From the IMG/VR virus record IMGVR_UViG_3300016476_000987: 64,000 nucleotides of DNA; one strand, given 5' to 3'. A model generated the notes under the pieces. That model made no database searches, had not been told where the DNA came from, and worked only from the letters and a program-made list of their open reading frames with translations. Below, in pieces: positions 1 to 64,000 of this stretch (position 1 is its first letter; every line of letters starts with the position of its first letter). The stretch comes from a virus. Its lineage: Duplodnaviria > Heunggongvirae > Uroviricota > Caudoviricetes. The position numbers and the translations under genes were made by a program.

Positions 1-959
1 GAGAAATTTTTAGAGTTAATGATAATATACTTCCATCCGAATATAAAAATAAAGATGTAGGATTTATTGTTACTGGGATTAGTCAAGAAGTGATCAGATC
101 TGATTGGCACACTACTTTAACCACTCAGTTTTGTCTTTTAAATCAGAAGCAGAAAAATGACATTTCTTTAGAAAAATCTAAAGAGTTTTATGAAGGATTG
201 GCTCAATTTTATGAAACTTCCAAAATTACTACTTCTGCGGCTATAAAATTATACAATCTTCTTCTGGCTTTTATGGAAGATTTTTTTGCAGATAGGTATG
301 TTATTAAAAACATATTAGGGGATGCTACTTTAGACTACAAATCTAATGTTGCTCAAAATATTAAATCTGCTTTTAATCAAATAACGTCTTATGGTATAGG
401 AGGAGGAAATCTTGATACCTTTAAAAAAGAGTTTGGAAATCTTACTAAGCAAGGATGGAGTTCTTATAGAAATCCTAAAAATAGATTTGAAATCTCGTCT
501 ACATTAGATTCTGACTTTTCTACCGAGGTGATTCTTTCTGACTATCTTGCTTGGGATGCTTTATTAGTACAACAGGTAGGAGGGCCGGAACAAAGCGAAT
601 ATGTAAAGCAGCCTATAAAAAATAATATAAAGAGGTATCTAGATTACGTAGTAAAAAGCAGTTCATACTATAGAGAACTCAAATATAATAGTCAAGAAAT
701 AACTAATATGTTTGATTCTGTATACACCACGATTGTAAATAAATATACTAATCCAGATCAACGTGATTCTAGTACTACAATAATAGTCCCTCCTGCTTTT
801 ACCGGCCCTCTAACTGGTATTATTAGTAGTACAGGGGAAAGTTTTACAACAAAGTATCTAAACCCAGATAGCTTAGATCCACAGTTTCAAAAAATAATTC
901 CAGAAAAAATGTTTTTGGAAAAATCAATATACATAGATTTTAGCGTATTACCCGATTAA
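1..959 (+). CDS. hypothetical protein, probably 5'-truncated at window edge (listed start 90 is a GTG; frame stays open to position 3)
   Basis: Long ORF with no in-frame stop back to the window start; no recognisable motif. Confidence 0.45.
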   Translation, partial: EIFRVNDNILPSEYKNKDVGFIVTGISQEVIRSDWHTTLTTQFCLLNQKQKNDISLEKSKEFYEGLAQFYETSKITTSAAIKLYNLLLAFMEDFFADRYVIKNILGDATLDYKSNVAQNIKSAFNQITSYGIGGGNLDTFKKEFGNLTKQGWSSYRNPKNRFEISSTLDSDFSTEVILSDYLAWDALLVQQVGGPEQSEYVKQPIKNNIKRYLDYVVKSSSYYRELKYNSQEITNMFDSVYTTIVNKYTNPDQRDSSTTIIVPPAFTGPLTGIISSTGESFTTKYLNPDSLDPQFQKIIPEKMFLEKSIYIDFSVLPD

Positions 960-963
960 TAAT

Positions 964-1491
964 ATGTACTATCCATTATCAGAAATAACTCCAGATTTAT
1001 ATACAGAGGGATCGGAATTTATATATAAGGATAGCAGCGCTCCTTATGCAGGATACTATTTTTCTACTACAGACGGAAGGTTTTATACAGAGAGGACCTT
1101 ACTCCCTACTTCTAAAGAAATAGTAAAGAGTTTCAATACGTTACCTCAGGATACAACTAATCCGGAACATGTTATTCCTCAACCTTCAGAAGCAGACTAT
1201 CAAGCCGGATACATAACCAGGTATGTATGCAAAAGAGTTAATTCCGGTATAGAAACCATGAGGGAAATAAGTAAAGAGGAGTATAATAGGATAAAACGGG
1301 ATCCTCTTTATAATAATGTGGAATTTAAATGGGTTATTGTAGGAAATACATTAGACGATTTTAGCAATCCAAAAATTCCCGTATACGGAATTATTCGCAT
1401 AAATAAGATAACTGTGAATAACTTGGAGCCCAAAATGCCAGGGATTAGCCAATTTTTTAAGAATTACGCAGAATTCGCCAAAGACCCTTAA
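964..1491 (+). CDS. hypothetical protein
   Basis: ORF tightly packed after previous gene (4-nt gap); no motif recognised. Confidence 0.45.
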   Translation: MYYPLSEITPDLYTEGSEFIYKDSSAPYAGYYFSTTDGRFYTERTLLPTSKEIVKSFNTLPQDTTNPEHVIPQPSEADYQAGYITRYVCKRVNSGIETMREISKEEYNRIKRDPLYNNVEFKWVIVGNTLDDFSNPKIPVYGIIRINKITVNNLEPKMPGISQFFKNYAEFAKDP

Positions 1492-1514
1492 CTTTGCTTC
1501 AAAGGTTGTGAAGC

Positions 1515-2852
1515 ATGTATTACATAGTAGAGACTCAAGAACAGCTAAAAAAGTTCAAGAGTTATGATTTTTCTAGATGTATAGTAGATGTTGTAACCAA
1601 TAATGATCATTGGCACCTACTATTATCTCACGTATCCTTGGTGTATATTCGTCCCTTTAGGTCTAGAGCCGGATTTATCATCCCCATAAACCATAGTGAA
1701 TCTACCGGACTAGAGTATTCTGATATAGAGCCTATCATATCGCAGCAAATAGGCCAAATTTACGCTATAGATGCTAAAAGGCTTAGGTACTTTTTTAAAA
1801 GAAAGAAGGCCTTATTTTGCCTTAAAACGGCTTATTATTTGAAAGAGGGCCAAGCTTTTAACGAGAATAATCATGACACGTCTGCTCATAGGTTTTTTAT
1901 GTCTAAGTATGAAGACTATGAAGACATAAATACTATAGTGCCTATAGCAAAACACTATGAGAAATTAGAAGCGATATCTGCGCAACTAAAGAAACACGTA
2001 GCTGTTATAGATGAGCCCTATTACGATTTATACGCAGATGCAGCAATCAAAGTTTTCTCTACTATAGAAAAGTCCGGAGTTCCTACAGATCAAAAAGAGT
2101 TTGAAGCCAATTTTTCTTTAAAAGTACCGGCAGCTTCTTATTACAAAGAGAGGGTTTATACTTCGTATAATCTCTACACTGCTACTGGGAGGCCTTCTAA
2201 TTCTTTCAATGGAGTTAACTTTGCGGCTTTAAATAAAGAAAACAACTCTAGAAAATCTTTTGTAGCTAAGAATGACTACTTTGTAGAGTTTGATTACTCC
2301 TCTTACCACTTAAAAATACTTTGTAAACTTATTAACTATGAATTTCAAGACGAAGACATACATACTCATATTGCAAAGTTTTACTTTGAAAAAGATACAA
2401 TATCTGAAAAAGAGTACATCGAAGGGAAGCAGCTAACTTTTAAATTGCTATATACAGAGTCTAACATTAAAGAAGTAGACAAGATTCCGTTTTTTACTAA
2501 AGTTAGAGAGTTTAAACATTCTCTATGGGAAAAGTATAAAATAGATAAGTATATTCCAAGCCTTAGATCCGGTAGACCCCTCAAGAATATAGATAGCATT
2601 ACTCAGATACTTCCTTACATACTACAGAATTATGAAACGGAAAGAAATATAGAAGTTCTTCAGAAAATAATCTCTTACCTAAGAGGAAAAAAGACCAAGC
2701 TAATTCTATATTGTTACGATTCTTTTCTTTTTGATTACTCAAAAGAGGACGGTAAGGATATTTTATGTAATATTGCAGAAATACTTGAAGAAGAAGGCTA
2801 TAATACTTCTTTTAAGTACGGAAAGAATTACCAAGATTTAAAACAGATTTAA
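1515..2852 (+). CDS. divergent family A (PolA-like) DNA polymerase palm/fingers domain protein, no exonuclease domain
   Basis: TATGRPSNSFNGVNFAAL resembles Pol I TGRLSSxxPNLQNIP; FDYSSYHLKIL resembles motif A DYSQIELR; KQLTFKLLYTE resembles motif B K..NFG..YG; YCYDSFLFD resembles motif C VHDELVFE. Confidence 0.6.
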   Translation: MYYIVETQEQLKKFKSYDFSRCIVDVVTNNDHWHLLLSHVSLVYIRPFRSRAGFIIPINHSESTGLEYSDIEPIISQQIGQIYAIDAKRLRYFFKRKKALFCLKTAYYLKEGQAFNENNHDTSAHRFFMSKYEDYEDINTIVPIAKHYEKLEAISAQLKKHVAVIDEPYYDLYADAAIKVFSTIEKSGVPTDQKEFEANFSLKVPAASYYKERVYTSYNLYTATGRPSNSFNGVNFAALNKENNSRKSFVAKNDYFVEFDYSSYHLKILCKLINYEFQDEDIHTHIAKFYFEKDTISEKEYIEGKQLTFKLLYTESNIKEVDKIPFFTKVREFKHSLWEKYKIDKYIPSLRSGRPLKNIDSITQILPYILQNYETERNIEVLQKIISYLRGKKTKLILYCYDSFLFDYSKEDGKDILCNIAEILEEEGYNTSFKYGKNYQDLKQI

Positions 2853-2881
2853 TTTTTTTATTGTTTAATTGATATTTATAT

Positions 2882-3310
2882 ATGTTATACGATGAAATAG
2901 ATGTTATAATTGACGATCAATTGAACAAACTTTTTTGTACATTTACGCAGAAGGATGATTTAGAAGAGACGATTACTAAAATCGGCTCAATGTATTCGGT
3001 TATTTATTCTAAAATTTTTGTTTTGGAGATCGCCGATAGCAGCGAATTTGTATGTACATATAATATTGAATCGGAAAACACAGATCGCTCCAAGATTATT
3101 CCTGGAACTATTCTGATGCATCGTAGAAAAGAGACTGATACCCTCTACACAATTAATTCTTTAAACCTTCTCATTGCCAGCCTAAATAATGGAGTAGTTG
3201 ATAAGACATTCAAAATCAACTGGTCCGATTATAGAAATAGTATCCTCCTCACCAGAGCTGGCCAATTCACCCAACTGAACACAAAAGTCCACAAGATTAT
3301 TGCTCTCTAA
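2882..3310 (+). CDS. hypothetical protein
   Basis: ORF only. Confidence 0.4.
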   Translation: MLYDEIDVIIDDQLNKLFCTFTQKDDLEETITKIGSMYSVIYSKIFVLEIADSSEFVCTYNIESENTDRSKIIPGTILMHRRKETDTLYTINSLNLLIASLNNGVVDKTFKINWSDYRNSILLTRAGQFTQLNTKVHKIIAL

Positions 3311-3347
3311 GAGAGAAAAAATATTTTGCTATTCCAAACTGCTTTCT

Positions 3348-3355
3348 TATTTTTG
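3348..3355 (+). promoter_or_regulatory. candidate Bacteroidetes-type -7 promoter element TAttTTTG upstream of SSB gene
   Basis: TTATTTTTG matches TAnnTTTG, 23 nt upstream of ATG at 3379. Confidence 0.25.
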
Positions 3356-3378
3356 TAAACACTTAAAATTTAAATGCC

Positions 3379-4221
3379 ATGTCAAACATTGATTTGATCA
3401 AACAGCGCCTTCAGAAATTGCAATCGAAAACCTCAGACAGCAGCTCTCAGGTTGATTACTCCAAGATCTTTTGGAAACCGAAGTTGGGAACACAGATTGT
3501 TCGTATTGTTCCCCGTAAAGAAAACAGGGATTACCCCTTTGTAGAAGTTTCCTTCCATCAGTACAATGTCTTCAAAAAGAGCGTCTATTGCCTGGATGTT
3601 TTCGGAGAAGAGGATCCGGTGCTTCAATATCGGAAAGAGTTGTACAACGAAGGTACTCCAGAAGCCAAAGATCTGGCTAAAAAGATCGCCCCCCGCACTA
3701 AGTATTTTGCACAAGTAGTAGTAAGAGGAGAAGAGGACATGGGGACTCGTCTCTGGGAATTTAACAAGACTACTTACGAAAAGCTTCTTAGCATTATGGC
3801 TAACGAAGACTTTGGTGATGTTACAGACATTATTGATGGTACTGATCTTACGATTGAAGGGTATAAGGATACTGTTGCAATCGGAAAAAAGAATGTAGAG
3901 TACATCGCTGTAAACGTCACTCCTAAAAGAAGGACCTCTCCTCTTTCGGAAAATGCAGAACAAGCTAAGTCTTTCCTTGAAAATCAAAACAACATTCTTG
4001 AAGTCTATAAGAAGTTTACTTATGACGAAATCAAGACTATGTTGAAGAACTATCTTGTTCCGAAAGAAGACTCCGCTGAAGAACCTGTCGCTTCTGTCTC
4101 CGTAGCTGCTCCTGCTAAAGCATCGGCTATCATGGATGACGAAGATGATGAGCCTCCATTTCCGGTAGTAAAGAAGCAGTCCACTGCTCAGAAGTTTAAC
4201 GATATTTTTGACGAAGAGTAA
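3379..4221 (+). CDS. single-stranded DNA-binding protein, T4 gp32-like, with acidic C-terminal tail
   Basis: N-terminal region (FWKPKLGTQIVRIVPRKENRDYPFVEVSFHQYNV) resembles gp32 ([21 protein letters not shown]...); C-terminus DDEDDEPPF...DIFDEE acidic tail; sits between replication genes. Confidence 0.6.
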   Translation: MSNIDLIKQRLQKLQSKTSDSSSQVDYSKIFWKPKLGTQIVRIVPRKENRDYPFVEVSFHQYNVFKKSVYCLDVFGEEDPVLQYRKELYNEGTPEAKDLAKKIAPRTKYFAQVVVRGEEDMGTRLWEFNKTTYEKLLSIMANEDFGDVTDIIDGTDLTIEGYKDTVAIGKKNVEYIAVNVTPKRRTSPLSENAEQAKSFLENQNNILEVYKKFTYDEIKTMLKNYLVPKEDSAEEPVASVSVAAPAKASAIMDDEDDEPPFPVVKKQSTAQKFNDIFDEE

Positions 4222-4232
4222 TCTCTAAACTT

Positions 4233-5336
4233 ATGGATGAAAAAAGAAGTGCAAAGAGCGGTCTAACAGCCGCTCTTTCTAAGAAGTCTAGTGCCTTTAG
4301 CCTAGATAATTTTAAGAAATCCAAAAACCTCACAGAAGGGTCTAAGTTTAAAAAGCAAGAGTGGATTCCTCTGTCTCCTGCTTTTAATTCTGCGATTGGA
4401 TTTCCAGGACTGCCTAAAGGACATATTACAGTAATTAGGGGCCATAGCGATACCGGTAAGACTACCGCTATGATTGAGACTGCAATCTCTGCTCAAAAAA
4501 TGGGCCTTCTTCCTGTATTCATTATTACAGAAATGAAATGGTCTTTTGAGCATGCCAAAGAAATGGGATTTGAAGTAGAAGCTATTCCGGATCCTGAGAC
4601 TGGAGAAGTTACCTACACTGGAGAGTTTCTCTACATAGACAGGTCTTCTTTGAATGTGATCGAAGATGTCTCTTCCTTTATCATTGATATTCTCAATGAA
4701 CAGAAAAAAGGAAACCTTCCTTACGATCTTGTATTCTTGTGGGACTCTGCCGGTTCTATCCCTTCTGCTCAATCAGTAGAAGCCAAGAAGAACAACGCTA
4801 TGTGGAATGCAGCAGCAATGTCTATTCAGTTTTCCAACTTTGTTAACCAGGAGTTTTCAATGTCTAGGAAGGCTAGTAGTCAATACACAAACACTTTCAT
4901 TGTCGTAAACAAGGTCAGAGTAGAATATCCGGTGTCAAATCCGATGGAGAAGCCTAAGCTTAGAAACAAAGGAGGCGATGTCATGTATTGGGATGCTACT
5001 CTTGTGATTACCTTCGGTAACATTACTAACTCTGGCGTGTCCAAAGTAGAGGCTACAAAGGATAAAAAGACGGTAGTGTTTGCCAAGAGGACTAAAGTTT
5101 CTGTTGATAAAAACCACATGACAGAATCAAATACCTCTTCTAGGATAGTTATGACAGCTCATGGCTTCATTGAAGACACTCCAACTGCTATTGAGAAGTA
5201 CAAAAAAGAGCATAGGCATGAGTGGCTTAAAGTTCTTGGAGAAGGAGACTTCGATGTGGTATTTGAGCCCGACATGCAGGAGGATATGAAACCCAGGTAC
5301 GAGAATGTTATTGATGATGAAATAGGAGATGAGTAA
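4233..5336 (+). CDS. RecA/UvsX-family recombinase
   Basis: FPGLPKGHITVIRGHSDTGKTT Walker A in RecA-like context; LVFLWDSAGS Walker B-like; position after SSB as in T4. Confidence 0.6.
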   Translation: MDEKRSAKSGLTAALSKKSSAFSLDNFKKSKNLTEGSKFKKQEWIPLSPAFNSAIGFPGLPKGHITVIRGHSDTGKTTAMIETAISAQKMGLLPVFIITEMKWSFEHAKEMGFEVEAIPDPETGEVTYTGEFLYIDRSSLNVIEDVSSFIIDILNEQKKGNLPYDLVFLWDSAGSIPSAQSVEAKKNNAMWNAAAMSIQFSNFVNQEFSMSRKASSQYTNTFIVVNKVRVEYPVSNPMEKPKLRNKGGDVMYWDATLVITFGNITNSGVSKVEATKDKKTVVFAKRTKVSVDKNHMTESNTSSRIVMTAHGFIEDTPTAIEKYKKEHRHEWLKVLGEGDFDVVFEPDMQEDMKPRYENVIDDEIGDE

Positions 5337-6372
5337 CAGACTATTGGACATATTCTCTAAAGTCCAAAAAACAGAGAGACCTGCTAACATCCATGCTAAT
5401 AGCAGAGTGTTGATTGTGGATGGAATGAACACATTCTTGCGCAGTTTTGCAGTTGTTAATAGACTTAACCTTTTGGGTCATGAAATTGGAGGGTTAGTAG
5501 GTTTCTTTAAGTCTGTAGGTTCTGCTATAAAAACTATTAACCCGACCCGTGTTATCCTCGTTTTTGACGGGGAGGCCGGGTCGGCTAATAGGCGGTATCT
5601 TTATCCTGAGTACAAAGGAAATAGGCAGCATAATAGAATAATGAACAAAGTTCTATATCAAGATAGAGCTGTTGAGGATGATTCTAAGTATGAGCAATTA
5701 GTTCGTTTGGTAGACTACTTAGAGTATCTTCCGCTGCTAACTATTTCTTTAGACAATTTAGAAGCTGATGACATTATAGGCAATCTAGCATCTTTATCCT
5801 ACAATGGATTTTCTGATAGTGAGACTTATATCATGTCTTCAGACAATGACTTCATGCAGCTAGTAAATGATCGGGTTAGAGTGTATAGCCCTATAAAGAA
5901 AAAGATATATCAAGTAGATCATGTCCTTTCTGATTTTGGCGTACACCCAAATAATTTTGTTATTTACAAAGCTTTGATTGGAGATACTTCAGATAATGTT
6001 CCTGGCGTACAAGGAATAGGAGAGAAAAATGCTCCTAAGTTGTTTGAGTTCCTTTCTCAAAGCGATAGAAAAGACTTGGATTATTTATTTGAAGTATGTG
6101 CTAACCCTCCTAAAAAGTCTGTGCTTTATGATAGAGTACTGAATGTAAACAAAAATGTTGATATTTTTTATAGGATCATGGACCTAGTAAATCCTAATAT
6201 TTCAGATGAGTACAAAGAACTAATTAAAACAAAGTTTTATGATCCAATCCCCGAATTTAAAAAGCATGAGTTCATAAAGTTGTATAATTATGATAGAATG
6301 GGAGATGCTATCCCTAATTTGGATAGCTGGTTAAATGTTTTTATACCTTTGAATAATTATAGGCAGTTATGA
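5329..6372 (+). CDS. 5'-3' exonuclease / flap endonuclease (T4 RNase H / Pol I 5' nuclease family)
   Basis: LIVDGMNTFLRSF, FDGEAGS, YKGNRQ, and helix-hairpin-helix motif IGDTSDNVPGVQGIGEKNAPKL. Confidence 0.85.
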   Translation: MSNRLLDIFSKVQKTERPANIHANSRVLIVDGMNTFLRSFAVVNRLNLLGHEIGGLVGFFKSVGSAIKTINPTRVILVFDGEAGSANRRYLYPEYKGNRQHNRIMNKVLYQDRAVEDDSKYEQLVRLVDYLEYLPLLTISLDNLEADDIIGNLASLSYNGFSDSETYIMSSDNDFMQLVNDRVRVYSPIKKKIYQVDHVLSDFGVHPNNFVIYKALIGDTSDNVPGVQGIGEKNAPKLFEFLSQSDRKDLDYLFEVCANPPKKSVLYDRVLNVNKNVDIFYRIMDLVNPNISDEYKELIKTKFYDPIPEFKKHEFIKLYNYDRMGDAIPNLDSWLNVFIPLNNYRQL

Positions 6373-7718
6373 CAGCAAATAAGCTAAATCAGTACGGTTA
6401 TTCTTTTCAGTTAAAAGTTCTCTATTCTCTACTAAACGACAAGCCCTTTCTTCAAAACATCTCAGATGTAATACAAGTAGAGTTTTTTGAGTCTCCGGCT
6501 CACAAATGGATTGTTACTACGATACTTGAATATTATTCCAAGTATCACACTTTCCCCACAATGGAAGTGGTTAAGATCGAAATGATGAAAGAACAGAACG
6601 AAGTTCTTCGTCTTTCGATTAAAGAGGAGCTAAAACACATATACACTACCGCTCACGATGAAATTGAGTACGTAAAAGAGGAGTTTTTTAATTTCTGTAA
6701 GAACCAAAGACTTAGGGATGCTCTTCTTACTTCCGTAGATCTTCTTAAAGGAGGAGAATACGAAGGTATCCGAAAGATCATTGATGAAGCTCTCAAAGCC
6801 GGTAATGATAAACAAATCGGACATGAGTATGAAAAAGATATTGAGTCTAGATTTAGAGAAGAAGAAGATAAAAAGATTCCTTTTCCTTGGAAGGCTTTTA
6901 ATGATGCTACCGATGGGGGAATTGGATCTGGTAATCTTATGCTTCTATTTGCTCCTCCTGGCATAGGAAAGTCCACAGTGGTTTGTAATATCGCTGCCCA
7001 TGTATTGAAAATTGGATATAAAGTAGTCTACTATACTTTGGAATTGGATGAAAGGTACGTAGGTAAAAAGATAGACTCTATTCTTACCGGTATTGATGTT
7101 AAAAACCTAAAGCATCACCGTAAAGAAGTAGAAAAAGCAGTAAAAGATCTTAAAGGCCGGATTGTAATCAAGGAGTACTCTCCTAATCGTGCTTCTCTTG
7201 ACACTATAGAATCTCACCTGAGGCAATTAGAGGCCAATAGCGACTTCGTTCCGGATATAGTTATCATTGACTACCCTGACCTTTTAAGGCCCAGGAAGAT
7301 AAGGAAAGCGACCATAGAAGAGATTGATGACATCTATGTGGATGTTAAAGGTCTTGCTAAAGACTTAAAGATTCCCGTAGTAGCACCTTCCCAGATTAAC
7401 AGGATGGGAGCAAGGGATGAAATCATCGAAGGAGATAAAGTAGCCGGTAGTTTTAGTAAGATGATGATTGCAGATCTCAGCATCTCTCTTTCTAGAAAAA
7501 GAAAAGACAAACTTAACGGTACCGGTCGATTTCACTTTATGAAATCCCGTCTTGGGCCCGATGGTATGACCTATGAGGCAAAGATTGATCTCAATAAAGG
7601 TTATATCGAAGTATCAGAGGAACTGTATGATGAAGCTTCAGGAGATTCAGATGGAGGGAATGGGGATTTTTCAGCTGATGAACTAGACAAATTGAAGAAC
7701 AAGTTTCTAAAAGGATAA
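6369..7718 (+). CDS. replicative DNA helicase, DnaB/gp41 family
   Basis: Walker A LLFAPPGIGKSTVV, Walker B IVIIDYPDLL, DnaB-like C-terminal RecA fold motifs (SQINR). Confidence 0.85.
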   Translation: MTANKLNQYGYSFQLKVLYSLLNDKPFLQNISDVIQVEFFESPAHKWIVTTILEYYSKYHTFPTMEVVKIEMMKEQNEVLRLSIKEELKHIYTTAHDEIEYVKEEFFNFCKNQRLRDALLTSVDLLKGGEYEGIRKIIDEALKAGNDKQIGHEYEKDIESRFREEEDKKIPFPWKAFNDATDGGIGSGNLMLLFAPPGIGKSTVVCNIAAHVLKIGYKVVYYTLELDERYVGKKIDSILTGIDVKNLKHHRKEVEKAVKDLKGRIVIKEYSPNRASLDTIESHLRQLEANSDFVPDIVIIDYPDLLRPRKIRKATIEEIDDIYVDVKGLAKDLKIPVVAPSQINRMGARDEIIEGDKVAGSFSKMMIADLSISLSRKRKDKLNGTGRFHFMKSRLGPDGMTYEAKIDLNKGYIEVSEELYDEASGDSDGGNGDFSADELDKLKNKFLKG

Positions 7719-7737
7719 GAGTCCTATAAGTATCATA

Positions 7738-7793
7738 TATACCGTATAAAAAATCCGGGCAATTACAGAAATTTTCTTTTTTATATACGGTAT
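7738..7793 (+). terminator. long imperfect inverted repeat (ATACCGTATAAAAAAT ... TTTTTTATATACGGTAT) followed by T-rich tract; terminator-like hairpin after helicase gene
   Basis: Inverted repeat read directly; ~21-nt loop; followed by TTTATTCTT. Confidence 0.4.
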
Positions 7794-7810
7794 TTATTCT
7801 TGCCTCCCAT

Positions 7811-7818
7811 TAATTTTG
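7811..7818 (+). promoter_or_regulatory. candidate Bacteroidetes-type -7 promoter element TAATTTTG upstream of RNR gene
   Basis: Matches TAnnTTTG, 31 nt upstream of ATG at 7849. Confidence 0.25.
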
Positions 7819-7848
7819 TAACTCCAATTAATAAAAATACACTCTATT

Positions 7849-9753
7849 ATGAAAGATTTAGGGCTTGAAGCGTTGTCTAGGATCACAATTTTTTCCAAAT
7901 ATGCGAAATACATTCCGGAACTACAGAGGAGAGAGACCTGGGATGAGATTGTAGATCGTTACGAAAGCATGCTAGTAAAGAAATTCCCGAACTTACAGTT
8001 GGCTATTGTAGAAAATGCCAAATTTATTCGGGACAAAAAAATACTCCCTTCTATGAGGGCCTTGCAGTTTGCTGGTCCAGCTATGGAGGTGAATAATGCT
8101 AGAGGATACAACTGTTGCTACCTTCCTATTGATAGCATTCACGGGTTTAGTGAGACTATGTTCCTGTTATTGGGAGGTACCGGTGTAGGATATTCTGTAC
8201 AAAAGCATCATGTAGCCCAGCTTCCTGAAGTTAAAAAACCCGGAAAAGCTAGGAACTATCTGATCGAAGACAGTATTATGGGATGGGCCGATGCTGTAAA
8301 AGTGCTTATGAAAGCATATCTTGAAGGATCTTTTATGCCTAAGTTTGACTTTAGAGCTATTAGGCACAAAGGAGCACGTCTTATTACTGCTGGAGGTAAA
8401 GCTCCTGGTCCTGAGCCGTTGAAAATTTGTCTTACTCACATTCAGGCTATCTTAGATAGGAAAGAAGAAGGAGAGGCTTTGTCTCCCCTGGAGTGTCATG
8501 ACATTCTTTGTCACATTGCAAATAGCGTTCTATCCGGAGGAATCAGGAGATCAGCTATGATCGCTCTGTTTAGCCATGATGATGAGGAGATGATTACTTG
8601 TAAATATGGTAACTGGTGGGAACTCAATGAACAAAGAGGAAGAGCTAATAACTCTGCTGTTCTTAAAAGAGGAGAAGTAGAAGCTCAGGAATTTTTTGAT
8701 CTTTGGAAAAGAATCGAACTTAGCAACAGCGGAGAGCCTGGTATTTACTGGACTAACAATCTTGAATGGGGAACTAATCCATGCTGCGAGATCGCCCTTC
8801 GTCCCTATCAGTTCTGTAACCTTTGTGAAGTAAATGTTAGCGATGTTACTAGTCAACATGATTTAAACGAGAGAGTAGCAAAAGCGGCATTCTTCGGCAC
8901 ACTACAAGCTAGCTTTACAGACTTCCATTATCTTCGTCCTATCTGGCAAAAAACCACACAAAAGGATGCTCTATTAGGTATTGGTATGACCGGCATTGGT
9001 AGTGGAGAAATTTTGAAATATGATCTAGAAGAAGCGGCTAGTATAGGAATTTCTATAAATAAAGAAACAAGTGATGCTATAGGTACTAACCCAGCCGCTA
9101 GGGTTACTTGCATAAAGCCTTCAGGCACAACGAGTTTGGTATTGGGAACTGCTAGCGGTATCCACGCTTGGCATAATGATTACTATCTTCGCACTATGAG
9201 GTTTAACAAGAACGAAGACTTGGCTGCTTACCTTATGGTAAACCATCCTGAGCTTTGTGAAGATGACCAACTGAGACCTCATGACACTGTATGTGTAAGA
9301 ATTCCTGTTAAGGCTCCTGAAGGTTCTATATTCAGAACAGAGACAGCTATTGATACATTAGAGCGTGTTAAGAAGTTCTCTGTAGAATGGATTAAGGCAG
9401 GACATGTCAATGGAGACAACACACACAACGTAAGTGCTACAATTTCTATTGATAAGAGTAGAATGTATCCCTTCCATGTAGAAAACGGTGAAGTATGGGA
9501 AAGAGATGAGTGGGAAGAAGTAGGTATGTGGATGTGGAACAATAGAGAATTCTATAATGGTCTGTCTGTACTCCCCTACTTTGGAGGCTCATTTGTACAA
9601 GCTCCTTTTGAAGACATCAGCAAGGAAGAGTACGAAACCCGGATTCAGGCTGTCAAAGAAATCGATCTTACTAAAGTATTAGAGCTGGACGATACTGTAG
9701 ACTTTGGAGCTATTGCAGCTTGTGCCGGGGGTCAATGCGAAGTAAATATCTAA
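7849..9753 (+). CDS. ribonucleotide reductase catalytic (large) subunit; no ATP cone, no adjacent small subunit gene (class II NrdJ-like possible)
   Basis: Active-site NPCCEIAL (compare NxCxE of RNRs); C-terminal CAGGQC (CxxxxC redox pair as in NrdA tail); 634 aa. Confidence 0.8.
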   Translation: MKDLGLEALSRITIFSKYAKYIPELQRRETWDEIVDRYESMLVKKFPNLQLAIVENAKFIRDKKILPSMRALQFAGPAMEVNNARGYNCCYLPIDSIHGFSETMFLLLGGTGVGYSVQKHHVAQLPEVKKPGKARNYLIEDSIMGWADAVKVLMKAYLEGSFMPKFDFRAIRHKGARLITAGGKAPGPEPLKICLTHIQAILDRKEEGEALSPLECHDILCHIANSVLSGGIRRSAMIALFSHDDEEMITCKYGNWWELNEQRGRANNSAVLKRGEVEAQEFFDLWKRIELSNSGEPGIYWTNNLEWGTNPCCEIALRPYQFCNLCEVNVSDVTSQHDLNERVAKAAFFGTLQASFTDFHYLRPIWQKTTQKDALLGIGMTGIGSGEILKYDLEEAASIGISINKETSDAIGTNPAARVTCIKPSGTTSLVLGTASGIHAWHNDYYLRTMRFNKNEDLAAYLMVNHPELCEDDQLRPHDTVCVRIPVKAPEGSIFRTETAIDTLERVKKFSVEWIKAGHVNGDNTHNVSATISIDKSRMYPFHVENGEVWERDEWEEVGMWMWNNREFYNGLSVLPYFGGSFVQAPFEDISKEEYETRIQAVKEIDLTKVLELDDTVDFGAIAACAGGQCEVNI

Positions 9754-9947
9754 TGGCAAAGAAAGATCTAATAGAGAACGTTGATTATCATGTAGATGAG
9801 AGGGGGAACATAGTTTTCTCCTCTCTCTTTCTCTTAGAAAGAGGCTACTGTTGTGGAAATAAATGCCGGAACTGTCCTTATTCAAAACCTGTGAAAAAAG
9901 GAAATACGGTTATTGACGAACATTTCTTACATTTGAAAAAACAATAA
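9753..9947 (+). CDS. small Cys-rich protein (GYCCGNKCRNCPY), start overlaps RNR stop (TAATG)
   Basis: ATG at 9753 overlaps the RNR stop codon; 64 aa; CCx3CxxC motif. Confidence 0.45.
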   Translation: MAKKDLIENVDYHVDERGNIVFSSLFLLERGYCCGNKCRNCPYSKPVKKGNTVIDEHFLHLKKQ

Positions 9948-9981
9948 ATATATTTATATAAAATTTTTAAATTAAAACTTA

Positions 9982-10641
9982 ATGGAAAAAGTAAAAGCCT
10001 TTATAGTAAATAGGAATCTATTAACTACATTAACTAATACAGTTGAATTTCTTAAAAAAGAATCTAGAGTTGATATTATTATATTCGATCAACAATCTAC
10101 CTATCCCCCTTTATTAGACTATTATAAAAATAGTGGGGTTTCTGTTGTTTTTTCTAATGATAACGACGGTCCTTATAATGTATGGAAAGGCCAATTAAAT
10201 CCTTATTTTAATGATTCTCCTTATATTGTAACAGATTCGGATTGTTTGTATGATACAGTTCCAGACGATTGGTTTGATAAAATGTTAGAAGCTTTGAATA
10301 ATAATCCTGTGCTCAAAGTAGGGTTTTCTTTAGAAATAAATGATTTACCAGATACATACATGGGAAATTCAGCTAGAGGATGGGAAACGGGATATTGGCA
10401 TAGTAAGAATCAATATGGTTGGCAATCTCCTATAGATACAACCTTTGCTTTATATAAGCCACATTCAAGTCATGATATTAATCCTGCGATAAGATTAGAT
10501 AGGCCTTATTGCATAAAACACGTACCTTGGTATTTGACAAAAGAGAACATTACAGAAGAGTGGTTATATTATTTAGAGCATGCGTCCAGCGCTTCTTCAT
10601 GGGGATCAAAACTAAAAAGATTAATTGAAAATGAACAATAA
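9982..10641 (+). CDS. hypothetical protein (possible nucleotide-sugar transferase fold; IVTDSDCLYD acidic motif)
   Basis: ORF; weak DxD-like motif only. Confidence 0.45.
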   Translation: MEKVKAFIVNRNLLTTLTNTVEFLKKESRVDIIIFDQQSTYPPLLDYYKNSGVSVVFSNDNDGPYNVWKGQLNPYFNDSPYIVTDSDCLYDTVPDDWFDKMLEALNNNPVLKVGFSLEINDLPDTYMGNSARGWETGYWHSKNQYGWQSPIDTTFALYKPHSSHDINPAIRLDRPYCIKHVPWYLTKENITEEWLYYLEHASSASSWGSKLKRLIENEQ

Positions 10642-10713
10642 AAAAATGATGATAATCTTTTTAAGTAAACCCATCTATTGACTAGCATTTATTACATTTA
10701 AAAGTAATTATTT

Positions 10714-11295
10714 ATGAATTACATAGGAGACATTTCAAAAAATGATTTTATAGTGCTGAAGCAAGCAGCGGAAATGTATAAAAACATATTAGAATTTGGA
10801 GTAGGCGCTAGCACTCAAGTTATATTGAATTATACTTCCGGTAATTTTTTATCAATTGATACATCATCAGAATGGGTAGATCTTACAAAAAAAAATTTGA
10901 GCTATCTTAATATAAACAAGCCTATAAACATGATGATGTACCATGAGTTTAAACCTTCATTAGACGATAGTTACGATTTTGTATTTAATGATGGAGTCGA
11001 TGAACTTAGATTAGAGTTTGGACTATCTATATTTCCATACATAAAAATTGGAGGCATAATAGCTTATCATGATACAAGGAGAAATAAAGATATACTAAAC
11101 GTAACAAGTCTTATAAATAAATACCATAATGAAATTGATCTTATTGAAGTAAATAAATATGGTTCTAATATTACAGTAATTAGAAAAAAGAAAGAGGAGC
11201 CTTACGAAGATTGGAACATTGCTGAAGGTAAGACTTATTTGAAAAAAGGAGGGTATATATTCAAAGACACTATTCCACCTCCTCATATGGCATAA
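10714..11295 (+). CDS. class I SAM-dependent methyltransferase
   Basis: Motif I ILEFGVGASTQ (hh(D/E)hGxGxG) and acidic post-I motif VFNDGVDE. Confidence 0.6.
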   Translation: MNYIGDISKNDFIVLKQAAEMYKNILEFGVGASTQVILNYTSGNFLSIDTSSEWVDLTKKNLSYLNINKPINMMMYHEFKPSLDDSYDFVFNDGVDELRLEFGLSIFPYIKIGGIIAYHDTRRNKDILNVTSLINKYHNEIDLIEVNKYGSNITVIRKKKEEPYEDWNIAEGKTYLKKGGYIFKDTIPPPHMA

Positions 11296-11333
11296 ATTGC
11301 TAAATATTCCTTACATTTGAAAAAACAATAATT

Positions 11334-11522
11334 ATGGATTGGTTACATTTTTGCTTATTTGCCCTATTGCTAGTTTCTGTAGGAGTGTTATTTTATTTCA
11401 ATAGCAGGCAAAATAAAATAAATACTGCTCTTTCTACATTTACTACCATCGCTAGTTTAGCTTTTGCAGAGGTGAAAAAAGAAATAGACGAACTTAAAGA
11501 AAAACTTGAAAAAAAACAGTAA
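11334..11522 (+). CDS. small membrane protein
   Basis: N-terminal hydrophobic helix LHFCLFALLLVSVGVLFYF. Confidence 0.4.
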   Translation: MDWLHFCLFALLLVSVGVLFYFNSRQNKINTALSTFTTIASLAFAEVKKEIDELKEKLEKKQ

Positions 11523-11524
11523 CT

Positions 11525-11767
11525 ATGCAAGCAGGATCTTTAGTTTTATGCATTCAGGGATATCCTGGCCTTTTAGAAGAAGGGCAAATTTATACCGTTG
11601 ATTCTTTGGAAGAGCATGAGAGAACTAAAACTATAGGAGTATGGTTGTATGAAGTATCTCCTCCCCCTCCGCATCTAGGATTTTCCGTTCATCGATTTAT
11701 TGAAATTCAAGAACCTTTAGACGTTAACTCCTTAGTAAAAGATGTTTTATATGAAAGTAAAAATTAA
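11525..11767 (+). CDS. hypothetical protein
   Basis: ORF only. Confidence 0.4.
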   Translation: MQAGSLVLCIQGYPGLLEEGQIYTVDSLEEHERTKTIGVWLYEVSPPPPHLGFSVHRFIEIQEPLDVNSLVKDVLYESKN

Positions 11768-12176
11768 AAAACTACATCCTAACGCAGTAATTCCTAAATA
11801 CGCAAAGGAAGGAGATGCAGGACTAGACTTAGTAGCTACTGAGGTTTATGAAGACTCTGAGGATCGAATTACTTATGGAACTGGCGTAGCTATAGAAATC
11901 CCCGAAGCATATTTAGGTCTCCTCATGCCTAGATCTTCTGTGAGAAACTATGATCTTATTCTATCAAACTCTGTTGGACTTTCGGATAGCGGATATCGGG
12001 GGGAGATTATGGCTACTTTTAAAAAGACAAAAGGATTCTACAGCAAAGCGTATTTTCCAGGAGAGCGTATTGTTCAATTAGTTATACTACCTTACCCCTA
12101 TATTTCTTTTGAGGAAGTGGAAGAACTGTCTGATTCTGAGAGGGGAGCCACAGGGTTTGGTAGCTCAGGTAAATAA
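11742..12176 (+). CDS. dut: dUTP diphosphatase (dUTPase); true start may be the second ATG at 11751 (MKVKIKKL)
   Basis: Motifs GDAGLDL, PRSSVRNY...GLSDSGYRGEI, ERGATGFGSSG. Confidence 0.9.
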   Translation: MFYMKVKIKKLHPNAVIPKYAKEGDAGLDLVATEVYEDSEDRITYGTGVAIEIPEAYLGLLMPRSSVRNYDLILSNSVGLSDSGYRGEIMATFKKTKGFYSKAYFPGERIVQLVILPYPYISFEEVEELSDSERGATGFGSSGK

Positions 12177-12181
12177 TAGTT

Positions 12182-14485
12182 ATGTTTGATAAGAAGTATG
12201 TTTTGGTAAATAGTGAGGAATCGCTAATAGAAATGGTTTCTCATATTAAATCTTTTAATATTATATCTTTTGATACGGAAACTACTTCTTTAAATCCAAG
12301 GAAAGGCAATATAGTGGGATTGTCCGTATCTGCTGAAGTAGGGATAGGCTATTATATGCCTACTTATTTGATGAAAGAAGGAGAGCTTGTTGAAGCAGAA
12401 ATTGCCGGTACTTCTTGTAAAGAGTTAGCCAGAAAGACCTTTAACTTATTGAAAAAGAAAAAGTTAGTAGGTCATAATCTATCTTTTGACTGTAGGTTTG
12501 TTTATCACGAATATGGTATAGACTTAGTTCCAAGCATTTACGCTGATACTTTATTGTTAGTACACACAGTATCTGAAGAAGGTATTGGCGTAGGCGGATC
12601 TTTTGCTCTTAAAGAAATTGCTAAAGGCATACAAGAGCATATAGGATTAGACATGGATAAAGAGGCTAACGAAGAACAGATAGAACTGAAGGCCTCTATA
12701 AAAGCTAATGGAGGGTCTACTACTAAAGAAAACTACGAAATCTACAAGGCAGATATAGATATTCTGTGTAAGTATGCTTGCGCAGATACTGACTTGACTC
12801 TTAGGGTATTTAATCACTTCTCCGACATACTAAAGGAAGAAAAACTAGAGTCTTTCTTTTATGAAGAAGAGGTTATGCCTTTGTATAAAGAAGTAACCAT
12901 TCCTATGGAAATGAACGGAGTTCTATTAGATATAGAACTCATGGAATCATCTAGAAAAGAAATAAAAGAAGACCTAGCTAAATACAAAAAGTTAGTTATT
13001 TCAGAACTTCTTAAAGATGATAGAGTTAGGGATTGGGTAGTAGCGAAAGCCATAACAGAGTTCCCAACCAGCAATAAAGGGAGGTTTGTCCAAGAATTGA
13101 TAAAAGTAACCGGCCAGGAATTCCCAGTATCTGCTAAAACCGGAAAATACTTAGTAAATGCTACTAATGTAAAATTGTGTGCTAATGAAGAGACTAAAGA
13201 GTTTCTTCTTACGGGAGATCCTAGTCTTATAGATGAAAATCTGTCCCTTAAAATAAGCATATCTTTATGGAAGGAAACTCAAGACGGAGATTTCTTTAAC
13301 ATACAATCCAAAGATCATTTAGGTCAAATAGCTTTTACTGCACTAGGAATGACTCCTATATCTACTACAGATAAAGGAAAGGCTCAATTCGATGATGATT
13401 TTATTCAATCCATCTCTGATAAACATGAGTGGGCTAAGAACTTACGCATATACAATAAACTGCTGAAGATAAAGTCTACATACATGGACCGGTTCCTTGA
13501 AAAGCAAGAGAATGGGATGTACTACTTTTACTATAAGCAGCATGCCACAGTATCCGGAAGATATGGATCAGACGCTCAACAGCTACCCAGACCTAAAGAA
13601 GAAGGAGAAGAGGACCCTATTGTACTGAAATACAATAATCTTATACGGGCTTTCTTTATATCAAAACCAGGGAACGTGTTTATTGATTGTGACTATGAGT
13701 CTTTGGAGCCTAAAGTATTCTCTCATGTATCTGGAGATGAAGGATTAAAGGACATTTTTAAGAATAATTGGGACTTTTACTCTACGATTGCTATAAAAAC
13801 TGAGAAGCTGCATCAGTACTCACCTGACAAAAAGGCACCCAACTACCTAAAGAAACTGGCAAATGATGTAAGACAGAAGGCTAAGGCATACTCTTTGGGG
13901 ATTGCTTATGGCATGGGAGCCTATGCTTTAGGTAAAAATATCAACGTTTCTACCAAAGAAGCAGAGAAGCTTGTCGAAGGTTATCTAAATGGGTTTCCTG
14001 AATTGAAAAGGTGGATGGAAGAATCCAGAGAGTTTGTAAAGAAAAACGGCTATATTAAAACTCAAGTAGGAAGAGTTCGACATTTATCAAAAGTTTCCTA
14101 TCTTTACAAGAAGTTTGGAGATAATCTTTTAGAATGGGATTATCAAAGAAAGCTAGAAGAAAAGCTAGGTAAAGACTTGGTTGTGAATATGGTAAGGGAT
14201 TATAAGAACGGTTTGAATAATGCAATGAACGTACAGATTCAAGGCTTAGCAGCATCTATTGTTAATAGGTCTGCTATAGCTATAAACCGTGCTTTTAAAG
14301 AAGCCGGAATAAAAGGACAAGTAATTGCACAGATTCATGACCAGTTAGTTATGGAAGTAGAAGAGGCAAGAGCGGAGGAGGCATCTAAAATAGTACAGGA
14401 TAAGATGGAAAACACAATCAATCTTACTGTAGAATTGAAAGCTCCTCCTGCTCTTGCTCATAATCTTAGAGATGGTCATGGCTAA
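12182..14485 (+). CDS. polA: DNA polymerase I (family A) with 3'-5' exonuclease domain
   Basis: Exo I ISFDTETTSL; motif A DCDYESLEPKVF; motif B RQKAKAYSLGIAYGMG; motif C QIHDQLVMEV. Confidence 0.95.
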   Translation: MFDKKYVLVNSEESLIEMVSHIKSFNIISFDTETTSLNPRKGNIVGLSVSAEVGIGYYMPTYLMKEGELVEAEIAGTSCKELARKTFNLLKKKKLVGHNLSFDCRFVYHEYGIDLVPSIYADTLLLVHTVSEEGIGVGGSFALKEIAKGIQEHIGLDMDKEANEEQIELKASIKANGGSTTKENYEIYKADIDILCKYACADTDLTLRVFNHFSDILKEEKLESFFYEEEVMPLYKEVTIPMEMNGVLLDIELMESSRKEIKEDLAKYKKLVISELLKDDRVRDWVVAKAITEFPTSNKGRFVQELIKVTGQEFPVSAKTGKYLVNATNVKLCANEETKEFLLTGDPSLIDENLSLKISISLWKETQDGDFFNIQSKDHLGQIAFTALGMTPISTTDKGKAQFDDDFIQSISDKHEWAKNLRIYNKLLKIKSTYMDRFLEKQENGMYYFYYKQHATVSGRYGSDAQQLPRPKEEGEEDPIVLKYNNLIRAFFISKPGNVFIDCDYESLEPKVFSHVSGDEGLKDIFKNNWDFYSTIAIKTEKLHQYSPDKKAPNYLKKLANDVRQKAKAYSLGIAYGMGAYALGKNINVSTKEAEKLVEGYLNGFPELKRWMEESREFVKKNGYIKTQVGRVRHLSKVSYLYKKFGDNLLEWDYQRKLEEKLGKDLVVNMVRDYKNGLNNAMNVQIQGLAASIVNRSAIAINRAFKEAGIKGQVIAQIHDQLVMEVEEARAEEASKIVQDKMENTINLTVELKAPPALAHNLRDGHG

Positions 14486-14514
14486 ATTTATGATATTTAT
14501 AGTAAATAAATACT

Positions 14515-15279
14515 ATGAATAATAACTACGTTGTTTACCAACATAGAAGATTAGATAATAATCAAATTTTTTATGTTGGACAAGGATTGTTAAGCAGAGC
14601 TTATCAAAATCAAGTGAACAGAAGAAACACTAATTGGATAAAAGTAGTCAAAGAAGCAGGAGGATTTATAGTAGATATATTAAAAGAAGGACTTAGTAAA
14701 GAGGAGTCTTTGATTATAGAATCTGAGTATATAAAAAAATATGGAACTATAAAACATAACACTGGAATTCTTGTAAATGAAAGACTGTCCGGGAGTAGAG
14801 GAGTAAAAAGTGGCTACACCCACTCTGAAGAAAAAAGAAAAGAGATAAGCGAAAAAACAAAAAAAGCCATGCAAAATCCGGAAACAAAAAAAAGATTAAT
14901 AGAAAGTCATTTAAAATATTGGGAAAATTCGGAAAATCATATAAAAGCTTCTATTTCTACTAAAGGAGTTCATGCTGGCAGTAAACACCCAATGTACGGT
15001 AAAACTCATTCGGAAGAGTCTAAAGATAAAATGTCAAAAGCTAAATTAGGAAAAAAAAGATCTTTAGAAGCAATTGAAAAATTAAAAAAAAGAATTCCTT
15101 GGAATAAAGGACTTAAAGGAGCATATAAACAAAAACAAGAGACTATAGAAAAAAGAAAAAATACTTTAAAAAATAGACCCTATACTCCTCAAAAAAAAGT
15201 AGAATGTCCTTATTGTAAATTAATAGGCGGTTTTACTAATATGAAAAGATATCACTTTGATAATTGCAAAAACAAATAA
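14515..15279 (+). CDS. GIY-YIG homing endonuclease with NUMOD3-like repeats and C-terminal zinc finger (I-TevI-like, free-standing)
   Basis: YVVYQH...IFYVGQG GIY-YIG core; repeated GKTHSEESKDKMSKA-type NUMOD3 motifs; CPYC...HFDNC. Confidence 0.85.
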   Translation: MNNNYVVYQHRRLDNNQIFYVGQGLLSRAYQNQVNRRNTNWIKVVKEAGGFIVDILKEGLSKEESLIIESEYIKKYGTIKHNTGILVNERLSGSRGVKSGYTHSEEKRKEISEKTKKAMQNPETKKRLIESHLKYWENSENHIKASISTKGVHAGSKHPMYGKTHSEESKDKMSKAKLGKKRSLEAIEKLKKRIPWNKGLKGAYKQKQETIEKRKNTLKNRPYTPQKKVECPYCKLIGGFTNMKRYHFDNCKNK

Positions 15280-15775
15280 ACAAAAGATAATGGTTATTAA
15301 AAAAAACACACATGCTCCGCTTAGGTTTCCTAAATTGCTTATTGGGGAAGTCCTTATTAGCGCTGTTGTAGAATTTACAGACTCTTGTAGGTACGATGTA
15401 GGAGAAGATCAACTAGATGTCAATAAACTATTTGGTATCGGATACTTCCCTACTCATCATACTAATAGCGTAAGATTTGGATGGAGATACGATAAAAATG
15501 TAGATAAGATAGAAATCTTAGCCTACTATTATTTAAATGGTGATAGGCATTTTGATACTCTGACTTGGGCAGATATTGGAGTTTCTTATAGATGCGTTAT
15601 CTTTATTGAGCCCAATAATCATACTTTGTGTATGGGTAAAAAAGATATAGGAAGTTTGTTTGAAGTAGAACATTCCGTTCCTGTTAAAAGAAAATCTGTA
15701 GGGTACCTTCTTAGGCCTTACTTTGGCGGAAACAAAAAAGCACCTCACAACATAGAAATTAAAATTGAGATATGA
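15257..15775 (+). CDS. hypothetical protein (start possibly at later ATG 15290 to avoid overlap with GIY-YIG gene)
   Basis: ORF only. Confidence 0.4.
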   Translation: MIIAKTNKQKIMVIKKNTHAPLRFPKLLIGEVLISAVVEFTDSCRYDVGEDQLDVNKLFGIGYFPTHHTNSVRFGWRYDKNVDKIEILAYYYLNGDRHFDTLTWADIGVSYRCVIFIEPNNHTLCMGKKDIGSLFEVEHSVPVKRKSVGYLLRPYFGGNKKAPHNIEIKIEI

Positions 15776-16068
15776 GAAAAGTAGTAGCATTACACGACAA
15801 AGTTGTTCTTAAAAAAATTGAAGACGAAGACAAAGTAGTAGGAGGGATTATCATTCCCGATACCGGTAAAGAAAAATCAAACTATTTTGAGGTAGTTGAT
15901 ATAGGCCCAGGAATGTACCATCCTCACGTAATTAAAGAATATTATCCTATGGAGACATGTGTAGGAGACGTTGTTATTGTCCCTAAAGCAGTAGTAACGC
16001 AGATAATTGTAGACGGGGATGAATATTATGTTTGTAGAGAAGTAGAAATTCTAGCAATAATTAAGTGA
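15772..16068 (+). CDS. groES: co-chaperonin GroES (Cpn10)
   Basis: LHDKVVLKKIEDEDKVVGGIIIPDTGKEK...VVDIGPG matches GroES pattern (PLGDRVLVKR..EKTAGGIVLPD...VVAVGPG). Confidence 0.85.
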   Translation: MRKVVALHDKVVLKKIEDEDKVVGGIIIPDTGKEKSNYFEVVDIGPGMYHPHVIKEYYPMETCVGDVVIVPKAVVTQIIVDGDEYYVCREVEILAIIK

Positions 16069-16075
16069 TATAGAT

Positions 16076-16285
16076 ATGGACAAACATTTTGCTGTATTAG
16101 TAGATGTTCCTACAAAAGGAGAAATGATGTTGTTTCTTGGTTACTATGAAGATAATAAAGAGCAAATGGATGAAAGATATGAAGAGGTATCTATGGATCT
16201 TCCATTAACTCCTATCCTTGATAAATTGAAATCACACAAGTATAAATTGTTTAAACAAAAAGAAATAAATAATGATCAAGACTGA
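16076..16285 (+). CDS. hypothetical small acidic protein between groES and groEL
   Basis: ORF only. Confidence 0.4.
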   Translation: MDKHFAVLVDVPTKGEMMLFLGYYEDNKEQMDERYEEVSMDLPLTPILDKLKSHKYKLFKQKEINNDQD

Positions 16286-17945
16286 ATTTGGAAATGAGCT
16301 AAAAAGTAAACTGCTCAGCGGTATTTGTAAATTGAATGATAGCGTATCCTCTACTCTCGGTCCTGGAGGTAGAAACGTTATTATCCGGGATGAGGATGGC
16401 AACATTAAAGTAACGAAAGACGGAGTTACTGTAGCCAGGGCTTTCTCTAAGCTTGAGGATGATATTGAAGACATCGGTGCTCAGATGATCCGTAAAGTGT
16501 CTGAGAAGTCTGCTGATAAAGCAGGAGACGGTACTACAACCTCTACTCTCCTGGCTACTGTAATGGTAGAAGAAGGAATCAAAGTTATCACTCAGGGATG
16601 TAATGCCGTAGAAGTTAAAAAGGGTATTGACATTGGAGTAAAAAAAGTAGTAAGCCTTCTTAAAGAACTCTCAAGAGAAATCTCTTCTGATGATCAAATC
16701 AAACAAGTAGCTACTATCTCTGCCAATAACGATGTTGAAGTAGGAAATCTTATTGCAACAGCGATTGATAAAGTAGGTACTGACGGTGTTGTAGCTATTG
16801 AAGAATCTAAGACTGGTGAGACTTCTCTGGAAGTTGTTGAGGGTATGATGTTTGATCGTGGGTACAAATCCCCTTATTTTGTCACCAATCAGAATACTAT
16901 GCAAGCCGTTCTGGAAAAGCCACTTGTATTTCTGTATGATGGCAAAATAATGAACTCTAGCCAAGCAGTACCAGTTCTACAAGCAGCTGCTATGGAAAAT
17001 AGGCCCCTTCTTATTGTTGCGGAAGAAATCGAAGGAGAAGCCCTGGCTCTTCTTGTAGTAAATAAAGCTAATCAAACGATTAAGGTCTGTGCAGTAAAAG
17101 CTCCAGACTTTGGAGATCGTAGGACTGCTATTCTGGAGGACATCGCTATTCTAACCGGTGGAACTGTCCTGTCTCCTAACAAAGGTCACAAGCTTGATAA
17201 AATGAAGCCGACCGAGTTCAAAGCACATTTCGGAGAAGCAAGGGTAGTTAATGTTACTTCTAAAGACACTACAATCGTAGATGGAAAAGGATCAGCAGAG
17301 GCTATTGAGCAAAGACTGAACGAGATTAAGACTCAAATTGATATTGCTAAGTCTAATTTTGAGATTGAGAAACTTCAAGAAAGGTTGTCTAAACTTACTG
17401 GAGGAGTAGCTATCGTTAACGTAGGAGGTCTTAGTGAAGTGGAAATGAAGGAAAAGAAAGATCGTGTAGAAGATGCTCTTTACGCTACCAAAGCTGCGTT
17501 GGATCAAGGTATTGTCCCAGGAGGAGGAATGGCCCTTGTTATGTGCTCTTATAGGCTTCTTAAAGAAGCTATTACTGAGAACTCAGATCAACAAATTGGA
17601 GTTAGTATTGTATATAAATCATTAGTAGCTCCATTCAGAAAGATTATGCAAAATGCAGGGATTGAAGATTATCATTCTATGCTTAGTGAAATTCGTGATC
17701 TTAGAGTCGAGCATGAAAAGAAGCATCCCGAAGATCCTATGTTTCTCTGGTATGGATACAATGTGAAACTTGGAAATTTTGTTAACATGTATAAGGAAGG
17801 GATTATAGATCCGACTAAAGTAACTAGGACCGCCATAGAGAACGCAGCTAGCGTAGCCGGTACAATCCTTACTACAGAATCAGTAATCTTCTCAGTAGGA
17901 GAAAAAAAGAAAGAAGAAATTGATTACAGCCAATTCATGCAATAA
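16272..17945 (+). CDS. groEL: chaperonin GroEL (Cpn60)
   Basis: [41 protein letters not shown]; 557 aa. Confidence 0.95.
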
Positions 17946-17960
17946 TTTAAATTAATAAAA

Positions 17961-18200
17961 ATGGAGCATAATCCCCTAGCAGGAGTTAAATTTGAACAGA
18001 CATCCGGAGTAGTTTGTGAAAAATGTAAAGAAGCTGTTTTTTCCGAAGCTCTTATCCTTAGAAAGGTGTCTAGATTTTTGGTAGCCACTACTAGTAATAA
18101 AGACACTCTTATTCCGGTACCTGTTTTTTATTGCGTAAATTGCAAGCACGTCAATAAAGAATTTTTACCGGAAGGGTACACACAAGAGGATTCAGAATGA
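17961..18200 (+). CDS. zinc-ribbon protein (CEKC...CVNC)
   Basis: Two CxxC pairs. Confidence 0.5.
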   Translation: MEHNPLAGVKFEQTSGVVCEKCKEAVFSEALILRKVSRFLVATTSNKDTLIPVPVFYCVNCKHVNKEFLPEGYTQEDSE

Positions 18201-18376
18201 ACATAGATGAGATAAATGACAAAATAAAGATTTGTCAACAAAAAATTAACAGTTGCAGTGAAAGATTAGAAGCCGTAACTGATTCCAATACTTCTATGGA
18301 TGAGTACAATAATATCGTCCTGGAATTAGATAAAGCTATAGACGAACTTACTGAACTGATTAAAATCATAGAATGA
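18197..18376 (+). CDS. small coiled-coil protein (59 aa), ATGA overlaps with both neighbours
   Basis: ATG at 18197 overlaps upstream TGA; stop overlaps next ATG at 18373; below the 60-aa ORF-track cutoff. Confidence 0.35.
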   Translation: MNIDEINDKIKICQQKINSCSERLEAVTDSNTSMDEYNNIVLELDKAIDELTELIKIIE

Positions 18377-19308
18377 AAGAGTTCCTGGGTATTTCTGAAG
18401 AGATAAAGAATAAAATAAGAGAAGGGAAGAGGAGCGATCAAAAGAATATTTCTTTTAGTCAATTCTCGGTTTACGAATCTTGTCCGTACCGTTGGTACCT
18501 TACTTATGCTAAGGGAAACTATCTGTTTTCGGCTAGCATAAATACTGTATTTGGTACAGCTATTCATGAAGCTCTTCAGGAATACCTCAGGATCTTATTT
18601 GAAGTAAGTGCTAAAGAAGCAGATCGTTCTGATATTTTAGGCATATTTGAAACCTCTTTTAAAAGAGAGTACTTAAAAGAAGTAGAAAGTAATGGAGGAG
18701 TTCATTTTTCTAATAAAATAGAAATGATGGAGTTCTATGAAGATGGAGTACAAATATTAGAACAGTTTAGAAAAAAAAGGCAGCAGTTCTTTTCTAATAG
18801 AAAGCAAGAACTTTTAGGAATGGAAATTCCTTTATTAGTAGAAATAAAGGAAGACACTGATACTTTTTTATTCAATGGATTTATTGATTTAATTTATCGA
18901 GATAAAGAAGACGGTACGATTTACATAGAAGATATAAAAACATCCACAAAAGGCTGGTCTAAATATGAAAAGTCAGATGAGACCAAACTTTCACAGCTTC
19001 TTCTATATAAAAACTTCTTTTCTAAGCAATATGGATTTGACAAGAAAGATATTGTCCCCCAGTTCAGAATTCTAAAAAGAAAGCTTTGGGAAAATGCAGA
19101 ATTCCCTCAGAGCAGGATACAAACTCATGAGCCAGCGAATGGTACAGCAAAAGTAAATAATGCAGTACAAAGGCTTAATGTGTTCATCAATGAATGTTTT
19201 AATATTGATGGTACGCCTAAAGAAAAAGAGTATCCTAAAAAACCTTCCACTAATAATTGTAGATTTTGTCCTTTTAAAGATAGGCCGGATTTGTGCAATA
19301 AAAAGTAA
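18373..19308 (+). CDS. PD-(D/E)xK nuclease with Fe-S cluster cysteines (Cas4/RecB-like exonuclease)
   Basis: N-terminal ESCPYRW Cys; GFIDLIYRDKEDGTIYIEDIKTS (D..EDIK PD-ExK core); C-terminal CRFCPFKDRPDLC. Confidence 0.7.
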   Translation: MKEFLGISEEIKNKIREGKRSDQKNISFSQFSVYESCPYRWYLTYAKGNYLFSASINTVFGTAIHEALQEYLRILFEVSAKEADRSDILGIFETSFKREYLKEVESNGGVHFSNKIEMMEFYEDGVQILEQFRKKRQQFFSNRKQELLGMEIPLLVEIKEDTDTFLFNGFIDLIYRDKEDGTIYIEDIKTSTKGWSKYEKSDETKLSQLLLYKNFFSKQYGFDKKDIVPQFRILKRKLWENAEFPQSRIQTHEPANGTAKVNNAVQRLNVFINECFNIDGTPKEKEYPKKPSTNNCRFCPFKDRPDLCNKK

Positions 19309-19364
19309 GTAATTTCTTTCGTTTTTGCATATTTGTATATATTTATATATACAAACTGTATATT

Positions 19365-19562
19365 ATGCGAAGCGAAAACTTAAAACTTACTTCCGTAAAA
19401 ATACATAAGGATTTAGCTGACAACTTTAAAGTTGAAAGTGCGTTGACTGGTTTTTCGTTGCAAAAACTGGTCAATCGGAGTTTGCACCTGTTTATGACAG
19501 ATCCAGACTTCAAAGTAAAACTTATGTCTTATAGCACACTCTCACCGAGCGGAAGTCTTTAA
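19365..19562 (+). CDS. hypothetical small protein
   Basis: ORF only. Confidence 0.35.
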   Translation: MRSENLKLTSVKIHKDLADNFKVESALTGFSLQKLVNRSLHLFMTDPDFKVKLMSYSTLSPSGSL

Positions 19563-19574
19563 AAGAAATGATTT

Positions 19575-21014
19575 ATGAAAGAAGGTTATATTAAAAAAGA
19601 AGATAGAAAAAAGATTTTATTAATCTCAGACGACATTAGATTTTTTTCCGGTATCGCCACAGTGTCCAGGGAAATTGTTATTGGAACAGCACATCATTAT
19701 AACTATGTATGTATCTGTGCTGCTCTGCAACATCCGGACAAAGGCAAAAGAATGGACCTTAGCGAATCCACAAACCAAATAACTGGTATTACAGATTCAG
19801 ATGTTACTATTTACCCTTATGATGGTTATGGGGATGCCGATTTTGTAAGAAATTTGATAAAATACGAGAAGCCTGATGCTCTGTTTTTTGTAACAGATCC
19901 CAGGTATTACACTTGGCTTTTTGAAATAGAGAATGAAATTAGGAAAAAAATCCCAATGATTTATTTGCAGATTTGGGATTGCGAACCGGCTCCTCTTTAT
20001 AATAGAGAGTTCTATCGTAGTTGCGATGCCTTATTAGCTATTTCTAAACAAACAGAAATACTTAATAAAGTAGTGTTAGGTAAATACCAAGAAGATTGTC
20101 TTATTAAATATGTTCCTCATGGTATTAACAGTAACATGTTTTTTAAGATAGACTCAGGACATGAAAAGTATGAAGAGCTACAAAACTTTAGAAAAGATTT
20201 ATTCGGTAAAAAAGATTTTCAATTTGTAGTCCTTTTTAACAGTAGAAACATTCGTAGAAAATCTCTCCCGGATACTATTGTAGCTTTTAAATTATTACTG
20301 GACTCTATGTCTCCTGAAGAAGCGGATAAGTGCTGCTTAGTGCTTCATACACATCAAGTAGATGAAAATGGAACTGATCTACCAGCAGTAATTGAAGTAT
20401 TTTTAGGGGACAGGAAAGACCAAGTAATCTTTTCTAACCCTGGATTAGACACCGGTAGAATGAACCTTCTGTATAATCTTGCAGATGTTACAGTACTAAT
20501 AAGTAGTAACGAAGGATGGGGCCTCTCTTTAACAGAGAGCCTAATGTCTGGCACCATGATTATTGCGAACGTAACAGGAGGCATGCAAGATCAAATGAGG
20601 TTTGAAGACGAGAATGGAGATTGGATAGAGTTCACAGAGTCTTTCTGTTCTAATCATTTTGGAAAGTATAAGAATTGTGGAGAATGGGCTATCCCTGTAT
20701 TTCCTTCTAATATTAGTATCCAAGGATCTGTGCCTACTCCTTACATCGCTGACGACAGAGCAGACTTTAGAGACGTTGCTAATGCTATGAAGCAAGTATA
20801 CGGTATGTCTAAAGAAGAAAGGATTAGCAGAGGAATGAAAGGACGAGAGTGGGTAACTTCAGACGAGGCTATGATGACTGCTGATAATATGTGTAAAAAC
20901 GTCATAGAAGCAGTAGATCAAACTATAGAGGAGTTCAGCCCTAGAAAAAAATATTATATCATAAACACAAATGATAGAGATAAGAAAACTCTTGCTTTCC
21001 CTCTTTCTTTATAA
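19575..21014 (+). CDS. glycosyltransferase, GT-B fold (GT4-like)
   Basis: EX7E motif SSNEGWGLSLTESLMSGTMIIA. Confidence 0.7.
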   Translation: MKEGYIKKEDRKKILLISDDIRFFSGIATVSREIVIGTAHHYNYVCICAALQHPDKGKRMDLSESTNQITGITDSDVTIYPYDGYGDADFVRNLIKYEKPDALFFVTDPRYYTWLFEIENEIRKKIPMIYLQIWDCEPAPLYNREFYRSCDALLAISKQTEILNKVVLGKYQEDCLIKYVPHGINSNMFFKIDSGHEKYEELQNFRKDLFGKKDFQFVVLFNSRNIRRKSLPDTIVAFKLLLDSMSPEEADKCCLVLHTHQVDENGTDLPAVIEVFLGDRKDQVIFSNPGLDTGRMNLLYNLADVTVLISSNEGWGLSLTESLMSGTMIIANVTGGMQDQMRFEDENGDWIEFTESFCSNHFGKYKNCGEWAIPVFPSNISIQGSVPTPYIADDRADFRDVANAMKQVYGMSKEERISRGMKGREWVTSDEAMMTADNMCKNVIEAVDQTIEEFSPRKKYYIINTNDRDKKTLAFPLSL

Positions 21015-21022
21015 TATTAGTT

Positions 21023-21991
21023 ATGATAAAAAGAGCATTAATTACCGGGATCAACGGTATGGATGGTAGTCATTTAGCGGATTTACTATTGACTAAAGGA
21101 TATGTTGTGTATGGTATGGAAAGACGAAAGTCTGTAAAACAAAATACTAACACAAAACATCTAGAAGGGAAAGTTAACTTTTTAGTTGGAGATCTAACAG
21201 ATCAAAATTCTTTAGTAAGAGCTTTAGTAGAATCTGATCCTCATGAAGTGTATAATTTAGCTGCACAGTCTTTTGTAGGAGAGAGTTGGAATACCCCAGA
21301 GCAAACTTCTGATGTAACTGGTTTAGGAGTTCTTAGGGTGTTAGAGGCAATCAGAATGTATGATAAATACAATAAGATTAGATTCTATCAAGCCTCTTCT
21401 TCTGAGATGTTTGGTAGAATGGTAGAGAATCCGGCTACCGAACAAACTCCTTTTTATCCTAGAAGTCCTTATGGAGTAGCCAAGCTATATGGACATTGGA
21501 TAACTAAGAATTATAGAGAGTCTTATAACATGTTCACTTGCAGCGGTATTCTTTTCAATCATGAATCTGAAAGAAGAGGATTAGAATTTGTAACCAGGAA
21601 AATAACTAACGGAGTAGCTAAAATACAAAAAGGATTGGCCGACAGTATTTCTTTGGGAAATCTAGATGCAAAAAGAGATTGGGGATATGCTCCTGATTAT
21701 GTAGAAGCTATGTGGGCCATGTTACAAAGAGATACTCCGGATGATTATGTTATATCTACAGGAAATACTTACAGTGTAAGAGACTTTCTAGACGTTGCTT
21801 TTCAAACAGTAGGAATTTCTAATTGGGAACCCTATGTTAAAATAGACCCTAAGTTTTTTAGACCGGCAGAAGTAGATGTCCTAAGAGGACATTCAGGTAA
21901 AGCTAGAGCCTCTTTAGGTTGGTACCCTAAAACTTCTTTTGAAGATATGGTAAAGATTATGGTTAATAATGATATTAAATTACTAAACTAA
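21023..21991 (+). CDS. gmd: GDP-mannose 4,6-dehydratase
   Basis: ALITGINGMDGSHLADLLLTKGYVVYGMERR Rossmann N-terminus typical of Gmd; SPYGVAKLYGHW (YxxxK); ILFNHESERRG. Confidence 0.9.
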   Translation: MIKRALITGINGMDGSHLADLLLTKGYVVYGMERRKSVKQNTNTKHLEGKVNFLVGDLTDQNSLVRALVESDPHEVYNLAAQSFVGESWNTPEQTSDVTGLGVLRVLEAIRMYDKYNKIRFYQASSSEMFGRMVENPATEQTPFYPRSPYGVAKLYGHWITKNYRESYNMFTCSGILFNHESERRGLEFVTRKITNGVAKIQKGLADSISLGNLDAKRDWGYAPDYVEAMWAMLQRDTPDDYVISTGNTYSVRDFLDVAFQTVGISNWEPYVKIDPKFFRPAEVDVLRGHSGKARASLGWYPKTSFEDMVKIMVNNDIKLLN

Positions 21992-21992
21992 T

Positions 21993-23303
21993 ATGAATAA
22001 GTTATCGTGTGTAGTAGCCAGTCCAATTGATACATTTAGCGGATATGGTGTTATGGCTAGAAATTTTGCAAAAGCTCTTCTTAAAATAAGGAAAGACGAA
22101 TGGGATATTAAATTCTTGTCTTTGAGATGGGGAATGACTCCTTTTGGAGCATTAGATGAATCTGATCCTTCAGATGCAGAGATTATGAGTCTAATTATCC
22201 CAGACGGACAACTAAAATATAAACCAGATATTTGGTTTCAGATTAGCGTGTCTGAAGAGTTTACTCCTGTAGGAACGGTAAATATTGGGTACTCTTGTTT
22301 AGTAGAGACTACCATTCTTCCTGGGGAAATGCTTGAAGGGCTCAATAGAATGAATTTTAATCTTGTTTCTTGTGAGCATGCAAAAACTATTGCTACATCT
22401 ACTTCATGGGATAAAGTAGACCAAAATCAGAAAAAAATAGGAGAGTTAGTACTAGAAAAGCCAGTAGAAACTTTATTTATTGGGCTTGATACAGATAAGT
22501 TTAAGAAGCCTAAATCGGTATCTTTTGATCTTTCTAACATTAAAGAATCTTTTTGTTTTTTATCAGTAGGGCATATGCTTCCCGGAGCTGTAGAGTTAGA
22601 AGATCGAAAAATGATGGGAAGATTAATTAAAACTTTCTTAGAGACTTTTAAAGATAAAAAAAACAAACCTGCTCTTATACTTAAAACAGCAACCTCAGGT
22701 TATTCTTATGTAGACCAAGAAAGGACGTTATCTATTATAGACAAAATTAAAAGTACTGTATCAGGAAAAGACCTCCCAAATATTTACCTAATTCATGGAG
22801 AATTAAGTGAACAGGAACTTTGTGAGCTATATTCTCATGATAAAGTAAAAGCTTTTGTACTAACCGGCAACGAAGGTTTTGGTCTACCTTACATAGAATT
22901 TTCAGCAGTATCAGGAAAACCTTTGATTGTGTCTCCCTGGAGCGGTCATTTAGATTTTTTAGATAAAGAATTTAACACTTTTGTATTTGGGGCTATAGAG
23001 CAAATTCACCCAGCAGCAGCAAATAAGTATTTACTAAGAGAGGCTGCGTGGTATAAACCTGATGTAAAAGATCTTTCGGACAAACTTGTAGACATGCATA
23101 AGAATTATTCTAAGTATGTAGACAACGGAAAAAGACAAGGATTTAAATCTAGAACAGAATTTACTATTGATAAGATGGCTGAGAAATTAGACGATATTCT
23201 TAAAACTAATATTCCTCCTATTAGCAAACCCGTTCCCTTATCTTTACCTAAACTAGTTGATATAAAAAAGCCTAACTTTGACTATCTAGAAGAATCTAAA
23301 TAA
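21993..23303 (+). CDS. glycosyltransferase, GT-B fold (GT4-like)
   Basis: EX7E motif TGNEGFGLPYIEFSAVSGKPLIV. Confidence 0.6.
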   Translation: MNKLSCVVASPIDTFSGYGVMARNFAKALLKIRKDEWDIKFLSLRWGMTPFGALDESDPSDAEIMSLIIPDGQLKYKPDIWFQISVSEEFTPVGTVNIGYSCLVETTILPGEMLEGLNRMNFNLVSCEHAKTIATSTSWDKVDQNQKKIGELVLEKPVETLFIGLDTDKFKKPKSVSFDLSNIKESFCFLSVGHMLPGAVELEDRKMMGRLIKTFLETFKDKKNKPALILKTATSGYSYVDQERTLSIIDKIKSTVSGKDLPNIYLIHGELSEQELCELYSHDKVKAFVLTGNEGFGLPYIEFSAVSGKPLIVSPWSGHLDFLDKEFNTFVFGAIEQIHPAAANKYLLREAAWYKPDVKDLSDKLVDMHKNYSKYVDNGKRQGFKSRTEFTIDKMAEKLDDILKTNIPPISKPVPLSLPKLVDIKKPNFDYLEESK

Positions 23304-23310
23304 ATAAAGT

Positions 23311-23511
23311 ATGAACTCTAAAGAATTTGTAATTTGGTTAAAAGGATTTGTAGCCGCAGCAAATGAATATAATATAACTCCTAAGCAATTTGAACAAATT
23401 GTAGAGCAGTTGAGTAAAGTATCGGAAGGTACTAATGTATACTACGGAACTACTATTACAGGAGTTTCAAGCACTTCTCCAGTGTCAAAAACAAACACAT
23501 TAAACGGATAA
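23311..23511 (+). CDS. hypothetical small protein
   Basis: ORF only. Confidence 0.35.
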   Translation: MNSKEFVIWLKGFVAAANEYNITPKQFEQIVEQLSKVSEGTNVYYGTTITGVSSTSPVSKTNTLNG

Positions 23512-23513
23512 TA

Positions 23514-23957
23514 ATGTCAGATCAATTAACTACTTGTAGAAAATGCGGATCTCCTCTATGTTATGAAAGACATACAGAGAGTATCATCTTCTGGGACTGT
23601 TTACAATGTGGCTATAGCACTAACACCCTTCTTTTAGTAAACACAGAAGCCGTGTTCTCTTATGAATCTATGGTACCTAGACTATTTCAGGATATTAAGT
23701 ATGTAGACAGTGATGGGCTAGTTTGGTTTCCTACCACTGTAACTAAAGAAGGAGTAGGGATTATTTTTCCAGATGGAACCAATAAAGATGATTGGAAGTG
23801 GGCAGTAGCTAGACATGTGCCGGTAGAAGAAGCAGAAAAAGAGAGATTTAAAAAGAAAGATGGGACATATCATACCTATAAAACGGATATGAAAAATGTT
23901 CTTCATTTTGATAAAGAGTATTTTTCTAAAGCATTAGAATCGTTAGGATTTATTTAA
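23514..23957 (+). CDS. zinc-ribbon domain protein
   Basis: CRKCGSPLC...CLQCGYS. Confidence 0.45.
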   Translation: MSDQLTTCRKCGSPLCYERHTESIIFWDCLQCGYSTNTLLLVNTEAVFSYESMVPRLFQDIKYVDSDGLVWFPTTVTKEGVGIIFPDGTNKDDWKWAVARHVPVEEAEKERFKKKDGTYHTYKTDMKNVLHFDKEYFSKALESLGFI

Positions 23958-23967
23958 TAAAGTAATT

Positions 23968-24591
23968 ATGGTAAGCGTATCATATTGTATTACAGTTCAT
24001 AATGAAGGCTCTATGTATTTAGAGCCTCTTTTTCAAAAGCTATTTAAGTATTTACAACCGGAAGATGAGATTGTAGTAGTAGATGATATGTCTGATGAAG
24101 AGACTACTATCGCTACTCTTTCTAAATACGAAGATAGAATCAATTATTATAAGCATAAGTTTGAAGGAAATTTTGCTAATCATAAGAACTTTGCAAAATC
24201 AAAATGTACTAAGGATTATATATTCTTTATAGATGCTGATGAAAATATGCACGATAATCTTCTGCTTACTTTAAAAGAAGTGCTTTACAATAATCCTACC
24301 GTAGAAATGTACATGGTACCAAGAATTAATATAGTTCCTGGATTGACTGAGGAACATAAGAAAGCTTGGGGGTGGGTAACTAATGAAAAAGGGTGGATAA
24401 TGTTTCCGGATTATCAGACTCGAATTATTAAAAACTTGTCTAGTATTAACTGGGAAGGGAAAGTACATGAAAGATTGTCCGGACACACCGTTCATACAGC
24501 ATTGCCTCACGAAACAGAAGACTATTGTCTATTGCATATCAAAGATATAAAAAGACAAGAAGCGCAAAATAATCTATATAACAGTTTATGA
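23968..24591 (+). CDS. glycosyltransferase family 2
   Basis: VSYCITVHNEG ... IVVVDDMSDE ... FFIDADE (DxD). Confidence 0.75.
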   Translation: MVSVSYCITVHNEGSMYLEPLFQKLFKYLQPEDEIVVVDDMSDEETTIATLSKYEDRINYYKHKFEGNFANHKNFAKSKCTKDYIFFIDADENMHDNLLLTLKEVLYNNPTVEMYMVPRINIVPGLTEEHKKAWGWVTNEKGWIMFPDYQTRIIKNLSSINWEGKVHERLSGHTVHTALPHETEDYCLLHIKDIKRQEAQNNLYNSL

Positions 24592-25502
24592 AAATCGTAT
24601 TTCATAGCAATCAACTAGGAATCAGAGGCACAGAAGTAGCTTTATACGATTATGCGCACTATAATGAATCTATACTGGGAAATATTTCTTATATAGCTGC
24701 TCCGGTGTACTCAGACATGCAGGCGCATGAAAAATTTAAAAATAGATTTAAAGATAGAGTACTATTATACGGTACTTTAGATGAACTGCGTTCTTATAAT
24801 TTTGACGTAGCTTATTTTATAAAGGCAGGATATAATGATGGAAAATTAATTGAAGGAGCTAAAAACATAGTTCATTATGTGTTTGATGGATCTGCTCCTC
24901 ATGGAGATGCTTATGTTGGAGTAAGTGAGTGGTTATCTAAAAAATACAATACAGAGTTTCTCCCCCACATAGTATCCCTCCCAGAAGTAGATTATTCTTA
25001 TAGAGAATACTTAGGTATCTCAAAAGAAGATATTGTGTTTGGTAGATATGGAGGACTAGATCAATTTGATGTTTCTTACTTGAGAGAATCAGTAGAAGCT
25101 GCTGCCGATACAGGTATCAAGTTTCTTTTTATGAACACTTCTGTTTTTACAATAGATCATCCTAATATCATATACTTAACTCCTTCTTATGAATTAGAAA
25201 CTAAGTCTGCTTTTATAAACAGTTGCGATGCTATGCTTCATGGTAGAACAGAAGGAGAAACCTTTGGTTTATCTATTTGTGAGTTCTTGTATTTTAATAA
25301 ACCGGTAGTAACTAACATAATTTGTAGAGATAGAAATCACATAGAATTATTAAAAGACAAAGGATTTTATTACACAAATGCAAATGAGTTATATTCTATA
25401 TTAGTGAATTTTACTAAAAAAGATTATAGCGTAAAACAGCTAGTACAAAAGTATAGCCCAGAAGAAGTTATTAATAAATTTAAAAATTTATATAATGGAT
25501 AG
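24588..25502 (+). CDS. glycosyltransferase, GT-B fold-like
   Basis: EX7E-like GRTEGETFGLSICEFLYFNKPVV. Confidence 0.5.
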   Translation: MKIVFHSNQLGIRGTEVALYDYAHYNESILGNISYIAAPVYSDMQAHEKFKNRFKDRVLLYGTLDELRSYNFDVAYFIKAGYNDGKLIEGAKNIVHYVFDGSAPHGDAYVGVSEWLSKKYNTEFLPHIVSLPEVDYSYREYLGISKEDIVFGRYGGLDQFDVSYLRESVEAAADTGIKFLFMNTSVFTIDHPNIIYLTPSYELETKSAFINSCDAMLHGRTEGETFGLSICEFLYFNKPVVTNIICRDRNHIELLKDKGFYYTNANELYSILVNFTKKDYSVKQLVQKYSPEEVINKFKNLYNG

Positions 25503-26178
25503 AGTATTTCAGAATTATCATAGAGTATATAATTATTTTTCTCCAAAATCTTATTTAGATATAGGGGCTTGCAAAGGACATCACATTCCATACGTTTTAC
25601 AAATCTTAAAAGATTTGAATAAAATAGAATTAATAGAAGCTTGTAGATATCATGAATATGATTTAAAATTATTACAAAACAGTTTTTTTACAAAAAATAT
25701 TTCTTATAAAATAGAAGTACTGTCTGATTGTGTAAAGGAAGTAGACTTCTACTTATCTGGCCTAGAGGAACAAGGCTCCGGTGGGACCGGTAACTCTTAT
25801 TACAAAGAGGATACTCCTCATTATGTAAACTGCGTAATAGAAAAAAGAATAACTAATACTTTAGACATATTGTATAAATACGAAGAGCCTTTTGATCTAA
25901 TTAAAATGGATACTCAAGGTAGTGAGTTGGATATAATAAAAGGAGGATTAAACATAATATCTAATGCTAAAGGTATTATATTAGAAGAAAACGTAGTTAC
26001 TTTTAATACCGGCGCTCCTTTGCATTATGAAGTAAAGCCTTATATGGAATCTATTGGATTTGTATTATGCGAAATATTAGATGAAAAAAACTATCCTATT
26101 AATAATAGTAAAGGAGTGCTTACTCCTCATCATGAAATAGACACGCTTTATATTAGAAAAGACGTGCTTAATCTTTAA
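25495..26178 (+). CDS. FkbM-family methyltransferase
   Basis: DIGACKGHH and FDLIKMDTQGSELDIIKGG match FkbM pattern (DIGAN.G ... LLKIDVEGAELEVLKG). Confidence 0.75.
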   Translation: MDRVFQNYHRVYNYFSPKSYLDIGACKGHHIPYVLQILKDLNKIELIEACRYHEYDLKLLQNSFFTKNISYKIEVLSDCVKEVDFYLSGLEEQGSGGTGNSYYKEDTPHYVNCVIEKRITNTLDILYKYEEPFDLIKMDTQGSELDIIKGGLNIISNAKGIILEENVVTFNTGAPLHYEVKPYMESIGFVLCEILDEKNYPINNSKGVLTPHHEIDTLYIRKDVLNL

Positions 26179-26186
26179 TATATACT

Positions 26187-27065
26187 ATGAAAATATGTTT
26201 TGTTTATGATTATGAATCTGAGCTTTTGTCTCCTGCTCAATCTTTAATAAACGAATTTATTAGACGGAGTTGTTTAGTATCTAGAGTACATCTATCAAAC
26301 ACTTTAAATTTTCACAAAGCATTAATAGCAAACTACTACGATATTATCATTATCCTGGACAAAACTGGTACTGATATTCCACAAATTATTCACAATCAGA
26401 TTTCTAAGGACATTTTTAAAATCAGAGATTGTGGGGGCACTCCTCAAAAATATGAAGCACATTTACCGCATATAAAAAATTATAATATGTTGCTGACTTC
26501 TGACTATGTCTCCTGTCAGAAGTATATGGCTGAAGGAATCCCCTGTTTATGGTTTAATCATTTTGCGGATACTGATATTCATAAAATATACGAGGGAGAG
26601 GATAGAATGCCTCCTGTACGCTCTACAATGGGCCAAGAAGGCTCTAAAATAGTCGATGCGCTGTCTACCCTTATGCCAAATAAATTTGTCAATAAAAGCG
26701 ATCTAATAGGCTCAGAATACGGGCGCTTTTTAGGGCAAGGAAAAATAGTAGTTCATCACAGTAGGAACGAACAGATCAGCCATAAAATTTTTGAAGCAAT
26801 GGCCTGTAAAAAACTAGTCATTACTGACCGTCTTCCTGAGCATACCCGGATAGCGGACTTATTTGAAGAAGGAAAAGACATCGTTTTTTATGATGATTTT
26901 TCTGATCTCATTTCAAAAATAAACTACTATCTTTGCCCTGAGGGGGAAAGGGGGAGAGAGGATATAGCTATTAGTAGCTATACTAAAGTAATAAATAGTC
27001 ATACTGAGTATAATAGAGTAAATAGTATTATAAGTAGTTATAATAATTGGAAAAATAATCTATAG
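26187..27065 (+). CDS. glycosyltransferase, GT-B fold-like (C-terminal domain motif)
   Basis: SRNEQISHKIFEAMACKKLVITD (EX7E + EAMAC motif). Confidence 0.5.
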   Translation: MKICFVYDYESELLSPAQSLINEFIRRSCLVSRVHLSNTLNFHKALIANYYDIIIILDKTGTDIPQIIHNQISKDIFKIRDCGGTPQKYEAHLPHIKNYNMLLTSDYVSCQKYMAEGIPCLWFNHFADTDIHKIYEGEDRMPPVRSTMGQEGSKIVDALSTLMPNKFVNKSDLIGSEYGRFLGQGKIVVHHSRNEQISHKIFEAMACKKLVITDRLPEHTRIADLFEEGKDIVFYDDFSDLISKINYYLCPEGERGREDIAISSYTKVINSHTEYNRVNSIISSYNNWKNNL

Positions 27066-27072
27066 TATTATT

Positions 27073-27909
27073 ATGAAAACATTTGATTGTTTTACTTTTT
27101 TTAATGAAATAGATCTACTAAAGATAAGATTAGAGCTTCTTAAAGATGTAGTAGACTATCATGTCATTGTAGAAAGTAATCTAACGTTTAGTGGTTTAAA
27201 TAAAAACTACATATTAGAAGATCACTGGAATGATTTTATAGATTGGAAGAATAAGTTAATTTATATAAAAATAGAACAGTCTAAAGAGGGATTAGAATTT
27301 AGAAAAGTAAATAGCTACTCTCCAGATAACGGAAGTTGGATATTAGAATATCAGCAAAGAAATAGTTTACAGAACGTGTCAGATATAGTAAATGACAATG
27401 ACGTTTTATTGATAGGAGACGTAGACGAAATTCCTGATCCGGAAGCTGTATTAGCTTTAAAAGAATATTTAAAGTCTGGGTACCCTATAGCATTGTCTAT
27501 GCTGTTTCATTACTACTATATGAATTGCCAGAATGTAGGATATGAAAGATATTGGAACGGTACTGTAGGATGTAAGGGAGTTGATTTTAAAAATAATACT
27601 CCTCAACAATTTAGAGATAAAAGGAACAACTATCAAAGATTCTCTAACGGAGGATATCATTTTTCTTTCTTAGGAGGAGTAGAAAAGATTAGAACTAAGA
27701 TCCAGTCTTTTGCTCATACTGAGTTTAATAGAGAAGACATTCTATCAGAAGAAAATATAGTAGAATCTATAGAGAAAGGTAAAGACGTATTCAACAGACC
27801 TGGGGTTTCTTATGAGTTTGTAGATCCTTATCAATATCCGCAAAGAATAAGAGAGTTAATGTTTAAGTATCCTCATTTAATGAAATATGAAAATAAAAGA
27901 TCTAGTTAA
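27073..27909 (+). CDS. glycosyltransferase family 17-like
   Basis: N-terminus FDCFTFFNEIDLLKIRLELLKDVVDYHVIVESNLTFSG matches the GT17 (PF04724) signature FNE.DLLE.RL.EL...VD.FVIVES..TF.G. Confidence 0.65.
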   Translation: MKTFDCFTFFNEIDLLKIRLELLKDVVDYHVIVESNLTFSGLNKNYILEDHWNDFIDWKNKLIYIKIEQSKEGLEFRKVNSYSPDNGSWILEYQQRNSLQNVSDIVNDNDVLLIGDVDEIPDPEAVLALKEYLKSGYPIALSMLFHYYYMNCQNVGYERYWNGTVGCKGVDFKNNTPQQFRDKRNNYQRFSNGGYHFSFLGGVEKIRTKIQSFAHTEFNREDILSEENIVESIEKGKDVFNRPGVSYEFVDPYQYPQRIRELMFKYPHLMKYENKRSS

Positions 27910-28720
27910 TAAATCAGTATTTGGTACAATAGCAACTATAAGAGACGAGTTTTCGATAAGGAAACTCGATCTTTTTTTACAGTATAACCTACCATTCATT
28001 TTAGAATTTAAAGATAGAGTAGTGATAGCTGTAAATAAAATGGAGCACACTCCGGAACAAGTAGTAAAACAATACAAAGAAGTATTAGAATGTAATATTC
28101 CTGGCTGCGTAATTATAGAAACAGATAACCGGGGCCATATGTTTGGGACTATAGATTTAGAAGAGTCTGTATTAAAATATACAAAGAGACTTTTCCCAGA
28201 AGCAGAATATTTATTTAAGTCGATGGATGATGTTATTACTTACCCATCTTTATTAGAAGTAGAGGTAGATCCGGCAGACTTCTATTATATCCCAGGATTT
28301 AGTTACGAATCTATTTTAAAAGCTGGTTCTAAAGAAAAATTAAGATCTATATATGAAACCTTTGAGAGCGGTTTTTGGACTCCTCAAACAACTTTTTTTA
28401 TTCTCCGTATCAATAACATTGATCTGCTTTATGGCGACGATATTGACTATAAACATAGTGTATATCTCGAAGCTAAAAGATCCCTACCTGAAATAAAGCC
28501 TTGGGAGATTCCCTTTGATATTAAATTTGACTGTGAGACTCACTTAGGTAGAACTGTAAAAGACATGGCTAAGTACTGTCTAATCAAGGACAAGTTCAAA
28601 GATCTACTAGATTTAGTAGAAACTATTCCTATAGGGGATCCGTCTCATAAGAATGTATTCTTTAAAGACATTGGAGTTTGTCATTATCATTATTATGAAT
28701 CTCATGTATTCGATCTGTAA
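27887..28720 (+). CDS. hypothetical protein (end of glycan island)
   Basis: ORF only. Confidence 0.45.
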   Translation: MKIKDLVNKSVFGTIATIRDEFSIRKLDLFLQYNLPFILEFKDRVVIAVNKMEHTPEQVVKQYKEVLECNIPGCVIIETDNRGHMFGTIDLEESVLKYTKRLFPEAEYLFKSMDDVITYPSLLEVEVDPADFYYIPGFSYESILKAGSKEKLRSIYETFESGFWTPQTTFFILRINNIDLLYGDDIDYKHSVYLEAKRSLPEIKPWEIPFDIKFDCETHLGRTVKDMAKYCLIKDKFKDLLDLVETIPIGDPSHKNVFFKDIGVCHYHYYESHVFDL

Positions 28721-28745
28721 TCGATATATACCATATTTATAGACG

Positions 28746-29534
28746 ATGGAAACTTTAATGCAATTATTACTAGAAGCGCCAATTACTCCTGATCAGGTAA
28801 ATAAATTCTTATTGCCTAGAGATAACCAGGTTAGTATCTTCTATGATAAGAAATGGATTTCTGTAGAACCGGTAAGGGTACAGGAAATAGACGGGGAAGA
28901 TTACTTAATTGCATTTGAAGTATCAGACCCTCAAGCTAAGACTCCAGTTAGATACGAACTTAAAAAAATAACCAATTGGAACGTACTTAGTAAAAAATCT
29001 GCTGATAGAGCTAAGAAAGAAAAACAGAAAGGAGTAGTTAAAATAAAATCTGAGAAAAATAAAATAGTAGATTCTATAGTAAATAAAAGATATGTGAAGT
29101 TCTATTACAAGGGAGATAAGGAAAATAAACCGGGATATAGAACAAGCGTTCAGCCAGTATGTTACGGGGTGACCAATGGTAAAAAGTATCTTAGGGCATG
29201 GCAAGACGAAGGAGAGACTTATAGAGGTAAACTACCTAAAGACAACAAAGAGTATAGGCCTATGCCTGGCTGGAGGTTTTTTAGAGAAGATAGAATAAGC
29301 ATGAACACTTATCAAGAAACAGGAAAAAATTTTACTGTTCCTCCTAGAGCAGACTATAATCCTACCGGCGATAAACATATAAATGATGTTATAGCTATTG
29401 CTAAGTTTGATACTGGTAACAAACCTCCTCCTGTTCCGGAGGAACCAAAGGCACCTGCTCCAACAAAAGGAAAGAAGAAGTTACAAGAAAATAAAATAAT
29501 AAGTGCTATCTTAGAGGCTGTGAGAATTTTATAA
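28746..29534 (+). CDS. hypothetical protein, Lys/Pro-rich C-terminus
   Basis: ORF only. Confidence 0.45.
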   Translation: METLMQLLLEAPITPDQVNKFLLPRDNQVSIFYDKKWISVEPVRVQEIDGEDYLIAFEVSDPQAKTPVRYELKKITNWNVLSKKSADRAKKEKQKGVVKIKSEKNKIVDSIVNKRYVKFYYKGDKENKPGYRTSVQPVCYGVTNGKKYLRAWQDEGETYRGKLPKDNKEYRPMPGWRFFREDRISMNTYQETGKNFTVPPRADYNPTGDKHINDVIAIAKFDTGNKPPPVPEEPKAPAPTKGKKKLQENKIISAILEAVRIL

Positions 29535-29545
29535 AACTATGTAGT

Positions 29546-29896
29546 ATGAGAAGGAAGAACCCAAAAAGAACTGTCCCAACTTTAAACTATTATGTAAATT
29601 CTTTTAGTGATTACCAGACCATAAGTACGATGCAAGACACTAGGAAGTTAGTATTTAACAATCTTATAGAAGCTATAGAAGATAGCATGAGAAGCAAAAA
29701 AAACGAAGCTTCTATTTTTATGTTGGATTATGATCATTATGTAGCATTAAATAAAAGAAGTTGGAAAAAAAGCTTAAATACTGCTATTGAGTTTTTTTCT
29801 TCTGAGGGAGTAGAAGAGTATGAGATTTGTAAAAAGTGCGTAGATTTGATTAATAAAATAGACTCTGAAGAAAAAACAAAGGTTGAAGATGAGTAA
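29546..29896 (+). CDS. hypothetical protein
   Basis: ORF only. Confidence 0.4.
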   Translation: MRRKNPKRTVPTLNYYVNSFSDYQTISTMQDTRKLVFNNLIEAIEDSMRSKKNEASIFMLDYDHYVALNKRSWKKSLNTAIEFFSSEGVEEYEICKKCVDLINKIDSEEKTKVEDE

Positions 29897-30314
29897 AGAT
29901 TTTAATCCAGGTAATTCGCATCAAGAAAATGTTAAGATTGCTATAGATAATATTATAGGAGAGACTACCAATCTTAAAAAGAAAAAAAAGAATGATGCAG
30001 ATCAAAAAAGAATTCTATTCAAAAAAATTATAGAAGGGATTATCTCTGCGGAAGAGCGATCAATAATGTTAGATGAAGCTTTTTCTATTGATTTGAATAA
30101 ACACAATAGTTTATTTTTTGAAGTTATAGATAATTTTTTAAAGTATAATTTTACCAAAGAACAAATAAGACTAATAGATTTCTATTTGTACGATAGGTAT
30201 AGCGCAGATGGATCTGTCTTAGATCTTATGGATGATAATAAGAACGTAGTTAAATTAGATACAGCAGACGATTTGTGGTACTTAATAAAAGCTATGGAGA
30301 CAAATGCGAAGTAA
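29883..30314 (+). CDS. hypothetical protein
   Basis: ORF only. Confidence 0.4.
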   Translation: MKMSKDFNPGNSHQENVKIAIDNIIGETTNLKKKKKNDADQKRILFKKIIEGIISAEERSIMLDEAFSIDLNKHNSLFFEVIDNFLKYNFTKEQIRLIDFYLYDRYSADGSVLDLMDDNKNVVKLDTADDLWYLIKAMETNAK

Positions 30315-30999
30315 GGGATTTAGAAATGCGATTTCGCTGACTATAGATCGGTCGGATGTGGAGAGAGCTATAAGGAATAGCAAGTCTAATAGAGGCGCTG
30401 CTAGGTACTTAGGAGTAAGCGTAAAGACGTATAAGAAAGTAGCATCCCGGTATAGAACAGATGACGGAAAGACACTGTACGATATTCATTGCAACAAAGC
30501 AGCTGCCGGTATCCCAAAGTATTCTAATAGAAAATCTAGAGGCGATGCCTTAATGGATATTCTAGAGGGGAGAGCAAGCATGAAGTTTGTTTCTGTTAAG
30601 GAGATAAAGGCCAGGCTTATTGCTGAGGGATACATTAAAGAAGAGTGCTGCCGTTGTAAATACAACGAAAGAAGGTCCATAGATGAGAAAGTTCCTCTGT
30701 TGATAAATTATGTAGATGGAAACAAGAGGAACTGGCAATTAGAGAACTTACAATTACTATGTTATAATTGTTATTTTTTACACATAGGGGATGTGTTTCA
30801 GCAAAAACAAATAGATGCATTAGAAGATTTTCAGGTCCTACAAAGCAAACCGGTAAGCTTCGATCTTCCTAAAATGCAAGAAGAGAAGATCAAAGAGACT
30901 CTTAACCTGGACAATAGACACATATACAGTATAGACGAAGAAGAGGAGAGACCGGAGGATTACGGTAATGATTTAATAGCTGGCTATAAAAGAAAGTAG
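30304..30999 (+). CDS. HNH homing endonuclease with N-terminal helix-turn-helix
   Basis: CCRCKYNERRSIDEKVPLLINYVDGNKRNWQLENLQLLCYNCY (HNH: C..C...H/D...N...N...C..C); N-terminal ARYLGVSVKTYKKVA HTH. Confidence 0.8.
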   Translation: MRSKGFRNAISLTIDRSDVERAIRNSKSNRGAARYLGVSVKTYKKVASRYRTDDGKTLYDIHCNKAAAGIPKYSNRKSRGDALMDILEGRASMKFVSVKEIKARLIAEGYIKEECCRCKYNERRSIDEKVPLLINYVDGNKRNWQLENLQLLCYNCYFLHIGDVFQQKQIDALEDFQVLQSKPVSFDLPKMQEEKIKETLNLDNRHIYSIDEEEERPEDYGNDLIAGYKRK

Positions 31000-31317
31000 A
31001 TGGCAGTTAAGCTGTATTACATATATGTGGATAGCCTAGATGTAGACTATAAAGAAGTGCTAAAAGAGCACGAACTGCCTTTATCTTTACAAATAATAGA
31101 CGCTATATGTACTGCCATAGAGGAAGGCAAATCTTTTGTAGAGATAGCTAAAATAATAACTCCTACCCACAACATAACTTTACAGTCCACACAAAAGAAT
31201 TTTGTAGAGACCTTGGAGCTAAACATGCAGACTCTTATAGAATATGAAGAGTATCTCCCTTGTGCCAGGGCTAAAAAGGCAATCGACATCCTATCAAAAA
31301 AATTTTTGGAGAATTAA
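31000..31317 (+). CDS. hypothetical protein
   Basis: ORF only. Confidence 0.4.
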   Translation: MAVKLYYIYVDSLDVDYKEVLKEHELPLSLQIIDAICTAIEEGKSFVEIAKIITPTHNITLQSTQKNFVETLELNMQTLIEYEEYLPCARAKKAIDILSKKFLEN

Positions 31318-31342
31318 GAAACTTGTTTACCTTTGACCTGAA

Positions 31343-31422
31343 GCCCTCTTGCTGAAATCGGTAGACAGGCCAGACTTAGGATCTGGTGCTTAGGCGTGTC
31401 AGTTCGAGTCTGACAGAGGGCA
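31343..31422 (+). tRNA. tRNA-Leu (anticodon TAG), type II with 11-nt variable region
   Basis: Hand fold: acceptor GCCCTCT/AGAGGGC, D stem CTG/CAG with GG loop, anticodon stem CCAGA/TCTGG loop CTTAGGA, T arm GTCAG-TTCGAGT-CTGAC, discriminator A. Confidence 0.8.
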
Positions 31423-31610
31423 CTTTCCCTATAAATAAATATTCGTAGTATGATAACTAAATTAGTAACAGTATCTTCAGTTGTTATTGGAATTTTTTTT
31501 ATAATTGGAAGTACTTTTAATCACATTAATCCTTGGTTGGCCGTAGGATTATTCGTAGGTGTGTTGTATTTTGCAGCTCATAAAATAGACAAGATAATAA
31601 AAAAAGAAAA

Positions 31611-32420
31611 ATGAAAAAAACAATCAGTCTTATCGCAGTCGTAGTTTTGTTCGTAGTATCCTCTTGCGAACGAGTAGCTCCTAATTATTACGGGGTATTG
31701 ATGGAAAACTTTGGTAAGTCCGGTAAATCTGACTACTCTCGTCAGCAGGGCCGAGTAAACACAATGTCTCCAGGTACGGAACTGTTCCAGGTACCGGCTT
31801 GGGAACAAAGGGCAAATTTCACTGATGATAATGGGAATGAAAGAGTATTAAAATTAAAAGCTTCTGATAACACAGAATTTTCTGCAAAGCCCATCTATTC
31901 CTATAAAGCTATCGAAAACAAAGTAGTAGACTTGGTATTCCAAAACTCACGCCTTGGCTCAGGAGACGGCTTTATGAGAGCCTTAGAAGACAACGTACTT
32001 GAGCCTCGAATGTACGACATTATTAAAGAAGAGAGCCGTAGATACACTACAGATACGCTTATGGCACAAGGTGGGGGCCTTTTGTTTGAGCAACGAGTTC
32101 AAGAGGTAATTCGTAAAGCCTTTGAAGATGCTGGTCTCCAGCTGGTCTCCTTCAGTTCTAACCTTGACTTTAGTGAGAAGGTGAAGCAAAAGATTGATAC
32201 TCGTAATGAGGTGAATACTAATATCTCTGTACTTGATCAGCAGATTGCAGAGCAGCGTAAGCGTAATGAACTTGCTGAGCTCCAAACCCAAGAAAACATT
32301 ATCAAGAGTCGAGGTATTACTGAAGAGCTGCTTCAGCAACAAGCTATTCAGAAGTGGAATGGCGTTCTTCCTTCTACCTGGTCTGGATCTAATCTGCCTT
32401 TTGTAAAAGCGATTAAGTAA
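31611..32420 (+). CDS. lipoprotein with coiled-coil region (possibly SPFH/band-7-like)
   Basis: Signal peptide plus lipobox MKKTISLIAVVVLFVVSSC; long Glu/Gln-rich coiled coil; lies between tRNA genes. Confidence 0.5.
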   Translation: MKKTISLIAVVVLFVVSSCERVAPNYYGVLMENFGKSGKSDYSRQQGRVNTMSPGTELFQVPAWEQRANFTDDNGNERVLKLKASDNTEFSAKPIYSYKAIENKVVDLVFQNSRLGSGDGFMRALEDNVLEPRMYDIIKEESRRYTTDTLMAQGGGLLFEQRVQEVIRKAFEDAGLQLVSFSSNLDFSEKVKQKIDTRNEVNTNISVLDQQIAEQRKRNELAELQTQENIIKSRGITEELLQQQAIQKWNGVLPSTWSGSNLPFVKAIK

Positions 32421-32563
32421 AGTAAAAAGTACCTCGAACGCTTCCCGTAAGATCAGCGCACCAGCATGAGGTCTTGTTTCCACGTAAGTGAATAGCCCAA
32501 GGCATAAGCTATGGTGGAGTACCAAACCTCTCTTTGACTGGCCATCAAATGATGTTTGGATAT

Positions 32564-32651
32564 AGTCAGGCGACCTTGTGGTAAAGGTTTTAGGAGGGCG
32601 CATCTCTGTTATGCATAAATCCTCCCTTGGGTTCGAGTCCCTTCCTGACTA
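32564..32651 (+). tRNA. atypical tRNA-like element (unit A, 88 nt): canonical acceptor/T arm, anticodon stem GGAGG/CCTCC enclosing a 23-nt loop
   Basis: Acceptor AGTCAGG/CCTGACT, D arm ACCT-TGTGGTAA-AGGT, T loop TTCGAGT; inner hairpin GCAT-CTCTGTT-ATGC. Confidence 0.4.
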
Positions 32652-32772
32652 CTGATTCAGTTTGCCCGTGGTAACGACTTGTTATAAGAAATTATAATTG
32701 GTTTCTGTGATCAAAATCCAAGCAATGTCTCACTGTTGTTTGGGCTAAATGTGAGGAAAAAACGGGATGTTT

Positions 32773-32875
32773 AGTCAGGTGGCGGAGTGGGCTAACGCTA
32801 ACTAGGAAGAGTCTGAGGGGTGGTAGCCTAGTACCAATACCCTGATGACCACAGGTTCGAATCCTGTCCTGACTA
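32773..32875 (+). tRNA. atypical tRNA-like element (unit B, 103 nt): tRNA-Leu-like D arm GCGG-AGTGGGCTA-ACGC, stem CTAGG/CCTAG with 20-nt loop
   Basis: Same acceptor AGTCAGG/CCTGACT; T arm ACAGG-TTCGAAT-CCTGT. Confidence 0.4.
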
Positions 32876-33005
32876 CAATTGGTTGCAGGTTTTGGAAACA
32901 CTGCGTAATGTCAAGTATAAATCCAGCGGCTACACTTGGTCCAGTAGCAGAGGGTCTTGCCCCAATTATTTTTAATTCAGTCCTGGCTACTTAACAAGTA
33001 ATTAA

Positions 33006-33431
33006 ATGGAGATAACAAAATATAATATTTGTGAAACTATTGAGAACTATCTTAAAGAATTAAAAGTAAGGTATTCTATTCTTGATCCAGATTCTAAAGG
33101 TTGCGTCTATGAGCTTTTCAGTACATCAATGTCAGGACATATTCAAGTTGAATATAATCTTGATGATGAGAATGATAGTTATTTTGTTTTGCAGTTTTAT
33201 ACAGCAGTAGATAACCTCGGTTATTCAATATACCATCAGGAATGGGATAATGAATGTGAAAATTGTGATTCTGTAGAAGGTGAAATAGATAATTTATTAG
33301 AGTCTGTTAAAAAAATAAATCAAGGAATTTCAAAAATATCTACAAAGATTGAACAAATAAAAGATCTATGTGGTGAATATGGGTTAGACTTTGATAGTCT
33401 TATAACATTAAATTATGATTTTGATTCTTAA
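33006..33431 (+). CDS. hypothetical acidic protein inside tRNA island
   Basis: ORF only. Confidence 0.45.
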   Translation: MEITKYNICETIENYLKELKVRYSILDPDSKGCVYELFSTSMSGHIQVEYNLDDENDSYFVLQFYTAVDNLGYSIYHQEWDNECENCDSVEGEIDNLLESVKKINQGISKISTKIEQIKDLCGEYGLDFDSLITLNYDFDS

Positions 33432-33454
33432 TAAATCTACTAAAACAAACAGTT

Positions 33455-33727
33455 ATGAAATCAAATAAAGAATACAGATTTGCCGACAATCCAAAAGAAA
33501 AAGAGTTTCACGATAAATTCAAACAAATGTTTGAAATATCAAACACTACAAGAAATTCATTATCGGCAATTATCTTTGGTTGGAAAGATGCTTCACAAAA
33601 CTATCCAAATGTATATTTAACTGATAAAGAAGAAGATATTTGCCTAAATCTTATACAATGGCTTGGCAGTCCTGTCGGTCAATCATTTCTTAAAGAATGT
33701 GGTTTTGATAACAATGAAAACAAATAG
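33455..33727 (+). CDS. hypothetical protein
   Basis: ORF only. Confidence 0.4.
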   Translation: MKSNKEYRFADNPKEKEFHDKFKQMFEISNTTRNSLSAIIFGWKDASQNYPNVYLTDKEEDICLNLIQWLGSPVGQSFLKECGFDNNENK

Positions 33728-33729
33728 TT

Positions 33730-33936
33730 ATGGCAAACAAAGTATGGCACAAAGTAGTAATTGCAACAGAGGAACAGGATGTTACAGTTCGTCCTACTGA
33801 TGAAAACGATGGTATTATTTTAGAAACGAAAGAGCCAGATGGCACTGGAAGTCCCAGACTATATCTTAATAGAGATGAAATGGAGTTTCTTATCACTAAG
33901 ATGAGAGAGATGATGGATTATGTAACTTCTAAATAA
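33730..33936 (+). CDS. hypothetical protein
   Basis: ORF only. Confidence 0.4.
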   Translation: MANKVWHKVVIATEEQDVTVRPTDENDGIILETKEPDGTGSPRLYLNRDEMEFLITKMREMMDYVTSK

Positions 33937-33943
33937 AAAAACA

Positions 33944-34261
33944 ATGTTGTATCCAAGAGCTTATCATAAAGACGGCAGACATAGAAGACCAATTCCTCAA
34001 TGGGCTAAAATTGTAATAGGAATTATTCTAGTTTCTATATGGGTTTTTATTGGTATTGAGTCTATAGTAAGTCGTACTAAAAAAGTAAAAGTATATGGAA
34101 CGGTAGTAAGTCACCATATAACTAATGACAGGTCTGGAAATCCTACTTACTACACTATTATCAAAACAGATGATGGACAAATAATGACTAAGAAGGGTTT
34201 AAATTACTTTATAATTAAAGAGGATGATAGGGTAGTGATAGACGATTATGTATTTGAGTAA
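33944..34261 (+). CDS. hypothetical membrane protein (one TM helix)
   Basis: IVIGIILVSIWVFIGI hydrophobic segment. Confidence 0.45.
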   Translation: MLYPRAYHKDGRHRRPIPQWAKIVIGIILVSIWVFIGIESIVSRTKKVKVYGTVVSHHITNDRSGNPTYYTIIKTDDGQIMTKKGLNYFIIKEDDRVVIDDYVFE

Positions 34262-34327
34262 AAAAATTTTGTTCGTATTCTTAAGTGCCCTATCTTTGCC
34301 CTGGATCTTTGAAATAAGGGATTAGTT

Positions 34328-34413
34328 GCCCCGGTGATGGAACTGGTAGACATGAAGGACTTAAAATCCTTTTCGCCGAAAAGCGAGTACGGGTTCGACT
34401 CCCGTCTGGGGCA
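34328..34413 (+). tRNA. tRNA-Leu (anticodon TAA), type II
   Basis: Acceptor GCCCCGG/CTGGGGC, anticodon stem AAGGA/TCCTT loop CTTAAAA, variable hairpin TCGCCGAAAAGCGAG, T arm ACGGG-TTCGACT-CCCGT. Confidence 0.85.
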
Positions 34414-34419
34414 CAAAAT

Positions 34420-34529
34420 AGTCAGGTGGCGAAATTGGTTAGACGCTAAAAGCGGGTTCGTAACCCTTGACCGTCTGGTATCAGATGCTTAGAGTAACAC
34501 TCGTACAAGTTCGAATCTTGTCCTGACTG
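34420..34529 (+). tRNA. atypical tRNA-like element (unit C, 110 nt): Leu-like D arm GCGA-AATTGGTTAG-ACGC, expanded central region with small hairpins
   Basis: Acceptor AGTCAGG/CCTGACT, T arm ACAAG-TTCGAAT-CTTGT, discriminator G. Confidence 0.4.
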
Positions 34530-34558
34530 CAATTATTAAACAATAAAACAAATAAACA

Positions 34559-34810
34559 ATGAGACCAGACGAAATGAGAAACGAAATTGTAAGAGAAAAG
34601 GTAGAGTATAAACCCGATCCTAGTGACCTAAGAAAAAGACATCCAATTATTATTGAATTTCTTGATAGCGGGTGTATTGTTAGAGTAGGATGTAAATCAA
34701 TAGCATTTAATGATTATAGAAATGGAATGGAAGAAATAAATGCTTATGTAAAAGATCCTATTACTGCATATCAAAAGTGGGGTAAAGAATTAGGAATAGA
34801 ATTGTACTGA
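34559..34810 (+). CDS. hypothetical protein
   Basis: ORF only. Confidence 0.45.
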   Translation: MRPDEMRNEIVREKVEYKPDPSDLRKRHPIIIEFLDSGCIVRVGCKSIAFNDYRNGMEEINAYVKDPITAYQKWGKELGIELY

Positions 34811-34819
34811 TACAAGGTT

Positions 34820-34906
34820 AGTCAGGTGGCTGTAGGTATCAGCTTTAGGAGGTTGCATCTCTGTTATGTGTAATGCCTTCCACGGGTTCGAATCCTGTTC
34901 TGACTA
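34820..34906 (+). tRNA. atypical tRNA-like element (unit D, 87 nt), homologous to unit A (stem GGAGG/CCTTC, 23-nt loop containing GCATCTCTGTTATG)
   Basis: Acceptor AGTCAGG/TCTGACT (one GU), D arm GCTG-TAGGTAT-CAGC, T arm ACGGG-TTCGAAT-CCTGT. Confidence 0.4.
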
Positions 34907-35030
34907 CAAAAAAATAAAAGTAATGCAAAAAGAAGAAATCAAACTATGGATTGATAGATGGTCTAAATTAAAACCATCTCCGAAAAAAGATATGTTAATT
35001 AAGATTTGGTCTAGGTTTTTATAACAAATA

Positions 35031-35152
35031 GTCAGGTGGCGGAATGGTAGACGCAGAGGGGTCAACATCCTCGAAATAGGGAGTATAAAAAAGTTGAAAT
35101 ATAGGTACCGCACACTCCAGACATCGTACAAGTTCGAATCTTGTCCTGACTA
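35031..35152 (+). tRNA. atypical tRNA-Leu(CAA)-like element (unit E, 122 nt): normal anticodon arm GAGGG-GTCAACA-TCCTC but ~54-nt variable region
   Basis: Acceptor AGTCAGG/CCTGACT, D arm GCGG-AATGGTAG-ACGC identical to bacterial tRNA-Leu, T arm ACAAG-TTCGAAT-CTTGT. Confidence 0.45.
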
Positions 35153-35272
35153 CGAGGGGAAAGTAACCTAAAGAGAGCCTCAAATGGTGAATGTCTGTAG
35201 CTTATCTAAGCATAGCAGATTGTGACCGCCGGTAATGATCTCAGCAGGTGACACACGGGAGAGACCGTACAT

Positions 35273-35376
35273 AGTCAGGTGGCGATAATGGATATACGCA
35301 CCCTTAGTTCAGGGAGTATGGAAATATGAGGTAATGAATACCATACAATGTGCAAGTTCGAATCTTGCCCTGACCG
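35273..35376 (+). tRNA. atypical tRNA-like element (unit F, 104 nt); T stem GCAAG/CTTGC covaries relative to other units
   Basis: Acceptor AGTCAGG/CCTGACC, D arm GCGA-TAATGGATAT-ACGC, T loop TTCGAAT. Confidence 0.35.
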
Positions 35377-35507
35377 CGCAGAAATCCAACACAACGACGT
35401 GGTAGCCATTTTCGGATGGAGAGTAACCGTGAAGTAATAGTAGCGGAGCATACCCAAAAAAATGTTATCGGGACGTGCAATGGTTGACAGCCGGAAAGAC
35501 GGCAAAT

Positions 35508-35592
35508 GGTCAAATAGTGTATGGCGCACAGAGGAAGTAGTCGCAGCAATGTAGACCCGAATCGAGGGTGGGTTCGATTCCCAGTTTGACCG
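35508..35592 (+). tRNA. possible type II tRNA-like gene (85 nt) with no clean anticodon arm
   Basis: Acceptor GGTCAAA/TTTGACC perfectly paired, T arm TGGG-TTCGATT-CCCA, D stem GTG/CAC with GG loop; no 5-bp anticodon stem found. Confidence 0.3.
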
Positions 35593-35699
35593 CATATTCC
35601 CCTGCATAGTGCGGAATGGTGTGGAGTAATCAGGTAGGCGCACCCCAAAACCAGTAAGGTTATGAGAGGCAAAACAATTGTCTGACACTGGTAAAATCG

Positions 35700-35740
35700 T
35701 GACAGCGTGGAAAGACACCCTGACAGCGTGGAAAAGACAC
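35700..35740 (+). repeat. tandem direct repeat TGACAGCGTGGAAAGACAC x2 immediately upstream of tRNA-Met
   Basis: Two copies, 19/20 nt identical, read directly. Confidence 0.6.
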
Positions 35741-35746
35741 GCAATT

Positions 35747-35820
35747 GGACCCTTAGCTCAGTTGGTTAGAGCAAATGACTCATAATCATTAGGTCCACGG
35801 TTCAAGCCCGTGAGGGTCCA
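35747..35820 (+). tRNA. tRNA-Met (anticodon CAT; elongator-type or Ile-lysidine type cannot be distinguished)
   Basis: GGACCCT...AGGGTCC acceptor, D arm GCTC-AGTTGGTTA-GAGC, anticodon stem AATGA/TCATT loop CTCATAA, T arm CACGG-TTCAAGC-CCGTG. Confidence 0.9.
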
Positions 35821-35827
35821 CAATACT

Positions 35828-35901
35828 GGTCTGGTAGCTCAGTTGGATAGAGCGGCAGCCTTCTAAGCTGTAGGTCATTGGTTCGAATCCAATCCGGATC
35901 A
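35828..35901 (+). tRNA. tRNA-Arg (anticodon TCT)
   Basis: Acceptor GGTCTGG/CCGGATC, anticodon loop CTTCTAA, T arm ATTGG-TTCGAAT-CCAAT. Confidence 0.9.
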
Positions 35902-35944
35902 CTAATAACTCTTTATGGAAGACAACAAAGGTGAGTATTATTAT

Positions 35945-35990
35945 ATAGCAGTTAGAGTCTTAACTATGACTTTAGCTGCTATTCTTTTTA
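35945..35990 (+). terminator. hairpin ATAGCAG...CTGCTAT followed by TCTTTTTAT; likely terminator of the tRNA cluster
   Basis: 7-bp perfect stem plus partial extension, T-run downstream. Confidence 0.45.
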
Positions 35991-36113
35991 TAGCACTAGT
36001 GGAAGGTTGCTAATTTATTTATTAAAAAATATTTTGATACATAAACAATACTTTGTAAATTCGACAAAATGTATAACAAAAACAAAAGGTTTAATTTTTA
36101 AATTGATTTTAGA

Positions 36114-36656
36114 ATGAACAATTCTTATCTTGACGAGGTAGCAGAGAAGTTTGTAAGTGTTATTAAAAAGACACCGGAGTGTGGTTTGTATAGAGATTCA
36201 AACAACACATCCGGCCAATCTTATGAGTCTAAATACTTTAGCAGTGCTCAAATAATAAAACACTCTAGTAATGGAGTAGATCAGATTGTAGTAAAGACTA
36301 TTCCGCATTCCTGGAGTCCTGAGCCTATCTATGTATTTAAACTAAAGATTAATAAGAAAGGAATTTCAGAAGGATTCCTGGATATTATTCCGACATTGAA
36401 AAACTATAACTTTAATACTAAGCATAAGTGGACAAGGAAAGAAGATTCTCCAGAGTGGATGTACTTGCTTAGTTTACAATATTTACATGTGGAGTTACCT
36501 ACACAAGACGATATTAATAGTTTTGTAGACATGGCAACCTCTATGTACTCTTCTTACCTCTTTTCAACATTGGAGACCGGATCTAGAGACAATGATAAAA
36601 TGGTATCTGAAATCCAGGAGTTTTATAAAAAAATACTAAACAACATTATAGAATGA
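36114..36656 (+). CDS. hypothetical protein
   Basis: ORF only. Confidence 0.45.
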   Translation: MNNSYLDEVAEKFVSVIKKTPECGLYRDSNNTSGQSYESKYFSSAQIIKHSSNGVDQIVVKTIPHSWSPEPIYVFKLKINKKGISEGFLDIIPTLKNYNFNTKHKWTRKEDSPEWMYLLSLQYLHVELPTQDDINSFVDMATSMYSSYLFSTLETGSRDNDKMVSEIQEFYKKILNNIIE

Positions 36657-36976
36657 AAAAAGAACCTGAAGTTAAGACAGAAGCAGTTGTGGAAGTAAAA
36701 GCGACTACCCCTAGTAAGAAGTACAAGCTTACTAGTTCTGATAAAAAAGTATCTCTAGAGGCTGATGAAGTTCAGTACATAGTATGGAGATCTAATGGAA
36801 CTTTTGGAAGTACTACTAATAACCCTTCTGTAGGTAACAGCCTGGCTTTAGATCTAGTAGTAGGAGAGTCTGCTACCCATGTTACTGATGTTATAGTAGA
36901 GATAGTAGAGAACACCGGCAAATCAGTAAAGTTTAAGACTAAAGACAAAAGTTACGAATTGGTAGTACAGAAGTAA
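36653..36976 (+). CDS. hypothetical protein
   Basis: ORF, 4-nt overlap coupling. Confidence 0.45.
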   Translation: MKKEPEVKTEAVVEVKATTPSKKYKLTSSDKKVSLEADEVQYIVWRSNGTFGSTTNNPSVGNSLALDLVVGESATHVTDVIVEIVENTGKSVKFKTKDKSYELVVQK

Positions 36977-36988
36977 TATAAAGGCTGT

Positions 36989-37306
36989 ATGAGCAGAAAA
37001 AACAGTAAGACAACAGAACTGTACTTAGGCTCAGGAGCTAATTTAGAACTAGTATCAACTAAAGTATTGTCTACTACAGATACTCTTGTATTGTACGGCC
37101 CTTCGGGAGATAATTACGAATTACAAATAAAAATTGAGGGAGACTTGAGTAATATTCCTGAGGAGTATCATCAAGCCTTCCTCAATATGTTTTCGGCCAA
37201 GTATTTGGGAAGAGTGTCCTACACAGAGAATATTTTATCTGATCATGAAAATCCTCCTAAGAGAAAGTGGTATGAGTTCTGGAAAATAATAAAGATTTCC
37301 TTTTAA
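36989..37306 (+). CDS. hypothetical protein
   Basis: ORF only. Confidence 0.45.
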   Translation: MSRKNSKTTELYLGSGANLELVSTKVLSTTDTLVLYGPSGDNYELQIKIEGDLSNIPEEYHQAFLNMFSAKYLGRVSYTENILSDHENPPKRKWYEFWKIIKISF

Positions 37307-37307
37307 T

Positions 37308-37568
37308 ATGAAAAGACAATACACAGATGTCTTAGAAGACATAATAAATAAGATGTTTGAGATTTCCAATCATACAGTAACGTATAAGTCTTTATTAGGT
37401 AGAACAGATCCTTGGTATACTCAATATGAAATGACTAAAGAACAGGAGCAGCAGTGGTTAGAGTATGGTGTTTCATATATTAGAACTGAGATGAAAGTTC
37501 CAAAATACATAGCTAAAAATATGATGGCAAACATACATCTTCTGTATGGATTAAAAGTAAAAGAATGA
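37308..37568 (+). CDS. hypothetical protein
   Basis: ORF only. Confidence 0.4.
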   Translation: MKRQYTDVLEDIINKMFEISNHTVTYKSLLGRTDPWYTQYEMTKEQEQQWLEYGVSYIRTEMKVPKYIAKNMMANIHLLYGLKVKE

Positions 37569-38293
37569 AAACTGTTTTTATAGGAGATCTTCATGGCAAT
37601 CCTGCCTGGAAAAAGATTGTAGAAGATAATTTGGATGCCGGTAGGTTTGTCTTTGTGGGGGACTACTTTGACAGCTTTCATTATAGCGCAGTAGAACAAT
37701 TAGCAAATTTTAAAGACGTTGTAGAGTTTAAGGAGACTTCTAGTGCTGAAGTTGTAATGCTAGTAGGGAATCATGATATACATTACTATCCTGGCGTAAC
37801 AGATACAGCTACACGGGGATTTCAAAGGTCTTTATATTTTTCAATAATGCCCGTCGTAGAAGAGCATAGGAAGCATCTACAGATAGCCTATTCTTTTGAA
37901 GATGTCTTATGTACTCATGCCGGAGTTAGTGAAGACTTTATGAAAGATAATTTTAACTATGATTGGAAAATGAGCACTATAGCCGAGCAGCTTAATATGC
38001 TGTTTGAGTATAGACCTAATAAGTTTCGTTTTCCGGAATACTGTATTGATCCTTATGGAGATGATAAAGACCAAACTCCAATTTGGATACGACCTAAGAG
38101 CCTTATGAGAGCTAGTAAGAATATAAGAAAAGTCTATAGGCAAGTAGTAGGACATACTAAAATGGATAGACTAAGAATAGAAGACTTAAAAAAATGGACC
38201 GGAGGAAATTATTTTTTCATAGATACTATAAACACTTCTGGTGAATATTTGATTAGAGAATCAGATGGTACTTATCGTACAGGTAAAATATAA
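37565..38293 (+). CDS. Ser/Thr protein phosphatase (PPP family, lambda phosphatase-like metallophosphatase)
   Basis: IGDLHGN, VGDYFDS, VGNHD, VVGHT motifs in lambda-PPase order. Confidence 0.8.
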   Translation: MKTVFIGDLHGNPAWKKIVEDNLDAGRFVFVGDYFDSFHYSAVEQLANFKDVVEFKETSSAEVVMLVGNHDIHYYPGVTDTATRGFQRSLYFSIMPVVEEHRKHLQIAYSFEDVLCTHAGVSEDFMKDNFNYDWKMSTIAEQLNMLFEYRPNKFRFPEYCIDPYGDDKDQTPIWIRPKSLMRASKNIRKVYRQVVGHTKMDRLRIEDLKKWTGGNYFFIDTINTSGEYLIRESDGTYRTGKI

Positions 38294-38567
38294 AAATGAA
38301 GTTATGTGCCACGTTGTTAGATTAAAAGATGGAACTTACGGAACAGTTATCCGTGAATGGAGCTGGAAAGATAATCCACACTTTAAAATATATAAAGACA
38401 GAACATACAAAGAAAGATTATATGAAGATTTTGTTGATGTAGAATTAGATGCCCACTTTAAAGGTGAAACTTTTAAAATGGCTAATCCTCTACATAGTAA
38501 TTTCTATCAAGTTTTTTCTACTGTATGTCAAAAAGATGTAGAATACGTTTACTTAACAAAAGAATAA
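38265..38567 (+). CDS. hypothetical protein
   Basis: ORF only. Confidence 0.4.
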   Translation: MVLIVQVKYKNEVMCHVVRLKDGTYGTVIREWSWKDNPHFKIYKDRTYKERLYEDFVDVELDAHFKGETFKMANPLHSNFYQVFSTVCQKDVEYVYLTKE

Positions 38568-38571
38568 AGGT

Positions 38572-38826
38572 ATGAAGTTATATTATTTCAATCCAAATAG
38601 TTATGGATTACAATGGTTTGTGGTATCTGACAGTGAAGAGAATGCTATCAAAGCATTAAATGAGTTTTTTGCAAACAATGAAGAGCCATATATGGCTAAG
38701 TTTAAATGGGTTGATGGACAGTTAACAGAACCTTCTAAATATTCTGAAGACGGAATTCATAGGTATAAACATTATACTATTGATGTATATGAACCCAATC
38801 AGGTCCTTGATAGCGAAATAGCTTAA
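38572..38826 (+). CDS. hypothetical protein
   Basis: ORF only. Confidence 0.4.
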   Translation: MKLYYFNPNSYGLQWFVVSDSEENAIKALNEFFANNEEPYMAKFKWVDGQLTEPSKYSEDGIHRYKHYTIDVYEPNQVLDSEIA

Positions 38827-38843
38827 TTATTAAAAATAAAGTT

Positions 38844-39380
38844 ATGAAAGATCTAAAAGTAGGAGATAAAGTATGGATGGGGTGTTACACCTCTATGGGA
38901 GCTTCATCAGAAGGAGAATCAACTATTGAGGAAGTAGACTACCGGTATGATGAAAAGACTGGAAGCAAATACAAAGTATATAAAGTAGGGAGCGATTGGT
39001 TCAATGAAGCGGGATGTTGTTTAAATAAAGACTCTATGTTTTACATAGAAGAAATGTGTCCTCCGTCAAAACCAATCTATAAAAAAAGAATTATAGATGA
39101 TAAGACTGCTGAGATCTATAGTAACTATAATCCCAAAGCAGTTAATACTATTTTAACTGATTTGCAAAAAGAGTTCAAACCAAAAAGAAAAATATCTAAA
39201 AGATATAATAAAAAATCTCTTACTGCCGAAGAAAAGAAAGTATCAAGAAAAACTGCTAAAATGAAAAAAGAATTGATACAAAAGTATTTAGATAGAGGAC
39301 ACGATAAAGAGCAAGCCGAAACTATGGCAATGAGAATTTTATATATAGCTGGTTTTTCTGGACCTACTTTTAAAGACTAA
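38844..39380 (+). CDS. hypothetical protein, Lys-rich C-terminus
   Basis: ORF only. Confidence 0.45.
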   Translation: MKDLKVGDKVWMGCYTSMGASSEGESTIEEVDYRYDEKTGSKYKVYKVGSDWFNEAGCCLNKDSMFYIEEMCPPSKPIYKKRIIDDKTAEIYSNYNPKAVNTILTDLQKEFKPKRKISKRYNKKSLTAEEKKVSRKTAKMKKELIQKYLDRGHDKEQAETMAMRILYIAGFSGPTFKD

Positions 39381-39390
39381 AATAAAGATT

Positions 39391-39945
39391 ATGACATTAG
39401 TAGATCATGCAAGGTTTGAATTAGAATTAAAGGGTCTTATGTCTGAAGAAGGAGACTTCTACGGAGGTATGACAGGACAGGCAGTAATGGAGTTAATTGA
39501 GGTGTTTTCCAAACAAGGACACTCTGGTATGTCTGCGGGTAGGGTGCTATCGCTATTTAGTAAATTAGCTCGTTTTGAGCCTATAGGACCTCTTACAGGA
39601 AAAGATGAAGAATGGAGGTTGTTAGATTACTCAAAAAAAGTCATATACCAAAATATGCGTTGCTCAGCAGTATTTAAAGATGCACAGGGTATAGCAACGT
39701 ATAATTCAGCTATAGTAAAAAGATGTCCTAACGGAGCAAATTGGACCGGTCCGCTATACATGACTAAAGAAGATGCTATTAATAATACTAATAAAATTGA
39801 AGTAGCTATTAAAGAATTTCCTTTTACTCCTAAAACTTTTTTTATAGATGTTATTGAAGAAGAAATTGAAGAAGATGATTGGATAATGTGGGTAAAAGAT
39901 CCTCAACAGTTAGAAGAAGTATTCGAGTATTATAAACAAGTATAA
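39391..39945 (+). CDS. hypothetical protein
   Basis: ORF only. Confidence 0.45.
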   Translation: MTLVDHARFELELKGLMSEEGDFYGGMTGQAVMELIEVFSKQGHSGMSAGRVLSLFSKLARFEPIGPLTGKDEEWRLLDYSKKVIYQNMRCSAVFKDAQGIATYNSAIVKRCPNGANWTGPLYMTKEDAINNTNKIEVAIKEFPFTPKTFFIDVIEEEIEEDDWIMWVKDPQQLEEVFEYYKQV

Positions 39946-39949
39946 GGTT

Positions 39950-40378
39950 ATGAACAACGAAAGATACAATCAGATAATTGATGAGGCGTATGAGAATTAC
40001 ACAAATTATCCATTAGCAACAATACACGACCACCATACAAATATTCTTTATCAAAATAGAGATAAAGGTTGGTGCATGATAAATGGACGTTCGATAGTAT
40101 CTCCACACCCAACCCGACATCTAACACGAGAAGAGTTCATCAACAAAATTAAAACCGATAATGAGTTCTCAGAAAAGTGGGAATTGAAAATTGAAGAAAG
40201 AAAATTAACTTTAGAGGAACGCTATAATAAATGGTTCAATAGCAATTACGAAACCGGTATGGAAAGATATTTTGATCTAAATGATCTACCTGATTTTAAC
40301 GATCCTTATTATGAACCAACCCCTACTAAAGTAATTACAGTAACATACCAGGGAGAAAAAACAGAAGTTTATGAATGA
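39950..40378 (+). CDS. hypothetical protein, paralog 1 of NNERYNQIIDEAY...EKTEVYE family
   Basis: Near-identical N- and C-termini to 40567..40953; shares EFINKIKTDNEFSEKW segment with thyA insert. Confidence 0.5.
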   Translation: MNNERYNQIIDEAYENYTNYPLATIHDHHTNILYQNRDKGWCMINGRSIVSPHPTRHLTREEFINKIKTDNEFSEKWELKIEERKLTLEERYNKWFNSNYETGMERYFDLNDLPDFNDPYYEPTPTKVITVTYQGEKTEVYE

Positions 40379-40580
40379 ATACTACATAAATAAAAAACAG
40401 ATTAGATACTTTTATGATTCAAAACGATATCAATGGGTGGATAAAAATGGACATTATTTAGATAGCTTTGAGGAAGTCATCATGTTTCGAGAAACTGAAG
40501 AGGGACAAATGCTTTGGCCTTATTATGATAAACATGAGTATCGAACAGACATAAGATTTAAAATAATTGAAAATGAATAA
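40371..40580 (+). CDS. hypothetical protein
   Basis: ORF only. Confidence 0.4.
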   Translation: MNEYYINKKQIRYFYDSKRYQWVDKNGHYLDSFEEVIMFRETEEGQMLWPYYDKHEYRTDIRFKIIENE

Positions 40581-40953
40581 CGAAAGATACAATCAGATTA
40601 TTGATGAGGCGTATAAGAATTATTCCAAAGAATATGAAAAGGATAATTCAATAGGTATGACTTTACTTGTTCAAAGAGTAGATGGCAAAGCAGTCTATCG
40701 TAAACCTGACAGAGAAAGGTTCGTAACTATGTGCACCTACGATAAAACATTCTCAGAAAGGTGGGGATTGAAAATTGAAGAAAGAGAGTTGAGTTTGGAA
40801 GAAAGAGGACAATGGTGTCAAGACTTTTTAGATTGGGATTTGGTAGTTGGTAATTTAGACCATGACCATATACGAGAAGATGTTGAAGAAAATGCCCCAA
40901 CCAAACTAATCACAATAACATACAAAAATGAAAAAACAGAAGTTTATGAATAA
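40567..40953 (+). CDS. hypothetical protein, paralog 2 of NNERYNQIIDEAY...EKTEVYE family
   Basis: See paralog 1. Confidence 0.5.
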   Translation: MKMNNERYNQIIDEAYKNYSKEYEKDNSIGMTLLVQRVDGKAVYRKPDRERFVTMCTYDKTFSERWGLKIEERELSLEERGQWCQDFLDWDLVVGNLDHDHIREDVEENAPTKLITITYKNEKTEVYE

Positions 40954-41200
40954 CGAACCAAAATTTCAAATAGTTACACAAGAACTATTAGAAACAATGC
41001 ATTTAAAATATTATTCATCAGGTAAAAAATTAAAAGAAGGTGACTTAATAATACCTGGTTTTACAATAGGATATGCAAATATAAATGGACATCCTCCACC
41101 AAATTATTATAGTCACGATGATGCATCTTCTTTAAACCTTAATATTTTTGTTTGGGATAAAGAAAGTAATTTACTATTTCAATTATATAACATAGTATAA
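40928..41200 (+). CDS. hypothetical protein
   Basis: ORF only. Confidence 0.4.
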   Translation: MKKQKFMNNEPKFQIVTQELLETMHLKYYSSGKKLKEGDLIIPGFTIGYANINGHPPPNYYSHDDASSLNLNIFVWDKESNLLFQLYNIV

Positions 41201-41210
41201 AAATAAAATT

Positions 41211-41471
41211 ATGAACCAAATTTATGAACAAATAAAAAGTGAGTGCCAATTACCTGTTGCACTATTAACATACACATACAAAGATTTTGATGGTGTGTTA
41301 CATCCATTTGGTAGTATTACTATAAATTTTGGAGATAGTGATGAAATCAACATTGAAAAAATGGAAAAAATAAAAAGTGAGTATGGAGAATTTTTTATGT
41401 TTTTTAATAATAGTACAGAAGGGAAAGAGTTTTGGAAAAATAATCCAATAACAATAACACAGAAAAAATAA
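41211..41471 (+). CDS. hypothetical protein
   Basis: ORF only. Confidence 0.4.
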   Translation: MNQIYEQIKSECQLPVALLTYTYKDFDGVLHPFGSITINFGDSDEINIEKMEKIKSEYGEFFMFFNNSTEGKEFWKNNPITITQKK

Positions 41472-41475
41472 AATT

Positions 41476-42651
41476 ATGAACCAAATCGATATTGATTATC
41501 AAAACTTAGTAAGAGACATTCTTGAGAACGGAAGTCGTAAAAATGATCGTACCAAAACGGGAACCATAAGTGTCTTTGGTAGGACTATTAGACATAGTAT
41601 GAAGGATGGATTTCCACTTCTCACTACAAAGAAGATGGCGTTCAAAACAATGACAACAGAGTTATTGTGGTTTTTGCGTGGTGATACCAATATCAAATAC
41701 CTTGTTGACAATGGGTGTCACATTTGGGATGGTGATGCATGGAAACATTTTTCTACTGTTAGGAAGAGTATGTTAATGTTAAAACCACCTGCATCAGAAG
41801 ATAAATTACGTGAGTATATTGAATGGTATGAGCAAATAACAACACAAGAAGAGTTTATCAACAAAATCAAAACCGATGATGAGTTTGCAAAGAAGTGGGG
41901 AGACCTCGGACCTGTGTATGGAAAGCAGTGGAGGAGTTGGGAAAAATATGGGGTCAGAGGAGTTCAAAATGGAGCAGCCGATATGGGATGGGAAGTTGAA
42001 TCTCCATATATTGACCAAATCGCAAACGTAATCAATCTACTCAAGACAGACCCTGACAGTCGAAGAATGATTGTGAGTGCCTGGAACACAGCGGATTTGT
42101 CAGCAATGGTCCTGCCACCATGCCACATGATGTTTCAGTTTTATACGAGAGAGTTGAGTGAGAGCGAGATATGGGATTATATTCACAAAAATAAAATTGA
42201 AATTAAACATCAACACGCTGTACTATATGGTCACGAAGTTGGAAGTGAATTAAGAAAATCATTTATACCAACACTAAAAGAGAATTATAACATACCAACC
42301 AGAGCAATCTCACTACGATGGGACCAACGCAGCGTTGACGTAGGTCTCGGTTTGCCGTTCAACATAGCAAGTTACGCTCTACTATTGGAGATAGTAGCTA
42401 AAGCAGTTAACATGATTCCTGAAGAACTTATTGGTGATTTAGGTGATTGTCACATCTATAATAATCATATTGATGGCTTGAAAGAACAATTGACTAGAGT
42501 ACCGTATGAGCTACCAACAGTAAAATTACCAAAAACTGATGCGTTTTGGAAAGTATTTGATGTTTCTTTGTTTGGTCACCTCAACTCGACTGATTTCATT
42601 TTAGAAAACTATCAATCACATCCGGCAATTAAACTTCCACTTTCAAATTAA
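41476..42651 (+). CDS. thyA: thymidylate synthase (ThyA family) with two large insertions (391 aa)
   Basis: RTKTGTISVFG, ELLWFLRGDTNI, DLGPVYGKQWRSW, DPDSRRMIVSAWN, LPPCHMMFQFY (catalytic Cys), GLGLPFNIASYALL (Asn retained, so dUMP-specific). Confidence 0.9.
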   Translation: MNQIDIDYQNLVRDILENGSRKNDRTKTGTISVFGRTIRHSMKDGFPLLTTKKMAFKTMTTELLWFLRGDTNIKYLVDNGCHIWDGDAWKHFSTVRKSMLMLKPPASEDKLREYIEWYEQITTQEEFINKIKTDDEFAKKWGDLGPVYGKQWRSWEKYGVRGVQNGAADMGWEVESPYIDQIANVINLLKTDPDSRRMIVSAWNTADLSAMVLPPCHMMFQFYTRELSESEIWDYIHKNKIEIKHQHAVLYGHEVGSELRKSFIPTLKENYNIPTRAISLRWDQRSVDVGLGLPFNIASYALLLEIVAKAVNMIPEELIGDLGDCHIYNNHIDGLKEQLTRVPYELPTVKLPKTDAFWKVFDVSLFGHLNSTDFILENYQSHPAIKLPLSN

Positions 42652-42657
42652 AAAACC

Positions 42658-42918
42658 ATGGATAAATTAATTATCGTACATTACATTGATATATCAAAAG
42701 CAGAACCAAATAATATTCCCGAATTAATGGAAGATGTTGCAAAGAGATTTACCCCAACCGAAGACAACATACTAACATACTGGATACCTGTTTATAGTGA
42801 AACCAGAATTGAGTGCATAAATCCAAAACTGATCACAGAAGGAGAATACATTGATGTAAAGTCTTTTTTAGATAAACATCAACAAGCAGTGAATGAATTT
42901 TTAATGCAAGCAAAGTGA
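42658..42918 (+). CDS. hypothetical protein
   Basis: ORF only. Confidence 0.45.
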   Translation: MDKLIIVHYIDISKAEPNNIPELMEDVAKRFTPTEDNILTYWIPVYSETRIECINPKLITEGEYIDVKSFLDKHQQAVNEFLMQAK

Positions 42919-43091
42919 CAGAATCAGAATACTTAAAGTCTAAAGAATTCCAAGAAGACTTTAGAAAACAAGTCGAGAAAGATACTTGGGATAAAGATCT
43001 TCCTATGGTATATCTAAACGAAGAAGGTTGGATAGTTAAACATTATAAAGACGGTACAATAGAAAAAGTAAAAAAGATAGATAACAAATAA
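42915..43091 (+). CDS. possible small protein (58 aa) with GTG start overlapping upstream TGA
   Basis: Fills a 183-nt gap; GTG start only, so weak. Confidence 0.2.
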   Translation: MTESEYLKSKEFQEDFRKQVEKDTWDKDLPMVYLNEEGWIVKHYKDGTIEKVKKIDNK

Positions 43092-43101
43092 ATTAGTAGT
43101 T

Positions 43102-43386
43102 ATGAGAATTAAATCTTTTAGCGTAGATATAGACATAGATGATTTTCTATCTGAGTTATCCAATAGAGACAGGGAGTATATGATGGAATCTCTACAGGAA
43201 GACGGGTACATATCTGATCTCTGTATTATAAAATATGATGGAACAGTAGAGCCTAAGTCAACGAAAAATTCTCCTAGTCCTAATGATGAGTTTGAGGTAG
43301 CTTTGATTAAACTATCCGGTAATGGTTGGAAGCTAACAAAAGAAGAAGAGGAGTTAGTAATAAAGATTTCTCAAAGGATCCCATAA
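43102..43386 (+). CDS. hypothetical acidic protein
   Basis: ORF only. Confidence 0.45.
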   Translation: MRIKSFSVDIDIDDFLSELSNRDREYMMESLQEDGYISDLCIIKYDGTVEPKSTKNSPSPNDEFEVALIKLSGNGWKLTKEEEELVIKISQRIP

Positions 43387-43396
43387 GAAATAAAAA

Positions 43397-43425
43397 AGGG
43401 TAGATCTCTCTACCCTTTTCTTTTC
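43397..43425. terminator. bidirectional rho-independent terminator between convergent genes (GGGTAGA tctc TCTACCC flanked by A-run and T-run)
   Basis: AAAAAAGGGTAGATCTCTCTACCCTTTTCTTTTC read directly. Confidence 0.65.
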
Positions 43426-43438
43426 TAGCTTAATTCAA

Positions 43439-43633
43439 TTAAGCTGCTTTCTTCTTGTCCAGAATGGACCAAACGGCACCTGCGAGGGTGATAACAGCAC
43501 CGATAACCTGGCTAAGGCCAGCTTCATCGAATATGCCATTAGTTACCATAAAGCCACCGCCAAAGGTTAATACGTGGCGAAGAAGACCGAGTACTTGATC
43601 TTTTGTCATAAATTTACTAATTTTGGTACACAT
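43439..43633 (-). CDS. small two-TM membrane protein, holin-like topology with charged C-terminus (DKKKAA)
   Basis: Two hydrophobic segments LLRHVLTFGGGFMVTNGIF and VIGAVITLAGAVWSIL; only minus-strand gene in this block. Confidence 0.4.
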   Translation of the reverse strand: MCTKISKFMTKDQVLGLLRHVLTFGGGFMVTNGIFDEAGLSQVIGAVITLAGAVWSILDKKKAA

Positions 43634-43671
43634 ATAAATATAGTATATACTTTTAAAAAATAGATTACAAG

Positions 43672-44400
43672 ATGAACCCTCCCCCTAAGTATCCATTACT
43701 ATCAGATGATACTATCAATATAGTGATATGTGAAGATCATATTCTATACAGGCAAGGAATAAAATACACTCTGGATCAAAAGAATAATATACAAATTATC
43801 GGAGAAGCCGATAACGGAGTGTCTTTATTAAATCTACTAAAGCATGTGACTCCTAACATTATTATCCTGGATATTAACATGCCGGTAATGGATGGGGTAG
43901 CTGTGCTACCGGAAATAAAAAGACTGTACCCGGCCATAAAAGTACTGGTCCTTACTATGAATAATACTCCGGAAATGATAGAGATCATGATGTCTAAAGG
44001 AGCTGACGGGTATCTCACAAAGAATGATGATCCGGAAGTTATCTATACGGCCATCTTAGATTGCCATAAAGAAGGAAAATACATAGATAAGAGAACCCAG
44101 GACGTACTTATAAACACTGTTAGGAGAGTAGGAGGAGATCCTATTATAGATATCCCTAATAAAACTACTCAGCCTGCTAGATTTGACACCCCTATACCAG
44201 ACAAAGAACCTTGGTATAAAATGCCAACCAGAGCTACTCTAGTAGGCCTAGGAATAGCTTTTGCTGTGTTTATAGGTCTATACGCATATGAGAAGCTTAG
44301 GGTCAGTAATAAGCCTGTAAAGACGGTACAAGCTCCTCCTAGTTATCCACAAGATTATAACAATAATCGATATGGACTAGATACCATATTCTCTAAATAA
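43672..44400 (+). CDS. response-regulator receiver (REC) domain protein with C-terminal TM helix, no DNA-binding output domain
   Basis: VICEDH (acidic pair), ILDINMPVMDG (phospho-acceptor Asp), VLVLTM (Thr), GADGYLTK (Lys); C-terminal TLVGLGIAFAVFIGLYAY. Confidence 0.75.
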   Translation: MNPPPKYPLLSDDTINIVICEDHILYRQGIKYTLDQKNNIQIIGEADNGVSLLNLLKHVTPNIIILDINMPVMDGVAVLPEIKRLYPAIKVLVLTMNNTPEMIEIMMSKGADGYLTKNDDPEVIYTAILDCHKEGKYIDKRTQDVLINTVRRVGGDPIIDIPNKTTQPARFDTPIPDKEPWYKMPTRATLVGLGIAFAVFIGLYAYEKLRVSNKPVKTVQAPPSYPQDYNNNRYGLDTIFSK

Positions 44401-44432
44401 GCAAGGGGCACATATTTATATTAAAGAGAAAA

Positions 44433-44834
44433 ATGAAAAACATGAAGAACAAATTAGTCGAGTGGCTTATAGTTCTGGTTGTAGCATTTACTGCTGTTTT
44501 TTTTGTGGTTACAAAAACAATAAAAGGAACAAACGTACAAGTAGCCCTACAATTAGAGAAGCAATCTAAAGATCTGGAGCAGATTAGTAGCGATGTAATG
44601 TTGAATCAACAAAGCATATTGATGGTCAACGACTTAATCGTTGATATGGATACTAATCAAGCTAAGTATCTGAATGCAATAAAAGAGAACACTAGGTGGC
44701 AGCAAATCAACTACCAGCAGATGTTAAAACTAAAAACCATTTACGATGAAAAAATTAATTCTGTTAGTAATTATAATTACAATCAGGTTGACAGCTTTTT
44801 CGCAAACCGATACGACAGTTACAAAAAAGATTGA
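44433..44834 (+). CDS. hypothetical membrane-anchored coiled-coil protein (overlaps next ORF by 89 nt; one of the two may be mis-called)
   Basis: N-terminal TM LVEWLIVLVVAFTAVFFVV. Confidence 0.35.
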   Translation: MKNMKNKLVEWLIVLVVAFTAVFFVVTKTIKGTNVQVALQLEKQSKDLEQISSDVMLNQQSILMVNDLIVDMDTNQAKYLNAIKENTRWQQINYQQMLKLKTIYDEKINSVSNYNYNQVDSFFANRYDSYKKD

Positions 44835-45195
44835 TACTTCTTTTGTAAGTCTACCTAAAGCCGTAGCGGTACAAGTAATAAAAGATTTAGTAACAAAAGA
44901 TTATTTAGTAGAAGAAAATAAACTTTTAACTTCTACTAATATCTTATTAACAAATAATATATTATTAAAAGACAGCTTACTACAAAAAAAAGATTCTATT
45001 GTTAGTTTATATATACAAAAAGAATCTTATTTTACTAAGACATTAGAAATGAAAGACTTAGAAATCCATTCTTATAAATCCACACAGTCTATTCTAATAA
45101 AAGAAAATAGTAAATTAAACAAAAAACTTTCTTTTTCTAGAGGACTTATTATTAGCGTTTTAGTATTAATGTCTACTTTATTTGCTATTAAATAA
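44746..45195 (+). CDS. secreted/membrane protein with signal peptide and C-terminal TM
   Basis: MKKLILLVIIITIRLTAFSQ signal peptide. Confidence 0.45.
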   Translation: MKKLILLVIIITIRLTAFSQTDTTVTKKIDTSFVSLPKAVAVQVIKDLVTKDYLVEENKLLTSTNILLTNNILLKDSLLQKKDSIVSLYIQKESYFTKTLEMKDLEIHSYKSTQSILIKENSKLNKKLSFSRGLIISVLVLMSTLFAIK

Positions 45196-45227
45196 AATTT
45201 GTAGTTAGCTGTGCAAAAACACAGCTT

Positions 45228-45710
45228 ATGAAAAAAATATTGATCAGCATAGTACTCATGCTGACCTCCCTATTTTCTATTAGCCAGGATTTTATAAAGG
45301 ATAGAAAGTACGCTGGAGACCCTCTATTTGACTTTGTATATGAATGGTGGAGGACTCCCTACAGGTATGGAGGCCAAAGCAAGAAAGGAATAGACTGTAG
45401 CGCTTTTACTCAGAGATTAGCTAAAGAAGTGTATGGAAAGTCCTTGCTAAGGACTGCTAGTCAGCAATATAGATCTTCAAGAAGAATCCCAAAAGACTCC
45501 TTAACAGATGGAGATCTAGTATTTTTTAAGATAAAGTCAAGGAGATATACTAGAAAAGGAAAGACTTACTATACATCCGGATGGCATGTGGGAGTTTATC
45601 TTACAAAAGGGTGGTTTATACATTCTAGTTCTAATGGAGGAGTAAAGCTTAGTAATTTAGAAGATCCTTTTTATAAACGGATCTATTATTCTTCTGGTAG
45701 GTTTTTATAA
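45228..45710 (+). CDS. NlpC/P60-family (C40) cell-wall peptidase with signal peptide
   Basis: MKKILISIVLMLTSLFSISQ signal; YRYGGQSKKGIDCSAFTQ catalytic Cys motif; GWHVGVYL His motif. Confidence 0.75.
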   Translation: MKKILISIVLMLTSLFSISQDFIKDRKYAGDPLFDFVYEWWRTPYRYGGQSKKGIDCSAFTQRLAKEVYGKSLLRTASQQYRSSRRIPKDSLTDGDLVFFKIKSRRYTRKGKTYYTSGWHVGVYLTKGWFIHSSSNGGVKLSNLEDPFYKRIYYSSGRFL

Positions 45711-45765
45711 ATAATTTTTGGTGAGTTGCCCGTAATTACTTATTTTTGAAACAAATAAACAGTTT

Positions 45766-46911
45766 ATGAAATTGACTCTTGATGCTAGTAGAGAGAAGCT
45801 GTATTATGATAGAAGCTATGAAAGCTCTTTTCCAATAGCCAATTACTATGTTCAAAAGTTTGGGAGGTTTCCTTTAGTATATACTTTCGGGGTATATTAT
45901 GAGGAAACTCTTGTTGAATATCTTGTTTCTTCTGGGTATGAAAAGTTATGGTCTTCAGAGAAGGAAACCAAAAAGGGCCAGAAAGAAGACGTATCTGTGT
46001 ATTATAAATCTGATACACTAGTACAAGTAGAGTACCACACAAACAATGAGAATTACGAACGTAGTTATGATTTTGGAGATAGTTCTCTACTAAAAGAAGT
46101 CGATTCTAAACAACCTGGAGATATTGTACTAAAAATGGTAGTATACTATTCTAGCAGAGAAATGTTTGAGATATTAAGGGAGAATATCAATAAGTACAAA
46201 ATAGACGATTCTGATAAGCCTAAGATCCTCCTGGTTACTTCTAACAGTAGGGGATTGACGACTATTCCTCAATACATTAATAATATGGAGGGGCTTGACA
46301 TCGGACTTAATTATGGAGAAGCGTTTGAAAAGACTCACAACAAAATTGTAGAAAGACTAAGCCAAGATAAAGGAAAGGGGCTTGTACTTCTTCATGGAAA
46401 GCCTGGGACCGGTAAGACTAGCTATATCCGGTACTTGTGCTCTGTAGTAGATAAAAGAGTGATCTTTATCCCCCCTTACCTTACCGAGAATATCTCCAGC
46501 CCTCAGTTTGTTCCCTTCCTTATAGAGCACTCTAATTCTATTCTAGTGATAGAAGATGCTGAAAAGATCATTATAGATAGAGATTCAGCTGAGAGCAGCC
46601 GACAAGGAGTAGCAAACATTCTTAATCTTACAGACGGTATATTGAGCGATTGCTTATCTATTCAGATAATAGCAACCTTTAATACTACTAGAGAAAAAAT
46701 AGACAAAGCTTTGTTGAGGAAGGGGAGACTTATCGCAGAACATAAGTTTGATGAACTCAGCGTAGAAAATAGCAATAAACTATTGAAGCATCTCCAAAAA
46801 GACTACACAACCAATAAACCAATGACTCTTACTGAGATATACAACTTCGGAGAAGAAGAGTATCTTGCTCAAGAAGAATCTAGGTCGATCGGATTCAACT
46901 CTCGTTATTAA
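45766..46911 (+). CDS. AAA+ ATPase
   Basis: Walker A VLLHGKPGTGKTSYI, Walker B ILVIEDAEKI. Confidence 0.7.
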   Translation: MKLTLDASREKLYYDRSYESSFPIANYYVQKFGRFPLVYTFGVYYEETLVEYLVSSGYEKLWSSEKETKKGQKEDVSVYYKSDTLVQVEYHTNNENYERSYDFGDSSLLKEVDSKQPGDIVLKMVVYYSSREMFEILRENINKYKIDDSDKPKILLVTSNSRGLTTIPQYINNMEGLDIGLNYGEAFEKTHNKIVERLSQDKGKGLVLLHGKPGTGKTSYIRYLCSVVDKRVIFIPPYLTENISSPQFVPFLIEHSNSILVIEDAEKIIIDRDSAESSRQGVANILNLTDGILSDCLSIQIIATFNTTREKIDKALLRKGRLIAEHKFDELSVENSNKLLKHLQKDYTTNKPMTLTEIYNFGEEEYLAQEESRSIGFNSRY

Positions 46912-46930
46912 CCATTAAAACCCCATAGTT

Positions 46931-47137
46931 ATGGCAAAAACCAAGAGCCAGCAACAGAAGCTGGTAAATTACCTGATGAAGAACCGTAAGATCACAGCAA
47001 AGCAAGCTGAGGCTAAGTTTGGAACTAAGAACCTCCGGGCCAGGATTAATGATCTCCGACAGGCTGGATGGGAAATCGTTTCCGATCGAAATCCCAAAGA
47101 TCAACGAACTGTTATTTATCGGGTAGTTTCTTATTAA
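46931..47137 (+). CDS. small basic HTH DNA-binding protein
   Basis: KITAKQAEAKFGTKNLRARINDLRQAGWEI HTH-like. Confidence 0.45.
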   Translation: MAKTKSQQQKLVNYLMKNRKITAKQAEAKFGTKNLRARINDLRQAGWEIVSDRNPKDQRTVIYRVVSY

Positions 47138-47149
47138 TCTTTAACTCAA

Positions 47150-47180
47150 GTAGGAGAGAGGCTCATAGCTTTTCTCCTAC
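47150..47180 (+). terminator. hairpin GTAGGAGA ... TCTCCTAC (8-bp perfect stem, 13-nt loop), terminator-like
   Basis: Read directly; followed by AT-rich tract rather than a clean T-run. Confidence 0.35.
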
Positions 47181-47195
47181 TTAATTAATTATTCT

Positions 47196-48017
47196 ATGGC
47201 AATTATTGGTATATCTGGAAAAATAGGAAGTGGGAAAGATACGGTTGGTAAACTCGTACAACTTCTTATCTGTAAAAGTAAAGGAACAAAAGCAGACCTT
47301 ACTGATGTAACAGACCATACTGGTACACATGACTGGTGGTTAGAAGACAACTCAGGCTGGGAAATAAAAAAGTTTGCCGGTAAACTCAAACAGGTAGCCT
47401 CTATTCTTACAGGTATTCCTATAGAAAAGTTTGAAGACCAGGAATTCAAAAAGACATTTCTTCCAGAAGTCTGGAATAATTCTGATATGGAACCGGAAGA
47501 TTGGTGTGTTGAAAATCACTGGGAGAAGTGGAAAGTCTTTATTTTAGAAAACAAAAATGCAACTTTAAAACTAAAAGATATAATAGAGTTTGCTCGGACA
47601 TGTGGATGGGAAGACCGCATGACAGTAAGAGACTTCTTACAACGTCTTGGTACAGAGGGTTTGAGAGACGGTCTTCATCCCAACACTTGGGTAAATGCTC
47701 TTATGGCTGACTATAAGCCAGGTCCTTTTTTTCCTGAAGTACCTGCTGAAGACCACGCTAAGTTACCCAACTGGATCATTACAGATACTAGGTTTGAAAA
47801 CGAAGCTCAAGCTATTAAAGATAGATGGGGTATTCTTATTAGAGTTGAGAACAAAAACATTACTAGTACACAATCTCACCCCTCTGAAACTGCATTAGAC
47901 GATTGGGAATTTGATTATGTAATAGATAATAGTGGAAGTATCGAAGAACTTTCAGATAAGGTGTATGAGATGTTAAGGCACTTTGATATTATTCCTGCGC
48001 CAGCGGCCAACGACTAA
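47196..48017 (+). CDS. deoxynucleoside monophosphate kinase-like P-loop kinase (T4 gp1-like)
   Basis: MAIIGISGKIGSGKDTVGKLV matches dNMP kinase N-terminus (GVKRSGKDT). Confidence 0.5.
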   Translation: MAIIGISGKIGSGKDTVGKLVQLLICKSKGTKADLTDVTDHTGTHDWWLEDNSGWEIKKFAGKLKQVASILTGIPIEKFEDQEFKKTFLPEVWNNSDMEPEDWCVENHWEKWKVFILENKNATLKLKDIIEFARTCGWEDRMTVRDFLQRLGTEGLRDGLHPNTWVNALMADYKPGPFFPEVPAEDHAKLPNWIITDTRFENEAQAIKDRWGILIRVENKNITSTQSHPSETALDDWEFDYVIDNSGSIEELSDKVYEMLRHFDIIPAPAAND

Positions 48018-48062
48018 TTTTATCTGATAACGATATATTTATAAAAAACCCTCGCCGGTCCT

Positions 48063-48248
48063 ATGCCAGTAATAAATCCTGAGACTATCTTTTCGGAGAT
48101 AATAGCTGAACTAGAAGCAATAAAGGATATTTATTCCTATTCTAACAACAATCAATTGTATAATTCCTTTGTAGATCTTTGCATAGAAAAAGTTTTGGAG
48201 ATCAAAGAAAAGCACGATTCAGAAAATCAAAATAACACAAATGAGTAA
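48063..48248 (+). CDS. hypothetical small protein
   Basis: ORF only. Confidence 0.35.
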   Translation: MPVINPETIFSEIIAELEAIKDIYSYSNNNQLYNSFVDLCIEKVLEIKEKHDSENQNNTNE

Positions 48249-49434
48249 AAAAGAAGAGATCCAAACAAGAAATGATAGAATCCAGAAATATCTTATAGAA
48301 AATCCTGAAAAACTATCCGCAGATTACGAAGACACTGCTAAACTATTTAATGTTACTTCTGAGACTATTAGGCACATTTGTAGAAAACTTAGAGCAAAGA
48401 TATCGATTAACGAAAAAGAAGAAAGGTTTGTAATCACCGAGCAGGTATTACTTAGAAAGGAAAATGCAGAGATCAAGTCTTTAAAAAGACAACTAGAACA
48501 AGCGGTAAAAGACTACCAGGAATTATCAGATGCTTATGATATTGCTCTAAATCTAAAGAGCTCTCCGGTAATAGATAATGTTCCCTCTATAGATTTTAAT
48601 CAAAAAGAAACACAGGAAGCCACAGTAATTGTACAAATAAGCGATGGTCACTTTGGAAAAGTGATTACACCTTCTACAGTAAATGGATTGAACAAATACA
48701 ATCCGGACATCGCTAAGAAAAGGATGGAGACCTGCGCAGAGAATACGATCAGACTAGTAAAAAAAGAAAGGGAAGATATTAAGATCACCAATATGGTATT
48801 GATCTTGGGAGGAGACTTCCTGGAGAATAGCCAGCTTCATCATCACAGTGAAATGACAACGGCCCTCTCTCCTATGGAAGAAACTTTATTTTCCAGGGAA
48901 GTATTAAAAAAGTATATAAAGACTGTAGGAGAGTATTGCAATTTCAATAAGATGATCGTAGCCTGTACGAGAGGAAACCATGCGAGGATTACCCACAAGA
49001 TGATCTCTTCTGTAGACTACAGAATGAACTATGAGACTATACTCTACAACATCCTTCGTAGTGATTTTGAAGGAGAGAATATAGACTGGACAATTCCGGA
49101 TTCAGAAGTAGCTGAAGTAGAAGTATATGGTAATAGCCTTAGAATTATTCACGGACACCAAGTTAAGTACCAGGGTGGAGTTGGAGGATTGACTATCCCT
49201 CTTAATAAGTATGTTATGAGGATGGACCAAATAAATAAGGCTTATTATAATTTTGTGCATCACTATCATAACCTCAGCTACCCTACTGTAAACACTACTG
49301 TAAATGGAAGCATTGTAGGATATGATCCATATGCTATGAGTATAGGATGTTCTTATCAACCTCCTATGCAAGCATTTCAACTATTAGATTCTAGAAGAGG
49401 CATGACAATCAAGGCTCCAATATTTTGTGATTAA
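48241..49434 (+). CDS. calcineurin-like metallophosphoesterase with N-terminal HTH-like region
   Basis: ISDGHFG, LGGDFLE, GNHARI, IIHGHQ motifs. Confidence 0.6.
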   Translation: MSKKEEIQTRNDRIQKYLIENPEKLSADYEDTAKLFNVTSETIRHICRKLRAKISINEKEERFVITEQVLLRKENAEIKSLKRQLEQAVKDYQELSDAYDIALNLKSSPVIDNVPSIDFNQKETQEATVIVQISDGHFGKVITPSTVNGLNKYNPDIAKKRMETCAENTIRLVKKEREDIKITNMVLILGGDFLENSQLHHHSEMTTALSPMEETLFSREVLKKYIKTVGEYCNFNKMIVACTRGNHARITHKMISSVDYRMNYETILYNILRSDFEGENIDWTIPDSEVAEVEVYGNSLRIIHGHQVKYQGGVGGLTIPLNKYVMRMDQINKAYYNFVHHYHNLSYPTVNTTVNGSIVGYDPYAMSIGCSYQPPMQAFQLLDSRRGMTIKAPIFCD

Positions 49435-49444
49435 AATATAATAT

Positions 49445-49696
49445 ATGAATAAGAGAGACATATTAATAGAAAGTACTGAAGAGAACATTCTTACTGCTGA
49501 TGGTTTTGATGAAGCTATCCTTGGGTATGAAGAGAGCTCCGGTAGAGTTATATACTCTGTATCTAAATGCATAGAGATCTTGATGGAGGATGATATGACT
49601 TACGAAGATGCTATTGAGTATTTCTATTTTAATGTATCTGGTGGTTACGTAGGTGAGCTTACTCCTATATGGTGCGATGATAGAATGTATGAATAA
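49445..49696 (+). CDS. hypothetical protein
   Basis: ORF only. Confidence 0.4.
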   Translation: MNKRDILIESTEENILTADGFDEAILGYEESSGRVIYSVSKCIEILMEDDMTYEDAIEYFYFNVSGGYVGELTPIWCDDRMYE

Positions 49697-49806
49697 ATTC
49701 CTGGGTAACTTTTTGACCTCCAAATAAAAAATGGCTTTTTATTTTTTTACTCAATTTTTATAGTTTTAAACGATTTTTTAGGATTTACCTTAACCCTCCA
49801 GAGAAT

Positions 49807-50202
49807 ATGACAGACTCGAATAAAAGATATGGTCTCGGACATATGATAGGAGTTCGAGAAGGAGATGTAGGAGAAATAGTAGGAATGACGTTGGAAACTG
49901 TAACTGTTCGATATAAAGATCAAGAAGACACAACAGTTAGTTGGAATTCAATATACCCAGTTCCGGTATCGGTAGAAATGATGCAGAAGATCGGATTCTC
50001 TATAATAAAGAAACAAGATCTTCCGCATCATACCGAATACCTAATGGATATAAAAATCAATGGCAGGTTCTACTCTTCTAAAGGGATACTATTAAAAGAC
50101 AGATCTATATGGTCCTTTAATAATGTTTCCGCTAGGTTCATACACCAGATACAATCTTTAATTTGGATAATAGAACCTAGCATATCATTTAATCTATATT
50201 GA
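49807..50202 (+). CDS. hypothetical protein; last + strand gene, 3' end overlaps convergent minus-strand gene by 14 nt
   Basis: ORF only. Confidence 0.45.
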   Translation: MTDSNKRYGLGHMIGVREGDVGEIVGMTLETVTVRYKDQEDTTVSWNSIYPVPVSVEMMQKIGFSIIKKQDLPHHTEYLMDIKINGRFYSSKGILLKDRSIWSFNNVSARFIHQIQSLIWIIEPSISFNLY

Positions 50203-50722
50203 AGTAGTTAGCATCAAATAGATTAGAGTATACCTCATTAAGATCTTTTATATCTTTCATTAAGAAATTACCATTGTGAAACAGACCGGCCCTAATTAAA
50301 AAGTGTATCATTTTAACGTAGTCATCTTTAGTAGCCCAACCAAAATATTTAGCAGCTGTCTCTGCTACAGCTTCTATATTATTTCCTAAAGGGATCTTAT
50401 TAAGACTGAAAAAAGTCAAACACTTTTTTAGCCTGAACTCATTAGATAACACTCTCGGCTTCTTTCTTTTTCCAAAGCTTTTAGAAGCCAGATCAAAGTG
50501 AGTAAACAAGGGCCAGGTATAAGTGAAACAACTATCCGGAAGATATACCTCAGCCTTTACAAATACTTCCTGGAAGTTCTTAGTGTGGATCCTTGATACC
50601 TCTGCTCTGCCATAATATCCGTGATCGTATAAACATTCTTGAAACTCATGGGCAGTTCTTAAATTAGAAGTAAATACTAAACTGTTAATTGATATACTGT
50701 ACTCGTCACTTCTAGAATTCAT
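50189..50722 (-). CDS. hypothetical protein
   Basis: ORF in tightly packed minus-strand array. Confidence 0.45.
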   Translation of the reverse strand: MNSRSDEYSISINSLVFTSNLRTAHEFQECLYDHGYYGRAEVSRIHTKNFQEVFVKAEVYLPDSCFTYTWPLFTHFDLASKSFGKRKKPRVLSNEFRLKKCLTFFSLNKIPLGNNIEAVAETAAKYFGWATKDDYVKMIHFLIRAGLFHNGNFLMKDIKDLNEVYSNLFDANYFNID

Positions 50723-50727
50723 AATAA

Positions 50728-51051
50728 TTAGTTTGCACAGATTTCGATAGCTTCTATAATACTGACATCAACTATAGACTTTTTAGGATTAAAACAAAAG
50801 TCTAGCTGTCTTTTTATAGCTGATACTCTTCTGTAGTCTTCTTCTTGTAAATAATAACATAGGCACACCCTGAGCCCAAACATAGTAGCATTAAGCAGCG
50901 TATTGTTAGTAATGCTAGCATTACCTATGAACATTAGCTCTTCGTAGTAATTAGCCATGTATTCTTCTAGATTCTCTTCTGACTCCCGCATCTTCTCTAC
51001 GATCTCAGCTATTTCCTCATCAGTGTACTTTGTGAAATTTTCCATAACCAT
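50728..51051 (-). CDS. hypothetical protein
   Basis: ORF only. Confidence 0.45.
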   Translation of the reverse strand: MVMENFTKYTDEEIAEIVEKMRESEENLEEYMANYYEELMFIGNASITNNTLLNATMFGLRVCLCYYLQEEDYRRVSAIKRQLDFCFNPKKSIVDVSIIEAIEICAN

Positions 51052-51058
51052 TGATTTG

Positions 51059-51484
51059 TTAAGTGAATAGATTTTCTGGTTTACTTCCTTTACTAATTAG
51101 ATCCTCTAGATTATTTATAACTCGTACATGATGCCGGAACATATCTAACTGTTCTTGAGAGATTTTCCAATCTTGCTCAATAACTTTTCTTAGTACGTCA
51201 CAGCACCTCTTTATCATTAGAGATTGAAACTGTTCTAAGGTACGATTACCTTTCATATTATTACAAGGCCTACATGCAAAAACTTTGTTATTTATTAGAG
51301 TGTTACCTTTAGATAAAGGCTCAAAGTGATCCCTGGTAATTAGTTCATAGGGAGTATTATCTTTGCAATAGAAACACTGGCTACCTTGTAATTTGTACTG
51401 CTCTTCTAGGGTTTCATTCTTTTTTCTTTTTATCATATTACATATCTGTATAAAGTTTTCTACCATTACTCCAGATAGTATCAT
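51059..51484 (-). CDS. HNH endonuclease (start more likely the internal ATG near 51436, which removes overlap)
   Basis: CFYCKD...TRDHFEPLSKGNTLINNKVFACRPCNNMKGN. Confidence 0.7.
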   Translation of the reverse strand: MILSGVMVENFIQICNMIKRKKNETLEEQYKLQGSQCFYCKDNTPYELITRDHFEPLSKGNTLINNKVFACRPCNNMKGNRTLEQFQSLMIKRCCDVLRKVIEQDWKISQEQLDMFRHHVRVINNLEDLISKGSKPENLFT

Positions 51485-51806
51485 AATCGTGATTGTCTAC
51501 TATCTCTCCATTAATAGTCCAATTAGGAAGGATCCTCGGATTGTATTTGATCTGATGCTTGTTAGTTACATCATTTTGTAACAAAGCTATACTAACTTTA
51601 TTACAAAGGACCCAAGCACATACTACCTTTTCTCCTCCATTATAAATCTTCTCAGCTGTCTTTTTATAGTTCTTTAATGTACAGCCGGTCATTACAAGAG
51701 AGTATTCTTCCGGATCGTAGTAGGCTATTCCTTCTTTAGATTCTACTTTCCACTTCATGTAGTTTGGTCCTCTACCTAAATGAAATCTAACTTTTGTTCT
51801 GGTCAT
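51438..51806 (-). CDS. hypothetical protein
   Basis: ORF only. Confidence 0.45.
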   Translation of the reverse strand: MTRTKVRFHLGRGPNYMKWKVESKEGIAYYDPEEYSLVMTGCTLKNYKKTAEKIYNGGEKVVCAWVLCNKVSIALLQNDVTNKHQIKYNPRILPNWTINGEIVDNHDYDTIWSNGRKLYTDM

Positions 51807-51816
51807 GGTATATGTA

Positions 51817-52101
51817 TTAAATCATTATGCTAATATCTGTATCATGAGTAGAAGGGTTCTCTTTTATAAGAAGCCCTTTATAATAATAAAGATCTCCGGA
51901 TCTTTCAAAGTCTTCCGGGTACTTTTCTAACCTTGCAAACAGTAAGATCATAGCGCTGCTCACTACAAAGTACTGAGGGTTTTTTCTTCTGTAGCTTTCC
52001 AACAAACTGTTTGCTGATTTAATAAAGTACTCTATGCTAACAGACTTTACAACATGGCCTGTTTTCCAGGAGTCTAAATTATTGTCTGATGTACCGTACA
52101 T
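51817..52101 (-). CDS. hypothetical protein
   Basis: ORF only. Confidence 0.45.
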   Translation of the reverse strand: MYGTSDNNLDSWKTGHVVKSVSIEYFIKSANSLLESYRRKNPQYFVVSSAMILLFARLEKYPEDFERSGDLYYYKGLLIKENPSTHDTDISIMI

Positions 52102-52114
52102 ACTCTTTACTTGA

Positions 52115-52408
52115 TTATTTATATTTTTCTAGATATTCCCACAGACCTTTTACGTCTTGGCATATAAGGTTACCATCCGAATCATGTGCAGTTATGTCCT
52201 CTCTTTTTCCATAGTCTCTATCGTAACAATACCAATTGAACATGTCCAGACCCTCCTCTCCGTAATATTCTTCTATTAGAGTAGAAATTACAAAGCGGTA
52301 TGGGTCTATAAATTCTATCAGGTCTACACTAAGTTCGTACAGTTTAGATGCAATCTCGTCCTGTTCTTTCAAAGTATTTACAATTGATTCAAAAGTTTCA
52401 AATTTCAT
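52115..52408 (-). CDS. hypothetical protein
   Basis: ORF only. Confidence 0.45.
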   Translation of the reverse strand: MKFETFESIVNTLKEQDEIASKLYELSVDLIEFIDPYRFVISTLIEEYYGEEGLDMFNWYCYDRDYGKREDITAHDSDGNLICQDVKGLWEYLEKYK

Positions 52409-52599
52409 TTCTTAAAGTTTTTATTGTAAAAATCGTTTACACCACAAATCAATGCTGTAAATCCTTGACTAAAACAAAACAAAGTAACAATATGTCCTCT
52501 ATCGATCCTAGTAGTAGGTTGTCCGTCAAAATAAACGTATTGCACCATCAAGCAAAAAATAATTGCCGATATAATATGAACAGTTAATCCCTTATTCAT
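52405..52599 (-). CDS. small membrane protein
   Basis: Hydrophobic, two predicted TM segments. Confidence 0.35.
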   Translation of the reverse strand: MNKGLTVHIISAIIFCLMVQYVYFDGQPTTRIDRGHIVTLFCFSQGFTALICGVNDFYNKNFKK

Positions 52600-52904
52600 T
52601 TCTTATAGTTTTTATTGTAATATTCTTTAGCGTTTGAGTAGTCAACCACGACCAGTCCATTTTTGCCAAGAGCGTGCCCATCTGTCCAAGCCATGCAGAT
52701 GTTCTGCTCTTCTCTTTGTTTGGCTTCGTTTTTTAATTTGTAGACCAATTCGGTTAGAGGTTTATTGTCACACAACAGTTTGTGATTTAATATATTATTG
52801 TGCGCTAACATCTCAAAGAACCATTCAACTGCGGTCATGTTATTCTTTTCCATAAGTGTCGTTGTAGTATTGTTTACCACTGCCATAATTCGGCTCATAC
52901 CCAT
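52596..52904 (-). CDS. small protein, MTAVEW / QYYNxxY paralog family member (start may be the internal MTAVEW Met)
   Basis: NMTAVEWFFEML, AKQREEQ, EYYNKNYKK. Confidence 0.5.
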   Translation of the reverse strand: MGMSRIMAVVNNTTTTLMEKNNMTAVEWFFEMLAHNNILNHKLLCDNKPLTELVYKLKNEAKQREEQNICMAWTDGHALGKNGLVVVDYSNAKEYYNKNYKK

Positions 52905-53136
52905 CTAATGTACCTTGTTCGTAGGCTTTTTCTATTTGTTTGTTCTCTATCTGTTTGGCTTGATTTATCAAGGCATCTAAAACTTCCCAATTTATCTCAC
53001 AAACCTGCGGGTTTCCATAATCTTCTAACTCTTTAGCTAACCATTCAACTGCTGTCATGTTAATGTTTTTTGTAATGTTTTTTAGTTCATACTCTTTCAA
53101 TAAAGCCATCATGTAATTCTCTGCTGATTGTAGCAT
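52840..53136 (-). CDS. small protein, MTAVEW / QYYNxxY paralog family member
   Basis: NMTAVEWLAKEL, QAKQIENKQ, KQYYNDTYGKE. Confidence 0.5.
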   Translation of the reverse strand: MLQSAENYMMALLKEYELKNITKNINMTAVEWLAKELEDYGNPQVCEINWEVLDALINQAKQIENKQIEKAYEQGTLDGYEPNYGSGKQYYNDTYGKE

Positions 53137-53150
53137 GTGTATGTGTGTTG

Positions 53151-53390
53151 TTATTTATCGAATGTTTCTTTGTAGTATTGTTCCCAAGACTCCCAGACAG
53201 GGGGCATACCGTCATCGAGTGATTGTCTTGATTGTTTAAATGTTTCTTCATGTTGCTCCTTCTCCATTTGTTTTGCCTGTTCAAATTCACCCCTTACTTT
53301 CATTAAATGATGCAAATCATGTGATGTACTTTCAATCCTTTCTATTAACCATTCAACTGCTGTCATGTTATTTTGTTCCATATGTTTCAT
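53151..53390 (-). CDS. small protein, MTAVEW / QYYNxxY paralog family member
   Basis: NMTAVEWLIERI, QAKQMEKEQ, EQYYKETFDK. Confidence 0.5.
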   Translation of the reverse strand: MKHMEQNNMTAVEWLIERIESTSHDLHHLMKVRGEFEQAKQMEKEQHEETFKQSRQSLDDGMPPVWESWEQYYKETFDK

Positions 53391-53871
53391 TATAATATTG
53401 TTCTCCGTTTAAAAAATTTCCATTATCATCTAGAAATACGTTATCATAAGCATTCAATAGTTGCTTCTTCTCCATTTGTTTTGCCTGTTCAAGTAGCTCC
53501 GAATAGTTTGTTTTTCCTTCCACTACTGTTTGATTATAGTACCAATCAACAGCACTAATTAGTTCTGTAGAAGGTTCCTCCGGTTGATCTAAGGCATTAA
53601 AGAAGATCTGAGCATCTCTTTCAGAGAAAAACTCAATGCTGTTTTTAGAACTATTTTCTACCGGATAATCTTTATTAAAATCTAAAGAAGGAATATAAGC
53701 CATACCGTGTTTAACTTCATAACGTACAAAAGGGAAGGATAGTATCCTGGCTTCTATATTATCAAACTTTTTTGATAGCTCTTCTATCTGTTTAACATTA
53801 TCATCGTGAAGAACTAGATTAGATTCTACTTCCCATTGATCAAATACTTTTTTAATTATACCGTCTATCAT
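53368..53871 (-). CDS. protein with C-terminal domain of the same family (SAVDWYY, QAKQMEKKQ, EQYYNETYGTK) plus N-terminal extension
   Basis: Motifs read in translation. Confidence 0.5.
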   Translation of the reverse strand: MIDGIIKKVFDQWEVESNLVLHDDNVKQIEELSKKFDNIEARILSFPFVRYEVKHGMAYIPSLDFNKDYPVENSSKNSIEFFSERDAQIFFNALDQPEEPSTELISAVDWYYNQTVVEGKTNYSELLEQAKQMEKKQLLNAYDNVFLDDNGNFLNGEQYYNETYGTK

Positions 53872-53882
53872 AGTAGTCTATT

Positions 53883-54116
53883 TTACATTTTTTCAATCTC
53901 TGCTTTTACTTGAGTCCAATATGTCCAACTTGTCTCATAATCAGTATTCATACTGGTAATGTTCCGAATAATTTCATTCACGGCTATCAACGCACACTTC
54001 TTTGTATACGGGTTAGTATAAACCGGTATATCATCCCCTCCGGTATAGTTTGTCAAATACGAGATAGATATGCCCATGGCATCGAACAACTCTATTGCCT
54101 TGTCTCTTGGTGTCAT
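53883..54116 (-). CDS. small protein, paralog of 59610..59837
   Basis: KAIELFDAMG...ALIAVNEIIRNITSMN...YWTQVKAEIEKM versus KAKELFDKYQ...ALIAVDEIINTLSMD...YWRQVKQEIEIL. Confidence 0.5.
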   Translation of the reverse strand: MTPRDKAIELFDAMGISISYLTNYTGGDDIPVYTNPYTKKCALIAVNEIIRNITSMNTDYETSWTYWTQVKAEIEKM

Positions 54117-54493
54117 TACTTTAATCTTTTTATGTGTCTTTTGATCCAGTAGGTTCTGGGTTTTAGTTTACCTACTGGGAAATAATAGAATTCTGAATTT
54201 TTAGGTGTCTTGTATTTTTCTATTAGGTTGGCCCATGAGAAGTAGTCTGGTGGATTATTATCGATATATTTGAGTAGTAAGTCTCCTTCCTCTTCTGTAA
54301 TTAGATCTTTATATACTAATCCATAGGTCCACCAACACATTCCTGTTTTGAACAGTTGTTTGTTATTGAGCATTATCTCTAGTAGTTCTTTGGTCGATCT
54401 CATGGAAGATATTTTGTAATTAGGTGAATGATTGTTGGTATTAATATAGATACTAGTATTATCGATAGTAATACAAAGATCATACTTTGCCAA
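54116..54493 (-). CDS. hypothetical protein (start possibly internal ATG ~54403)
   Basis: ORF only. Confidence 0.45.
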   Translation of the reverse strand: MAKYDLCITIDNTSIYINTNNHSPNYKISSMRSTKELLEIMLNNKQLFKTGMCWWTYGLVYKDLITEEEGDLLLKYIDNNPPDYFSWANLIEKYKTPKNSEFYYFPVGKLKPRTYWIKRHIKRLK

Positions 54494-54600
54494 AAAGGTA
54501 TATTGTTATGAAATGGATCAAATGTTCCTTCTGATAACTTTTTTATTCTGAAGTATAATATTATCTTTCCTAGGATTAGTAGTACTGTTAGTGATATCAT
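54400..54600 (-). CDS. possible small membrane protein; overlaps neighbour by 94 nt, may be spurious
   Basis: Hydrophobic ORF. Confidence 0.25.
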   Translation of the reverse strand: MISLTVLLILGKIILYFRIKKLSEGTFDPFHNNIPFWQSMIFVLLSIILVSILIPTIIHLITKYLP

Positions 54601-54920
54601 TGTTTAGGTTTTATTGTTTTAAATAAATTATCGATTTTTCTATGTCCATGTGACCACCTCCACACTCTACCCATACCTTGAATATGGTATTTGGATAAGA
54701 AGCTAAGCGGTATATGTTTAGATATAAATTTAAAATCCCAAGGATTGTGAAAAGAAATAATGTCCTTATTAAAAGGATTTAATTCAAAGTTGCCATCTCT
54801 CTTATCAAGATATTCTTCGACATCTTCTTCTGTTATAAAGGAACCATAGACAGTAAATAAAGATAGTTCAATCATTCCTATTAATGTAATTATAAAGCCT
54901 AAGATTTCTATTGTATTCAT
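54597..54920 (-). CDS. hypothetical protein with N-terminal TM helix
   Basis: ILGFIITLIGMIELSLFTVYGSF. Confidence 0.45.
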   Translation of the reverse strand: MNTIEILGFIITLIGMIELSLFTVYGSFITEEDVEEYLDKRDGNFELNPFNKDIISFHNPWDFKFISKHIPLSFLSKYHIQGMGRVWRWSHGHRKIDNLFKTIKPKQ

Positions 54921-55438
54921 GACTTGAGTTTTAGTTTACCATTAACGAATTCAACTTCCCACTCTGTTTTGGGTTGGAGAGCTTGAATAATTTCCTCAAT
55001 AGAATGCTCTTGATGATGTCTTGCCTCATACAAAGCCCATTGCATATCTTCCTCTGTATATTTCTTCTCCTTATTGTCTTCAAGAGCTTGGTTATAACCT
55101 TTTCTAACTCCATTTTCAAAATCATAATTTCCACCAACATATAATTCTAACCCCATTTTTAATGATAATTCTTCAACTTTATTCACCTCACCAATAAGTT
55201 CTTTCACTTCTGATAATAGAAGAGGCAGTACTGATTGCATCCAACCGGTACCTAAGGATTCTGGTTGTGTTGAACAGATGATCTTCTTCTGTCTTAGTTT
55301 ATCTATATCATTCAGGGTGTGGATTGTAAACAAATCATACTTACCTGTCAGTAACCTCTCTGCTACTATATCTCCGATATTAATTTCTGAATCATCTGCC
55401 ACTATATAGTGGTCCTCAGACAGTTTTATTAGTGTCAT
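54917..55438 (-). CDS. hypothetical protein
   Basis: ORF only. Confidence 0.5.
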   Translation of the reverse strand: MTLIKLSEDHYIVADDSEINIGDIVAERLLTGKYDLFTIHTLNDIDKLRQKKIICSTQPESLGTGWMQSVLPLLLSEVKELIGEVNKVEELSLKMGLELYVGGNYDFENGVRKGYNQALEDNKEKKYTEEDMQWALYEARHHQEHSIEEIIQALQPKTEWEVEFVNGKLKLKS

Positions 55439-55452
55439 TGTTCTGATTGTAA

Positions 55453-55651
55453 TTAATCTTGCTCATTATATTTAATACCATCACCTTCTACAAGCACATC
55501 ATCTGCTATTTTAGACAGTAAATCAGGAGCATAAATGATGGCATTATCACTTTGCATTATGCATTCCCCAACTCCATATACTTCAAAGTATTTTGTAAGC
55601 ATTTCTATTGCTTTGTCTTTTTTTTTCTTCTGTCCAAGTAATTGTGTACAT
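55453..55651 (-). pseudogene. ORF split by an A9 homopolymer (T9 on + strand at 55618..55626): 49-aa ORF from ATG 55602, or 65-aa product if one A is removed / -1 slip
   Basis: Minus-strand reading from ATG 55651 hits a stop just after A9; a shift of 1 nt continues to the stop at 55453. Confidence 0.3.
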
Positions 55652-55666
55652 AGTTGTTTAATTTAA

Positions 55667-55969
55667 TTAGTCTTTTACAGGTTCCCAATATGTTTCAGTA
55701 ATTACCCTCTCTCTTTTCTCCACTCTTGTTAATTCTTGTATTTCATTTTTATCCCAATCAAATTCTGACCAAATATATGGATTGGTCTCCCAATAACCAT
55801 CGAGTTCTCTTGGTACTTCTGGACACCACCTTTCATTTATTGTTACAATAGAACTCATATAGAATGTCGATCCTTTACGATGCTCTTGCTTGCTTGTTTC
55901 CATATCCTCCAAAAGAATGTCAAAATCAAAACCTATTTCTTTTGCTGTCTGTCTTGTAATCTTGTTCAT
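55667..55969 (-). CDS. hypothetical protein
   Basis: ORF only. Confidence 0.45.
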   Translation of the reverse strand: MNKITRQTAKEIGFDFDILLEDMETSKQEHRKGSTFYMSSIVTINERWCPEVPRELDGYWETNPYIWSEFDWDKNEIQELTRVEKRERVITETYWEPVKD

Positions 55970-56005
55970 TTGTTTATTTTTTACTGGTTTGTGATACTAT
56001 TAGTA

Positions 56006-56191
56006 TCAATAATATTTGTCAATCCAATCTGCTGTTATTGTAAGAAAATTTACTAAAACAGTTGCTGGAAGCCACCAAATAAGATATAGAAAAATAAGCC
56101 AATAGTTGTCTTTATATATTGACAGTCCAATTGGAAATAACCAAATAAGAATCATCAACAAAAGAATAAGTAGTAGGATTAGTTTTTTCAT
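56006..56191 (-). CDS. small membrane protein
   Basis: LILLLILLLMILIWLF, two TM segments. Confidence 0.4.
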   Translation of the reverse strand: MKKLILLLILLLMILIWLFPIGLSIYKDNYWLIFLYLIWWLPATVLVNFLTITADWIDKYY

Positions 56192-56457
56192 TGCTTTGCT
56201 TTTAGAAATTCTTGGAATAGTGTTTTACCTGAATATTCACTTAACCCAAAGTTATTTGTCCAATTTCCTGAGTTCAATTTGAGAAATTCTGCATTCCCAA
56301 GCCATTCAGCAAACTCAATAGCAATTTGTTCTGTAACTTTTTCTGATTCCATCGCAGCAGAATTAATGCCTGATAAGTATGGATATCCATTATCAGGGTA
56401 ATCTAGATAAATTGTAGAATTCATAATATCACGATGCATTTCATGTATTTTACTCAT
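56188..56457 (-). CDS. hypothetical protein
   Basis: ORF only. Confidence 0.45.
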   Translation of the reverse strand: MSKIHEMHRDIMNSTIYLDYPDNGYPYLSGINSAAMESEKVTEQIAIEFAEWLGNAEFLKLNSGNWTNNFGLSEYSGKTLFQEFLKAKQ

Positions 56458-56722
56458 TGTTTTGTTTTTCTTGTTTTATTATATTAGCTGTGTATTCGTT
56501 GAGTTGTTCTGGTGTAAATACAAATACTTCTTGTGGTTTAAGCCAATAAGCGACTTGAGCTAATATTTGATGCTCATCTTCACATTGAAATTCATCATCA
56601 TCAATTTTATAAATATTTCCTACAAGTAAATCATTTGAAATATTTATACATATAACCTCTTTTTCAGGCAATTCATCTTCTACTTTTACAGGTAAATAAA
56701 CTGTTTGTTTAGTAGGTGTCAT
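56450..56722 (-). CDS. hypothetical protein
   Basis: ORF only. Confidence 0.45.
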   Translation of the reverse strand: MTPTKQTVYLPVKVEDELPEKEVICINISNDLLVGNIYKIDDDEFQCEDEHQILAQVAYWLKPQEVFVFTPEQLNEYTANIIKQEKQNNE

Positions 56723-56970
56723 AGCTCAGAAAGTTTTTGTTCAAGTATTATTATTTGTTGTTTTATTTTATTGCCAAGTAAATCACCATTAGGTTGTTCA
56801 ATTACTTTTAATAAACCAATAGCAAATTGTAGTTTTTGTTTTTCAATCCAATTACTTGTTGCTCCTGCTATAAACCCTTCATTGAACGCTAAATATTTTT
56901 CACCCAATGGTTTACCATAATACGCATATCCATTAGCTTTTTCTGCTTCTAATTCAAGTTCTTTGTTCAT
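56719..56970 (-). CDS. hypothetical protein
   Basis: ORF only. Confidence 0.45.
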   Translation of the reverse strand: MNKELELEAEKANGYAYYGKPLGEKYLAFNEGFIAGATSNWIEKQKLQFAIGLLKVIEQPNGDLLGNKIKQQIIILEQKLSEL

Positions 56971-57286
56971 TGTTATACCAAATTAAAAATTGATTAATTG
57001 CTTCTACTACTGCTTCTTTTGCAGATTTACCTAACAGAGCTTGTACTTCTCTTTTTAAAGTAGAATGTGTTGTATCTCCTCCTTGTTTTGGATTTTGAGT
57101 TTTATTAATAGCCTCAACTACTTCCATTATCCAGTTCCAATCTGAATGGAATTTTAAATCAATAGATTCTACAAAAGAATATTGACGAAGCATGTCTTCA
57201 TTCCATCTATCTTTTTCTTCACTATATTTCCAACCTAAAAACTCAGCACATCTTTTATTATATTCAAGTGTTTCTTGTTCTGTCAT
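56954..57286 (-). CDS. hypothetical protein
   Basis: ORF only. Confidence 0.45.
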   Translation of the reverse strand: MTEQETLEYNKRCAEFLGWKYSEEKDRWNEDMLRQYSFVESIDLKFHSDWNWIMEVVEAINKTQNPKQGGDTTHSTLKREVQALLGKSAKEAVVEAINQFLIWYNNEQRT

Positions 57287-57289
57287 AAT

Positions 57290-57487
57290 TCACCTTTTAA
57301 AAAGTTTGACAAAGAATTTTAGCATATACTTTATTAGAATAAGAACCCAGAAAATACCATAAAACAACCAATCGTAAAAATTATCTATTTCAGGTATGGC
57401 ATCTTCTATGCCAAATGCAAGTGCTGTTATACCTAATACTGAAAGTGTAACTATAAAGTAAATTAATAATATTGTTTCTATTGTCAT
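57290..57487 (-). CDS. small membrane protein
   Basis: Two hydrophobic segments. Confidence 0.4.
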   Translation of the reverse strand: MTIETILLIYFIVTLSVLGITALAFGIEDAIPEIDNFYDWLFYGIFWVLILIKYMLKFFVKLFKR

Positions 57488-57490
57488 ACA

Positions 57491-58018
57491 TCAAGTTTTA
57501 AGTTTGTTTGGTTCTTCACTTGGAATGATTATTTTGTATTTTATATTTTCATGTGTGGGTATAAAATTACCTACTCTCATAAAACATCCTTTTTTACAAC
57601 TATAACCTCTTTTTACAATTTCTCCACATTCTCTACATTTTTGAGAGTAGTCTTCTTCTTTAATATCAACCTCTTTACAACTTGGATTCTTAACAAACCA
57701 TTCAAGGAATGTATCATCAATGGGTTGAACACCATCAACGATAAGTTGAAGGTCTGTTGTTAGAATTACTTTTTTCCAAAATTCATCAAATTCGTGACTG
57801 CAATTAAAAATAAGATTTTCATCTGCTTTCACAATATTTCCATTTTCATAAATTACCCAATCTCCTTCTTTAATTTCTGAATCATGAGTGATGTAGATGT
57901 GTTGGTTGATTCTACCCAAAGGAATTTCAATCCATTTGTTATTAAAACCTAAATTTCCATTAATGTCTTTAAATAAACTACTTGGTTTGTCTGTTGAAGT
58001 AACGTGTATATTTTTCAT
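57491..58018 (-). CDS. hypothetical protein with C-terminal zinc-ribbon-like Cys cluster
   Basis: CRECGEIVKRGYSCKKGC. Confidence 0.5.
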   Translation of the reverse strand: MKNIHVTSTDKPSSLFKDINGNLGFNNKWIEIPLGRINQHIYITHDSEIKEGDWVIYENGNIVKADENLIFNCSHEFDEFWKKVILTTDLQLIVDGVQPIDDTFLEWFVKNPSCKEVDIKEEDYSQKCRECGEIVKRGYSCKKGCFMRVGNFIPTHENIKYKIIIPSEEPNKLKT

Positions 58019-58296
58019 ATATCAAGTTTTAAGTTTGAGATGTATTCATTTTTATCTCCATCGTATTTATTTTCTATGTTTACATTAAAGCAAAACACGC
58101 CTCCAGCATCAAAAGCCTTTTCAATCTCAGGAATTAATGGTGTTGATTGAGATAGGATTTGTTTTAAAGAATTGATTTTACCTAAGTATAAAATGTCGTA
58201 GAAATCATCTTTTAGCTCTAGTAACCTTTCTTTTTCCAACTCTTCTATTCTTTTTTGAATAGCTGTCTTATTGACAATTATGTACTCGTTATTCAT
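58015..58296 (-). CDS. hypothetical protein
   Basis: ORF only. Confidence 0.45.
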   Translation of the reverse strand: MNNEYIIVNKTAIQKRIEELEKERLLELKDDFYDILYLGKINSLKQILSQSTPLIPEIEKAFDAGGVFCFNVNIENKYDGDKNEYISNLKLDI

Positions 58297-58639
58297 TCTC
58301 TTTATTTATTTTGTCTAAGTCTTCTAAGTCTTCCTTCAATCTTCTTAAGAAACTATCGTCTCCATCATCACCACTCAATAACCAGTCAATCCTATGAGCA
58401 TATATCTCAGCCATACGAAGTATCTTTACTGCCTCTTTGAACTTCTCAATAACTTCATTGGGGTATTCGTAATGATATAACTCGTCTGGATACTTCTCAT
58501 ACCAATCCGGTAAATTCCAAGACTCTTCTTTTAGTTCTTCGGCAGTCTTCTTCCTACCATTCTTTTCTATATGATACTCTATATCATCAGCAATGTCCCC
58601 TATCTTGTATTGGTTATAGTCAAATCTTCCTCCCGACAT
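58289..58639 (-). CDS. hypothetical acidic protein
   Basis: ORF only. Confidence 0.45.
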   Translation of the reverse strand: MSGGRFDYNQYKIGDIADDIEYHIEKNGRKKTAEELKEESWNLPDWYEKYPDELYHYEYPNEVIEKFKEAVKILRMAEIYAHRIDWLLSGDDGDDSFLRRLKEDLEDLDKINKENE

Positions 58640-58653
58640 AGCAACCTCCTTTT

Positions 58654-58938
58654 TTAGTTATTTAATAATTTAGTATAAGTTTCGTTGTAGTATTGTTCGG
58701 CATCCTCAAACGCTTTTGTTGTGCATCCGTATGTTTTATTGTTCAAACATCTGTTGTGGACATGCGACATTATTATCTGCTCCTTCTCCATTTGTTTGGA
58801 TTTTTGAACCGTCTCTCTGATTTCATCCCACCTATGTAATGGTATTTCACCTATCAATTCCGTACTTAATTTTCTTACCAACCATTCTACTGCCGTTATA
58901 GATTTATCGGAATTTCCGATTTTTTTTTGCTGTGCCAT
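58654..58938 (-). CDS. small protein, MTAVEW / QYYNxxY family member with MAQQ start
   Basis: ITAVEWLVRKL, KSKQMEKEQ, EQYYNETYTK. Confidence 0.5.
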   Translation of the reverse strand: MAQQKKIGNSDKSITAVEWLVRKLSTELIGEIPLHRWDEIRETVQKSKQMEKEQIIMSHVHNRCLNNKTYGCTTKAFEDAEQYYNETYTKLLNN

Positions 58939-58953
58939 GTGTCAAATTTTAAT

Positions 58954-59145
58954 TTAATCTAAAAGGGGACATATCCAAATTGGGCAAATAATTAGCCAAC
59001 ACATAAACCTTTCTTGCAGGCTAACGGCTAAATTATCTTGACCAATTTCTCTGCAATCTTTTTTCCAAATAAAATAGAATGGGATAAAAAAAACAAATTG
59101 CAATGATATACATATTATATATGCTACTATTGTTTGCTGTGCCAT
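58954..59145 (-). CDS. small membrane protein with MAQQ start
   Basis: Hydrophobic; conserved start motif. Confidence 0.4.
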   Translation of the reverse strand: MAQQTIVAYIICISLQFVFFIPFYFIWKKDCREIGQDNLAVSLQERFMCWLIICPIWICPLLD

Positions 59146-59146
59146 G

Positions 59147-59386
59147 TTATTTGTTTAATATTTGATCTCTCATCCATTTAGCACCGTATAAAAAAGATAC
59201 TCTTTCCTTAGGCCAGTCTGAAAATCCAAAAGATTTTTCTTCTATCTCCTCATCACTTGGTAGTTTAACTGGTCTAACATATTCATCGATGTATTCCATA
59301 ATATGTTTAGCATCAATCATAGACACCTCGCATCTCTCCGCTGCATGTAAAAACATTTCTTTTGTGTATAGTTTTTGCTGTGCCAT
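59147..59386 (-). CDS. hypothetical protein with MAQQ start
   Basis: Conserved start motif. Confidence 0.45.
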   Translation of the reverse strand: MAQQKLYTKEMFLHAAERCEVSMIDAKHIMEYIDEYVRPVKLPSDEEIEEKSFGFSDWPKERVSFLYGAKWMRDQILNK

Positions 59387-59393
59387 GTGTTAT

Positions 59394-59606
59394 TTAATTT
59401 ATTGGTTCGTCAGGAAGTGTTGTCCAATGGGTTACATCATCTAAAAAATTTTCAGATGATTCACTATAAAATCCTTTAACATCATCGTAATATTCAGCCA
59501 CTAACCAACGACTGTTTTTTGGAAAACTTTTTGGTGCGTAAACTAAAAAACTTCCATGTTCAACGTTTGGTAATTTTTCTTTCACACTAAATATTTGTTG
59601 TGCCAT
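59394..59606 (-). CDS. hypothetical protein with MAQQ start
   Basis: Conserved start motif. Confidence 0.45.
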   Translation of the reverse strand: MAQQIFSVKEKLPNVEHGSFLVYAPKSFPKNSRWLVAEYYDDVKGFYSESSENFLDDVTHWTTLPDEPIN

Positions 59607-59609
59607 GTG

Positions 59610-59837
59610 TTACAATATTTCTATCTCTTGTTTAACTTGTCTCCAATAATCAATCAAATCCAATAGTATATTACCTCTCACATCCACATCTCTAATATCC
59701 ATACTTAGAGTGTTAATTATCTCATCCACAGCTATTAATGCATAATTTTTAGTTCTGTCAACATACCATTGACTTCCTGCAATTTGATACTTATCAAATA
59801 ACTCTTTTGCTTTTTCTTTAGGTGTTTGCTGTGCCAT
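59610..59837 (-). CDS. small protein with MAQQ start, paralog of 53883..54116
   Basis: See paralog. Confidence 0.5.
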   Translation of the reverse strand: MAQQTPKEKAKELFDKYQIAGSQWYVDRTKNYALIAVDEIINTLSMDIRDVDVRGNILLDLIDYWRQVKQEIEIL

Positions 59838-59903
59838 ATGTTTGTTTTTATCGCCTATTCATGGAATAATTTACAATTATCGCCTTAGAATATTACAGGT
59901 ATA

Positions 59904-59939
59904 AAACCGGACTCCATATAAAGTTATGAAGTCCGGTTT
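59904..59939 (-). terminator. rho-independent terminator for minus-strand gene 59953..60936 (AAACCGGACT / AGTCCGGTTT 10-bp stem, U-run on minus strand)
   Basis: Perfect 10-bp inverted repeat, 16-nt loop, followed on the minus strand by TTTTAT. Confidence 0.6.
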
Positions 59940-59952
59940 AAATTATAAAATC

Positions 59953-60936
59953 TTACTTAACCATTTCCAAAGCAAGATCAAAGGCTTTGCTGATCTTAGC
60001 AGCAGCCGTACCATAGTTAAGGTCTTTCATCCTCTGCTCAGCATTCTTATAGTCTTTGATGTGAGTATAATATCCGGAGATAGAATTATAAGCTCCCCAC
60101 AAAGTCTTATAAGCCGCCTCTGTTCTCTGAGTAGAATGAGTCATTGCAAAGTCAAAGACGGTGTCTGTAGTATTCTTAAGCTTAGTAGACAGCTCTTTAG
60201 CCTCAGCGCTTACAACTTCTCTTTCAACTTTCATGGCATTAGTAATAAACTCTTTGAACTCAAAGTCAGACAGTCTCTTCTGACTCATTCGATCAAAGAT
60301 AGTATTCACCTCTGTCATATACTTAGAAGCGATTCCCATGACCCTAGAAGCCTCTTTTAGCTTGCTTTCAGCAGATGCTGTGTGAGAGATGCTGACCTTA
60401 TTATCAAGGCCCTTAAGAGCTGCCTGGAGGGTGTTATTACACACTACTCGAATGGATGTAAACCCTGCAATAATAGTGGTAGATCCATCGTGAGAGTTAG
60501 TAAGAATAATATACTTCTCTACCTTTTCCCCATGGACCAACATATCTTCCGGAAGTTTGGCAGTAACGAAGATCTTCTCTCCGAGTCCCAAAGCACCGGC
60601 AGTCTCGAAGATAGCCTCACCCTGATCAATGATAGAGTCAAAGAAACCAAAAGCATCTTGATTCTGTACGATAGTGTACCTACCTTTAACAATTCCGAGA
60701 GGACTTCCGGTATCAGTCCTAACAGTAGAGAAGTGACCAGGAACCTCAACCAATCCTTTAGAAGGATCGTTTACATACAGAGGTCTTTTCTCTACTCTAT
60801 AGTCAAGACCACCGAGTCGGATAGCCTCCTCAGCTGTCATTGCTTTGTCAACATACTGGCCAAGACCATGCCATGCTTTTTCTCCTTTAGCTACGAAAGA
60901 CCATTTGTCGTTTGAGAAATTCAGATTGTGAGCCAT
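59953..60936 (-). CDS. DUF932-like phage/plasmid protein (tentative family assignment)
   Basis: N-terminal KAWHGLGQYV region resembles the phage/plasmid-like protein family; 327 aa. Confidence 0.5.
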   Translation of the reverse strand: MAHNLNFSNDKWSFVAKGEKAWHGLGQYVDKAMTAEEAIRLGGLDYRVEKRPLYVNDPSKGLVEVPGHFSTVRTDTGSPLGIVKGRYTIVQNQDAFGFFDSIIDQGEAIFETAGALGLGEKIFVTAKLPEDMLVHGEKVEKYIILTNSHDGSTTIIAGFTSIRVVCNNTLQAALKGLDNKVSISHTASAESKLKEASRVMGIASKYMTEVNTIFDRMSQKRLSDFEFKEFITNAMKVEREVVSAEAKELSTKLKNTTDTVFDFAMTHSTQRTEAAYKTLWGAYNSISGYYTHIKDYKNAEQRMKDLNYGTAAAKISKAFDLALEMVK

Positions 60937-60962
60937 AACTGTTTGATTTTAAATGTTGTTTT

Positions 60963-61226
60963 TTATTTTTTACTAGGCAATGCTTCAATATCAGCTAACG
61001 TCTTTTCTACATCTTTTGTACTCAGATACCCTAGTACATCACTAGTAACAGGAGTATCATATGTTATATTGCCTCCATCAAGTACAGCAATCTCATACAA
61101 TCCTTCTGGGCCTCCATAACTAAATGGGTGGCATATAATGGAAGCTCCATATCCATTAGGAAATACTACGATTGCTTGCACTCCTCCATGCCGCTCAAGC
61201 TTAAATACTAAATCATCAAATTTCAT
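60963..61226 (-). CDS. hypothetical protein
   Basis: ORF only. Confidence 0.45.
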   Translation of the reverse strand: MKFDDLVFKLERHGGVQAIVVFPNGYGASIICHPFSYGGPEGLYEIAVLDGGNITYDTPVTSDVLGYLSTKDVEKTLADIEALPSKK

Positions 61227-61255
61227 ATCTCTTATTTTTACAAATATATGAATTA

Positions 61256-61969
61256 TTATTTCTTTTTAGAGTATCCTCTGATACCTTTTTTTCTAAGATT
61301 TGATAGAGCTTGGGAGGCTTCTGACCCGCTCTTCTGTGTGCCATGAATAAGGAGAGCAAAGCTTTCTCCTTTATTATAGGCATAACTGTCATCGTGATCA
61401 ATCTCCAACTGTAGGTTTGTAGCTTCTTCTTCGGTGAAGACGACCCTAGCATTCTTTAAGTTATTGAGAGTCACTACTTTATCTCCTGCTCCTCCCATTG
61501 AAGCAGTCAATTCAAAATTACCTGGGATAGAATCCTTTCTAGCCAGCCAGTAGTTTACGCTTTTCGTATAGGCATAAAATTTAATATGTTTAAAATTCGT
61601 TGCTACCTCCATCCAAGCATCAAAGTAATCTTGATTAAAGAAGTCCCCTGATACATGCACTCTAACTATCTGTGCTTTCTTAGGAAGGCTTTCCATAATC
61701 AAGTTACGCATACCTTCCTTTGTTTTCCTGGCCCGTAACAGATCGTAATTCTTCCACCTGGATGCTCTAGTGGAAGCATACAACGCTTCTGCTGAGGCTG
61801 AGAAACACCTGAACTTTTGGAATCTACCGTCTGTTATCTTACCGGTATGTCGATCTGCTGATGCTTGACACTCGTAAGCAAAGGGACAACTGTGTCCTGC
61901 CGGTAAAGAGAAGGTAAGAATCTTCTTCTCTAGCTTAGCGTTTCCTTTCTGGAATCTTAGTTTTTCCAT
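61256..61969 (-). CDS. conserved phage protein with HxCP...C...C cysteine motif (possibly gp88-like)
   Basis: LPAGHSCPFAYECQ ... FRCF motif. Confidence 0.5.
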   Translation of the reverse strand: MEKLRFQKGNAKLEKKILTFSLPAGHSCPFAYECQASADRHTGKITDGRFQKFRCFSASAEALYASTRASRWKNYDLLRARKTKEGMRNLIMESLPKKAQIVRVHVSGDFFNQDYFDAWMEVATNFKHIKFYAYTKSVNYWLARKDSIPGNFELTASMGGAGDKVVTLNNLKNARVVFTEEEATNLQLEIDHDDSYAYNKGESFALLIHGTQKSGSEASQALSNLRKKGIRGYSKKK

Positions 61970-62012
61970 CTATTTGTTTTTACTTGTTTACCAATGTGGA
62001 AGCTCAAGTGTG

Positions 62013-62180
62013 TTAGCTAAAATACACTTCGTAAACGGACACATACTCAAAGTTAATACCCGGGTAGATGTTTACTCGCTTACAACCTATAGGTCTAGTC
62101 CCGTATTTTTTCTCAGCGGTATCAAATACTTGATCGTTTGTGTACTCATTGTTCCGGGAAATCATTGTTACATAATTCAT
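62013..62180 (-). CDS. possible small protein (55 aa) filling a gap in the minus-strand array
   Basis: ATG-initiated ORF below the 60-aa track cutoff. Confidence 0.25.
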   Translation of the reverse strand: MNYVTMISRNNEYTNDQVFDTAEKKYGTRPIGCKRVNIYPGINFEYVSVYEVYFS

Positions 62181-62194
62181 AATCTTGATTTTTA

Positions 62195-62488
62195 TTATTC
62201 TACTTCATCTGTATTGTATCCCCACTCTTTCAATTTACTGATAACAGGATCAGGTAAACTAAATACACCGTCATACCCTGTGATACTTTTACCTTCTATT
62301 TGTAATGACCCCTCAGCATACCATTCATTACCGTCTGATTTGAGATCATAAAACTCAAACCATCCATAATCTTCACTCTTGATACCTACTGTAATCTCTA
62401 ACTGAACACTCTCTTCTGAGTCAATTACCCCAAAGGAATTCTCAAGGGTTAAATTCTGTACTGCTGTAAATGTCTCTTGCTTAATCAT
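62195..62488 (-). CDS. hypothetical acidic protein
   Basis: ORF only. Confidence 0.45.
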   Translation of the reverse strand: MIKQETFTAVQNLTLENSFGVIDSEESVQLEITVGIKSEDYGWFEFYDLKSDGNEWYAEGSLQIEGKSITGYDGVFSLPDPVISKLKEWGYNTDEVE

Positions 62489-62497
62489 AGCTATTGT

Positions 62498-62716
62498 TTA
62501 TAATTGATTGATTAGTTCTATTATCTCTTCCGGTGTCTCTTTAACATCAAACCCTCCATTATTGTGGGTCACTACTCCTACGGTTGTATAAGTTATTGAG
62601 TTGTTACTATAATAGGATGTCTGCTCAGTAGTTCTATACATGTGCCCTATGTGATCTATGTTAATGTAGATAGCTCTATCTGCTGATCTAAGACTCGTAA
62701 GCTTGATTAGTTTCAT
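62498..62716 (-). CDS. hypothetical protein
   Basis: ORF only. Confidence 0.45.
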   Translation of the reverse strand: MKLIKLTSLRSADRAIYINIDHIGHMYRTTEQTSYYSNNSITYTTVGVVTHNNGGFDVKETPEEIIELINQL

Positions 62717-62940
62717 AATTTATTATTAAAGTATATGTAAGAAATCCAGTATTGTTCTAAATCAATTTCTTGATCATTACAACTATCCATGAAGGTATGC
62801 AAGTCCATCAGAACAGCTTTCCTATCTAACAAAGCTCTTATCTTATCCTGATTACATTGCATACCTTCGATAGTCTCTGCATCCTTCCTCCTATCAAAGT
62901 CATTAATGTTTAGGAGAGCAACTATCAGATTGTTTTCCAT
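62713..62940 (-). CDS. hypothetical protein
   Basis: ORF only. Confidence 0.45.
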   Translation of the reverse strand: MENNLIVALLNINDFDRRKDAETIEGMQCNQDKIRALLDRKAVLMDLHTFMDSCNDQEIDLEQYWISYIYFNNKL

Positions 62941-62996
62941 AAAACGGCTTTTTTGTTTTGAGATAAAAAATGGAAATTGAATTGATTTTTTGGGAT

Positions 62997-63434
62997 TTAA
63001 GACGAGGGTAGACGAGGGGAAACAGAGAACGGTACATCCGGATATCTCTTCTTAAACTTATGAATGAACTCTTCTATAGGCTCATTCTTAGGAAAGTATA
63101 TGGTAACAGTCTTAGATTCCGGTCCGTAATATCCATCTAGCCTTCTATTGATGTTATCATAGGCTTTAGTGATATAGTCATCATTAATAGATAGAAAGTC
63201 CTTTACACTCTTTACAGAATGTATAACTGTAGTGTGGTGCATCTTTCTACCTCCGGTGCTCATGATAGCAGCAATACTTTCATAACTAAGTTTGAGTCTT
63301 TCTTTTAATACCATGTGAGACATCTGCCTAGATATCACAATACGGTGCTCTCTCTTTTTAGAATAGAAGTCCTCTAAAGAAACATTAAATTCTTTACAGC
63401 ATTCTAATACTACATCTGTTACCGTAATAGTCAT
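62997..63434 (-). CDS. DNA-binding protein with DnaA C-terminal (domain IV)-like HTH
   Basis: GGRKMHHTTVIHSVKSV resembles DnaA domain IV (DHTTVLHA.KKI). Confidence 0.5.
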   Translation of the reverse strand: MTITVTDVVLECCKEFNVSLEDFYSKKREHRIVISRQMSHMVLKERLKLSYESIAAIMSTGGRKMHHTTVIHSVKSVKDFLSINDDYITKAYDNINRRLDGYYGPESKTVTIYFPKNEPIEEFIHKFKKRYPDVPFSVSPRLPSS

Positions 63435-63439
63435 AAATT

Positions 63440-63790
63440 TTAATTTATTAAGTCCTTGTGATATTTAATAATAGTGGCTGTGTGATCATCTACATCCCCT
63501 CTCCATTGGTCTACCATTAAAGTAGAATCAGATTTCATATACTCTTTGGCCTCTTCTAAAGTATCAAACGTAGCCACAGTCGTAGTACTTCCATCCTCTA
63601 GAGTAGTGAATACCTCAAACCAATCTTTGTCTTCGTCTATTACCTCATAATAATCTGTATCTAAAAAATCCATTGGCTCTGATGAGTATGGAATATTACT
63701 TACTTTTAATAGAGCATCTGTTTCGCTACTTGCTTCTACTGTTATTAATTGAAGAAAGAGCACCTGTCTGCTAACTAAATACTTTTTCAT
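63440..63790 (-). CDS. hypothetical acidic protein with signal-like N-terminus
   Basis: ORF only. Confidence 0.45.
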   Translation of the reverse strand: MKKYLVSRQVLFLQLITVEASSETDALLKVSNIPYSSEPMDFLDTDYYEVIDEDKDWFEVFTTLEDGSTTTVATFDTLEEAKEYMKSDSTLMVDQWRGDVDDHTATIIKYHKDLIN

Positions 63791-63807
63791 AATCTTAATT
63801 TTTGTTA

Positions 63808-64000
63808 TTATCTTTTATAAAATTCCCAACTATCCCATATGAAGTAAGGAGTCAAGGGAGGCCCTGCCGGGAATCTATACCTAGGAAAGTCCCCATAGCT
63901 AAAGCTAGCTATCCAAATATCTTCAATCAAACAATCGTCTTCTTCTGCATAAAATACATAACTTTTAAACATACTACAGTGTTCTTGCATTTTGTAGTAG
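63808..64000 (-). CDS. hypothetical protein, possibly extending beyond window end
   Basis: ORF reaching near the window edge. Confidence 0.3.
   Translation of the reverse strand, partial: YYKMQEHCSMFKSYVFYAEEDDCLIEDIWIASFSYGDFPRYRFPAGPPLTPYFIWDSWEFYKR

Follow-up and report, generated by a model that had tools for sequence, protein, structure and literature searches.

The window analysed here is a stretch of 64,000 nt from an uncultured tailed phage; it covers roughly one third of the genome, which measures at least 184 kb. On its minus strand lie five consecutive small genes, g1 to g5, each of which opens with a copy of one short motif that spans the start codon and that we call the head. 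In the order in which the strand is read, the features are:

59904-59939, minus strand: intrinsic-terminator-like hairpin, after the DUF932 gene and upstream of the array
59840-59890, minus strand: leader before copy 1, with two exact AGGCGATAA boxes at 59848-59856 and 59877-59885
59825-59839, minus strand: head copy 1, ATATGGCACAGCAAA, on the ATG of g1, one mismatch
59610-59837, minus strand: g1, 75 aa, phrog_21441 family
59594-59608, minus strand: head copy 2, ACATGGCACAACAAA, on the ATG of g2, one mismatch, with the TAA of g1 3 nt upstream
59394-59606, minus strand: g2, 70 aa, DUF551
59374-59388, minus strand: head copy 3, on the ATG of g3, exact
59147-59386, minus strand: g3, 79 aa, no assigned function
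59133-59147, minus strand: head copy 4, on the ATG of g4, exact, with the TAA of g3 1 nt upstream
58954-59145, minus strand: g4, 63 aa, hydrophobic and Cys-rich
58926-58940, minus strand: head copy 5, on the ATG of g5, exact
58654-58938, minus strand: g5, 94 aa, three-helix protein of the TAVEW family
53883-54116, minus strand: paralogue of g1 that starts MTPRDKA and lacks the AQQ add-on

The motif ACATGGCACAGCAAA, which encodes MAQQ, matches five times on the minus strand (0.08 matches expected from shuffles), each time on the ATG of one of the five ORFs, and a sixth match was found on neither strand of the 64-kb window at up to two mismatches. It constitutes the largest non-tRNA direct-repeat family of the region. 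The original prediction of one start motif on five small genes thus holds for the five copies and their position, but not for the proposed length of about 19 nt: invariant in the window are A at -2, ATGGCACA and a following CAAA, whereas the '(T)AAC' part varies more (TAACAC in g2 and g3, TGACAC in g5, ATAAC in g4 and AAACAT in g1), so that the core comprises about 15 nt. The tRNAs found in this phage are Leu (two), Met and Arg, with none for Ala or Gln to explain the codons of the head. Other adjacent gene pairs of the window also carry start-straddling repeats that are not MAQQ (D9, D10 and D12).

A blastp comparison among the five proteins found MAQQ alone in common, which agrees with the claim that they are otherwise unrelated. 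The earlier labels of g1 as a paralogue of 53883 and of g5 as a TAVEW protein were confirmed; g2 had been listed as unknown but belongs to DUF551 and is therefore not a true unknown. g1 shares 36% identity with its paralogue (E 8e-9). Its MAQQ is followed by TPKEKA, and most homologues start MT-P.EKA (95 of 120, with MELT in 8 and MAQQT in 4); the orthologue in contig L002 also lacks AQQ. g3 begins MAQQKLYT and has a ...LPSDEEI... segment in common with mosaic relatives in L014, L028, L039 and L147. g4 is a putative membrane protein, judging by its hydrophobic sequence alone; it is absent from the gene calls of L027, an identical Logan contig. The head of g5 extends over 14 aa (MAQQKKIGNSDKSI) and is present on other TAVEW bodies as well. 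In the AlphaFold model of g5, residues 1-6, which include MAQQ, are predicted to be disordered, and Foldseek returned no significant match of the model in the PDB. TAVEW proteins carry no Pfam or PHROG annotation. Exact-protein look-ups of g3 and g5 gave no hit despite the identical contig L027, and the homologue search did return an identical g5 sequence (P0121), which is encoded on a contig of 183,965 nt. Tandem duplication and divergence of a single gene was rejected as the origin of the array because the bodies are unrelated and the relatives of g1 lack the head.

Within the window the motif is confined to the array, but relatives carry it widely. A two-copy pattern search retrieved 18 other viral contigs, 15 of which (L009-L015 and L018-L025) are phage-like and bear heads on their small genes; no relationship is apparent for L008/L017 and L016. 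MAQQTAVEW, in any codons, is encoded on at least 120 stretches of uncultured viral contigs, and the head most commonly sits on small genes of the uncharacterised QTAVEW family. In 144 of its 177 distinct occurrences the 12-mer supplies the first ATG of an ORF 30 aa or longer. Among cultured phages no close DNA relatives were found, tblastn with a MAQQTAVEW protein returned nothing, and the exact MAQQTAVEW pattern gave 0 matches in a prophage search of 185,579 species genomes. With a 53-nt query of head plus TAVEW sequence, the TAVEW part alone matched, namely in Flavobacterium 'elemo' phages, whose TAVEW gene starts MNTAVEW. TAVEW genes are present in cultured Flavobacterium phages. The hosts of this uncultured phage group are probably Flavobacteriia.

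The head is an add-on that many unrelated small genes have acquired by in-frame grafting. The fetched loci contain 159 distinct MAQQ ORFs, 117 of which are TAVEW genes by HMM; the other 42 fall into 31 unrelated clusters that include an HNH_3 endonuclease, methyltransferase-like, Zn-finger and membrane proteins. Residue 5 is Thr in 18 of the 31 clusters, and the TAVEW N-terminus is retained in grades (MAQQ|, MAQQT|, MAQQTAV| and MAQQTAVE|), with three different head junctions in the EFIPYEQALELKELGF family alone. The head may have originated in TAVEW genes, but among the 120 closest homologues of g5, MAQQ is only one of many heads (18/120) and as frequent as MKQ (18/120).

Conservation at the nucleic-acid level across the ATG, which had been postulated, is borne out. 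All heads use GCA for Ala at codon 2 (103 of 103 and 138 of 138), whereas the share of GCA is 41% within gene bodies and, in other genes that start MA-, 80% at the second codon. Synonymous diversity within heads grows with the distance from the ATG. Synonymous and spacer variants are lineage-specific and common to unrelated genes of one genome, and head variants differ by 4.09 mismatches within a locus versus 5.71 between loci, a difference matched by 0 of 2000 shuffles. At the same time, ATGGCACA stays unchanged between lineages that share only about 70% identity in their other genes, and between TAVEW paralogues at 30-50% protein identity. This invariance, together with that of GCA, requires selection or very frequent conversion. 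A generic preference in the initiation region would favour second codons of the AAA type and cannot explain the exact GCACARCAR, whereas identity by descent combined with frequent conversion could maintain it without any function.

Single-gene cassettes between two heads have been swapped among phage genomes, with crossovers inside or just beyond the heads. This was observed in the comparison with related phages that had been proposed as a check, and it substantiates the earlier idea of a recombination module boundary. The exact g2 protein occurs in 23 contigs, and the 10 loci that were fetched represent at least three neighbour contexts other than that of the window. In these contexts the g2 cassette is 94% identical and its homology to the window extends no further than from about 59611/59620 to 59358/59381, that is from -5..-14 of its own ATG to +6..+28 of the next one. 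The synonymous CAA/CAG site at +9 of g2 co-segregates with the upstream neighbour and not with the g2 body. The g1 cassette recurs in L147 and L148 at 99.2-99.6% identity with other neighbours; three different genes follow it and the upstream genes differ as well. The block at the g3/g4 junction (59132-59185) shares 98% identity with junctions in L028, L030, L031 and L033, where the next gene is an HNH_3 endonuclease in L028 (Pfam scan) and L031. In a breakpoint census, 18.8% of 1083 block ends lie within 30 nt of a head, a zone that makes up 1.4% of the sequence, which amounts to 13-fold enrichment, and block ends per start number 1.10 at heads versus 0.33 at other gene starts; the loci of this census had been picked for containing heads, and their sequences are non-independent. 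In principle, repeats could cause false joins between contigs in metagenome assembly. The shared cassettes are, however, diverged alleles, the usual assembly k-mers exceed the heads in length and the arrangements recur across several runs.

The surroundings of the start codon also set the heads apart. A stop codon 1-3 nt upstream of the ATG precedes 57% of head genes versus 13% of others, and only 1% overlap the upstream gene compared with 38% elsewhere. The head family has no Shine-Dalgarno sequence. Among 103 heads, adenine occupies -3 in 92, -11 in 94, -12 in 86, -13 in 70 and -6 in 59, and its shares exceed those of other genes at -3 (89% vs 48%), -11 (91% vs 64%) and -12 (83% vs 64%). These positions match the positive determinants reported for F. 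johnsoniae, in which adenines at -3, -6 and -12/-13 promote initiation (Baez et al. 2019, PMC6847099). The five copies of the window fit this pattern only partly, and four of them have C rather than the favoured A at -3. Directly 3' of the ATG, heads are CA-rich (G-CACA-R-CAA-ACA). CA repeats after the start codon raise translation in E. coli (Martin-Farmer & Janssen 1999, as cited in PMC9031893). Of the features of a coding sequence, codon 2 and accessibility at +6 count among those that determine initiation most strongly (PMC10018350). Starts in Bacteroidia have low secondary structure, more so in well-translated genes (PMC6847099). A lower degree of structure at head starts than elsewhere was rejected: the folding energy of -20..+22 is about -2 kcal/mol at heads and at other genes alike (p 0.4), all starts being weakly structured. 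The earlier suggestion that the head acts as an initiation or coupling element in a host that does not use Shine-Dalgarno pairing is plausible and consistent with this context.

Of the two signals that had been placed immediately upstream of the first copy, the terminator was confirmed and the promoter was not established. The hairpin at 59904-59939 folds with -22.3 kcal/mol (z -5.95) and is followed by UUUUAU. No Bacteroidia-type TAnnTTTG occurs on the minus strand of the leader (59838-59903), and sigma-70-type matches in the region are not commoner than in shuffles. Within or at the heads, neither a sigma-70-type consensus nor an associated Bacteroidia -7 box was detected. The leader plus the first 15 nt of g1 (59823-59890) is 94% conserved in L147, where its counterpart is followed by an additional MAQK gene of 45 aa. 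Elsewhere in the window, the phage encodes a recombination kit:

3379-4221, plus strand: gp32-like SSB
4233-5336, plus strand: RecA/UvsX-like protein
5329-6372, plus strand: 5'-3' exonuclease

We propose that the head is a portable stop-start junction which combines a Shine-Dalgarno-independent initiation context of the Bacteroidia type with a short homology linker for the exchange of cassettes. On balance we consider this reading probable, although far from secure; the exchange is directly evident from the relocated cassettes, and the translational role is what we infer from the context of the start. The general layout would be an A-rich stretch, TAA, 1-3 nt and ATG GCA CAR CAR (ACA). Cassettes would be exchanged by homologous recombination on 15-30 nt of common sequence, with the phage's own UvsX/gp32-type machinery presumably acting during co-infection and between copies in one genome. 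To any gene body the head would supply a ready-made initiation region for the Bacteroidia ribosome that requires no Shine-Dalgarno pairing, the proposed features being the adenines at -3 and -11 to -13, an A/C-rich coding start and the invariant A at +6, while the non-overlapping stop 1-3 nt upstream may allow re-initiation. The head would persist because it offers this initiation region to the gene bodies behind it, and the five-gene array may have arisen by repeated insertion of cassettes into one slot.

A bolder version of this model would regard the system as a dedicated platform for accessory genes, in which a head of about 15-27 nt is both translation signal and recombination unit, every head-bearing ORF is a self-sufficient hopping cassette and the whole is a homologous-recombination analogue of the integron for hosts that ignore Shine-Dalgarno sequences, the head perhaps being read by a factor that co-regulates the set. 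We think it unlikely that the arrays go this far.

The head might instead be a passive scar, left by in-frame illegitimate fusion behind a resident start in TAVEW-type arrays and without function, recent events having been homogenised by gene conversion. The graded junctions of an add-on, the lineage-specific head variants, the non-MAQQ repeats across other starts of the window and the lack of a structural difference at head starts would all agree with such an origin. However, the 138 of 138 GCA codons and the invariance of ATGGCACA would then call for very frequent conversion in place of selection, and it also speaks against a scar that heads carry an initiation context of the host type in a stronger version than other genes. 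We consider a passive origin unlikely.

Less credible still, and rather improbable, is an mRNA operator or cleavage site for a dedicated factor (a RegA-like repressor, an RNase or a small RNA) that would unite the accessory genes in one post-transcriptional regulon. Like T4 RegA operators, the motif does lie over the AUG, and it does so in many small genes of the early type; its core GGCACA contains G and C beyond the A-rich preferences of initiation, and the variants specific to single genomes could have co-evolved with a factor that binds them. On the other hand, an antisense copy or small-RNA partner was sought throughout the 64-kb window and no complementary copy was present at up to two mismatches; the head has no match to a known RNA family in Rfam, and no structure. 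Pfam assigned no RegA-like or other RNA-binding family to any of 20 larger proteins scanned in the window, which covers about one third of the genome. The RNA-processing site that had been put forward for the motif is likewise unsupported.

We regard insertion of cassettes by a site-specific enzyme (a homing endonuclease or an integron-like recombinase) with the head as its target as very improbable. Several arrays contain or adjoin HNH endonuclease genes, one of which bears the head itself, and the arrays look like cassette arrays, but crossover points spread from -14 to +28 instead of occupying one position, the head has neither an inverted repeat nor an attC-like hairpin, the array of the window is devoid of HNH genes and no integrase was seen among the proteins scanned. 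Finally, the view that MAQQ serves the protein as an N-terminal tag (for instance in Met removal, stability or targeting) and owes its DNA identity to mere codon bias is scarcely tenable: every copy is in frame with the same four residues, and GCA and CAA are the commonest Ala and Gln codons of these genomes, but codon 2 lacks the synonymous variation that its GCA shares elsewhere would predict, conservation runs into the untranslated spacer and the upstream stop codon, nucleotide-similar but non-synonymous MSQE, MTQQ, MAQK and MAQE occupy the same junctions, most g1 and TAVEW homologues work without the tag and the modelled head is disordered.

If the head is a portable stop-start junction, as we favour, it bears on several fields. 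Modular theory predicted linkers at gene borders, but few examples are both clear and in wide use; the present one is common to about 30 unrelated gene families on more than 100 uncultured phage contigs. As this linker enters the coding sequence, in phages whose hosts do not use Shine-Dalgarno pairing, it is a natural, compact candidate for a portable initiation module in Bacteroidia, where work on the initiation rules is ongoing and the choice of expression tools is limited. The head also provides a simple sequence tag for hypervariable accessory-gene arrays in metagenomic phage contigs, and the genes of the arrays so tagged are likely to serve host takeover or anti-defence. For gene callers and for homology-based clustering of N-termini, it is a reason for caution.

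Among known systems, integrons resemble the arrays in that promoterless single-gene cassettes alternate with a repeated site. Integron attC sites are imperfect inverted repeats that fold into a hairpin and are recombined by a tyrosine integrase at a fixed crossover point; here, by contrast, there is no attC hairpin, no integrase was seen and the crossovers vary, so that exchange looks homologous rather than site-specific. T4 RegA operators overlap the AUG of many early mRNAs, are loosely conserved and are accompanied by the regA gene. Heads share the AUG-overlapping position on many genes, but are near-perfectly conserved, and no RegA homologue was found among 20 window proteins scanned.

The initiation regions of Bacteroidia are similar in dispensing with Shine-Dalgarno sequences and in their adenines at -3 and -11 to -13, and heads show this more strongly than the other genes of this phage group (PMC6847099). 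They differ in that what is known to matter there is individual adenines upstream and a low degree of structure, with no conserved downstream codons described, and in that the window copies mostly depart from A at -3. The A/C-rich sequence after and around the start (GCACAACAAACA) recalls the enterobacterial CA-repeat/ACA enhancers (Martin-Farmer & Janssen 1999, via PMC9031893; PMC3879156). By sequence, heads are candidates for such an enhancer, whose activity in Bacteroidia would be putative; the enhancers themselves have been shown in E. coli and Salmonella, in synthetic or single-gene cases, and, in those accounts, are neither mobile nor common to several genes.

Lambdoid phages bring the comparison closer to exchange, since short homologous stretches at gene borders flank exchangeable modules there as well and mosaic joints fall on them. 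In the same way, the g1 and g2 cassettes are bordered by heads on both sides, with the joints located there. These boundary or linker sequences of modular theory reportedly go back to work by Susskind and Botstein in 1978, Botstein in 1980, Juhala and colleagues in 2000 and Clark and colleagues in 2001. Lambdoid linkers are, however, rare and specific to gene pairs, whereas a single sequence serves dozens of genes here and reaches into the coding region.

The promoter-early stem-loops (PeSLs) of T4-type phages, with which the original prediction had compared the motif, agree in behaviour but not in anatomy. PeSLs are mobile regulatory cassettes with a strong sigma-70-like early promoter, a terminator stem-loop and excised mini-circles (Arbiol et al. 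2010, PMC2839356; PMC4122927). They are intergenic units of promoter and terminator, whereas heads have neither promoter nor hairpin: they are A/C-rich without inverted repeats, the sole hairpin being the one terminator that precedes the array. A head is a putative translational junction consisting of an upstream stop and the first four or five codons, and because it includes these codons it leaves the peptide scar MAQQ. The host type also differs, being Bacteroidia and not Proteobacteria. What the two have in common are short, repeated and conserved signals between small non-essential genes of a hyperplastic region, recombination between copies that inserts, deletes or replaces single genes, as found for heads, and in the present phage a set of T4-like recombination proteins. 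In its behaviour the head is an analogue of these cassettes.

A start-codon-spanning motif, (A)ACATGGCACA(G/A)CAAA, opens five consecutive minus-strand ORFs and encodes MAQQ, the sole segment common to the five proteins. We refer to this junction motif as the head; its start codons are located as follows.

59837, minus strand: g1 (59610-59837)
59606, minus strand: g2 (59394-59606)
59386, minus strand: g3 (59147-59386)
59145, minus strand: g4 (58954-59145)
58938, minus strand: g5 (58654-58938)

The head is the largest direct-repeat family of the region. When the proposed genome-wide search was run, the 15-mer ACATGGCACAGCAAA matched five times at up to two mismatches (three exact, two with one mismatch; 0.08 expected from shuffles of the window), always at the array starts, and neither strand of the 64 kb yielded a further copy. 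The original observation of a motif of about 19 nt stands as to its recurrence but not its length: upstream, the 'TAAC' portion varies more than described, leaving a solid core of about 15 nt. Apart from MAQQ the proteins are indeed unrelated. The expected paralogy of g1 with the gene at 53883-54116 was recovered (36% identity, E 8e-9), g2, previously counted as an unknown, is DUF551, g3 is without annotation and g4 has a hydrophobic product. The last gene, g5, belongs to the 'QTAVEW...AKxMEKEQ...YYNETY' family (TAVEW family), with at least three further paralogues at 52596-53390. This family, whose metagenomic members number in the hundreds and which has several paralogues in a given phage (in the window, 52596-53390 and 58654-58938), lacks Pfam and PHROG annotation. 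Its predicted fold consists of a short, a long and a short helix, for which the top PDB matches were all weak histone-fold ones (E > 1, TM < 0.45).

Upstream of the array, the predicted rho-independent terminator at 59904-59939 is supported (-22.3 kcal/mol, z -5.95, directly followed by UUUUAU); the promoter suspected there could not be shown. The leader between terminator and first head, 94% conserved in another viral contig (L147), contains AGGCGATAA twice in exact form, 29 nt apart; no other exact copy occurs in the window, and the pair may be a regulatory site. A strong Shine-Dalgarno sequence (AAAAAGGAGGTTGCT-ATG) stands before the first gene past the array, at 58289-58639 (MSGGRFDY...). 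The remaining genome has none, and ribosomes of the presumed host type ignore such sequences. The homologue of this gene in L010 has no Shine-Dalgarno sequence, and AAGGAGG precedes another gene in L014 (about 3715-3735).

59848-59856, minus strand: AGGCGATAA box
59877-59885, minus strand: AGGCGATAA box
58640-58660, minus strand: Shine-Dalgarno sequence AAAAAGGAGGTTGCT, before the ATG at 58639

The head is constrained at the nucleotide level, and conservation straddles the ATG as had been proposed. When all Ala codons were permitted, GCA stood at codon 2 in 103/103 MAQQTAVEW starts and 138/138 MAQQ ORF starts; within gene bodies in these loci GCA accounts for 41% of the codons for Ala, and at codon 2 of other MA- genes for 80% (135/169). 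Synonymous variation increases away from the ATG.

Non-majority codons in 103 MAQQTAVEW starts
Codon 3, Gln: 5/103
Codon 4, Gln: 26/103
Codon 5, Thr: 29/103
Codon 6, Ala: 20/103

Head variants are lineage-specific and common to unrelated genes within one genome; mean head distance within a locus was 4.09 versus 5.71 after shuffling, and none of 2000 shuffles attained the observed value. Equivalent junctions also hold nucleotide-similar, non-synonymous heads (MSQE, MAQE, MTQQ, MAQK).

Lineage forms of the head
ATAAC-ATGGCACAACAG
ATAAACT-ATGGCACAACAA
ACAC-ATGGCACAGCAA, the window form

The suggested comparison with related phages revealed the head on many viral contigs, with cassettes (single genes flanked by two heads) swapped at heads. 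MAQQTAVEW in any codons matched at least 120 stretches of viral contigs, and the pattern of two heads 195-225 nt apart matched 18 contigs. Of 177 distinct ATGGCACARCAR occurrences in the fetched loci, 144 coincide with the initial ATG of an ORF no shorter than 30 aa, and most of the remainder have the same context. By HMM, 117 of 159 distinct MAQQ ORFs are TAVEW-family members; the 42 others form 31 sequence clusters and include an HNH_3/NUMOD1 endonuclease, a methyltransferase-like protein, and zinc-finger-like and membrane proteins. One locus (L018) has at least seven differently coding head genes in a row. The head is an addition to g1, which starts MAQQ-TPKEKAKELF versus M-TPRDKAIELF in its window paralogue and M-TPKEKALELY in the orthologue on a related contig (L002); N-termini of the best 120 g1 homologues include MT-P.EKA (95), MELT (8) and MAQQT (4). 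The AlphaFold model of g5 (pLDDT 80) has three helices and shows disorder over residues 1-6. The TAVEW N-terminus is kept to a graded extent (MAQQ, MAQQT, MAQQTAV or MAQQTAVE), the EFIPYEQALELKELGF family has three different head junctions and Thr is the fifth residue in 18 of 31 non-TAVEW MAQQ clusters, which on sequence comparison points to gene bodies having been grafted repeatedly, in frame, behind a TAVEW-type start. The head itself may have a TAVEW-type origin, although MAQQ is only one of several heads among the best 120 g5 relatives (MAQQ 18, MKQ 18, also MEQQ, MSKQ and others).

Further junctions deserve mention. A g5-type 14-residue head, MAQ(Q/E)(K/R/S)KIGNSDKS(I/M/P), occurs on otherwise differing TAVEW bodies (proteins P0121, P0182, P0189, P0190, P0199 and P0233), so that heads of different lengths appear to be exchanged. 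L010 contains a decayed head at about 7052-7076 (caaataaactATAgcacaag, ATG mutated to ATA), and the gene just downstream now starts at an ATG four bases past it. On the minus strand of L039, a g3-like ORF (MAQQKLYTEFEV...) continues in frame, with no intervening stop, through a second head (...IELPS-MAQQTAVEW...), fusing two cassettes as one ORF.

The head is portable and marks where crossovers fall in single-gene exchanges, in agreement with the recombination module boundary listed among the original candidate roles. The exact g2 protein is recorded in 23 contigs. L027 represents the window's own phage (100% over 4168 nt), and g2 has at least three other neighbour contexts (L026/L034/L035; L028-L031 and L033; L032). 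Similarity of these loci to the window, about 93-95%, is confined to 59611/59620 through 59358/59381, beginning a few bases upstream of the g2 ATG and ending 6-28 bases inside the following gene. The synonymous +9 site (CAA or CAG) segregates with the upstream neighbour and not with the g2 body, which locates crossovers within the head or immediately past it. The g1 cassette recurs in L147 and L148 (99.2-99.6% identity over 244 nt), in the former between an extra 45-aa MAQK gene behind the window-type leader and a g3-like gene, with no g2, and in the latter between a 45-aa MAQQ gene and an 80-aa MTQQ gene. A 54-nt block (g3 end and g4 head) is shared at 98% identity with junctions in L028, L030, L031 and L033, followed in L028 and L031 by an HNH endonuclease gene. 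Across all fetched loci, which were chosen for containing heads and are mutually related, homology blocks of at least 120 nt and at least 88% identity gave 1083 ends; 18.8% of these were found no more than 30 nt from a head versus 1.4% of sequence, and 45% near other gene starts versus 11% of sequence, or 1.10 ends per head versus 0.33 per other start. Assembly chimeras are an unlikely source of the alternative contexts because the cassettes found in common are alleles that have diverged, a head does not reach the length of a typical assembly k-mer and the same arrangements were found in several runs.

Adenines prevail upstream of heads more than upstream of other genes in the same loci, at positions that agree with those reported to promote initiation in F. 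johnsoniae (-3, -6, -12, -13; PMC6847099); four of the five window copies have C instead of A at -3.

Adenine frequency, heads versus other genes
-3: 89% versus 48%
-11: 91% versus 64%
-12: 83% versus 64%
-13: 68% versus 53%

In 57% of head genes versus 13% of others, 1-3 nt separate the ATG from the upstream gene's stop, and junctions overlap in 1% versus 38%, so that the head forms a clean stop-spacer-start-four-codon module. Predicted folding energy of -20..+22 did not differ between heads and other starts. CA repeats right after the start codon raise translation (Martin-Farmer & Janssen 1999, as cited in PMC9031893), ACA motifs act as enhancers (PMC3879156), codon 2 and +6 accessibility rank with the strongest determinants of initiation within coding sequence and U at -1 is also favourable (PMC10018350), all of these being E. 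coli data and the presumed host here being of the Bacteroidia type.

The window is phage-like, with about 34% G+C, A-rich upstream regions and no Shine-Dalgarno sequences at its genes. It encodes DNA polymerase, ribonucleotide reductase, thymidylate synthase and gp32-like, RecA/UvsX-like, 5'-3' exonuclease and DnaB-like proteins, besides the following.

14515-15279: NUMOD3 homing-endonuclease-like gene adjoining DNA polymerase
15772-17945: GroES and GroEL
43672-44400: response-regulator receiver-domain protein

The exact g5 protein occurs on a 183,965-nt contig, implying a genome of at least 184 kb; no close cultured phage was found. A host in the Bacteroidota is probable, likely among the Flavobacteriia: the context of the start sites fits this phylum (PMC6847099), and Flavobacterium 'elemo' phages contain TAVEW-family genes. 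At 32772-35283, five copies of TAGTCAGGTGGC each open a tRNA-like stretch, and some of these stretches end in GGTTCGAATCC plus a complementary acceptor; they were called by neither ARAGORN nor the Rfam tRNA model. In the whole window ARAGORN called only four tRNAs (Leu twice, Met, Arg), three of them also called by Rfam.

We propose that cassettes are exchanged by homologous recombination between identical stretches of 15-30 nt, a process for which the phage encodes UvsX/gp32-type proteins of its own. The head would be kept because behind it any gene body gains a complete initiation region, suited to ribosomes that take no account of Shine-Dalgarno sequences, together with a non-overlapping stop that would permit re-initiation. 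The main rival, which we regard as unlikely though the strongest of its kind, is that the head is a functionless scar conserved through recency and conversion; it draws on other, non-MAQQ adjacent gene pairs in the window that likewise carry start-straddling repeats (D9, D10, D12). That the head is an operator or, as had also been suggested, an RNA-processing site is improbable and finds no positive support: no antisense head copy was found in the 64 kb, no RNA family matched, and no RegA-like protein was among 20 scanned, the window covering the genome only in part. Site-specific insertion at the head fails, since crossover points vary and the head has no hairpin, and hardly credible at all is MAQQ as a protein tag, given that synonymous and untranslated positions are conserved.

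Non-MAQQ start-straddling repeat pairs in the window
41199-41221 and 41464-41486
57481-57506 and 58012-58037
52404-52437 and 52595-52628

In one such pair, 23 nt of 100% identity (AAAAATAAAATTATGAACCAAAT) open an 86-aa gene and also the gene for thymidylate synthase. Such pairs suggest that a resident start region is generally duplicated on gene insertion in this phage.

No description of MAQQ or TAVEW heads was found in the searchable literature. Nearest in behaviour are the linkers postulated by modular theory and the PeSL cassettes of T4-type phages (PMC2839356, PMC4122927). The earlier comparison with the latter applies to behaviour but not to anatomy: the head has neither promoter nor stem-loop and reaches into coding sequence, which rules out its being a PeSL, and it would act in translation rather than transcription.
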